Shown here: positions 1-64,000 of the stretch, piece after piece
How the letters are laid out: each line of letters begins with the position of its first letter
Numbering within the stretch: position 1 is the stretch's first letter
NCBI GenBank assembly: GCA_964035545.1
Contig: OZ037765.1
Coordinates: 30,131,504-30,195,503 of the forward strand
Direction of reading: 5' to 3'
Source of the DNA: Bugula neritina
Taxonomy: Eukaryota > Animalia > Bryozoa
DNA length: 64,000 nt
Position numbers and translations under genes: made by a program
The notes under the pieces: model-generated
Told to the model about the DNA's origin: nothing
The model's database searches: none
The model's input: the letters and a program-made list of their open reading frames with translations, nothing else

Positions 1-1467
1 ATTGATAGCTCAATTTTGTTTTTCTTCTTATATAACAGCCCCTGGAGTCTGATCAACCCACAAAGCTGTTTGAATATTAAACGAGTTGGATTAGTGATAA
101 GAAGCTAAGTGCTGGGTTATCCTAAACCTGACACTGTATGATTCAATCTTCAAGTATCAACACGGATAATAAATTGCTGCAGTCTGCACAAAGGAATAAA
201 TATTCCCGCCTAGAAAATCCAAACCCCTGATAAACCAAACTGACAGTAAAGATTAAACCTCATTGGTTTGAGCTGACCACATTTCAATCTAGCATCGCGT
301 TGCTGAGCAACAGGATTGATAACTCTTAGCAATGGAAATTCCCCAGTTTTCAGAATACAAAGTAAACCTATCTTCAGGGGTTTTGGCCTAGAGCTTTATA
401 ATCATATAATTGTATGATTTATGGCTTCACAATCAATAATAAATTACTGAGATTATGCGAAGTCAAATTTCTTGACTATTAAATGTTAGTAAAGCTAAAA
501 TCCAGATTGAAAATGTACAAACGGTATCTACTGCCTTTAAAAGCTAACTTTAGAGAAAACAGAAGATAAATACTCATGCTAATATTTGAACTGCCACTTG
601 GAAAGAAACCTTAATTTCCGATTGACTGAAAATTAGAATGTATAGTTATGCAACATGAACTGTCTGTTAATTATTAGTAATTCACATATAATTATTATAG
701 GCAAGACATATCTACTACATGTTCCATAGTTGTTTAAAAAAAACCCTGCGCTTTTCACCAACAAAGCATTCCCAGCAGTTATGGTGCATGAAGCAATCAA
801 CTGAATCAGTAGAAAGAGGTAATAACTGATATCAATAAACTCCGACAGTGGAAAACAGAGTAGAGAAGCTGAGCTGAAGGAGGACTATAAAGCAGCATAC
901 AATATCATATCATCGCTTAATGAGATATTTATAATAAACTGGTTTATTTATTATAATAGAGAGAATTATTACAAATGATATAGATCTTCATTGTTTTATA
1001 TAACCATTGTTTTCTTAAAATATTATATTTTCAATTGTTTATAAAACTATCCTTACCATATAGGTAAGTATGTTACAATTGGTATCAAGAGTAGCAGAGA
1101 GATTACACTATATAAACACAGATCTAGCATTGCTCTCAATGAAACAAGATCCATATTTCAAATTATACAGCCTCCTTTACTATTAGCTGTCCCTTTAAAA
1201 AAAGTAAAAAGTACAGCTAATGCAGTTCTACCAGAAAAAGTAATCAACTATACTGACCAGCTGTCAATAATATCTCTGAAAAATACCATTGTAAAAAAAT
1301 ACACTCAGAGTTTGGACTAAAATGGAGCAGGGCACATTACAAAATATATTGTATTTATAGTAAAATTTTACTAACCAGAAAAACAGGGATGCAGTTATAA
1401 AAAAGAAATTTATACAATTTATCACGGTTCTAAACAAACATAATTGAGGAGTAAAAGATCAAAATAC

Positions 1468-4400
1468 CTGTTATTCTCCCATTCGTTGTCAGATGTCCAA
1501 ACTTTGTTAGGAGAATCCAAATCTGAAGTTTCCTCACTTTCCCCAGTAGGGGAGATGACTCTGTCTTTATTGCACTTTAATTTCAGTTTTTGTGACAGCA
1601 AAACTGAAGTAGGAAAACATAACCGAGCTGTTAAAACTCCAAAACAGAGTCAAGCAAAGAGCTGGACAGACTGATGAGACAAAGGAATAAATACTGAAGG
1701 ATAATTAATACTAGAATTGGTCAACCAAATCCTGTTATTTAAAATATGCCATTATTCAGAATTAATATAACGGAATGCTGTAATATTTACGAAATTGGGG
1801 GTTAGACTTTGCGATAGCCTCACAGGTGAATCAATTATAAACTTTCATCTCATCAATAAACATCAATCACATTATTGATCATTAATATGATTAATGATAA
1901 GATTCTGAAGGAAAAATTGAGTGAACTTGAAATAACATGTAAAAGTATTCTTTGCATGCAGTGAACTTCATAATTACTAAATCAGAGCAGATAATACTAG
2001 TAGATTCTACTAACATAATTAGCTTATAGGATAACATGGAGTAATAATATGAAACACATATAGGAACATAAAATAGCTCATTTGATTGCATCAAGTAGTT
2101 ATTAGAACTTCCATACTAAGTAGTAAGCAGTAAGCAGTTAGCCCAGGGGTACTGATGGTAGGTTTAATGAACTATTAACTGTTCAACCATTAAGCTTGAC
2201 CTGAAGGTTTTAACAAATGTGAAAGAATAAATACTTGAATATTGTTAGCATAATTACAGGAACTAGAATTAATAACCATTTAAGATGCTTACAATGCAGT
2301 ACTAAATGTTCTTGCAAATTTTTGTAGCCGTGACCTCAGCTATACTTAGTACAGTTACAGTAAGCATAATTAAGGTCACAGTAAGTACAGTACAGTAAGT
2401 AAACTACAGTAAGTACAATAAGTACACTATAGTAAGTACAGTATGTTTACCATTGTGTCTGCTATTTGCATGAGCAGTTCTTGCTGTGATGGCCACATCA
2501 GGCAAAGTGGTGATTTTGTCTGCGTGTAGCTTATATGTGGGAGGTATGGCTTCTTCCCCATTTGAACAGACAGACCTTAGTAAAGGACAATATAATATAC
2601 ACTACAGGCTACACTATAGTATGCACCAATACCAGTTATAGAATTTTCACAGCTAAAACTGTCAAGGATAGCATATCAAATTACTAAAGTGCTATATATT
2701 AGTATAGGCCATGATGCCATTTACAAATATTTCTAGTTGGGCATTCCCCAGTAATCTAGTACATTCCAAAAGGGCAATGGGTGATTCATGGAAGGCGCTG
2801 GTATTGCAATGTTTAGAGAAGGAGTAGCCAGCATTGTTAGGACTTACAAATCAATATTATGCAATTAGCAAGTGAACATAAATAGATGTAATAAACTTCC
2901 TAGTACAAAATGGCAGATAATAGACTGTAGTATATGGCACTGTAGTACAAGTGACACTGTAATATATGACACTGTAGAACGGGTGACACTATAGTACATG
3001 ACACCGTAGAGCAGGTGACACTGTAATATATGACAGTGTAGTATATGACACAGTAGAACAGGTGACTCTGTAATACATGACACAATGTATTACAGGTGAC
3101 ACTGTAATACATAACACTGTAGAACAAGTGACACTGTAATACATGACACAATAGAACAGGTGACTCTGTAATACATGACACAGTAGAAAAGGTGACACTG
3201 TAATACATAACACTGTAGAACAAGTGACACTGTAGAGCGTAAAACAAGTGACACTATAAAACAGGTGATACTATGGCTAGCATATGACACTGTAGAGTGT
3301 AGAACAAGTGATCCAATCATCTCTCACCCCTCATCGTCATCAAAGTCATGGTCTTCAAACGTGTCTCTGTCTGTGTCTGCATTATCTTCGGTTTTGCGTG
3401 CAGAGCTCAGTGGCTCCTCAACCTCTTCAGATGACTCGGACAACAACTTTGCGTTTCCTATTTTTTCAACAAATTCTGCTGTCCGAACACATTTAGATGT
3501 CTTTGCCGAGGTTTTAGAGGTGGCAAGCAGCTAACAAAAAATAAATTACATGACAAAAACCACAAGAATAAATATATTTAAGATGAAACAGTCTTAAACA
3601 TTTTATTAAACAATTTATACTATTGGAAAAGTTCAATACATCTCATATTGAAATTATTAACTGAATAAATATAAAGAAGAAGAGGTTAATGAAGCAGAAG
3701 GTTGAAACAAAGCCTTGGTCTCACATCGGGATTATTTCCATATATCCTTAAACTACGGGTTTTATACACTTTGTATAAAACGTCATTCAAGTATCAAATA
3801 ACCGGGTTAGGTAAATAAAACATTGTTATATTAAACTTACATAATACAAGGAAAAATGCAATAAGTAACTGCCTTATTCAAACGAGCTGAAGTAAATGTT
3901 ATTTGATGCATATTTTACTCCTATACACGCATGAAAGCACTGCACGTTTTTTCAGCATATCACCTCACACTGAACCAAAAACAAAAAAACGGACCAGTAA
4001 CTCATCAAAATACTGGCTACAAGAATGAAAAGGTTGCCATTTTTTCAAATTTCCCAACCCTACTTCAATGTTGGAATAAATGTATATAAAACATATCTGT
4101 TTTAATCTTTCTGGGCACAATAATAGAAGTTATGCAAACTTAAATGATACAACAAAGGTCTGAAAAGAAATATTAATTACTTCTGATCTGCAAAACAGGA
4201 TAATGTGAAGCTGGCTGACGTAGTAAGTAGCTAGTCTAGTTAATGAGTCCAACAGGTGTACACTCAGCACACATGATACAGGAAACACAAAACTCATGCA
4301 GACATCACCTTACAGCTGACAGGCTGGTAGATCAGATCCTCATAAGAAGTTGTCATCTCTAACCAGCAGAAAGTAAACTGCTCTATGAATATTGGCATAC

Positions 4401-5024
4401 CTTGCTTTTGGTGTCGGGTAATGATGAATTCTTTGCCTTTCGTTTTCCAGCCAATTTTGAAGGAACTTTCTTTATTCTTTTCACACTTTGACTACGTTTA
4501 GACTGTACAAGTGGCGGCATAACTTTAGTCGTAGAAGTCTTTTTGAATAAATGAGTTTTAGTGGAGGATTGCGTGTAGACTATTTGAGTATGAATGACAC
4601 TCAAAACGAACATAAACATAAGAGGATTCGTGACTTCAAACAAGGAAATAGTCATATCAACGGATGAGTACAGGTAGACTACAGTTACCATCACCTGAGC
4701 GGCGTACAAAAGCAGGGCTGTCCAGAAAAATTTTCTTGTTGTATGCTGCACCCACCACTTGTAGAAAAACGGAAGAAATAACAACCTGACAAGCCCTTTC
4801 CATGTTCGAACGTAAGATGTGTGAGAAGGTGCGGCTTTCGTGAAAGTTGAGCCTTTAATCAAATCAACATCTAGAAGTTCACGACATGGTTTAAGAAAAT
4901 CTCTCTTGGGAAGACTGTCAATAGATGTTGAAATCTTTCCCTCCATTGTTTGCTCCCAGTTTTGTTTATCATGGTCTCCTATTTTTGACTGGTACCAATC
5001 CAGATTTCGTTTGAATCTGTTCAT
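1468..5024 (-). CDS. PHTF: Putative homeodomain transcription factor (PHTF1/2 family), 5' coding exons; gene continues left of 1468
   Basis: Exon 5024-4401 encodes WYQSKIGDHDKQNWEQ...LLDVDLIKGSTFTKA...KGLVRLLFLPFFYKWW, matching the conserved PHTF N-terminus (WYQKKIGAYDQQIWE...DLIDVDLIRGSTFAKA). Phase-consistent GT-AG exons follow at 3530-3328, 2575-2451 and 1603-1468; these are low-complexity and less certain. An acceptor AG at 5035-5034 implies an upstream non-coding exon. Confidence 0.88.
2355..2445. repeat. Degenerate (ACAGTAAGT)-like simple repeat next to a PHTF donor site
   Basis: Repeated cagtaagtacagtacagtaagt motifs seen directly. Confidence 0.7.
2925..3312. repeat. Minisatellite, ~32-bp unit (gacactgtaatacat + gacactgtagaacaagt)
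   Basis: About 11-12 diverged copies in a PHTF intron, starting ~15 nt from the donor at 3327. Explains the spurious ORFs at 2865-3320. Confidence 0.92.
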
Positions 5025-6849
5025 TTTGAGCTTCTAAAAATAAACCATCTGGTCATTATAAACAATGTTAAAGGAACAACATTTAGAGCAATTAACAGAA
5101 TATTTCCTTTACAAGAATATGAACCTAAAACTACTACTGGAATACAATTTAAAATAATACAAATAACATATTCAATGATGGCAGAATTTTCCCTATATTT
5201 AATAGCCAACTACCAACAGCTACATTGTTTTTCTGAAAAGCAATTCATAAACTTCAATTGATAATATCAATTCTTACAAAAGTTGACTTAAATTCAATAA
5301 CTTACAAACCATGGACATAATTATTTGCACAGTTCAAGTTGTTTTTCTTTTTTATTAGGTGCAGGTTTTCTTGAAAAATCTTTTATACTTGGCTGCATTT
5401 ATTACATCTTTTAATTCCTTTGTTCAAATATTCAATATAATATGTTTAAAAAATCAACAACTGTCATCTAATGACTTATGGCTTATTTTTATACCAACGA
5501 CTTATCTACCAATTGATACTATAACCTATGCAGCTATCTATTTTAATGCTTTGTAAGTTGAATCATTGTTCATCAATATTTTAGACCGGGGTTGAGAACT
5601 AGCAGGTTAAAGTATGTACAGTAAAGGCTAAAATTATATTATAAAAATGACTAGGGTATATAATATTGTGAACTATAAAAAAACCTGCCAGAGTTTTTAT
5701 CAAGTAAGTTTTAGCATATAACAAGCAGCCTTATAACGCAATCCAGCAAATCTTGTTGAATGCTTACACTGTAAAAATAAATAACTTTTCATATGATATA
5801 ATTATAAGAATCACTTATGAAATTAGTGTTAGGAAATTATTACATAGCTTTAACTTGCAACTTTATGGCAAAAAATCATTAATATTTCTATGACAAATTA
5901 TAGCCATGATAATGATATATTACACAATGGCAATATGCCATTATCATTTATGTTGGTAAAGGAAATGCAATTGAATTTTCTGTTTAAATCAATGAAAAAC
6001 TCTTTGTTAAAATTTTTACTTATAATTAGCATCATCATCATGGTTCATAATATGATAATAATAATCAAGTTGTATGCAAAGATTCGAGATACATTTTAAT
6101 ATCAATTTGTGTACTGTTGGTTATATTTAATATTTACTATAGCTCTATAACTATTAGTACTAGTATTAATATACTATTATTAGTATTAGTATAAACTATA
6201 GTTATAAGTAATTACTAGCTATAAAGTTACTAGTCACTAGTTCAGTTCCTTATTAAGATTTAAGTTATAGCAATATTATTACAAGCCACTAATAGTAATA
6301 CACTAATAGTGATACTCATTAGTGATACTGACATACTGTAGAGTGGTAGTGCCAGTGGTAGTCGTAGTCGGTAGTGGTAGGCACTATTAGTAGTAGTACT
6401 GCTACTACTAGGTATAAATGTTTATAGTGATAAACTTTAAACATAATCACTTTATCATAATGATAATCACAATGATGATGAATATAAATACAATCACAAT
6501 AACCATCGGGTTATTCATATTAAACTTAAAGTGATAATGATAATATTAATCATAATTACAACAATTAAATTCAATATTAATAAAAATTGTTATAACAATA
6601 GCATTCATATTCATTAAATATCATTATGATTATGATATTGTTTCAATAAGTGAATAAGTCAATAACGAACTCAAAGACTACTATTAAATTTAACTAATAA
6701 ATTTAACATTAATGATTTAATTTTATGACAATGACTAAATGAGTAAAAGCAAAACTAAAACTAAAAAGTTAATAAAATCACTAAGTCTAACTTTAAGTTT
6801 AACTGAAATTCAAATTGTACTACAAATAATTGTAACCAATTTTATTTTA

Positions 6850-7250
6850 TGCCTTGGTCGCTTTTGGCCAATCGATAATTCTCTTTGAGGTCAAAGGGCT
6901 ATACTTAGAATACACCACGCTGATCGAGATCTGCCTAGCAACATTTTAACAATAATGATCATTACTCAATGGTAAGATCTAAAGAGCTATCCTTATTTAT
7001 TACACAAATCGTAAACGATGTCTTGTGACGTCTCAGTTCCTAGCCAATCAAAGTGTATCATTGAAAGATGTACTAGCTGAAACGACAACTTTTATTAGCG
7101 CAATAATAAAGGAGTTGCCTTCTTTTTATAAAGAAGTTCGACGACAGCCACTCAAATTTTTATTTATGATATAACAGCTATTCAACATTTATTCTTTATT
7201 ATCCTCACAGCCTCACATCCGCTGTAAAATATTAGTTATGGTCAATTATT
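6850..7250. promoter_or_regulatory. Probable bidirectional promoter core for PHTF (-) and PDCD7 (+)
   Basis: Normal-complexity, CpG-containing island between divergent genes, with CCAAT boxes (~6868, ~7044) and a CRE-like TGACGTC (~7026). A candidate PDCD7 5'UTR donor GTGAGT lies at ~7668. Confidence 0.55.
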
Positions 7251-8617
7251 ATGGACACAATGACAATGGCAATTAATTTAAAAAAAGAGCAATCATTACT
7301 GACTACAATCACTCCTTTAATACTATTCAATTTTAAAATTGAAATTGAGTTTATATCAGTTTGTATTACGATGAGTATGACAATGTAAAGCTCATTTTTA
7401 TTTAAAATTAAATATGATCATGATGATAATATTTATATTAATTAATTATCATTTTGATTTTAATTTATATTTTATATCAATAATAATATTTTAATAATAC
7501 AAGTAATAGTTATATTATTACTATAGTATAAAACTAAGTTTAAGTTTAACTAATGCTAATACTAATAGTGAGTAATACTAATACTAATGATAATACAAAA
7601 ACAACATAAGAGGCACTCAATAATTTTGCGCCAGCAGGTTTTAGCAGAGTGTTCTAATTTTTACGAAGTGAGTTAATACTTATACTTATAGTTATACTAT
7701 ACGGATGCCTAGCCCTTGACCATGGTTATGGTATTCATGTTGATAATGGCGATCATAATGATAATGCCAATGTGAATGGTATAAATAGTAATACTACAAG
7801 TACTATTACTTATTAGTTATTACTTATTAGTATAAGTATAACACTAACAGTTTAACATCAAAATTACTTATGCTTATAGTATTGGTTATTAGTCTTGGTA
7901 CAAGCATTATATTTAGATTTAGTATAACTATAAGTATAAGTATAACCACTACCCGAACAGGACAAAGCGGAGATAGGTGATAATAGAAAAAATAACTATA
8001 AGTATAACATTAACTTATAACTATTAGTATAACATTAACTAATATTATTAGTAATAATATTACTAGTAGTAATAGTAGATTACTAATATTAGTAGTAGAA
8101 CTAAATATAATACTTATACCAATACAGTAATGAGTAATAGTTGAGTAATACTAATGGTAATAGTTTTAGTATTAATAATAGTAATAGTAATACTATTGCA
8201 TTTACTTTTATTAGTTTTACTCTTGCTATTAGTATTGCTATTACTATTAGACACTATTTACAGTGATACTGATAAAAGATGCTGATAAGTTATAGGCATT
8301 TTAAATTTTATGAGTAATATGACTCTAAGAATAAATATTTAAAACTAATGCGTGATGATTCATTAGTCATTAGTATTGGTATTAAATATAAAAACTTCAA
8401 AATAAAATAACTTTTTTCATTTATAATATTAGTATTATAATAATAAATTTAAATTAGAAAGTTAAAATTAAATTTTATGATTACATAATGAAATTAAATG
8501 TAATTTAAACTTCCGTGAGATAGTAAATTTGATTTGAAGACATGATAAACCAAATTATATCTTGAACTTAAATTTTCTTGTATGAAGTTGTTTCATATGA
8601 ATGTTTGATATTGTAGA

Positions 8618-11600
8618 ATGTCTGGATATCAGGATGCTGATGCATTGTGGTCATGTCCACCTCCTAACTTTTATAATAGAGGTGTGCCTTGGCCGCGCCA
8701 CCCTCCTACATCTCAAAATCGTGATTGCTACTTTATTCACACTTCTCATTGCCCACCACCTCAGGCTCCAGCTAGATATCCTTCTCATCAGACGTTAAAT
8801 GTTACTCATAGTACTGGTAATAGCAGTGTAGATCCAAGTTTACAGCCTCACATGACTCACAACGCTGGACAGTTTACAGTCGATGAAAGAACTGCTCCCT
8901 GCTGGGCATCTGCCAACCTTCCGGATATTAGCATTCCTCCACCTCTGTTAAATAATATTAATCCACTTTCTCAAAACATGGCTAAGTCTTGTTCAGGGCC
9001 ATTACCACCTGGAGCACAGGTAGCTACTTTCTACAGTAACCTAATTGTAGTAACACGTGTGTACTTTATTATGTCATCACTTATTGGGTATTTTATTGTT
9101 TCAGCACTTATTGTGTACTTTATTATGTCAGCGCTTATAATTTAGTTTCTACTCGTAGTGAAATAGATTTGCAAAATTTAAAAATTATCTTTGCATATTA
9201 TAGACTCTTTCTGCTATTACTTCAACACAATCCTGTATTCAACATGAAAAGCTAAAGGTGTGGCTGGCTAAGAATGGCTTCACTGCCCAACACAACCATC
9301 AGAGTCAACTTGAGTTGGACTCGGATAAGTTTACAGTATGTAAAACTTGACACTGCAATATTTAGTGTTCTGTTTTAAAAGCTCTTTAATAAGCTGTTAT
9401 CTTTTTCTTTGAATGCACTGACTGTATTTTCATGTCAAGGTTGTTTCTCATTCTTACACTCAAATCTAGTAACCTATTTATTTACTATCATTTTTACTTT
9501 ATCCGGTACATTCTTGACAACGTAGTTGTAGTCTTAATTAAATGTATACAAAGTCCACAACTGAATGTTCGTAGCAGTGTTCCCATTTGACGTATTTTTA
9601 CAATTTGCTTGGCAAAAATTTGGGCAAAAGTAAAGCAGAATTGTTCAGAAAAGATATTATGTGAATCGGGTTTATTCTGTAACATTTTAGATCTCGGTAT
9701 CTGTATTCATTGTGCACAAATTTCCATTCTTTGTTGAACAAGAAAAACCTTACTCTATAATCAAATCGCTGGGTGCATCAAGAAGTTTAATTTATGAAGT
9801 ATATAGTTTCTTGTTACATTTCATATAAATCATGGTTTTAGTTGCTGGATATAAAAATAATGCTACACAAAGTGAACATCTTGAGGTTGCAACTAAGAGA
9901 CTTGTCATCAAATCAAGTCACAAAGAATGAAAATCTCCTTAACCAAAAGACTCTCATTGAGGTGACTGAGTTGGCAACTGTGTGTAGAGGAGATGTTGAT
10001 ATCAAATGAAATAAATTTTTTCAATTGGATACTTAATTTAACTTTTGCTTCCTGCTTATAGATGCGTGTTTAATAAGTTTGACCAGCTGTTTAACCAACT
10101 TTCTCTTGCAAGCCATTGCTATTTCTCTAACTTCTTTAAATTATATGACCTGTAATATTATACATAAATTTTATGAGCTGTAATATTATATATAAATACC
10201 GCCACCCGCGCAGGACCACGGCGGTGAAAGGTGACCAATATTATATATAATTTATATGACCCGTAATATTATATATAAATTTTATGAGCTGTAATATTAT
10301 ATAAAAATTATATGAGCTGTAATATTATATATAAATTATATGACCTGTAATATTATATATAAATTATATGACCTGTAATATTATATATAAATTATATGAC
10401 CTGTAATATTATATATAAATTATATGACCTGTAATGTATTATTCAGGATGAAATGAACAAGCTACTGCTAATACTCGAAGCTGAAAGCACCAAAGATATA
10501 GTCAGAAAGAAAGTAGTCAGAGCTCTTGCTAGAAAGGTAGGATCTTCATACCTACTAAGCTTACAGCAGCTGATCATTTGATTTAGTTGTGTGTTTTGTT
10601 TCTATCTGTTATATTTAGTCTCTACTTTTTCTATTCTATCAGGAAAGACGACGAAAGTGGAAACAAAAGCTATGGGAAGAAACTCAAGCTAAGTCTGTGA
10701 GAATAGCTGAGAGCCACGAGAGGATGGACAAATGGCTGGAGGATATACAAGAGAAAAAGCGGGTTAGCGATGATGTCATAGCAAAATTGTTTTACACGAA
10801 TACTTGAAGCATTTTGAAGTGATTAATTTTACTTTTACTGTGCCTCTTAGCATAGTTTGTAGAAAATTTAGTTAGCTCTTTTATCTAAAAGGGTTAGAAA
10901 TTTAGCAAATTTATAAGAGGATATTTATTAACCATGTTCTTGAGTTAATATAATGGAGTCATAATTTTTCAATTAAACAATGAAATGTTGGTTCACATCA
11001 TATTTGAACTAAACACTTGATGGTTTTTTTCTGTTGAAATAGTTTGGACAACTTTAGTGTTGAAAAGTATCTGTTTTGTTCCATAGTTGAAACTTTGAAA
11101 TTTCCGAAGATTAAAAATGGCAATTCACTTAGTAATATTTTTAAGATTTGCATTTCGCAACAGTTGTAAAATTTTTAAATTTAAATTTTTAAAAAACATT
11201 GTGGGAGATATTTTATTATTTTGCTCTAACTTCTGTAGAAATGAAAAATTAAGCGACTACAACTGATCGTGGAATTTCAAGTAACATTTAGGCTGAGATT
11301 TAGATTAATGGCAATAACTTATTAAGTAATAAAAGTAATCACTGAGTAGAATGCAAAATGGGACGAAAGTTGCAGCTTCAGCATAACTATTTGATATCAT
11401 ATTCCTAATTGGTTCTCTCACCTAATCAGTTATGAGCAAAGTCTAAAATCTAAATGATGCATTTAATACAAGCTTATTGCTCTACTTCATTGAAAGTTAC
11501 GAGGTCTGGACTTTTGGTTAGATTTGTTTTCTCATACCAATGTGTAGATGGAGCAGATGTTGAAGGCTGCTGACCAGTCCATGTCGGGAGTGAGACAGAA

Positions 11601-13584
11601 GATCCAGGATATCGTGAAGCAGAAAGAGCTAATTGAGTCTGTCGTTAAGCTACGATCAATACGGGAACAGTCTCGCACTCACTCCACTTATGGTATTACG
11701 GCAATGTTTGTTCAACTGACGGAATTGATTGATTGTTTCATAAATGAGCATTTGCTATTATCGATCTATTGCCTCAAATATTTATTACCTAGTATAATTT
11801 TCAAGGCAGCATTGCACTAGTTATGTTTACTAGAAGCTGCTATTAGTTTCGTAGGTATTTCTAGGGTCCAATAGTTTAGCTCCATAACATAATGCTTTTT
11901 TGTTATTCGATAGATTGAAGTTGTTTTAAATAATTTAAAGTTACATTGTTATCTACAAAAAAGATTGCTTGAAGATGACTTTTTGCTGATGCCATAATTT
12001 ATTTATTGATAATTTACAATTGAGTATATTTCTTGTTAATATATTTTATTAATGATGAGTTCATGTGTTGCATATCTGTTTCTACTTGTCTTCATGGATT
12101 ATATATATAGTACTAGTTTAAAATAGTTTAATCCATTTGCTCAGTCTTAGCTTTGCTTGGTCATAGTTGTTGTTTTGACCAATATTCATGTTTTATAGGG
12201 TCGTCTGATGGAGAAGCTAAAAATAAATTTATCAAGAAAACATCTGAGCTGATCAAGTTGCTAGACAAGCGGTTAAATTTATATAAAAAGGAGGAAATGG
12301 CGTTGAAGGTATTGGCTCAAACTTCGTGTTGTAATACACACCTGTATACAATATATTTTAGACATTAAACGGTATTTGTGAAATAAGTACTTAAAAGTTT
12401 AATAGGAGTTGTCTGCTTTTGTAAGTATAAAATTGTAAATTTTCATAAAGAAAGTGTTACATAATAAATTATTAGCAACTGCTAAAGCTGTTAATTCTTT
12501 CAAATATACAGCTACAATAAATACTTAAAATTGCAATGTGGTTATGCACTGAAAGGTTACCAATCGGGAATTACATCCTGCTATCTGTTCGTAGGTGATG
12601 CTTGAGTCTGAGCATGAAGAAAAACGAGCTAAAGAACTCAGAATTGCGGCTGTTAGGAAGCGCCGGCAGCACAATAAGTTAGAAAAACAGAAGGAGTTGT
12701 GGCTATTTGGTTCTCAAGGTTAGATTTGTTGAACATATTTTGTATCTTTTAGTTAATTCTATCGGTCTATCATCACCATTGTGTCTTCTGTATAGTGGTA
12801 GTTTGTTTACAATATTAATGTATATTGAGATGTTTATATTTCAGCTGTCAGCCATTAGTTGTGATGTTTTGTAGAAGTAGCAGAGGAACTGCTACCTTTC
12901 TATAAATACTACACACAAGCGGACCAGGATTTCAACATGTTCATGAGTTATAGGTATGTCTTTAATAATAACCTGAGCTTCTCTAATCAAATCTGTTTAT
13001 ATTTGCTTATATTCTACAGTTATAATTTTTCGCATGTAGAAAAATGACGAACTATGTTATAATTTTAATAGTAAATAAATTAAAATCTATGTCTTCGTTT
13101 TATAAATCGTCAGTTGTTTGTTCACTGTTGGCTAAAGCAAAGTTGATATATATTGTTTGTAAAATATTTTCAAATTATCGTGGCGTTCTTATATTTTAAT
13201 ATTTAATTTGACGTGCTTTAGGGGTAGAACTGCAGTTTAAATAGTGTTTTACAAGAGTTGTTTCCCCTGGCGTGTTTTAGACATCGATGGGATAGTTACA
13301 TTGTTGCGGACAATACTCCTGGGAGTAGTAGAGTACCAAGAGGTTGGGTCATACCCCCGGTACCCTCCTCCACTCTATGGAGTAATTATATTAATCAGGA
13401 ACCTGAGGCTACAAAGAGTAAAGCTGATAGACATCAATCATATCCCAATGATGTAGCAGTTGACAGTTCATCGTCACATTTGAAACAAGAAACAGTCGAG
13501 AAACAAGAACAAACTGCTGAAAAATTAGTTGATGCAACACAAGATAATCAATGTACATCAGTGAAGCCTTTGCATTTCGCTTAA
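8618..13584 (+). CDS. PDCD7: Programmed cell death protein 7 (U11/U12 snRNP 59 kDa protein)
   Basis: Exons: 8618-9019 (Pro-rich N-terminus), tentative 9204-9335 and 9842-9961 (open, phase 0), 10447-10536, 10643-10762, 11548-11692, 12199-12308, 12595-12718, 12875-12953, 13281-13584. Coiled-coil middle; the C-terminal LFG...PFYKYYTQADQDF...RHRWDSYIV...SRVPRGWVIPPVPSSTLW matches the PDCD7 signature. Confidence 0.9.
10135..10437. repeat. 28-bp AT-rich minisatellite (aaattatatgacctgtaatattatatat) with a GC-rich insert
   Basis: About 9 copies ending ~9 nt before the PDCD7 acceptor at 10446; interrupted at ~10197-10237. Confidence 0.92.
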
Positions 13585-15150
13585 AGTTTTATGCTACTAG
13601 TTGTTCAGCTGAGACCAGCACCTGTAGGAAACTTTGTTGATAGTATAGGAACTAAATAGACACCAATGCAGACCGTAAATAATCTACATGAAGTCTGATT
13701 TGTAAAAAGTTTGTATGATAGAATTATATTAAAACTAAACTTTTGACTACGAAGTTGGGTAGTCTTGGTTGAATGTTTCAAGATTTTTTTTCATGAACAA
13801 TGCTTCTCGTAGTCTAGTTTCGCATGCACTTTCATTGTATATATAGTTTAATATAGCCGATACCAGACCGCTTTTAATGCTCAATTTTTTATATATTTTT
13901 CTAATCTGTTAAAAAAGATTCATAGCTAAAAAAATTTTTATTTATTTTTCCTTACATGCTCACTTCGATAGCACATTCAATTTGGTTATTTTACACATTG
14001 TGTAGTCAAAACTATGATGCACTTTTAAACTACTTTACCATTTTTATAATTTTGTCTCTGTAAGAAATACAGTAAAGTTATAGTGATTTTCTGTACACAT
14101 TTCAACCTGTAATTATTTGAACAATAACTTGTTTAAGTTATCAAACCTTAAAAGCAATTGTACAAAATAATGTTTTAAATTCAACTTTTATTAAATATTT
14201 GTAACAAGTAAATTAGCCCAAATCACTTTTACACATTTTATTTGATAACATTAACATACTTTACAACCCAAAATAATAAATTCCTTTGAGGAACAAACTG
14301 GTATTAGCTAGTAATTAGAAAATAAGGGAAACTCACTTATGTTCAGTAATATCTAATATCATGCCACTCGAAATAAACAGAAGCAATGCTGAAGAAATAC
14401 ACTTGTCGAGAAAAGTAATTTTGCAATTATTCTTGTGACAATTGATTTCAACAGCGTAAGTGGTCATCAATTTAAATTTGAAGGAAGCATGTAGCTGCAT
14501 TGAAAATTTCATCAAATAATGCACACAGTTTATATTCAGCTAGCTATTTGTGGAAGAAAAAGACTTCAAAAGTCTTGAAATTTTGCTTTAATAAAGGCAT
14601 TTAGACCAAAAGAAAACTTACGGAAAATAATATACAGAACAAAAATATTAACATCAACCATACGTGGTTAAGGCTCAAACTTAAAAGGGAGTATGTACAA
14701 GGTGAAAATCATGAAAATATACATTCTATTATACATTTATATGTCAATCAATAAAATATGAGCGGCTGAATATTCCATCATTCTGTAAGAAGCTAACAAA
14801 ACTTTGAAAAGAAAACAGGTTATACTTGGGCCTGGCCCAACATATTCCAAAGTGTTAAGTGTTAGTTTGAGGCAATCTATGAAAAGCTTAGCAAATGGTT
14901 TCTTACCAACAGACAAATCATTAGCAAACAACTCTAAACCTTAGAACCTCATCAAAAATACATGTATTTTAGCAGTTTTTAACTGCTTAAGACTTAAAAC
15001 TTGGCATTGATCTCTTTTTAGAAACCAACCCTTAGAATTTAAATGTAATACTCAAATGTAATAACTTAAATAGTTTATATATAACTAAGTATAGTTCAAT
15101 ATATATTAGGCACTAAAATCTACTCTGTCTCAGCTGTCCCCTGGCAACAG

Positions 15151-20017
<4,867 letters not shown>

Positions 20018-21225
20018 TCAAATAATCTATGTTGTTTCCTACAAGAATATCATAAGGGAGTGTGTTAGTAAGCAGGTGGATATCTTTTTAGCAACACTGT
20101 AGCACAATGCCTTGCCTCAATAGAGATTTCTTAACAACTTTATAATCTATAATAATTTATCTACTCAAATATATTTATTCGAAACAAAAATTTATATTAT
20201 AATACTTTAATAAAAGTAAAGTGACAGAAAATTTTGAATAGAACGAATTTTCAAAAAAATTAGAACATTAACCAGTAGCCGTAATGTATTAAGTTTTAAA
20301 TTTATATTGACAACCAATAGTAATAATTCTAACTATTATTTCAACTTTAACTAGCTCCAGAAGTAGGAACAAATCTTATTTTAGAGTAACTGAGTAACTG
20401 TAGTGGATGACCAAGCTGAAAATCAAAGCCCAAAGACAGAATAATTAAATACAGTCAGTGTCACAGAATTAGAATAGTGGTCAATGAATTGTTCTTGTTG
20501 ATGCAAATTGTTAATTACTAAATTAGTAGTAGTAGTACTACAAATATAAATATTACTATTAGTATTTATATTGTACTTAAAGATAATTACTTGTAGTTCT
20601 ACTACCACTATGACTATCAGTATTAGACAGTTAGTAAATTAAACTATTATTAGTCTAAAAATAAATTTATCCAATTAATGTTATAAACCTGTTAATAATA
20701 ATTATTAATATTTCATTATTATTATATAATAATTATTATTATTATAATTAATTTTACTGCATTTGCTACATAGTTATAGTAAATCACTAAAATTAAAAAT
20801 AAATGTAATACTAATAACAATACTAATAGTAATAGTAATACTAATACTAATAGTAATTAGTAATACACTAATTCTAATACTTTACTAATAGTAATAGTAA
20901 TACTAATACTAATAGTCTAACACCAATGGCAATAGTAATACTAATACTAATAGTAATAGTAATACTAATAGTAATTACTAATACTTATACTAATAGTAGA
21001 TGTAATATTATTATTAGTATTACTAATGCAAATAGTATTACTGTAATACTAATAGTAATAGTTATACTTATAGTTATACTTAGCCTATAGTAATACTATT
21101 ACTAATAGTAATACTATAGTATTACTATTAGTATTACTAATTAATAGTAATACTAATACTAATAGTAATACTAATACTAATAGTAATAGTATTAGTAATA
21201 GCATTACTATTATTTTCAGACTTAC

Positions 21226-21730
21226 AGTTACACATAGCACTGTAAGCTGAAACAAAAATGTAAACCAAGATTCAGTGTTACAAAATTAATGTTGAATTAT
21301 GAGAATTCTAAGTAGCTTATTTGATTTTAAACAAAGTCTTTCAGTAAGCAACTAGGATAAGACCTTCACCCTGGGAGAAGGCATGTTCAAAACAACACTA
21401 GACTGACAAGTTATTTTCAACGTAGTCGCAAGATAACTGCAACAAGGTTATCGGAATAAATAAGTTTCACGTAGCGTTATTAAAAAGTGTTCTTTATAGG
21501 AGTTGTTTCCTTTACGAGTTATAGACACGATAACCCTAAGCTTAGATAAACCAACATTTAAAGTTATATTGCGGGGGAAACTTTAGCAATTACTTTGCCA
21601 CGTTCAATTTTATTTGGGGTTTGTCATTGATGTCTTCCTACAAAGTAAATGTGATGACCGTCTATTTTTAACAGTAGTGTGCATATTCGCTAACATATTA
21701 GAGCCTAGGCTAACACAAAACATGGCCCTA
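21226..21730. promoter_or_regulatory. Probable bidirectional promoter and 5'UTR region for DCAF12 (-) and RINT1 (+)
   Basis: CpG-containing normal-complexity island between divergent genes. A minus-strand donor GTAAGT (acttac at 21220-21225) and an acceptor at 20000-19999, just upstream of the DCAF12 ATG, suggest a 5'UTR intron. Confidence 0.55.
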
Positions 21731-22090
21731 GTAGTAAAACTATTAAGTTTAGATAATGTGAATAAATTACATTATCAATTGTGTTAACTGGCTGGTTAAT
21801 TAAAGTTCACATTAATATAATCGTGTTATAAACTCATGAATCATCTTTAATATTAGTAAATTTTCGTAGAGAAGTATAGCAATAGTAATACTAACACCAA
21901 TACTATTGGCAATAGTAACACTAACAGTAACAAACTGAAAGTCAAACAGTAACTCTGACAGTGACTAAATCAGTAAATCTAGTAGTAACACTGATAAGTA
22001 ATACGTTAACACTAATACTAATAGTAATAATATAGGTAAAAAGTCAAAATTAGGTGCATTATATTTGATGAAAATCAGTGTGATACTGAT

Positions 22091-25000
22091 ATGGATGTAA
22101 AGATTAAGAATCAAACCGTTGCAGAGTTTTTAAATTCATTACTAGATGTTAACAGTAATGACCACCTAATTAGCACTGCAAAAGTTTCTTTAAATACCTG
22201 TGAGGGCTTGGCAAACTCTCTAAAGGTGTATAAAAGTACACTTGAAGACTCTGCTGACAACCCTAAGGTAGGTTTCGCAAATACTTTAAGTTCAATCAAA
22301 TTAAATGCATTAATTATAAATTTAATTCTATAATTAATATGAATATTAATATTATTATATTTTTGTTATTAAATAAATGTTTAGCCAAGTTGGATTATTG
22401 CTATTTTTTAGTTTTAACTAAGGAGTAAATTAATTATTAATGCATGTAATTAAATTTTAGTATTAATCTTGCTTTTAGAGTAACTAGTAGCCGTAGGCTA
22501 ATGCAATTGATTAGTTGCATTTGATGCAGTAGTGAGTCACTGAGTAGCATGAACTAATTAAAAATAAAAGCCTGGTCACATGGGGGTCAAAATATCAAAT
22601 GTGAGCCAAGGCTCAAACAATTAACGGCAAACATTTCGGTATCGAGAAGATATGTTTAATGGTAATCTTTTTTTGGGTGCCTTTTGAACAAAAAGGCATT
22701 TGTTTGAATCTGCGATAAAGTGATCTTTTGGTGATTCATGGTATTGAATGCTCATGCCATACTTCGAAAATTAAAAAATTTCTAGTGCTATTTGATTTCC
22801 ATCTTTTGCGTTACCACAATCATTAGCTAGGTGACTGTAAATATCTAAAGACCGAGTCTCATCAAGACAACACATTTGTCAAAACATCTACCCTATATCA
22901 GTTTGCATGATTGCAGTCATACACTGGACAAAACTATTTTTTAGAAATTAATTGGGAATTGGACTGCAAAATCCTGCAAAAATATTTGAAAAATTATTTT
23001 CGTTTTCAATAGACATTTGATAAAAGTACTAGTATCAAATAATACTTGATTACCACAAAATGATTACCATCAAGTGTTTGACCTCTGATGAATATTGTCT
23101 GGCTGATGTTTGACATGCCATCTCCACATGACCTGGCACTTTTTTCTCTATGGCTAGCGTCAGTGTGTAGCAAAATGATATAGTATTTGTAATCATTTAG
23201 TCATTAATATACAACAAGTTGATTAAAATAGGTTTGATTTCCTAAATATTTATACCAATAATTTGCAGTTATTTAAAAGATAGCTTATAGCCTATGTCTC
23301 GAAAGTGAATAATTATTTATTTTATTTTTGAATGTTTTCCACGTATATTTATATTTGAACATAGAGTTATCTTCTTTGTTTAGGGCAATGACTCCTATAT
23401 TGTGGTGCCATCATGGAATACTAGAAACCAGTCATGTTGGCAGCATAAAGCACTGTATTTACTCTAGCAGCATATATAACTGTATAGATATACCCAAAAT
23501 ACAAACTACTAATAGCTCAGAACTAAAGAAAGTCAGTACTGGATATAGAATGCTCAAATATTGACAGTTTAGCAGTCGCTTATTTCCAATACCAGCTAAG
23601 CACTTTCTGCCGCATCACGCCAGTAGTTGCTCTAGATTGAGAAGATAACTCTATGAGCTTAAGGAGTTCGTCTACGTGTCATATAGCATTTTTGCAATGT
23701 ATTTTATATAGTAAATGTAACATTTTACTATACAATAGATACTATATAATGTATTCTATCTAACACCTAGTGTTTTATCAGCTAGCTTTAATCCCATCCA
23801 CTTACTAATAGATTATTCTCAAACATGAGGAATCACTGGCAGTAGGTAGAATTGGATAGGTCTAAATAAAACGTACCTACATGAACTGTAACTATAGCCA
23901 CTTGAAGTTTCCCCACCAAAGAATGCATAGTAGGTATAATCTTGTAGTCTGTTTTTAAAGTCTCCATCCCTGTCAGAATCTATGATGGCAAGGGTCTTTA
24001 CCAGAATTCAACCTATGACCTTGTGTTTACTGAGCTCTATGTACTAGACCAAAGCTGTAGCAACCACTACAACATTCTTTACTAATAACCTACTAGTGTC
24101 AATGTAGTGTTAACACTTTTCCATTTATTGGTGTTGCTTGGCCTTTGGAACATAACTTGTTTTACAAGATTTATCCACTCTCTATATTCATAAACTTGTA
24201 CTGAATGTTGATGTTTGTAATATAGAAAAATGGAGAAGCTACAAAAGCATCAGGCGAGAGAAAGAGAGAAGAGTTCAGTGAAGAGAAGCTGAAGGATCAG
24301 CTAGAAGATATTGAGACATCAATGAGCTCTTTAGCCCGTGATGTGACATCTCATATGGAGAGGGAGGACACATCTCTCACCAAGTTAGAAACTCTGGTTA
24401 CTAAATGTGTCCAAATTGAGAGTTGTCAGTCCTATCTCCGATGTATTGATCACATTGAACACTTGAGGTAATCATCAAACTTGTAGTTAGAGTTTATATT
24501 TAAGCATATAAAAGCCGGTATTATTATGTCTATATTACTCATCTAGCTAGCTTCTTTTTGAACGAATTGTTGCTTCATTACTTACATATAGTTAATATAT
24601 GGAAGCAATTGTGGTTTTGTTGCTAACTTGTTCGGCACTGTGCTTATTCAAGCCTTTTCTGTCAAACTTACTGTTTATCATTGTTGTAAGTCATTTACGG
24701 TATCACTCTATGGATATGCTCCTTACTTATTTTAGCTGTTCTCTTCAGTCGGCCATATTGGTTGATTCTAATGTCAAGGCTATAGACTGCTATCAAGAGA
24801 TGGTGAGTTTATTTGAGAAGTTGAGAGGCTCTACTTGTAAGAACCTTCTGGAATATCTCAAGAATACTATCAGATTCTGGTCTGCAACACTGAAAGAAAG
24901 ACTCAACAAGTATGTAAAACCTTCATTAGCTCCAATAGGCTTTACTTCATTTTTAATTATAAAGTTGCCCTCTCTTGTTGTAGTTAGTTTTGTGAGAGGA

Positions 25001-28000
25001 GACAAGTCTAAGTTTGTATAAATGTATACTAGTTATCTAGTGTGTATAATATTATTCTTTGCGTAGTTAGTTTTGTTTATGTTTATAAATCTTAAAACTA
25101 AGCAATATTTGTTCATGCAGTGTAACTCAGGGCATAAGGAAGAGTTATTTTCAACACTGAAAGACATCTATTCGATTTATATAGACAAAACTTCTACAAG
25201 TTGGAGATTCTCTCCTTAAAAACATTTATATGCGTATTTATAATGTGATTAAATAACAAGGTGCAAAACTTTTCTCAGATACTTTATATTATCTTAGAAA
25301 ACATTCATGACGAAGCAATGTTGCAATTCAAGATAAAATTGAGGATCAAAAATTTATTTTGAAATTACTTGTCAGCAAAATTTCAGTAAAGTAACCGTAA
25401 CGAAGAAATCTCAGCTGTTATATGTAGGGAGTATAGAAGCTATGGACCAATGTGTTCTGATTTGGTCAGAGGTTGCAAATTGTATGCAAATCAACTATGC
25501 AGCTCTTAAATTTGTTCCCTTTTAAAATCAAGAGCCAGCTCAATTGATCACAGCTGGTAAACTTTGTTCTGAAGCGCTAGCATAGATTTTGCTCAGTTCT
25601 TCTCACTTGACCAAACTTTAGCCTTGTCTCTGCAGTTACTATGGAGGGGGGGCTGGTGTTACCCCTCTTCATTGTTAAAGCTCGAAGTTCCTTGTCTCTG
25701 TGTGTTAGTGTGTCACATGCTTGCTTCATGCCAGCTTCTCTGGAGTTATGAATTTCATTACAGGCTGAATTATGCCATCACTCATTTTAAAGTGACTATT
25801 TAATTGTATTGTCATTTTGCTGTCTCCACCCTTTCTAGTGTTGGCTACTCTTTGTGCTTCAGTTGTTGTGATATCCGTTCGTTCTTGCAGTGTCAAAAGC
25901 CAGCACTTTCTTACCGCAACACCTTTGTGCCACTTTGAAATGTTGAAATGTCAATTTCCAAAAGAAACCATAATTATTATAAAGGGACGGAATTAAATAA
26001 TTGTCTCCCAGTGATGGGTTACTAAAGCCATCATTTTCAGTAGTTTCATGTGATTTGGTGAATGGTTGGCTCTGCGTGTTTCTTTCCATTCTGTGGAGAT
26101 GACATCCATGTTTCACGGCGGTGTTGATCACGCTGTACATATTCTGTTCTGATAGTATATCATCTCTGTTGGATGCAAACAATTCTCTGCCAGAGAGAGA
26201 GAACCTTCTGGAGACTTCCGGAATGATTTGCAGGCGTTTACTTGACCCCTAGAGCTTGCTGGTTGTTCATTCAACCAAGAAAATATATAACCTGTTATGT
26301 TTGGCTTCTGCTGTCTACAGTCTATCTTTAGCCAGTCTATCAGTGTTACAAGAGTTTCTTTTAGTTCTGCTACTTGTACCACTATTGTTAGTCTTCAGAT
26401 ATTTGCTACTACACTCTTCGGTGTTGGTGTTCACTGCAGGTCTTGTCTATGCATCATGCTGTGACTTTCCATTTCTTTGCATCAAATGTTTTTAAAGATA
26501 ATAATTGGTCAAGTTTTTGCCGATAATTGTAAAAGTATAGATTCTGAAAATACAAAATTAGAGTTGTCTGCCAACTTTGCTATAAGAGTTCATGCAGACA
26601 CAGTAGCTTCACATGTGCCCCTCCTTATAATGATATTCATTATATTCATGCTTATTATAATTTTATATTTTTGTATCCTGTTATTTTTTAACATACCCAT
26701 AAAATAGAGGCTTAGTGGTTTAAGCCTTTCTCATTATCATCTTTGAATATCTCTTATTCTCCAGGGAACTCAGTTCCGTAATGAAGTCCATGGAATGGCC
26801 ATTTGTCGCGGCTCTCAGCTCACAGAAGGCAAAGCCGTCTGCAACATCCAGTGAACCGGCCGCCATAAAGTCCAATCTTACCAGAATATTCCATCAGCTG
26901 CTCAGCATACGTCTCCCGTATCCTTTTTAAAACAAACAGTTGTTACAAAAATTACGTACCTTAGCCTGGATATGATCTTACATGCAGGTTATTGCAATTG
27001 CAGTGCTGACTGTATATACTATAAACATATTTTTTTAATTTTAGTGTATGGTTTTACTTATCGATATTCCTGCAACTATAAAATTATTTATAAGGTTTGG
27101 TAATTTTCATTTCTGTTTAATTCAGAGAATGACTCTCAGCTCAGTTTCCCTTCCATTTATCTCTTATCATTATTACGTTGTTGAAGTCACAATCACCTAT
27201 TAAGCACATTAGTAATATCGGCCTTAAACTTTTGTTCAGTAACTAAAAAAACTTATGTAAGTTTACAGTCACCATTTTTGTGAGAACCCCTGATGGGAAA
27301 GGTTTTTATAAAGGAGAGGGCTAAAGATTTGTTTTCTATTTGTGGCTAAGAAGCAATTATGACTGGATGCCCTTGTTGAGTAATTATATTGTTGAAATTG
27401 ATGTGGCTAAATTAAATATTTTAACTTTTTAATTATTATTAATATTAGTTACTCTTCTTTAACATTAGTATAAAAGCTCTGATATAGCTGAACATGTACT
27501 GCTGCACCCAATGATAGCCAGTATTTCTAATTATAAGCAACCCGTTGAACCAATAGCAATGCTAGTCGAGCCACTAAAGAAACGGTTTCAGTACCATTTC
27601 TATGGAAACAAGCCTACAAATAATATTGAAAAGGTTAGTATTTTCAGTATGAATGGCTATTCTGTTATGGTCTGTCTATTACTTGCATGTGCTGAACATT
27701 TGGTGGGATTTATTCTCTAAAATGTGCCTTTGGTGGTTAATTAATGTATAACATAAATTAGCATTCTATTTATGTTGAATAATTATGTTTTATGTCACAT
27801 TGGCTGCTCAGGTGAACATGGGATACTCCTATCACTACATGAAAACAAAAGATATTTCAGATTTGCATGTAATTTGTTTATATTAATATACAAAAAGCTA
27901 GTGCTATGCGTTTGCCTAAAAATTAGGTGTAGTTTTCATACGTCATCAATTTCTATTGTGACATTTTGCATTTCTAACATTGATTTATTGTTGTTTTTAT

Positions 28001-31000
28001 ACCAAATATCTTTTGTAGCCTGAGTGGTTCTTCACTCAACTTTTGACCTGGGCTAAGGCTCACGCAGACTGCATCACAACAGTTATTCAACCTGCACTGT
28101 GGGACGCAGGCTACGACTTTGTAAATGGACACATCGAGTTTCTCAGAAGTATATTTCCTATTTCACTAACGATAATTGTAATAGTTAAAACAACACATTT
28201 TTCAGTCTGGGATATTGTTCCAGTTATTTAGTAAGGTTATGTTTTAGTGGAAAGATGGCAATAACAGTAATATAACCTCTACCCCCTAGACACACTATGC
28301 CGTATCGTACACCGTAACGTAAAATATCAGCCATTTTCCCAAATGTCTGAGCTTCCTATACGGCGTTGCGGTACGTTAGGATTAAGCACTACTTGATTCA
28401 AACAAGTTGCGGCAGGCTCCTATTGGACAGGAAGACATTCATGTCAATTCATTGGATATAAATATCCAATGAAGTGTCTTAGATCGTACTCAATAGCGCA
28501 CTTTGAGAACTTCAGCTTGGACAGATTGAAAATGGCTGACATTTTGCGTTACGGCGTATGGTACGGCAAAGTGTGTCTAGGCGGAAGATAAGTAAACTCA
28601 ATATTTTTAATCTAATTGTTTGATATCATTTACAAAGTAGGTGTAGGTGTTAGTGTAGGTAGATAATTGTCTTAGACTATTTACTTATAAGTAGATAAGG
28701 TGGCGTGGGAGTAACTGGTGACCTACTAGATTTCTGGTTAAATGTTCAACTATGGCCCACGTTTAGATCATAAAAGGGAAAGTATTGAGCAGAATGACGC
28801 AGAAATGTGACACAACTGCATACCTATTAGTTGATCATTTTCAAATAAATGAGCCATTTGGCTTTGCTGTTCCATTAAGATGAAAGCAGACTGGTGGCTT
28901 GTTGGAGTGTTTATTCGGTTGCCTAGCAACCTACCATAGCAATATATTTAGAAATTCTTGGTGCTTGGTTTTAATAAACAATTAGGTCAACAAACCTATC
29001 AATTATCTAGAAGCAGGATTTGCCCATATTATATTTGCTGATCAATAATCAATAATAGATATTTCACAGGTTTGCACACAATAGCCATGGAGAAGTTGAT
29101 AACTTGTGTACCAGATATAATGTACGATGAACATCTGTATTCCCATCTGATCCGAGAGACTTTGTCCTTCCACAGTGACATGTGCACCGCCCATGACTAC
29201 CCGCCAGATGAACCCACCTGTCTGCACATCCTCACTGCGGAGGAAACCTTCAAAAAGTGGATCATTATTGAGAAGAAATGTGAGCTGTATTATCAGTAGT
29301 CAACAACACCAAGGCCCTTATTAAATATAAATATAAATCTATATTATATACATTTTGTTTTATAAAGAAATTATCTTTACTTCTCGTATGTAAAGTGTTG
29401 GTAATATTTCTTCCGCTAAATAAGGCCTGGCAGATATTCAAGGTGTTTTGCACAAAAGGTCAAAATTATTCTTCAAGTCTTCATTGCTTTATGATAATGA
29501 AAAAGTAATTTTTAATGTATTCATTATTCAAGAATGCTAAGATACTACACATGATGCTGAAGATTGGCCACGTCAATCTATGGTCACACGATTACCATCC
29601 AGTGTGAGAGATTATAGCATATGGCATAGGCTTTACTTCTGTCACTGTTTAGACTTGAAAATTCCTTTTTTTACTTGATATCTTGTGAAAGTTACACCTA
29701 CCTTATTTAGACAATTCATTTTCTTATGACATACACACTCAAGCTATATATTTGTTGGGACATTAAACTAGTTTTTATGCAAGTGAAATCAGGGCCAAAA
29801 GTGTGTTTCATACAAGTAAATATATGAGCCATGCTTTACCTTGAGTCACTTGTGCCAACTGGTTAATTATTGTTGCATCCTCGTTTCTGTTTGTAACTGT
29901 AAGTGCCACTGCAGTGTGGCAATGGCCTGCGGTGACTTCATTACCCTGCAAACTGCATCTTTTATATCCGACTGCTTCGTTAGTCGACTGAAAACCTACT
30001 GGAATATTCCAACTATGTCCTCATCAATATGTGTAATCCCCTTTCTTTTCTAACTTACACGCCTCCAACATAACTGGCATTTTTACACTGTAAGGGAGGT
30101 GAAAGGAGAATTGTGTTTTGTTTCAACAGTCTTTATTTTACCATTTATTATACTTGCTTCTAGTTGCTCAGGAAAAGATGGACACCATCACCTCATCTCC
30201 AACTGCCTGGACCAGTCAGTTCAATGCTGAGTTGGAAGATGATGACCAGTTTAAGGCTGTGGAGTGTGCGGAGAGCTTTATCACTCTACTGACTACCATC
30301 ACTGGTTGGTACTACTGTTAGTACTACTTCACTAGTTGGTACTACTGTTGGTAATACTTCACTGGTTGGTAGTACTGTGACTGTAACTGAGATGATTATA
30401 GACTCACTGGCCCACAGTCGCTATTACACTCACCAATGTAATGCTATACATGACATCTAGAAAGATTATAAATGGGGACATTATCTTTGATGAGGTCAGA
30501 GTAAATTAAGTAATAGCAACTAATAGCTGTACATTTCAAAGGTTTCTTCTGCAATAATAATCTCCAGCCAGTCTCACATCTGTTGAGTTCTCCAATAGCA
30601 TCAAATTTCTCTATGTGTGTCCATACTACTTCTAGGCTTACTATGTATTGCATTAGATGGCTTATGTGTGTAAGAGATATAGTAATAAATATGTATGCAT
30701 TTAGCAAGCTTTGGTAAATTTGCTTTGTAATTTCCAAGAAAATTTTATGTGTGTTACATTATTTAGTTATTTTTAGAAAAAGTTTACTCACAAGGAATTT
30801 GAGAAACCCTGATTTCAGAGGCTTTGGCAAGCAGTAGACTGTTAAATTGATTAATGGTTGAATTTGAAAGTGTGAACTAATATAATGTAAATTGCAAACT
30901 AATTAAAAGAAATTTCTCCAAAAACCCAGTGCTAATGAGTTGTTATCAAACTATGAAATGGTCAATCTCGCATCATGGCCAATCCTGACAGATTATAAAA

Positions 31001-34000
31001 GGTTGCTGCCTTGAATGCTGCCACAGTGATCCTCTTCCTCGAGTCTCTTGATTTTTCTCACAGCAGTTCACTTGTACCCCAGTATATTCACATAGTCTGA
31101 GTGGACACTAACTCTACAAATAATTATAACTAAACTGCCTCTATCCCATCTACTTGCAATATATTATTATAATATTCAATTAAGAGTTATGTTCTCTTAT
31201 GGTACGCGAGTACCAGAAAAAACGACAGTTTTCTGTACAGCTGTGGAATTATAATTACTATTTATTACGTAAAAGGTAGGGTGTGTATGGATTGAAATAT
31301 TTTTTTATTAATTTATGCAATACATGGTAATAATTATTTCTCTAGCTATTTACTGTGTATACTTGTTGATTATGTCATACCACCAAATAATTTAGCTTGT
31401 GTAATGAAAATTGTGAATTTCAAGCTGCTGATGATTGTCATCATTGTGTAAATATACTGGTCACATCTCTTCATAGCGGTGTCTAGTAAGAATTTGGGAG
31501 GGGGGCAAGTGGGACCTTAGAATTCTTCATTGTCATCCACCACTAGCTACCTGCTGTCTTTTGTCGCTTGTGTGTCACAATGCACTGCAACTACCTGCAC
31601 CAAGTTGTCATAATAGGCAGTAAAATCTGCCTAAGCAATTCTCTAAGAAGACAAACACTTAGGTGGCTGAAAAAAATTGAACTGAATTAGCTTTAGATGA
31701 TTCTCCTCTCATTTGCTTAAGTTGGGGCGGTGGTTGAGTGCTCCATACTAGTCAGGCTTATGAATCAAGGGTATAAACTTAGTTTACTGCAAACTCTGCC
31801 ATGACTGGTCCTAAACTATGTCACCTCAAGTATGGTTCTTTTATCACTTATAACATGCTATGTATTATAATATTAATATACTAAGTGTCTTACTCATGTC
31901 TTATTCTTTTGGAATATCTATGCAGCTCATCTGCTTTTATAAAAATAATATTAACATTATTTCAGGTGCGAATAAATAGAAAACATAGAAAACTAAAAAT
32001 AATCACGCTTATGGTGGCTGTTGTTAATCAACTACCCATCAATCATTGCTGTTATCAATCACGCTAATTTCTAATGCAGTTAGAATTTTCAAGTCTGCTC
32101 ACGATTTACAGAAACATATTTCTGGACATGCTTCTGGTGTCGTGATTCAATTTTTATCAAATTCTTACTTCGTTCATGTGTGACGACAATATGAAGTAAA
32201 TCAGCCATCTTTAGTGGCTGAGGAATTTTTCTCAATTTATCTGCCATCTAACTGACAGTATTAACAGATTGGTCAGGTCATCTAAATATTATTGTAATTT
32301 ATTCTGACATACAGTGTTTGTGGATACAGGACATTAATATTCCTAGAGTTGTGAGGGTTTAGAAGTGTGAGCAAGTATAATGAGTAGAAACTGCTGGGCG
32401 TACGCCAGATTGTCATGTGTGTGTCTGATGTTCTACCCTTTTCTCTAACTGGATGCTTTTGGGTAGTTAAATTATAACTTCTGGGTGTAGCCTTCAAGTG
32501 CTCCTACTTAAACAGTGAGAGTGGTGGTATGCTGAACCTAACCTGTGCCAAGGGTAGAGTTAGACTAGCCTTTATAAGTAAAGACATGGTTGAATTTCTG
32601 AAATTCCTTCAGAAATTGAAAATATTGTCTTTCTAATTTTGGTGTAATAGAGGTGTCTGAAGTTAAGGTTGATAGTGCTTGTGCAAGTTTTACCGAGTAG
32701 GTGTAATCACTTGTAGCTGAAACCACTTGAAAACAACAGTTTTTTCCAATTAAACCTCTTAGTGTTTGCACTTCCCTTGATGTGAGTCTTCCTTGTTGGT
32801 AAAGGTTGCTGCGATGTGTCTCAAGTGGTGATGCCTGTTTTGGATTTGTTGTTAAAAAGTTTCAAGCAGTATGTTCAATTTAACATTTATACAGACTAAA
32901 AGCTACTAATACTTGAGTTTAGTTACATTCTCATATGAAAGCTATTTGCAATTCACACAATTTATAGTTGGAAATTAGAGGTTTCTACCTCATCATGACT
33001 ATTGACTGTTTAGCAACTCTTTGGTTTGTAGAGCTCAGATAATGATGCAATTTATTTCAAAACGAATTTCCTTCAGTTACCACACTGAGACAATTTCTAG
33101 TTTAAACCGTAACCTTAGTTTGACATTGAAATGTCTCGAAGTGAGACCTTATTCAGACCAACCTGAAAGTTCAATGTTAGCTAACTTACAACTAACTCTC
33201 TGTATACACCCGTGTCAGTAGTGGAGAAATTGATATAGCCTAAGTTCTTTAAATTTATTTGTAAATTTTGGTTTGGGGCATGGGTTGAAATTCTTGGGAG
33301 AACATAACTTCTTTCCTTACATTTTTAATCTAGAACTCAGGCTTTTCTCAATTTCTACATTACTGCACCTACCTCTGCATTAAGTTGTGTGATGGGGGTT
33401 ATGTAAGAACGTTATATGACATTTGACTTATTACTTACATTTTAGGTATTAAAAATAGCACTTAACTCATTCAGCATTTTCTGTGTATTTGTTACAGAGC
33501 GCTACGAGCACCTGCCCTACGCTGTCTGTCAGCTCATGTTAGTGTGTATGAAGCAAGAACTGCTGGAGGACTTCAGGGTTCGGTTGGTGCAGTTGAGGAA
33601 GGAGTTCTCCACCACCAGCGCTCCGTACCTCGCTATTCTCAACACTTCACGCTACATCGTCTCTTTCCTGAAGGAGTGGACGGAGCGACCAGTTAGTATT
33701 AGTGAACGTGTAAACTAGTTAATCCTGTCTACAGAGTTTGTATTATATGTGTGTACTGTGTGTTTGCCAGCTGTTTAGTAGTAAGGCAAAACTTGGTGAC
33801 TGAAGATAAATTAGAGGAAAGTATACTTGAAAACTACACCAGGAAAAAAATAAAAAGCACAGCTGTTGTAGTATGTTGTGTAAAAATTGCAACGCATATT
33901 TATAGATGATATAAAGTGTGTTTTCTGGTAAATTGAGATGTTACTGAGCCTGAGCATTAGTTGAGAGTAGATAAAAAGTCGGCCATTACAGGTACTTGTT

Positions 34001-37000
34001 AACCTACCTGTCACCTGGTAGGCTCTCTGCTAGTTTTGAGTTGCTATACACGGAATTCTCCCTGCCTTATGGTGCTACTCGCACAGCTGGGCAGATGCTT
34101 GCCTTGTTGATGTTCAGCACATAAATTCTGCATTCTTGATTGTCACTTGGACAAGACTCAACTCTCCTCTTCACTGAAAATTAACTCCACTGACAGTTTT
34201 TGCTGGAAATTTAATGCTGTGTGGTTGTTATGCAGCAGCAAATGGCGCTATAACAAGTACCTGCCCCTCATTGCCAACATGTATATGGTAATTCAACTTA
34301 CAAAGCTTAAATGGAACATTTAATTGAAATAGGCGCAGTAATGGAAAAATTGAAAAAGCCTGTGTTCTAGATTATGAATATAGCAAAAGAAGTTTTGTTC
34401 TCGCTGGAATTATCACCCACGCCCCAAATCAAAATTTAATATGAAAATTAAAGAACTTAGGCTATCTCAATTTCTCCACTACTGCTCCTAAATGATTTAA
34501 TACAATAGAAAGTTTTAGCCTATGACTGTGATTAACACATAATATACAAAATGAAAATCTCATAATATGGTGTTTTCATATACTAGTATTGTACCAGCTG
34601 GATATGGTAATATGATTCTACAATTAGAAAGCACTACCAGTTTTAGCTTTATTTGCTACTCTTAATCTGAGCTGAGGTTCTGAGTTGATTGTCTTATTTA
34701 AGTCTTCAGAAAGCTGAAATGAAGTCTCAGTTTGAGTTGACTGATGGAGAGAATAACTTTGAAGCATTGAGAGGCTAATAGCTGTTGTAACTCCACAATA
34801 TACTGGAATACATTTAGTAGTTTGAGTTCTAAGAGTACCTGGATCTTAGGCTACCTGGATTCACATAACTCAGTCTAATTAGTGTTTTTCTAGGCTACTA
34901 GTTTTGCTAAAATTGGCATAAATCTGACCAGAATTTCGAAATTTTGTAAGCAATAACAGTTTGAAATAGTAGCTCTTCTAGGTGTGTTTGATGTGGTAGT
35001 GCTCAAGTATTACCCATTATGTAAATGGTTGTTAGTAAATATGCTAATGCCTACTAACTGGAGTACATGAGAAAGTTTAGTCTGTCAAAGGCCATTATAT
35101 GTATAATTCTTGCAGTATTTATGTTTTGGCATCCATTTTATTAGTTTCTCAAATGGCTATAAAATTGTCTATAAATTTGTGTCAAGTATGTTTTTTGCTT
35201 GTCATATTTAATATTTTTGCGGAATTTAAGTTATTTAAAAACATCTTGTAATTAATAAAGGTATGGTATAGCTACCAGAAATAGAGAGATGATGACGGCT
35301 ATATAGATATGTCATGTGTGTACTAACTGTACATTCTGAGTTTTACGTAGACCTTTGAGCCAACCGATAATAAAATGCCAGTCTTGGTATCTTCTTAGCC
35401 AAAACTTACTTCAAGACACTCTTCCCACTTTTAATTACTGTTCAAATTTCTCTATTTCCTTCTTCAAAGTTTTGCCAACTTCTTAAATATTTTAGAGAAA
35501 ATTCACTTAAGAGAAAGTAATTTCATTTCGGATTAACGTAAGCCAGAGTGGCAAAATTTGTCACGCTTAAGTTTTTTGTCAAGTGGGTGTTTGACACAGT
35601 TCTATCATCTGTTGAAGACCCAACTAACTGTTGCCGTAATTTTTTGTGTGATTTCTTAACTGTATTGTCTGACGATGCCAAGTCTGATGTATAACTAAGA
35701 CAGCTTATGATTAATTAAATCGTCATTTGCCATGCGTCTTGTTAGGGTGAAAGAACAACTACGTAACCCTTAAAGTGTCGAAAAAGTTTTATTTCTAAGA
35801 ATTTTTTTTAAAACTATAGATAGATCAATTGTTGGTCTGTGTAATTATATGCAAGAGAGTTTTAAGGTTTTCCACTGTTTAATTCAAAAGGTATATTTGT
35901 AATTAGGCATTATATTTTGCTTCATTAATCCCTTTTGGATAGCTTCTGAAGTATATTATTATATTTGCCTTAAACACCTGCATGAAAAAAATGTAATTTT
36001 AAATTACCTGCAGCTAAGACATAAATATTTTTCTAGGGCTTCGTTTGCCTGCCCACCCACGCTAATATTAGATGACCAGGTTTAAGTAGGTAATGGATTG
36101 CCACTAATGCTATATTTCATAATTATTGCAGTTCTTCATAAAGCTGCAATATCAAGCAAGACTTCTGAGTTCAGATAACAATCAGTTGTCTACTTTGTTA
36201 CCCACCCTTCTCTCCAGAGATGCTAGCTATCAGGTAACTCTACTATTTACTGCGTTCCAGTGAATTACATCACTTGGTGCGTGCTACACCTGTCTATGAA
36301 TTATCATGCGATTCAACCATAGTTCAACGCCCACTTTAAAATATGTTCGCCATATATATTATAGCTATATTTATATTATTGTTACAGTGTGGTAATATTT
36401 TTTCTATATAGTGATATCATATGCTTTGATAGATTTATTATGAGGTCCATGTACAAGTGTCGTACAGTTACAGGTGATTGCAGGTGCTGTTTTACATGTC
36501 ATATACTAGTTGTATATAATGGGAGAGATATTTAATGATGCTCTAAGTTGTCATGATACAACAATGCTAATTTTTGGGACAGTTACTGAATGCTAATGAG
36601 ATTAAACTCAAGGCGTTGTTCACCAGCATACTAGAATGTTGTACCTGTGTGTATATACTTGTACACTCGTAGCGTATAGAGAATGCTCTGGTAGGGTGTA
36701 GCGTTGTGGCAAGTTGAAAATTTCTCCGTTAGGTGTGCCTAAATATGACTTTTCCTGGTGGAGGTAGAAGAAATTAATATACTATGTGGGGTTTAAATAG
36801 CATTCACCACTAATTAGCAGCGTTTAAACCTTTAAATATTCATTAGCACTAGCAATGTAAGAAATTATAGTTCTTTAATGATTTTTTTTAATTGTGTTTA
36901 AAACCCCTTAATTAACCCTCTAAAGGGTGTTTTATAGGTTTTTAAGAAAGTTAATTGGTTTTAAGAGCAGTTTCTGTATTGATTACTACTATTAACATAA

Positions 37001-40000
37001 TATTTCTAATACTAATAGATTCTTCTCTTCATACAGACTATGTTAAGTCATAGTTCTACAGTCTCCTAGCACTTTTATATCATTGGAAAAGTTGAGACTT
37101 CCTAATTCTAGCCAACGGAACGGTTTTTGTACTAAAAACCAAAACATATTCTTCAATAGCAAAAGCTTCCTCAACAGGTGTTCTCCACGTTGAATAACTA
37201 TTTACCATCATCTAACATAAAATTTATTTTCTAGTGCACATGTCTGTATGCTAGATAGATTTACTGGGTAGAATCCCACTAGCCATTCCAGTGATATAAG
37301 AAAGTGTGAAGGAACTTAGAAGACCTTCAAGTATATTTATGTGAATTTAGTTTTAATTGGCTCTTGAAAATAAGAATGAAGATGATTTGTTAACGGTCCA
37401 TTTTTTTCTTTTTAATTATAAAGCATAGTTTTCTATGTAAACCTTATTTTACTAAGTTACGTTCATCTTAAGACTCTTGGAATACCACCAGTTGCATATT
37501 ATTTAACAATTTACACCCTCATAATCAGTCAACGTACTCTATGTGTTTTGTGCTGTGTCCACTACCAATACTACATGCACTATACACACTACATGCACTA
37601 CTACTGCGACATGCACTATACACACTCCATATACTGCATACACTGTATGCACTACACTACCACCACTACATGCACTACTACCACTGCATGCAATGCATGT
37701 ACTACATCACTACATGCACTACTACCACTGCATGCAATGCATGTACTACATCACTACATGCACTACTACCACTGCATGCAATGCATGTACTACATCACTA
37801 CATGCACTACTACCACTGCATGCAATGCATGTACTACATCACTACATGCACTACTACTACTACATGCACTACATACATACATACACACATACATACATTA
37901 CATACACACATACATACATTACATGCACCACTACCACTACATACACTGCCACGATTTGTTACAAACTCATCTCTGTATTTCCAGCTACCGTCCTCCATAG
38001 ATGTAGATGACGTAGAGGATCTGGAATGTACTCTGTTCAACACAAGCATAGCCAACATATCTTCACTAGAAGATGAAATGCTCAAGTCTCTCACACACCA
38101 CGTCACCACTGATTTGAAGGCTAAACTAAGAACTTATGCTGACAATTCACAAAGCATGTATGTGTTGGATATACTAGTTCTCTATACTATAACTCTATGT
38201 CGAAACCTTTATTCAGCTGAAACATTAAATTATAATTATTTCAATGTAAAATAAATCTTACTACTTGTTATATACATCACCACATGACTGATATTGAACC
38301 CTTTGTCATTTCACTGCTAAAATGTGTGTTATATCAAGATATTTTTAAATAATTCCATGCAGGACCAGTTTTCATCCAAACAAAGGTTCAACTTCGTGAA
38401 GAAATGTTGCTTTTTAATCTTGAAATGTTTTTATGAGTTCACATTTTTTTACATAAACACATTTATGTTAATTATGTGAATTAAACAACTGTTACTCATA
38501 AGTTTTGATGGTTATAAATAGAATAATCTAATCCTTGGGGAATGCAAGCTCTTATCTTATAATAATTTTGTTTTTATCAGCACCTGGGACAGTTTCCTTT
38601 GGTGGATCTAATAGCATTATTAATAGTTACTTATCTACAAAATGTGAGTTACAAAATCATACCATATTAGGAAACAAAATTAATAATCATTAAGTTGACT
38701 AATGAAATCAAATCACATCTGCAGAGTTTATTTTTATCAAGTGTTAACTGGACTGTAAATTGTTGCACTAATTGCCCGAAATTCATCTGGTGGCTCCAGT
38801 TACCAATTATCAAATTTTTTTAATAGTTGGTGGCACAACCCAAATTTTTAATGCTAGTTTTCAACGTTTAGCGCATAAAAGCTCACTCAAGTTTATAGTC
38901 ATCATCCCTGTGAGAACCCCTGATGGAAAGGTTTTTTGTTAAAGCGGGCTTAGGACTTATTCAGATGTGGCATAGGAGCAATTATGACTGGATGCTCTTT
39001 TTAACATCACCAATGGCCTTTGTCCAAGCTCGAACCCATGACCACGTGCTTACTAAGCAAATGCTCTAACCCCAGACCACGGCTGCTCTCTTTAGCACAT
39101 GAATGGTGTCTATTATAACACTGACCAAGTAATATCTCAGCTTATTTAAACAATGTTAACAGTTTAAAATAATTTCTTGTTCTATCTTTTTTCTGTCGTA
39201 GGTGGACAGCGTTGTCTCATCTCAAGCACAAGGAGGAGCAGCATATGGTCACTCTGTCAGCCACAGCTTGTGACTTCATCATCTACCTTGAAAGCAGTTT
39301 GGTTTTGGGTTTCGAGGCTCTTCAGCAGCAACTATTTACTCAATTCTGGCAGCAAGTAGTACAGGAGCTGGATAGGCTTATATTTCATTTGGTATGCATT
39401 ATAGTTCATCATAATATTCTATTCTATGTAGTAGATTATCATATTATATTCTGTGTAGTAGTTTGTTACATTATTCTACTATCGTTCACAGGTATAATGA
39501 TAAAATATTGTATAAATACTATTCTAAGTTGCTGAGATAGCAACCGTCTTCATTAAGTCACTTTCAGTCTCAAACTAATTATTCATGCAAGTTTTCGACA
39601 TTTACATGTTACCCCATTATACCTGTAGACAGACATGGGTAGGTGTAGTCATATATAATCTACTATTAGCATACTCTGTAGTGAAGTTGATGAATGCCCT
39701 TTGCTGAGGTTTTGTGGAAATTGTCACCTGAATGTTCAGTGTTGACTCAACATCTGCTCAATGATTCGCTGAAGGATTTTCCTACTTCCTCCTCATAACA
39801 GCTGATTGGGTTAATTTCCTGAGACATTAGATAATGCTTTGTACACTTTCTCTTGGAAACAGTGCAGGGGGGGGGGGACTACACAAATGTTTTGTTAGCC
39901 ACACCTACTACACTGTTCTATTGAAGTTTAGAATTGTGTTAAATAATGTTCATAGTTTATAAGATAAAATATTTCAGTCACTATTTTTACGTTTGGTAAA

Positions 40001-42257
40001 ATGTTGGCCATCCAACTTAAAAACAAATAAAGCAGCATTTCTCTCAAGGTTAGACTAAATATTGTTAGTAGCTTTTAAAAAGCTCAGTGAATGAAGCCTT
40101 CTGTCTAAGGTTAGCTTGTTTCTCGTACCATCTTAGAGTTTCTTTAGACTGTCTTTACCTAGTTAATGGTTTTACAGATCATTTCCCAGCGTGCTTATAA
40201 TGATCTTCCGCCCACCGTTTCATTGAGTTTGATGTTGATATCCATATTCACTTGTATGCCTCATCAGCTAAGCTAGCTGTCTTGTGCTATCCAGTACTCA
40301 TTACTTTAATGAAGATTATGTTGCCCTTTCTATGTTTTGTAGGTCTGTATATATTTACTTCTGTTCTTAGGTAATCGCTGAGAATCACTTTAGCGAAGGT
40401 GGCGTTGTGCAATTCAAGTTTGATATGACCAGAAACCTCTTCCCAGTGGTTGGGAGGTACACGAGCAAGCCGGAAAATTTCCTTAAAATGTGAGTAATTT
40501 ATTCTAATTATTGTTTGACTCAAAAGTACTGAACAACTTGTGGTAGAACTGGTAGCTTCAGATTGCAGATTAACTTTATGTCAAAATGTGTTGAATCATT
40601 TGTGAAGAGTAGGTATAATATGATGAATAATAGGTGTAAGCGTACATAATCTAAGTATATACATCGGTATTATATGTTTATGTCAGAGCTTGCAACCTCA
40701 TTGTGGTGGCGTTTATTTGAGTTTCCCAATGCGTTTTGAAATTGTCTACAATTCTGTTACTTGGAATTTTTTGATGAAAGTTGATAATATGTCAAATTGG
40801 AATTGAACCATTCTAATGGCAGCAAAATGTGCCACTCGCGCTGACCTTACTAGAGAACTTCCGTAATGACTATGTACTGTTCACCGCAGCCTGTCAGCAT
40901 GTACTAAGCAAGATGCCACATTAGAGGGATTTCTCTACATACAGAAATAGTGGCCATTTTGTCCGGATTTCATACTTTGAAAATGCTGAATGGAAAGTGC
41001 GGATGGCTGGTTACTATTTAGCGAGACCATTTTTAGTTTTTCTACTTTAACAACAGGGTAATTACGCAAATTTTCTCAAGGCTGCTGTAATGCAGCAGAC
41101 GTAGCTATAGAAATAAAAGTCAAATGCAAATAGCTTGTAAATTTCCACTCTCACAAGAAACACATTGCAGGTAGGTAGCTTCCGCACATTTGGATTCACA
41201 GGCACGGCCTGTAATGGATTCATGGGTTCATCTGAAGATTGATTTATCTCCACTTGTATATAACTACGGGGTTATTTTATTTAGACTTTAACTACCTTCA
41301 AACATCAGCAGCAACAGTTTTCTGTACTTTATGGAACCAGAAGATACTCAGCGTTGTAGATTGTGACTAGGTTTTTCTTCAATCTGGAGACAGATATTGT
41401 TAGATCTCTCGTTGATATCTGCTATGGTGAAGGCATATCAGATTAAAGCTATGCTAATGTACTGCTTAGTTGATGAACTGCAATGTCAGTGGAAGAAGAT
41501 GCACACTTGAATTGACACTGCAATTGACGTCTGCTTCCCTACCCAGGCCAAGTTGGTAAGCACTGGAGGAGAAGCTGATGTTGCTAATGGGTGACCAGGC
41601 AGGCATTTAGCTTTAAATTCTCCATTTGTTGGGTCATCGTCAAGTTATTATCATATCTTCTCTTCCTTCATCCAACTGTCATGGTGATGAGGTTAAACCA
41701 AATTCCTTTCTCGCTATTCATTACCAAACAGGATGGCGAAGGTTTGGTGCTGGAAAATATCTGCACATCTGTGTTTCCATGCAGTCAACAGTCTGATTCA
41801 TTATAGTATTACTATTAGGCAATTTTATGTATCCAAGTTGACTTAATATTCTTTCCTCTAGCAGCAGACTCTGATTACTGTAAACTATATCGTCCATGGG
41901 TTCAAGACAGCACATAATAAGATAGCAGCATTAGTTTATCTGAGCCTTGTAGATAGCTTGGTTGAAGAGTTACCATAAAGCATACTCAAGAAGCCCTTCT
42001 GAATATCATGTTAGTTGAATAGTTGAACAAACCCATGTTTTGTTGGCAGGGTGAAGGAGTCTTGCCACCTGTTGTCTATGCAACTTGGAGATGCCTTATT
42101 ACTCAAGTCAGCTCTTGCGGACTCATTGCATAGCCTAAACTCCAAGACACCACAAGACCCTATTGCTACAATACAAGAACAGAACATATTTAAACTGGAT
42201 CCTGAAGAAGCGGAACTAGTCTTGAGTAGAAGAACTGATCTATTGCGAAATTACTGA
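22091..42257 (+). CDS. RINT1: RAD50-interacting protein 1 (RINT1/TIP20), ~789 aa
   Basis: 14 exons: 22091-22267, 24226-24467, 24736-24909, 26765-26917, 27477-27633, 28019-28148, 29070-29279, 30164-30304, 33498-33691, 36132-36233, 37985-38157, 39202-39391, 40371-40489, 42050-42257 (2370 nt, phases consistent). Motifs: WPF, [81 protein letters not shown]. Confidence 0.96.
22570..23137. mobile_element. Possible degenerate non-autonomous DNA transposon
   Basis: Imperfect inverted termini gcctggtcacatgg / ccacatgacctggc; no clear TSD. Confidence 0.3.
23360..23655. mobile_element. MITE-like element with TIR CATAGAGTTATCTTCT
   Basis: Perfect 16-bp inverted termini (23360-23375 / 23640-23655) with further imperfect pairing inside; no clear TSD. 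Confidence 0.7.
26918..27476 (+). other. U12-type (minor spliceosome) GT-AG intron in RINT1
   Basis: 5' site GTATCCTTTT. Branch-point TTCTTTAAC (27455-27463) ends 13 nt before the intron end at the only frame-compatible AG (27475-27476). No polypyrimidine tract. Confidence 0.88.
27259..27373 (-). mobile_element. Truncated copy of the SINE body found at 38889-39088
   Basis: Shares aagttta.agtca.cat...tgtgagaacccctgatgg.aaggttttt...agcaattatgactggatgc with the 38.9-kb copy. Confidence 0.75.
28282..28584. mobile_element. MITE with ~55-bp imperfect TIRs (cc.cctagacacact.tgccgta...cagccattttc)
   Basis: Left end 28282-28338 is the reverse complement of right end 28528-28584 with about 8 mismatches. 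Confidence 0.85.
30301..30378 (+). repeat. 30-bp tandem repeat that duplicates the RINT1 donor site
   Basis: actggttggt at 30301, actagttggt at 30331, actggttggt at 30361. Confidence 0.85.
33213..33369. mobile_element. ~155-bp MITE, copy 1 (TIR GG.GCAGTA.TGGAGAAATTGA)
   Basis: Self-inverted ends and full-length similarity to the reverse complement of 34332-34488. Confidence 0.8.
34332..34488. mobile_element. ~155-bp MITE, copy 2 (inverted relative to copy 1), TA-flanked
   Basis: ta|ggcgcagtaatggaaaaattga ... tcaatttctccactactgctcc|ta. Confidence 0.82.
37560..37950. repeat. 44-bp minisatellite (cactacatgcactactaccactgcatgcaatgcatgtactacat) with degenerate CAT/TAC flanks
   Basis: Units start at 37664, 37708, 37752, 37796 and 37840; lies just upstream of the RINT1 acceptor at 37984. 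Confidence 0.93.
38889..39088 (-). mobile_element. tRNA-derived SINE
   Basis: Minus-strand head gagcagccgtggtctggggttagagcatttgcttagtaagcacgtggtcatgggttcgagc carries A-box-like and B-box (GGTTCGAGC) Pol III motifs; the body is shared with 27259-27373. Confidence 0.75.
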
Positions 42258-43370
42258 TGATTTAATAATGATGATTTAATTATAATTTAAATTTTTTCTC
42301 ATTTTATGTATTTCTTACTTGTTTTGACTATTGCTCTTTGTCTGCTATTTTTCTAATCAGAAAGTCAATATTATATATGTGCTTTAATTATAATTCTATG
42401 AATATGACTTTTGAATTAGTCCATAGTTGTGAGTTCAAAAAATAAAGATACGGTATGCTGCTTTTAACCAACAGGTAGAACCTTGCTTTATATAACCTAC
42501 ACGTACCACTATAATATAAAAAAATAGGTTTCTTTCTTGTATTATTTATGGAAATAAAATATAGTATGTAAAGCTTTTAGTAAATTGGTAGATTATTTGA
42601 ATCTTTTGATTATGGAAAGCAAAATTAAATCAAATTAGGGCGTGCACTTTTGGCTGTACATTTCAATATAAGTTACACTTGCATATTATATACAGTTTCT
42701 AAGAATTGAAATATTATAGATCGATTCTCACATAAATAATTCTAGCAGAGGTTTTGTGGTTCCTTAGTTAAGCCTGCATGTAATGCCATATACACTGCTT
42801 GTATACTGGTTACACAATCCGCAGTAGTTATTGAACTAAAATATTTTACTGTTTAGTAAAAGTAAATTGTCATTTCTCAGAATTAGGTAGTATAATTTTA
42901 TACTAATTTGACTAGAATTGAACATGTTGCAATATATGCTATGTAGCTCTTAAGCATCAACGCTAAATGAATGTTTAATGATTTTGTTTTTTACCAATTT
43001 GGCAATGACATGGTGCAACTCGACATTGATGGTTAGTCATGCTTTAAGTTCCTGTGTGAAATTCTTATACCGTCATAGCCAGCCTATATTTAGTCGGCTG
43101 GGGTATCTGCTCTCCGCGGTTCACTGGTCACCTCTCTGCTTCTGCTGAATAACAGCTCAGCTATTCGTGAATCAAGGTGATTATCTACCAGAACTGAACC
43201 TAGTTCTTTAGAAGCGTGTTTATGGTCAAAACCTGTACCACCACACGAATCATGTAAGACAACCACACTTCTGCTGATATCACCGATGGCTGTCCTTTAG
43301 CTGCAAGAAGTCACACTTTGGGAATGTGATTTAAAACTTTTTACCAGCTGAATCATTTTATTAAATGAGA

Positions 43371-43586
43371 GGGTGTTCGGTAAAATTGGCACAGGTAAAA
43401 ATGGCACAGGTAGTAATGGCAAAGTAGGTAAAAATGACACATTTTCAATATTAGGGTTTGAGTGTTTGGGATGGGGGGGTTTAGGTTTGGGAAAATTTAA
43501 CACCAGTGTGCCATTTTTACCTACTTCTCCTTTTGTGCCCCTTTTACCCCGTGCCCTTATTACCTGTGGCATTTTTACCTAAAATC
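43371..43586. mobile_element. Non-autonomous Mutator/MULE-like foldback element with 9-bp TSD
   Basis: Perfect TSD TAAATGAGA at 43362-43370 and 43587-43595; long imperfect TIRs built from 15-bp ggtaaaaatggcaca subrepeats. Confidence 0.9.
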
Positions 43587-46539
43587 TAAATGAGAAATAC
43601 TTGGGTGTCTATTTTTAAGTTGAGTTTTGTAGATGATCAACTTCTCTTTTACAAGAAATTTATAGAACAAAAGCTATGCAAAATAAGTCGCTTCTTTACA
43701 GAGGTAGAAAAAAAGTTTGCTTCTGTTAAATGTCATCCTTTGAAAATATGTGGTTTGACCTGAAAATGTCGCTTGAATTAGAAAAATGGTTGATCAAAGA
43801 ATCGTGTATTTTGACAGACATCTTTGTGCAAAAAGTGAGTTGGCAGTTCCAGTTTATGGAGCATCAATCAAATAAAATCTAATAATTCTATCATAATTAT
43901 ATTTCAGATTTTATTTTATGACTACATAAATGGTATGAGCTCTACAATAAAAAAGATTATACATCACATGCATCATTTAATCCTTAAATTGGTTGGAGAC
44001 TTGTAATTTATTGTTGGCATGAAATCGATGTTGGCGTTTATACTTTCTTTATAATTGTTACTACAACATTGGCCTGGTAGGATGTGCTTGCTTTTGCTGT
44101 GCTAGAAAAAATTAATGCTGTTTGTTTCTTATTTCATCTTGACCATTGATTTTTACAATTACCAGCTGCTCAAAATAAAGCTGGTCAAGTTTAAATTTTA
44201 CCCAATTTTAATTGTCTCAACTGTTCTTGGTTGTATGTTAAGTTCAAGTTATAAGAATGATACTAAAGATTTTATAACTAAATTAAGGCATATATGACTT
44301 TTTATATCAGTTAAAATGATGTATTTGATGTTTTAAAATCTAAGAAAACACTCGCATTACAAAAAAAATTTTCATGCAATTTTCAAGTTTTAAAATGGTT
44401 TTCTGATCTCATTGTTGTTTAACTAATGAATTTAGAGAAAAATGCAGTTTTTAAATAAATTGATGTGATCTTATAACGGATAGAAATAACAAAAACATAT
44501 CAATTTAAGCAAAATTTTATGTATTCAGTTATTTATTTTATGATCATGCTGTAGCATTAAGTGAATAAGCTTTATTGGGTGTTACTAGGTTGAGCTGTAG
44601 TGAGAGAGTGACAAACAACATGTACATAAAGCATTAGCTTTTTCTCCTAAAGCCTGTATTACAACAATAATGCTATAATACAACACGTGCCTTGAGACTA
44701 ACTGCCACCACTTCTAGTCCAGCTGTAAGAAATTGTTTTCTAAAACTGAAATAAAATAAGATATTCTGTTTTTTTATTATAAATAGGTGGCATCTCATTT
44801 TTCAAGAATGTATGATTATCAAGAAGTTTATTTTATCTATTTGTATGTAAGATATTTATTTATTTGTAAAACTCTGTAATATTCTCGTACTTCATTCTGA
44901 GAAAGTATAAGTATAATAGTTCAGCCAGTAAAATAGTCCTGCCTGAGCAGTAGTTATGGTGATAATTGTGTAAATAAAGAATTGCTACCTGTAAGGTAAG
45001 TGCTAAGGTATATTTATATTACATCATCGAAAGTTATTTGCATTCAAGAACAAATACGTCAATAGTCGACAATACCTATGTAAGTTAACTTTATGTTGAG
45101 AAAATCTTTGAAGGACTTTATAATACCGATATTTGGCTGGAACAAGTTGTTTGAAAGTTTGAATAGGTTTCCTACTTGCATGGAATTTCTCTTATCTTAT
45201 ATTTTATCTTGTACTCTGTACAATAGTGCTGTTATACAAGCTTTAAAACTTTTACTTGTAGACTAAAGCTGAAGATATATTTCCATTATAATTGCCTAGA
45301 GCTCGTAGGTTCTAAAATATGAGGTAATAATCCAAGCATTAAACTAGCTAAGTGTGCTCTTATGGCGCTAATCCTTCTCGCTGCTAGCAAGAAAATGTAA
45401 GACTCTAGTCTCTACTCCCGAACATCTTCAACTTGCAAGAGATGGAGCCTACCAATTTTTCTTCTACAACCTCTTTATTTTCTCAAAGTGGTAAGTGGCA
45501 TTAAAACCTGAAGTTTCAAATGAATTTATTTTTAAATTAAGTGTTTTGCTTTAAAGAATATAATATGAGAATCTTATATATTAAACTTCCATATTTAGCA
45601 GTGTAGCTTTTTTGGGATTATAAGTCTTTTTTATTTTCAAATTGAATGTTGTGCACCTGACGTGGTATACAACCAGTAAACCCTATTCAAAATTCTTCCA
45701 CTTGGGTCAACTTGTTGTTCCATTTCCCCAGCACATTTGTTATTTAAAACTGTCTCTCATCAATATGCTATTTGATTCATTGTGATATGTTTCGTATCTA
45801 CTTAAGAAAAATGGTTATGAGTCATTGAATATTTCACCTTGTAAACGCATATTAACCAGAGTGAGGAATTTGCTACTAAAAATAGTCTATAATACTGTGC
45901 AAGGTGGTATTGATAGTATGAGTTCCAAAGCAGGTTTTATGGGTGTTTTTGACTGTGAAAAGTGACTGCCTCCCAACCTGTTGTTTGCTGCATGAATGTG
46001 TTATTTTTTAATTTCTATGATATTAAGAAGTTACATTGTTTTGGTTTTAGGAGAAGAATGTCCGATTTCAGGATTATCCAACAACAGCTACAATTTTTAC
46101 ATAATGCATAATATATTATATGGTTTGCTAAAAGGCCTAACCACAAAGTTTCAGCTAGATGTGGATTCAAGTGAATTTCCATTTCGTTCGCCCATAGTGC
46201 TAGCCACTGATAATACAATTTTTGACTCAACTGTGCATCACCTTTGAGTCTGGGAGACTTATGATGAGAAGATGCAATATTTGAAAAGATCTCATGAGTG
46301 TAATACCACATTAGTACAGTGCCTAAGTGCTTTACAATAGAAATACACTATTGTACTATAGACAATCATATTATATCTGTAATCAATTCTCTTCTAATTC
46401 CCCAGACAATATACTAGAGCCCATAATTCTAACCCTGAACCGACATTGTTATGTTCCTAAAATTTCCATATGACCACAGAAACGCATGCATACTCACATT
46501 GTTTTTGCAAATTACTGACGACAGTGTTCTGTTATTTCC

Positions 46540-46835
46540 TCTGATTGGTTGCATGACTTGGTGAGATGTGTGGATGGTTGCCATGGAAACGCATTATGAT
46601 GATTGTAATCAACGCTTTTTATTCTTCACCACTACTTATAGGGTTTTAGTTTAAGATATGATACAGCTGAACTAAGTTAGGACAGAGGGTTTTATCCCGA
46701 AATACGTACAAGTATATATTTCGGATAGCGCCGGCCGCTAACACACTAAACTTCTCTGTTAAATAGGCTGGACCTTAAGCTTTGCTAAAGCATTTACAGA
46801 AATATTTGGATTAATACAACACTCGGTACTCAGAG
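46540..46835 (+). promoter_or_regulatory. Candidate TATA promoter and non-coding first exon of the collagen gene
   Basis: Reverse CCAAT (ctgattggtt ~46541), TATA-like gtatatatt ~46712, GC-rich spacer, possible start ~46742, donor AG|GTAGGT at 46836, acceptor at 47781-47782 before the ATG at 47799. Confidence 0.5.
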
Positions 46836-47144
46836 GTAGGTTGCTATCAAGTATTATAAGACCAGATACCAGTGTGTTAGAGGTTTTAACTTGAAATCAC
46901 ACAAGTTTGGAACAGGTGAACAGGGATTTTGTTTTGAGTCGTTTACTAAAACTTAATCATTCTGTAAAGATGGATGGTTGTTGAAAAGATGGATGAGTGG
47001 TGAGAGTAGATTGTGGATTATGGCTCCCTGTACCTGTTATTACTGTACAACATGTTAAGTTGAGGATTATCAGTTGGGATAATTATCTAATCTGTAAGCC
47101 TTTGCAGGCACCACGCACTTCTTGGTGCTAACTTTTCTTTTCTC

Positions 47145-47380
47145 TAAGTTACAGTATGCGTAAGTTGTAAAAGTAAATTTTAAAGGTAAGTTATAAAAGT
47201 AAGTTTTGTGAATAAGTTCTAAAAGTAAATGCCAGTATGCAAGTTCTTTGAGTAAGTTACAGTACAAAAGTTCTGTGGGTAGAAGTAAGTTTTAAAAGTA
47301 AATTCTGTAAGTTCTTTATAAAAAAGTACTAGAAGTAAGTACTAGAAGTAAGTGCTGTAAGTAAGTGCTGTAAGTAAGGG
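47145..47380 (+). repeat. Degenerate AAGTAAGT simple-repeat tract
   Basis: About 11 GTAAGT hexamers within ~220 bp. Confidence 0.75.
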
Positions 47381-47798
47381 TGTGGGCTGCTCACACTTGA
47401 TTACCTGTATCACCTCATTAGCTAAAACAGCTTGCACTTCTCCATCTCATAATCTCCATCAGCATCATTGTTACAAAATATTGTTGCCGTATTCTTGCTA
47501 GCCACAAGCTATTATTAGACTAATAATTAATTGAGAGATTTCAAGTTTAAAATTGAAAAACAATACAGATAAAGTTGGCCATCACTGAGCCATAAATTAT
47601 GGCAACAAAAGTGAATAATTTTTTATTATTGCCATGACAACGGAGCATAGGGAGGACAGTTGGATGATGTATTTGAGAGAGGTATAGGTGCAATGTCACG
47701 GATCATTGTTCAGAGGCATTGCCGTGGAGCAACCCTAGTAACATACACTGACATGTCATATCTTAATATTGGTGCTTTTTAGAAGAAATACGAGAAAG

Positions 47799-50700
47799 AT
47801 GAGGGTCCTCTTGGGACTAATGGTAGCTACGCTGGCAGCAGCACAATGTAAGTAAAGTCAGCGTTATTTCTAAACTCTTTTATACATGTTTCCAACTGAA
47901 CTTACATTATATATACTGTAGAAGAGATTGCTTTTTGAGTTTTTGTTTTATATATTGGGCACACCCATGCATAATAAATAAACTCCCAAAATAAAGAGTT
48001 AAAGAATTTTAATGAAATTGACAAAAGTTATCACAAAGACATGCATGGCTGAAAATTGTAGGTTAAATTTGTAACTCATTTATTAAAACTGTATCCTGTA
48101 ACATAGACCCTGACCTACTGTTTGAATTATTCTGATCATCGGAGTAACTTTTATTTTTTATGTCATGCCAACACATAAAATATGTTTTGTTTTATTAAAG
48201 AATAAAATTTCACTTATCCGAGTTAATCACAATTCTGAAAATGGTAGTTACATTGTGGAACGTCATAATAAATCTTTTGTCTGACTGTTTTATTGACAGG
48301 TAGTTTTCCTAATCTATAAATAGACAGTTCCACAATATTTATTGAAGTTTTCTAGCAAACATATCTTATATTACCAAACCGTTAAGAGAAGTTTTTCTAA
48401 TGTTTCTATAAAATAATTACCCCCACTGGGACTCAAACCACAGACCTGGACCTTGCAAGCAGGCTTGCTAACTAATTACACCACAGGGACTCCCAGGTAA
48501 TCACAATGGTACATTTTCTAAGTTGAGCAATGCTTCTTTTGCAGCTACTGTATGGGAAATACCACTAGAAACCATATTCTCTGGAAACAACATAACAGCA
48601 AGATCAAATCCTTCAAAGTCAGCGGACAGGGCAGCATCTTATGTAGACTTTAATATCCAAGTCAAACCAGGAATATTACAGAGTTTCCAGTATTACATAT
48701 ACAATCCATATAACTACGCCAGATCTCAAAGAGTTTGGTTTCAAATATGGGAGATCAAAGAACAACTTTTCCACGGAGGTACCAACGCATTACTAAATAC
48801 TTCCTTGGAATTAATATACGAGACTTCAACCACCACTGGCACTGCTAATGGCGTTTACACGGTGAGTCATTTCTCTCACCATTCAGATGTTTGTCTAGTT
48901 TTAGCTTATGGTGTGAGGGAAACAAAAGTTTGTGAAAAGATTCATAAAACCAGATTCTTCAACTTATAGTGGTTGATAAACTCAAAGCAATGTGTATTTT
49001 TATTACAAATATATCATAATTTATGATATTGCATAATTACTGTATTTTATATACATATTCATTATCCTAGCACAGCAATATGTTGACTATTATGAACAGT
49101 TTTGTAGCTTAAAATCATAGCGAACTTCCTTTTAGGTGTTGGAGTTGTTTGAACATACAGTTTTTCAATTAAGTATGTTAAAAATGAATATTATAACTTA
49201 TTGAAAGATTTTTTGCCGTAAATTGCAGAAGATAATCTGAGGATAGGTAGTGCTAAGCTCACGGATCAGGTTTATAGCATTTATGATTCCCTTTAATCTC
49301 ATATCTTAGTGCCAGCAAATGGCTCCTTGCAGCCCTCCCGGCCTCAATTGATTTTATTTGTTAACCAACATCGTAAGCTAGGAATGGTGCTCTAGTGGCA
49401 AGATTAGCTCTAATAAATTTAAAATTATTTTCATACTTGCAGTAGATAAAGATTTGTATTTTATACTCTACTTTTATTTAATAGGTACCAGTGACCGATA
49501 GACCAGTTATTAAGAGAGGACAACTTCTAGGATTTGCTACTAGCAGCCGAACCATTCCATTCACATTTGACTATGCTAGTTCAGGAAAGAAGGTGGTGCC
49601 TATTGATGGCACTTCCCTGCCACAAGTTGGTGATAACAGAGCAGCCCTCGACAATGAAGGGGAGAGAATAGTCTATTCTATTGGAGCAGTCACTGATCCT
49701 AGTATGTTGTCTTCTCTTTTAAAAATTATCATTTTAAAAATAGGATTCTAAAAATTAGATCTAGATTTAAAAACCTCGATTTGCTGAGTAGTTGTAATTG
49801 GACAAGTATAGTAGGTAATAGGTTGCTATACTTTTGGGTTGAAGTTGTTTTATCTAAAAAAAATTCTGGCCACAAAAGCATACGAAACAAATGAGCACAC
49901 AACTCCGAATTCACTTGTTTAAATTCGCTTCAGACTTTGTTGCATTTCATAAAAAAACAAACAGCTTTTTACTTTCTGTTTTAAAAATGCAACTTTGAGA
50001 TGTAAAAATCTAAGAAGGATGTTAAGGATAATAATATGTTGTAAATTGGGTTGAATATCTATTGCTTATACTGAACATTCCCTGATTTTGGAATGACCTA
50101 TATAATTTAGGATAGGTATAATGGTGGAAGGCCATAAATTAAAGTGATAATATATTATGTCCTGTGCATGCTCATAGTCTACCATTTAATTGTCTACTGT
50201 TCTTTCTACTGTAGTTGACCCTGAAGACCCAGAATACAGCACCCTTCCACCCTGTGATCCTAGTGGCAATGGCAATGGCTATGGCTATGGATATGGATAT
50301 GCATGCAGTAAGCTCCCTCTTTATTATATTATATTTATTTTAGAACTAAAGCTTTAAAAAGAAAACAATTACTAACACAAGTTAGTAATATGAGTTTTCA
50401 CTATTAATCTCCTAAGGAACCTGTTGTTGCAGATAACATGGGTGCCACTGGTGCAACTGGTGCATCTGGAGCCCCTGGTGAAGATGGTGCGCCTGGAGCT
50501 CCTGGTGTCCAGGGAGACAGAGGAGAGACTGGAATGAAAGGAGATGATGGGGAAGACGGACAAAATGGAGAGACAGGTGCAACTGGTGCTCCAGGCGCTT
50601 CAGGAGCACCCGGTCTACCCGGAGAGTCTGGGAGAGATGGTGTAGACGGCCAGTCTGGGCAGCCAGGTACAGAAAGCCTTTATGGCGAAAAGAAAATACT

Positions 50701-53700
50701 AGGAAATTCACTGTTGACTGAACAAAGCTATGTAACTTATTGACTATAATATTATTATGAATATTTCAGGTGCACCTGGAAATCCTGGAGCTAAGGGAGA
50801 GCAGGGCAACCCAGGGGCTGATGGATTTGATGGAAAGGATGGTGCTAAGGGAGAACGTGGTGAACAAGGAAGCTCGGGAGTACCTGGTAACGATGGAAAT
50901 CCTGGTAGAGATGGCCAACCTGGTCAAGATGGCCGAGATGGCAATGATGGTAGAGACGGTCAACCTGGTGAAACTGGAGCTCCTGGAGAACGTGGAGCAC
51001 CTGGTAGCTCCGGGCGACCTGGAGAACGTGGCCAAGATGGTAATCCTGGAAGAGATGGAGAGAGAGGTGAACCTGGTCAACCTGGTTCTCCAGGACAAGA
51101 TGGGTTGCCCGGTAATGATGGTGCTAACGGGAGTCCCGGTGCAAGCGGAGCACCAGGCTTAGATGGTGAAAGGGGAGAAAAAGGAGATCAAGGTAACCCA
51201 GGCTCTCCTGGCTCACCGGGTTTAGATGGCAAAGATGGCTTAGATGGGCGAGATGGGCAGGATGGAGCGCCAGGTGAACGTGGAGAACCTGGAGCTCCTG
51301 GTCAATCAGGTACTCAAGGTCTTCCAGGAGATAGAGGATCAGATGGCGCACCAGGAGAGAGAGGTCAAGATGGTAGAGATGGAGTTCCCGGTTTAAACGG
51401 TCAACCAGGAGAAACTGGAGCTCGAGGAGAACCTGGTCAACCTGGACAACCAGGTAGCAAAGGAGACAGAGGTGAGCCAGGAACACCTGGAAGAGATGCA
51501 GCTGATGGAAGAGATGGACTACCTGGTAGACCAGGAGATCGAGGAGAACCCGGAACCCCTGGACGTGATGGAGTTGATGGACAAGATGGCAGAGATGGTA
51601 TTGATGGTAAAGATGGACAGGATGGTCTAAAGGGAGATCGTGGAGCTCCTGGAGAGCCAGGTCAATCAGGAAGAGATGGCATTCCAGGACAAAGTGGAGC
51701 TGATGGAATTCCAGGTCAGCCTGGTGAAAGAGGTGAAGCAGGGCAACCCGGTCAAACAGGTGCACCTGGATCTGATGGACAACCAGGAAATGATGGAACC
51801 GATGGAAGAGATGGTAACCCTGGTGAGCCTGGTCGAGATGGGGACAGAGGAGAGCCTGGACAACCTGGACAGCGTGGTGCAGATGGTAGTGATGGAAAAG
51901 ATGGACTTCCAGGTAGAGACGGAGCACCAGGTGATCGAGGTAGCCCAGGACAAAGTGGTGCTCCAGGTGAAAGAGGATCAGATGGGGCACCTGGCTTGCC
52001 AGGCACTCCGGGTGAGAGAGGTAACGATGGGCGACCCGGTGTTGATGGAAATACAGGAGCTCCAGGTCAGCCAGGACAACGCGGTGAATCTGGCACTCCT
52101 GGTTCAGATGGAAATGATGGAACACCAGGTGTTGATGGTCAACCTGGACAGCCAGGTGAAAGAGGGCAACCTGGTCAAGATGGTCGCCCTGGTGAACGGG
52201 GAGACGCTGGAGCTCCAGGACAAGATGGTAATCCTGGAAGAGATGGTGATAGAGGACAAGATGGTGCACCGGGTAATCCTGGTAGAGATGGACAAGATGG
52301 TAGACCTGGAGATCGAGGTGCTGATGGTCAACCTGGCGCACCAGGTTTTGATGGCAGAGATGGGGCTAAAGGAGACAGGGGTGCTCCTGGAGAGCCTGGA
52401 CAAGATGGTAGAGATGGTACTAATGGTCAAGATGGAAGAGATGGTATTGATGGAGCACCAGGTCTGCAAGGTGCCCAAGGAGCTCCTGGAACCCCAGGTG
52501 CTGATGGTCAAAAGGGGGCTGCAGGTGAACCAGGAAGAGATGGTTTGCCAGGAGAAAGGGGAGAGCCTGGTCAATCAGGAGCTCCTGGCTCAGATGGAAG
52601 AGATGGAGCCACCGGACAGCCTGGAGCACCAGGCCTTCCTGGAAAAGACGCATCACCAGGATTGAATGGTGAAAATGGTTTACCTGGTGAAAGAGGAGAA
52701 ACAGGAGCACCTGGAGCTCCAGGTCAAGATGGTGCACCAGGAGACTCTGGAAGAGATGGTGCTGATGGACGAGATGGAGCTCCAGGCGAACGCGGTTCTC
52801 CTGGGCTTCCAGGTGCTGATGGTCAAGATGGAGCACCAGGGTTGCGAGGTAAATATTAGTATTATAAATAGCTGCTGTCAATCACCCACTTTATGTAAAC
52901 ATGAAGTTGAAATAGTTCCTTCAAGTCTTAAAAACATAGCTGCTTAATGATAATGTTTTTTATTGGAGGCAGTTGTAAGCATCTCCATTCTTTATGAGTT
53001 GCTTGTTACTAGGGCAACAATACACTGGAGATTTTCATTTGTCTGATGACTAATTATTTATATCTCAGGTGACACTGGAGCACCGGGAACTCGCGGTCAA
53101 GATGGAAGACCTGGAAACGACGGAAGACCAGGCAATGATGGCAGACCTGGAAATCCAGGTGAGCCAGGACAAGATGGTATCCCAGGAAGAGATGGAAAAG
53201 ATGGTGAACCAGGAGCAGATGGCACTCCTGGACAATCCGGATCACCAGGACAACCTGGTCAAAGAGGTGAACAAGGAGCTCCCGGACAAAGCGGAGCTCC
53301 AGGTCAAGATGGTAATCCTGGAAGAGATGGTGATAGAGGACAAGATGGTGCACCGGGTAATCCTGGTAGAGACGGACAAGATGGTAGACCTGGAGATCGA
53401 GGTTCTGATGGTCAACCTGGCGCACCAGGCTTAGATGGCAGTGATGGTGCTAAAGGAGACAGAGGTGCTCCTGGAGAACCTGGACAAGACGGAAGGGATG
53501 GTGCTAATGGTCAAGATGGTAGAGATGGTATTGATGGGTTACCAGGAGCTGATGGAACTGATGGGCGTGATGGTGACAGAGGTAAAATATCATTCTAATT
53601 AGTGCATGAACATAATATATTGTATGTGTTTTAGCAAATTGAGTGCATTGCTTATGATTTCCGAAATGCTACCACAAATTAAAGTGGCGGTAAAGCATTT

Positions 53701-56700
53701 TTAAATAAAACATAACTGTTTATCTACAATGATTTAAATCTTCAAAGTTCAAAATTATACTAAAACAGAGTTCACTAACATCCTTGTCTTCACTGCCTTT
53801 CTTGCTATCATAGGTGCCCCAGGACAACCTGGCCAACGAGGTGAAGCAGGGACTCCTGGATTAGATGGCAGACCCGGAGATCGAGGTCTACCTGGTGCAG
53901 ACGGCCAAGATGGGCGACCAGGTAATCCAGGTACACCGGGTGCTGATGGAGAAAATGGACAAGATGGTGCTCCAGGTTTACCTGGTGCTACTGGCTTAAG
54001 AGGAGAACCAGGAACTCCCGGAGAAAGAGGACAGGACGGACAACCAGGAAATGATGGTCTTCCAGGTCAAGATGGCTCACCTGGTGCACCTGGCTTAAAT
54101 GGAGCACCAGGTGAACGAGGAGATTCTGGAGCTCCAGGAAGAGATGGTAATCCTGGAAGAGATGGTGATAGAGGACAAGATGGTGCACCGGGTAATCCTG
54201 GTAGAGATGGACAAGATGGAAGACCTGGAGATCGAGGTGCTGATGGTCAACCTGGAGCACCAGGCTTAGATGGTAGTGATGGAGCTAAAGGAGACAGAGG
54301 TGCTCCTGGAGAACCTGGACAAGATGGTAGAGATGGACAAGATGGAGCAGATGGTTTGCCAGGATCAGATGGACTTCCCGGGCAGAATGGTTTACCAGGT
54401 TAGTTTTTTTCTACTTTTTGCATTCCAAACAGTGTGACACTGTAAACGTGCTACTGAAGACAATTTCGAACTTATAAAAAATGTTTTAGAAGTATATTTT
54501 ATTTTTTCTAGGTGAGCGTGGCTCTGATGGCTTGCCAGGAGCACCTGGTGAACGTGGACAACCGGGGTCTCCCGGTCAACAAGGCCAGCCAGGAGAGAGA
54601 GGCCAGGCTGGAGCTCCAGGACAAGACGGTAATCCTGGAAGAGATGGTGACAGAGGACAAGATGGTGCACCGGGTAACCCTGGAAGAGACGGACAAGATG
54701 GAAGACCTGGAGATCGAGGTGCTGATGGTCAACCTGGCACACCAGGCTTAGATGGCAGTGATGGTGCTCCAGGAGAAAGAGGTGCTCCTGGAGAACCTGG
54801 ACAAGATGGTATAGATGGCACTAATGGCCAAGATGGTAAAGATGGTAATGATGGTGCTCCTGGATTAGATGGTGAACCAGGTTAGCTCAGTTTCATCGTC
54901 TTCGGTTTTCAGTTAGAAAATGTTCCATATATTTGGGTGCTGAAAATAATTGCTATGTACTGCCTTTGTAATTTTTAAAATATTATTTGCTTTGTTACTT
55001 TGGAATTCATTTTAAAATTTTATTCTAGGTGCTTCCGGTGCCCCAGGACGTGATGGAAATGATGGGAGAGATGGACAACCTGGTTTGCGTGGTGAGCCAG
55101 GTAGTCCTGGAAGAGATGGAGATCGAGGTGCTGATGGAGCTCCTGGACTTAATGGGCAAGATGGAAGAGATGGAGCTCCAGGTCAGCCTGGTAATGATGG
55201 TCAGCCTGGGAACCCTGGCCAAGATGGTGCTCCAGGACAGAATGGCCAAGATGGACAACCGGGTATTCCTGGACAAGACGGACAAAGAGGTGCTGATGGG
55301 CAGAAAGGTGACAGAGGACAGGATGGTCAAGATGGAAGAGATGGAAATCCCGGAGCACCAGGTGATCGAGGAGCACCAGGAGCCCCAGGTGAGCCTGGAC
55401 AAAGAGGAGAGGCTGGGGCACCAGGTGACAGGGGGGCAACTGGTCAACCAGGAAATCCTGGACAAGATGGCAGAGATGGATTAAATGGTGCAGATGGAAG
55501 AGATGGCACAGATGGTCAGCCTGGAAGAGATGGAGAAAAGGGTGCTGCCGGTGAATCTGGCCGAGATGGTTCCCCTGGAGTAGATGGGCAACCAGGGCAA
55601 GCTGGAGCTGATGGGCTGCCTGGTGCTCCTGGTTTAAGGGGAGATACTGGAGCACCTGGTCAAAGAGGAGAACCAGGAAGAGATGGACAAAATGGCCAAG
55701 ATGGAGTCGATGGTCGTCCCGGAGACCGAGGACAAGATGGACAGCCAGGTCAACCTGGTCAGGATGGATTACCTGGTCAAGATGGACAACCTGGTGAACC
55801 TGGTTTAGATGGAAGAAACGGAGAAGATGGTCGTCCAGGTAGAAATGGAGAGAGGGGAGCACCAGGCTCGCCTGGTGAGCCAGGAACTGATGGCTTGCCT
55901 GGCCAAACAGGTTTGCCAGGTGCACGTGGTGCTAAGGGCGAAAGTGGAGTTCAGGGATATGATGGAGCTAGAGGAGCAACAGGAGTAGCTGGAAGACCTG
56001 GTGAAACAGGACAGCCAGGTGCACCCGGTTCTCCTGGAGAAAGAGGTCTTCCTGGTCAAGATGGCATAGATGGGCGTCCTGGTGAAAATGGACAAGATGG
56101 GCAACCTGGTGAACGTGGACAACCCGGAGATCAAGGATTGCAAGGAGAACCTGGCCAAGCTGGTGAACCTGGTATACAAGGTGCACCTGGTGTCCCAGGA
56201 GAGCGTGGTGCTGACGGACAAGCTGGAGCTACTGGTGCCCCAGGAGCACCAGGCACACCAGGCGAAAGAGGTGAAAATGGTCGAGATGGTGTAGATGGGC
56301 AACCAGGTATTGATGGACTGCCAGGTGCTCAAGGAGAAAGTGGCTTACCAGGTAGAGATGGTCAGGATGGTGCTGATGGAGCACCTGGGTTGCCTGGACA
56401 AGACGGTAATGATGGAGCACCAGGCTTGCGAGGTGACTCAGGCTCTCCTGGAACTCCTGGACTTCCTGGTGCTAAAGGAGACCCTGGAAGAGATGGTATA
56501 GATGGTCGTGATGGTCAAGATGGACGACCAGGACAACCCGGTAATGATGGACTTCCAGGCAATGACGGCCGGGATGGTGTTGATGGACAGCCTGGAGCTA
56601 TTGGTGTACCTGGTCAAGATGGAAACGATGGAAGGGATGGTGCCCCTGGTGAACGGGGTGCTACTGGTGTAGCAGGCATCCCAGGAGTTCCTGGTAAGTC

Positions 56701-59700
56701 TTAGTGAAATTTGTCACTTGAGAGTACAAACCGATGACTCAACTTTCAAAAAATTAATCTATTAACAATAACTATATATTTGTTGGCAAATGAAACAAAT
56801 TGAAGTTAAATTAATTTTTTTTTACAAATATATTTACACCTGTGTGCATTGCTGATTTACACTTATGTTGCAACAATTTTATAAAACAGTTTTTTATAAT
56901 GCTTATATTTTATAGGAAACGATGGAGCTCCAGGTGAACAGGGAGCTAGTGGACGCGTTGGAGCAACTGGACTGCCTGGCAGAGATGGTGAAAGAGGTCA
57001 ACCTGGAGCACCTGGTAATGATGGTCTTCCTGGAAATGACGGTCAACCTGGGCTGCAAGGTCAACCAGGTGATCGTGGTCAACCTGGTACACCTGGGCAA
57101 GATGGTCGACCCGGTAATGATGGCTTACCAGGTGATCGTGGACTTCAAGGTGCACAAGGAGCTCCTGGAGCTCCCGGACAAAATGGTTTGGACGGTAAAG
57201 ATGGAGTTGATGGTCTAAGAGGCGAAAAAGGAGAGTCTGGAGTCGCTGGGTTTGATGGTGCAACTGGAGCAACTGGTGCGCCAGGAGCACCTGGAAATGA
57301 TGGAGAAAGAGGATTGCCCGGTGAAAGCGGAATAAAAGGATCAGCTGGTATTGATGGCCTCCCTGGAAACGATGGACTTCCTGGAAGAGATGGTCAGCCA
57401 GGTCAAAGAGGTCAACCTGGTTCTCGAGGAGAAGTTGGTGCTCCTGGAATTGATGGAAGGGATGGAATAGATGGCATTCCAGGAGAAACAGGTAGACCAG
57501 GAAGAAATGGTAATAAAGGAGAGAAAGGAGATCAAGGAGAACGAGGCCAGGCTGGTGAAATTGGACTAACTGGTTCTACTGGTAGAGTAGGTGCTACTGG
57601 TAGTGCTGGAGTTCCCGGAGTAGATGGTACTAATGGACTACCAGGTCAAGATGGCCAGAGAGGTCAAAAAGGAGAAAGTGGTGCACAAGGTTTTGATGGT
57701 GCAACTGGATCCACAGGACAACGTGGAGCACCAGGTTTAAATGGAGCCGATGGTCTTCCAGGTGCAACTGGTTTACCTGGTCAAGATGGACAAACTGGAC
57801 AACAGGGCTTCAAGGGAGAGAAAGGAGCAAATGGTGTTGATGGAAAAGATGGTGCACCAGGACTTGTTGGTAGTACTGGACGACCAGGAGAACCAGGACG
57901 ACAAGGAGAGCAAGGTTTCCCCGGTGAAATTGGATTGACAGGAGCTACTGGTATACCTGGTGCAACTGGACAACCTGGCAATGATGGTTTACCTGGTCAA
58001 ACAGGTCAGCCAGGAGAACGAGGTGAAACAGGTTTAGATGGAGCTGCTGGTGCAACAGGAGCTACTGGTCAAGCAGGAATTCCAGGCTTAGATGGTGCCA
58101 CTGGTGAAACTGGGCAACCTGGTGAAATTGGAGCCACCGGCTTTAACGGGCAAAAAGGAGAAAGTGGTGCAGTTGGAACCGATGGGGCAACTGGCTCAAC
58201 TGGTTCAACAGGAAGAGTGGGTGCAACTGGTATACAAGGAAATGATGGTGACAAAGGTCAAAAAGGAGAAAGTGGTGCAGTTGGTTTCAACGGAGCTACA
58301 GGAGCAACTGGTCTACAAGGTGTACCAGGTATACCTGGACAAACTGGTTTACCCGGAGAACAGGGTTTCAAGGGCCAAAAAGGAGACAGCGGAGCCGCTG
58401 GAGATGTTGGTTCAACCGGCTCTACTGGTGTTGCTGGTATTCAGGGTGTTCCTGGTGAAACTGGACAAGTTGGTGCTACAGGTATCCAAGGTCTTCAGGG
58501 GCTAAAAGGAGAATCAGGTGCTGCTGGTCAAAATGGAGCTACAGGCGCTACTGGATTAACTGGTCAACCAGGTATTCAAGGTATTCCTGGAGAAACAGGA
58601 TTTAAGGGTCAGAAAGGAGAAAGTGGCGCAGTAGGATTCAATGGTGCAACTGGTGCCACTGGTGCACCTGGTCAACAAGGGCTTGACGGAGCTCAAGGTG
58701 AAAAAGGTAGCAAAGGAGAAAGTGGAATAGTTGGACTCAACGGAGCAACTGGATCCACAGGTCAGGAAGGTGTGCCTGGTTTACAAGGTGAACCCGGAAT
58801 TCAAGGTGTGAAAGGACAGAAAGGAGAAAGTGGAATTCTCGGAGAGGCTGGAGCAACAGGGGCAACTGGTATTGCTGGTACAAAGGGACTTAAAGGACAG
58901 AAGGGTGATGGAGGAGCAGATGGTAAAGATGGTAGAATTGGAGCCACTGGTCGAACTGGAAGTCAGGGAGACCAAGGAATCAAAGGAGCTGCTGGTGTTG
59001 ATGGTCGCAAAGGTGATATTGGTGCTAAAGGTATGAAAGGTGAATCAGGAATTCAAGGAACTAACGGAGCAACTGGAGCTACAGGTGTTGCTGGTGTAAC
59101 TGGTGCTGTGGGTGCCACCGGATTTAAGGGACAAAAGGGTGACAGTGGAGCACAAGGTTTTGATGGAGCCACTGGTTCCACTGGTCTACAAGGTGTCCCT
59201 GGTTTAGATGGTAATGATGGATTACCTGGTGTGAAGGGAGCCGTCGGTGAGCCTGGTCTCAGAGGGCTCAAAGGAGAATCTGGAGCAGCTGGAACTAGAG
59301 GTTCAACTGGTGCAACTGGCCGTATTGGAGAACCTGGTTTCAAAGGAGATCGTGGACAAGATGGAAATGATGGTTTTCCTGGAGCTCCTGGAGAACCTGG
59401 CATTAAAGGTCAAAAGGGAGATTTTGGTTTGCCAGGTGGGTACTTGTTCAAGATAATGATAATATTAAAATGAGTCATTTTATTTCGGAATTGTACAAAT
59501 AAAATAATATTTTGTGCTTTAGTGTATCTTGTGGTTTAGTGTATTCAGAAAAATGAGGTTTCCACTTCTACTAATAACTAAGAAATAACCAAAAATTTTG
59601 CTTTAGGTCTAAAGGGAACGAGTGGATCAAAAGGTGAGCCAGGTTTACCAGGCAGAGAGGGCTCAACTGGTTTTACTGGAGAAAAGGGAGCCGTAGGTGA

Positions 59701-62274
59701 TCCAGGATTACCAGGTACTACTGGTATTAAGGGTCAGCCTGGTCTGAAAGGCGAGAGAGGATTTACAGGAGCTGCTGGTCTGAATGGAGTAGATGGTTTG
59801 CCTGGATCTAAAGGAGATACTGGTGATGATGGCCAGCCAGGACTTAAAGGAGACCGTGGTGCTTCTGGAATACGAGGATTCAAGGGTGAGAAAGGAGAAA
59901 GTGCATCAGCTGGAGACAGAGGTGCAACTGGATCTAAGGGTGCACCTGGAGAATCTGGAGCACCTGGTTTGCCTGGTGAAGATGGTTTAGATGGCGAAAA
60001 TGGATTGCCCGGTGACTCAGGTATAAAGGGTGAAAAGGGAGACATTGGTTTACCAGGGTCGAATGGTGCAACTGGCCTACAAGGTTTGCCAGGTGATGCT
60101 GGTGTAAAAGGAGAGCCTGGACAAACTGGTACTAAAGGAGAGCAAGGTCTTCGTGGATTTGATGGTGCAGCAGCATCTAAAGGAGAAATAGGTGCAACAG
60201 GTGTGGCTGGAGTAGCAGGTGCTAAGGGAGACCCTGGATTGATTGGTGAACCAGGAGCTCCAGGACCTAAGGGAGAAGCTGGAGATGTTGGATTACAAGG
60301 AGAAAAAGGAATGGCAGGCGTAGCAGGTACACCAGGTGAACGTGGATTCAATGGAACTAGTGGTCTTCCAGGTGTCAAAGGAGATCCAGGAATTAAGGGT
60401 GAAAAGGGAGATATTGGTGAAATTGGTTCTACCGGGCTAAAGGGAGAAGCTGGTGCTAAAGGAGAAGCTGGTATCAAGGGAGAAATAGGGTTAGAAGGAC
60501 CTAAAGGTGCAGATGGCTTGAAAGGAGAAAAGGGAGCAGCTGGCAAAGACGGAAAAGATGCCGACAATGAAAATGAATGTATGACAAACAATGGCGGATG
60601 TTCAGATGTGTGCATCAACACTTTAGGAGGCTTCTACTGTGCTTGCAGTAAGGGATATAAGCTGAACAGCCCATCAACACCACAGTGTGACGGTAAGAGT
60701 TGATATCTTTTGTAACTCATCGGCACTTTATAGTTGTATTACTTAATTGTAAAAAGCAGTAGGTAAAACATTCAGTATATGCACATTGTATTATATAGCA
60801 TTCTTTTACTTGTTTTAGCGGGAACTACATTCTGTGAACATTATTACTACTACGGAACACTTTGCTACTGCAAGAAGAATGATAATGTCGTTCTCATCAA
60901 TGGAACTACTTGTTCTGACCTTGATGAATGTCAAGTCAACAATGGCGGCTGCGAGCATCACTGTTCCAACAGTCCCGGTAGCTACAGCTGCTCGTGTGAT
61001 AATGGATATAAGCTGCAGAATGATAACCATGGCTGTGAAGATGTAGATGAATGCGCTGACAGATCTATCAATGACGGATGCGCCGATGGTTGCATCAACA
61101 CTGTCGGAGGTTACTACTGCTCATGTCCATCCAACAGAGAACTGGCTCCTAATGCTGTAACAATTTATCAAACAGAAATACCTGCATCGAGTTGTCAAGA
61201 CTATCCAGTTCATATCGACAAACAGCTATGTCAAAACGCAAACACCAACTTTGGTTTGCAGACGTGCACTTGCGTATCTAGTATTACAGGGCAGCAAACA
61301 CCTGTGGCCGACACTGGAGCATGTTTAGGTTCGTGTCTTCTAACTAATTTTGCTATAGAGTAGCTAAAAATTGGCAGATGGTTGGTTACATTGGCTTTAA
61401 ATACTAATTTAGTAAGATAATCAAAAGTTTTACTATTATAATATTGTGCTTCATGTAGTGTAGGCAGTGGGGGTAGCAAAACGTGAAATAAGAATTTTGT
61501 GAATGAACATTTTTAACCATATTTCTTTTTTTATTAGATGTAAACTTCAATATTTTCAAAAGTCAATGTTTTTGCGACAGCTTTTGCAAAATTTTACTGT
61601 TTTCATTGCAGCGAGAAACGTTCATTGTGAGTGGACAACCAACTTCCTCTACGTCTGCTACTGTTACGTTACTGATAAGGGTTCAGTCAGGGCCATCACT
61701 CTAAATGGCACCCAGTGTGGCTTGAAAGATGAATGTAGAGAGAATAATGGTGGTTGTGCTCATATTTGTACCGATACAACCGACGGATTTGAATGTTCCT
61801 GTTTCGCTCCACCTGACAAGTTCACTGAAGAAGTGTGGACACTAAGTGCCAACAAGTACGACTGCATTGATGTTGATGAGTGTGGAAATGTAGCCTTTGT
61901 TGACCTGGTTTGTCCATCTCCAGCGAAATGTGTCAACACCCCCGGCTTCTACAAGTGCATTAGGAACACGGCCATCAGTAAATCTGGATTGGTTGAAGCA
62001 GGTAAGAGCATTCGAAAGGAAGACTTTGAAGTTGGCGATTTATTTGAATCAGATTTTAGTCATCTTTCTTTTATATTCTGTTGCTAAATTCTCAATGTCT
62101 CTTGTGTTTGTAGCATCCACTTCGGGAGTGACTGTGTCCACATTGACGGGCTTTGTCTGGGCAGGAATAGCCACTGTAGTGGTTGTTATTTTGGTGGCGG
62201 TCCTGGTAGTCAGGACCAAATTGCACAATGCTGCCACATCTGACATTGAGTCATCTACTGCTCTTAGCAGCTGA
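47799..62274 (+). CDS. Giant collagen-like protein (~3,595 aa): signal peptide, N-terminal globular domain, 990 Gly-X-Y triplets, Ca-binding EGF repeats, C-terminal transmembrane helix
   Basis: 15 phase-consistent GT-AG exons: 47799-47847 ([16 protein letters not shown]), 48545-48861, 49485-49701, 50215-50307, 50433-50666, 50770-52848, 53069-53581, 53814-54398, 54512-54880, 55029-56693, 56916-59435, 59607-60692, 60819-61328, 61612-62001, 62114-62274 (10,788 nt). cbEGF motifs DLDEC..NNGGC and DVDEC; TM segment [21 protein letters not shown] followed by RTK. Confidence 0.93.
48421..48492 (-). mobile_element. tRNA-like SINE head or tRNA pseudogene fragment
   Basis: Minus strand gtccctgtggtgtaattagttagcaagcctgcttgcaaggtccaggtctgtggtttgagtcccagtgggg: decayed A box and B box (GGTTTGAGTCCC). 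Confidence 0.55.
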
Positions 62275-62982
62275 GTTTTTATTCAATTTTTTCACCAGGA
62301 ATAAATTGCTCAATCATATCAATTTTATATTTTATTTATATGTGTGGAGTGGGCATTGGATTTATAAACACATGATCAATAATGTATCAATATGTTTGGA
62401 CACGGAAGTCCTAAACTGATAATTTGCTTTTACTCAGAGCTCTAAAACTTGTGACAAGCTATCTCTAATAGTGGTATATCACACACGAACATAGCTTTTA
62501 GACTTAGTTCTTTATAGAGTGCTACAAATTTAGCACTTAATATGTATATACTTTCCATTTAATAATAAACTGTGAAAACCCAACATACTGTACATTGCTG
62601 ATACTCAACATATAATAGCAAATTTCTCAGGAAATATTACAATTTTGACTTCTTAAATGTTTCACCGCAACATTGCACAGGCTATATGATACGAATTGCA
62701 AATTAAAACTATTCAACTAATAACTACAAACCAAAAACTGCTAAGATGAACATGTAGCATCCACACAATTAATATTAAGCTGCAGCCACTTATTGCAAGT
62801 TTAGCATATAACTAAATTCACTATACCAATTGTTTAATGTGTGAATAATGTGTATTTAAATAATTTAAAAAGTGAATGTCAGAGTATTATGATGAAAAGA
62901 GAGAAAATATTTACAAATGTTACACGAATGCTTATAAAAAGAAAAAATAAGTAGAAGGAATATCCAAGAATGATCAGGTGGG

Positions 62983-63642
62983 TCACACCACAGTTTCCTG
63001 TTTTCTAGTAACAGTTGGTTCAATTCCTAGACATGTTTCTACATCGTTACTAGAATCTGGAAGGATAGTTTCGGAGTTGTCTGCTACAGATTCAATTGGC
63101 TGAGTCTTTTCCATCTGCGAAGCACTTTGGCTGACTGCATTTTGAATACAGCTTAGCCACTGCCTCTTGTCATGTTCATCTCTGGCGTATAAAGTGTGAG
63201 GATGGCCGTTGGCTCGCGAAAATACTCGAAAAGCGCATTTATCTGCAATAAAAAGGAAATTACATAAGACACAGCAATATGATGTATGATCAAACTTATT
63301 GGTAAATTATGATTTACACTTTACCCTAGAGAAATTATTTATTGCAAAACTAGAAATATATAAGAAAGGTGGCACAATAGAATTAACATTTTGATAACCA
63401 AAAATTGAGAAATAAAAGACATGAGTGAATAAAACCGTAACTCAAAGGGACTTACCATGAGATGTATGACGAAGAACTTTACTTTTAAAGGATCCCTTCT
63501 TGTTTTCAGTCTCCGAGAGATCAATGAGTTCCAGTTCGGAGAGAGGAATTGGGTCTTTGACTATCTGGTAACTCAGCTTATTATTCCTTGTAGCAGTTCG
63601 AGTTACAACCATAACTTTGTCAAAGAGCACGACATGCAACTT
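62983..63642 (-). CDS. NET1: NET1/ARHGEF3-family RhoGEF, last two exons (PH domain and tail); gene starts beyond the window
   Basis: Exons 63642-63456 (KLHVVLFDKVMVVTR...YQIVKDPIPLSELELIDL) and 63242-62983 (FRVF...HTLYARDEHDKRQWLSCIQNA...KQETVV*) match the ARHGEF3/NET1 PH domain; the protein ends in a PDZ-binding motif. Confidence 0.85.
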
Positions 63643-64000
63643 CTACAAGGATAGACGACATAATCTATAAATAAATGACACAAACTGGCGAGAATTACCA
63701 TTATTCATAATGAAAATACTCGATTTCATAACATGGATTTCAAGGGTTTGGTTTTCAAGAGGAGATAGGAATTCTCAGTTTTTATTCCTCGAGAGGCTGA
63801 TGTTCTCGTCACAGTAATGACGATCGAACTTTCAAAACATAATTTGGAAATACAAGAGAATCATGGGGTGATCGTATCCACTCAGTTGTCACATGATTCA
63901 ATGTAATGCTCTTGAAGCGTGACATTCCTCCTCACCGGCAAGGAATTATAAATTCCGTTTATTTGAATTAATGTTCCGCGTTAAGTTAAAATAATAGAGC

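Follow-up and report, generated by a model that had tools for sequence, protein, structure and literature searches.

A predicted type I membrane collagen with a 990-triplet helix and C-terminal EGF modules in Bugula neritina

In fibrillar procollagens, the helix is about 338 triplets long and is accompanied by a COLFI propeptide. To our knowledge, the described animal transmembrane collagens are type II proteins, and long chains of the fibril type rely on a C-propeptide that is soluble. The streptococcal proteins Scl1 and Scl2, which are bacterial, cell-wall anchored, far shorter than the chain described here and unrelated to it in sequence, are analogous to it in layout only: a head on a collagen stalk that is anchored at its C end. 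The MACITs, which belong to the type II collagens (XIII, XXIII, XXV and C. elegans COL-99), place their N-terminal part in the cytosol, carry furin sites and contain three short helices with interruptions (PMC4678570). Annelid cuticle collagens are characterized by very long helices and by Y positions rich in Thr (PMC11766948), and predicted giant annelid collagens reach 7,719-8,859 aa (PMC12403961). In Lingula, EGF-collagens form a described group of 17 genes; the four EGF-collagens of the shell proteome are 774-1,548 aa long and basic (pI 9.4-11.3), with no anchor reported (PMC4595640).

We analyzed a gene that encodes a chain of 3,595 aa in a 64,000-nucleotide stretch (hereafter the window) of Bugula neritina DNA (contig OZ037765.1). 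The order of the mitochondrial genes in this assembly agrees with that of Bugula neritina. Like the Lingula anatina EGF-collagens, the chain joins a collagen helix to EGF/EGF_CA/FXa_inhibition modules, has a signal peptide and no COLFI domain, and lies among tandem paralogues in a lophophorate host. Compared by description, it differs from that group, for which neither anchor nor head is reported, in its length, its acidity and its transmembrane helix. With the cuticle collagens of Alvinella, Paralvinella, Eisenia and Riftia it shares globular end domains and a helix that runs almost without a break over a very great length (990 triplets in this chain, about 1,290 in paralogue B and about 1,725 in a distant homologue), and the Thr-rich Y positions of paralogue B recall Riftia cuticle collagen. 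However, in this comparison by length and Pro usage, Pro occupies X positions at a frequency of 0.002 here versus 0.33-0.40 in alvinellid and earthworm collagens.

The chain resembles MACITs in being a collagen made as a membrane protein, whose ectodomain could be released. It differs in having a signal peptide and a C-terminal anchor instead of an N-terminal cytosolic domain and N-terminal transmembrane helix, and one long helix with four single Gly-to-Ala changes instead of several short helices. As in fibrillar procollagens, one long helix lies between N-terminal globular and C-terminal Cys-rich parts and its length is kept between paralogues; however, we found neither a COLFI propeptide nor a helix of about 338 triplets, but a helix of 990 triplets along with EGF modules and a membrane-spanning segment. 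The first-pass annotation had proposed a poorly described class of giant collagen. We found no paper describing a giant helix, EGF modules and a C-terminal anchor in combination, and to that extent the proposal holds, whereas the parts are known separately: the pairing of EGF and collagen has been described, and 3,595 aa is unexceptional among spiralians because annelid predictions are longer still.

Gene structure and splicing

The gene has 15 exons on the + strand (47799-62274) and encodes, in order, a signal peptide, a head that lacks a Pfam match, the helix, EGF modules, a single transmembrane helix and a 20-aa tail. Its features are as follows.

47799-47847, +: exon 1, start codon and signal peptide (16 aa), followed by a phase-1 intron; a near-identical signal-peptide exon occurs in homologous locus L010
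48545-48861, +: exon 2, first part of the head domain, without Pfam match; homologues exist
49485-49701, +: exon 3, second part of the head domain
50215-50307, +: exon 4, acidic/Pro linker with two Cys and a Gly-Tyr run directly before the helix; linker kept in L020, Cys/Tyr linker in paralogue A
50433-50666, +: exon 5, 25 triplets, helix starting at 50441
50441-60559, +: collagen helix region, 990 triplets
50770-52848, +: exon 6, 231 triplets, two Gly-to-Ala changes (51498, 52650)
52164-54870, +: internal repeat of 24-34 triplets in four copies (about 52164-52469, 53284-53553, 54101-54334 and 54565-54870), DNA identity 85-93%
53069-53581, +: exon 7, 57 triplets
53814-54398, +: exon 8, 65 triplets
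54512-54880, +: exon 9, 41 triplets
55029-56693, +: exon 10, 185 triplets; 3' junction present in spliced contigs
56916-59435, +: exon 11, 280 triplets (spliced contigs)
59607-60692, +: exon 12, final 106 triplets with two Gly-to-Ala changes (59903, 60173), helix end at 60559 and first EGF module (spliced contigs)
60819-61328, +: exon 13, Cys modules including two EGF_CA/FXa_inhibition-type repeats (Pfam, spliced contigs)
61612-62001, +: exon 14, two more EGF-like modules and start of the juxtamembrane stalk (Pfam, spliced contigs)
62114-62274, +: exon 15, stalk end, transmembrane helix, cytoplasmic tail and stop (spliced contigs, hydropathy)
62146-62211, +: single predicted transmembrane helix (hydropathy), with an equivalent in both paralogues and the distant homologue
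62242-62250, +: Asp-Ile-Glu in the cytoplasmic tail, a di-acidic motif resembling ER-export signals, with a putative export function
62300-62305, +: AATAAA, candidate polyadenylation signal (sequence only)

All 14 introns are GT-AG, and the joined reading frame stays open up to the stop at 62272-62274. The length of 3,595 aa is obtained once the exon-2 acceptor is moved to 48545. In the window gene, both paralogues and three foreign loci, this acceptor lies 8 nt upstream of a conserved Trp codon; because the distance is conserved, exon 2 most likely begins here and not at the other in-frame AG (48497).

The gene is expressed, and its collagen, EGF and transmembrane exons are spliced together. 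Introns 10-14 are precisely removed in contigs from four studies, which join exons 10-15 and, being assemblies, evidence each junction singly rather than one full-length molecule; this bears out the earlier reading of one gene with the transmembrane exon spliced in. Read depth in the intron-10 bin is zero, and the exons are free of indels in the spliced contigs of a strain about 2% divergent. Introns 1-9 are placed by splice signals, the open frame and conservation in paralogues and homologues. The four internal repeats, together with read support that covers introns 10-14, could suggest that separate genes or a mis-assembled repeat have been taken for one gene. We regard such an artefact as extremely improbable, as the repeats are just 85-93% identical, exons 10-15 are joined in spliced contigs, paralogue A has identical exon lengths, and the head is joined to collagen also in loci L020, L036, L041 and L045.

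The collagen helix, its paralogues and its distant homologues

The first-pass annotation had described a signal peptide followed by 990 in-register triplets, and our count reproduces both the total and its distribution over exons 5-12 (25/231/57/65/41/185/280/106). Gly is the first residue in 986 of the 990 triplets and Ala in the other four (nos. 107, 235, 918 and 948, at window positions 51498, 52650, 59903 and 60173), so the helix is in register yet imperfect. Its computed length is about 0.85 µm. Pro occupies 314 Y positions versus 2 X positions, Asp makes up 24% of Y positions, and the net charge is about -178; the helix of the orthologue at L020 is likewise Asp-rich and acidic. The chain also contains five RGD and 14 G-x-P-G-E-R motifs, from which we draw no evidence of integrin binding. 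We rejected homology between this helix and those of two giant collagens encoded on contig C4, since alignment exceeded background in no register. These two chains begin with a Cys-x-Cys-Pro motif and lack the head and EGF parts; an unrelated giant collagen on this contig shares the Asp-rich triplet style.

The gene is one of three paralogues in Bugula neritina, and the other two (A and B) share its design. In paralogue A, the nearer one, exons 6-10 have the same lengths (231/57/65/41/185 triplets), and identity at X and Y positions in these exons is 25-57% compared with 17-20% in shifted registers, while the third positions of Gly codons are near-random between the two genes. In both, the last two helix interruptions lie 42 and 72 triplets from the C end. 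Paralogue B has about 1,290 triplets, with Thr in 52% of Y positions; this swap of Thr for Pro, together with the near-absence of X-position Pro, should be useful for work on helix stability. The full architecture recurs in a distant animal (ENA ERZ25333528), whose gene starts with a signal peptide and a head that spans two exons, with introns placed where this gene has them, and continues with about 1,725 triplets, EGF modules, a transmembrane helix and a DIE tail. The family is old, with three paralogues here and the same architecture in a distant animal. At nearly three times the length of tendon collagen, the Bugula chain is itself exceeded by the distant gene. A C-terminally anchored family of 990-1,725 triplets provides a naturally occurring case in which to study how micrometre-long helices are brought into register, fold and leave the ER.

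The acidity of the helix, shared by the L020 orthologue, and the presence of EGF-collagens in the Lingula shell proteome (PMC4595640) would fit an organic-matrix protein for zooid-wall calcification, in which the Asp-rich helix templates calcium carbonate. We consider this unlikely: with a charge of +7 each, neither paralogue A nor the distant homologue departs from neutrality, the shell collagens of Lingula are basic and only 774-1,548 aa long, and the equally Asp-rich, unrelated collagen on contig C4 suggests that the composition may be a lineage-wide triplet habit.

The membrane end and the head domain

EGF_CA/FXa_inhibition modules match above Pfam cut-offs in exons 12, 13 and 14. Exon 12 matches Pfam Collagen together with FXa_inhibition and EGF_CA, and the first EGF module starts a few residues past the final triplet. 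A COLFI domain was not matched by Pfam in exons 12-15, and with EGF modules right behind the helix, no C-terminal nucleation site other than the membrane end is evident. A search for proteins with a collagen-EGF junction gave no matches. The hydrophobic stretch at the C end comprises 19 residues with a Kyte-Doolittle mean of 3.04; the runner-up is the N-terminal signal peptide (1.48). A signal peptide at the N-terminus and a strong hydrophobic helix only at the C-terminus predict a type I topology. The EGF repeats, single C-end helix, type I topology and absence of COLFI named in the first-pass annotation are thus recovered, as is the cytoplasmic tail, although its length is 20 rather than 21 aa by the boundary used here. 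The tail motif D-[IL]-[ED] is conserved in 4/4 tails compared, and DXE acts as an export signal (PMC7073182). No furin site (R-x-[KR]-R) occurs by the membrane or elsewhere in the whole chain; furin-mediated release is therefore ruled out on sequence, and shedding is left without sequence support.

The head domain matched no Pfam family, no solved structure and no ESM Atlas entry. Homology searches were run exon by exon, a scheme that could miss full-length annotated relatives, and all sequence matches to the head are single-exon fragments. Fold searches with a model of exon 2 gave weak matches, mostly galactose-binding-type jelly rolls (Z <=4.1, TM <=0.44; from half a domain and below the tool's trust level). 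At locus L044, the same head is joined to a collagen-free stalk that is rich in Thr and has a membrane helix.

This head-on-a-stalk design, the weak jelly-roll matches, the missing furin site and the conservation of membrane helix and tail in 4/4 complete genes would all be consistent with a permanent membrane-bound anchoring filament. Such a filament would fasten cells of the epidermis or tendons to skeleton or cuticle, much as collagen XVII but with opposite topology, and its head would bind carbohydrate or matrix at a fixed distance. We find this reading rather unlikely, as the 20-aa tail has no other recognisable binding motif, the fold matches are of the limited kind given above, and helix length is not fixed across the family (about 990 to 1,725 triplets).

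Assembly and place in the body

We favor, with moderate confidence, a single-pass type I membrane procollagen in which the EGF/membrane end takes the place of the C-propeptide and which serves as a structural fiber of the epidermal covering. Bulleid et al. reportedly showed in 1997 that the role of the procollagen C-propeptide can be taken over by a transmembrane domain. Here, three chains would associate within the ER membrane by way of their EGF modules and transmembrane helices; these ends would stand in for the C-propeptide, set the register and start folding. With Y-position prolines hydroxylated, the helix would zip from the membrane towards the head, and the di-acidic motif of the tail may help COPII export. 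At the surface, the product would be a rod of about 0.85 µm with a globular head at its far end, probably a structural fiber of the cuticle or ectocyst made by the epidermis, which would start out tethered and might subsequently be released by cleavage in the unstructured stalk. These genes are candidates for components of the bryozoan cuticle or skeletal matrix, which are molecularly little known.

The passages on the bryozoan body wall in PMC9303787 describe collagen in the basal matrix and do not call the cuticle collagenous, and planarian muscle produces most collagens (PMC6453901). Both would suit a basal-matrix collagen that muscle or coelomic cells produce for the tentacle tube, tendons or funiculus and whose anchor serves folding only. 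However, the chain has no COLFI, NC1 or other hallmark domain of basal matrix, and micrometre-long helices are reported from cuticles (PMC11766948), making this origin quite improbable.

The favored reading of a membrane procollagen for the outer covering might, tentatively, extend to a spiralian-wide class with EGF modules and a transmembrane helix in place of the C-propeptide, annelid cuticle collagen genes included. If so, helices of 0.85-2.4 µm could be folded in spiralians, and exported, from a membrane anchor with its own ER-export signal. Within Bugula neritina, paralogue A may be the partner chain in a heterotrimer; conserved exon lengths between paralogues would be expected for homotrimers too.

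Gene model, architecture and expression

Using six-frame translation and splice-site inspection, we modelled the window gene on the forward strand as 15 exons, with an ATG at 47799, a stop codon ending at 62274 and GT-AG introns throughout, a single one of them outside phase 1. For exon 2, 48545 is the most likely acceptor, because the AG precedes a conserved Trp codon by 8 nt in this gene, in both Bugula paralogues (A and B) and at three foreign loci; at three others the gap is 5 nt. With this acceptor the protein has 3,595 aa; the joined model served only for counting in scripts, and databases were searched exon by exon. The membrane helix and the neighbouring features are:

4386-5033, reverse strand, PHTF1/2 gene (Pfam)
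19544-20017, reverse strand, DCAF12 gene (Pfam)
24226-39532, forward strand, RINT1/TIP1 exons (Pfam)
62146-62211, forward strand, single hydrophobic (membrane) helix, after the stalk
62986-63306, reverse strand, PH domain of RhoGEF type (Pfam)

Five Gly-X-Y triplets in a short reverse-strand ORF (43300-43578) coincide with a 15-bp tandem repeat and are probably a chance product.

Translation reproduced the 990 triplets of the first-pass annotation at 50441-60559, with the same counts in exons 5-12 (25, 231, 57, 65, 41, 185, 280 and 106). Gly is the first residue in 986 of the 990 and Ala in four (triplets 107, 235, 918 and 948), and the computed helix length is about 850 nm at 0.286 nm per residue. 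Among Y positions, 314 hold Pro and 241 hold Asp; Pro stands at X twice, and the helix carries a net charge near -178. The part C-terminal to the helix opens with EGF_CA/FXa_inhibition-type modules and some shorter ones, which together hold 40 Cys; a stalk rich in Ser, Thr and Gly (about 25 residues), the membrane helix and a tail of 20 residues follow. D-[IL]-[ED] is present in each of the four complete tails and fits DXE, known from VSV-G as an ER-export signal (PMC7073182); we infer a similar role here. A model of exon 2 only (pLDDT 70) is beta-rich and has weak fold matches, mainly to galactose-binding-type jelly rolls, a hint that the head may adopt this fold. Directly upstream of the helix, a Gly-Tyr run (50270-50305) is a possible Tyr cross-linking site; Gly-Tyr stretches also lie beside another collagen (G000:C2:33.08 Mb), and GYGY is a reported motif of the Ala-rich shell proteins of Lingula (PMC4595640 supplement).

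Contigs from four studies, presumed to derive from RNA, were aligned to 56500-62400. In all four, introns 10-14 are skipped at their predicted ends (222, 171, 126, 283 and 112 nt), and depth is zero in a bin within intron 10. The samples are about 2% divergent from the window, with all listed indels in intron 13. Overlapping assembled contigs, rather than single molecules, connect collagen exon 11 through 12, 13 and 14 to transmembrane exon 15, so that in the 3' half the single anchored gene first proposed is borne out: the locus is not split and the transmembrane exon is spliced in.

Paralogues and distant relatives

The head exons match exactly three loci in this genome. Paralogue A, about 35 kb downstream on the opposite strand, matches the window gene in exon plan, in its EGF block and membrane helix and in its short tail, and its exons 6-10 have the same 231, 57, 65, 41 and 185 triplets. 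X/Y identity between the two is 25-57% in register and falls to 17-20% out of register; third positions of Gly codons agree in 32-48% of cases. Interruptions in exons 11-12 are more numerous in paralogue A, whose final two, 72 and 42 triplets from the C end, fall at the sites of the window gene's final Gly-to-Ala changes. Because exon lengths are identical and interruptions co-placed despite low X/Y identity, long-term selection acts on helix length and register. This could reflect a heterotrimer or, alternatively, selection against indels in any triple helix. The window gene holds four internal copies of a 24-34-triplet block (52164-54870, DNA identity 85-93%), and the ends of exons 7-9 of paralogue A carry a homogenised block particular to that gene; since blocks are homogenised per gene while exon lengths stay equal between genes, this suggests gene conversion inside each. 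On contig C2, paralogue B spans about 1,290 triplets; Thr takes 52% and Pro 1% of its Y positions.

Beyond this genome, head-domain searches matched only unnamed single-exon fragments. In the tree, each Bugula gene clusters with fragments from other samples (the paralogue-B group and the pairing of paralogue A with its closest relative have starred support), and a long starred branch splits the Bugula-type set from a distant set. Two loci from other samples, L020 and L041, encode the head and then collagen in the styles of the window gene and paralogue B, respectively. In the distant set, ENA ERZ25333528 has a head exon 19% identical, a likely signal-peptide exon, two head exons with intron positions as in Bugula, about 1,725 triplets over 18 exons (about 1.5 um), and a C-terminal end with EGF modules, a single membrane helix and a short tail. 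Its orthologue in ENA ERZ21784934, of which 10 kb was covered, contains at least 884 triplets and likewise adjoins an OATP gene. In both of these distant hosts (L036 and L045) the collagen gene is head to head with an OATP gene (OATPs 49% identical to each other); in Bugula an OATP-like ORF about 7.5 kb past paralogue A has no match to these OATP fragments. Also in the distant set, L044 (10001-13724), from a microsatellite-rich animal genome, combines head, Thr-rich stalk and membrane helix without collagen in a model built from ORFs, which indicates that the head is a mobile surface module.

Relation to known collagens and proposed role

The window gene is real, expressed and conserved, and its architecture is apparently new to the literature. 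Searches of the open literature, with subscription journals largely outside coverage, turned up no description of a type I membrane collagen built in this way. To this extent the "poorly described class" of the first-pass annotation stands; the parts are known, and the length is no record, as annelid giant collagen genes reach 8,859 aa in a paper that does not describe their end domains (PMC12403961). If annelid cuticle collagens share the head, EGF and membrane ends, the finding would become weightier. MACITs are type II, have interrupted helices and are shed by furin (PMC4678570); on these features the window gene falls outside them, as it does outside the fibrillar collagens. That it is a basal-matrix collagen seems very improbable.

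Since the window gene has no COLFI domain and its EGF modules start a few residues past the final triplet, the membrane end is the natural site of trimer assembly. Three chains would gather there, setting their register, and the helix would zip towards the head, with Y-position Pro placed for 4-hydroxylation, yielding a globular-tipped rod about 0.85 um long. Bulleid et al. (1997) reportedly found that a transmembrane domain can substitute for the procollagen C-propeptide in engineered chains. A sequence scan of the window chain found no furin site, so release, if any, would require a different protease. A permanent anchoring filament is an unlikely reading. With modest confidence, we favour the membrane-end-folded rod as a structural component of the epidermal covering, because annelid cuticle collagens are marked by very long helices and Y positions rich in Thr (PMC11766948). 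Lingula has 17 genes combining EGF and collagen, its shell proteome includes four EGF-collagens (774-1,548 aa, basic, with signal peptide), and some pearl oyster genes share the combination (PMC4595640). No membrane anchor is mentioned there (PMC4595640). For the window gene, a role as a calcification matrix protein appears rather improbable.

Other collagens and contigs in the assembly

Contig C4 (G000:C4:17046243-17078834, L027-L030) carries two single-exon giant collagen ORFs of 3,466 and 2,994 aa, with 1,127 and 964 unbroken triplets, both beginning with a Cys-x-Cys-Pro motif. The second is near-equal to the window gene in length and in Asp/Pro-at-Y style; lacking head, EGF and helix homology, both were rejected as family members and assigned to a separate family. 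Another collagen (G000:C5:7.024-7.030 Mb, L032-L033) has about 450 triplets, a furin-like site and 60% Lys at main-exon Y positions.

On the mitochondrial contig C321 (15,248 bp, 37.7% A), protein-coding genes and most tRNAs follow the order published for Bugula neritina (PMC2678162, Table 1), and we therefore regard the animal as a bryozoan of the B. neritina complex. A near-complete cox1 copy on chromosome-scale C6 (G000:C6:11174072-11175412) is a nuclear mitochondrial insert, and cox1 is also present on C17 (no TGA), C73 and C214, an indication that contigs of other organisms are part of the assembly.
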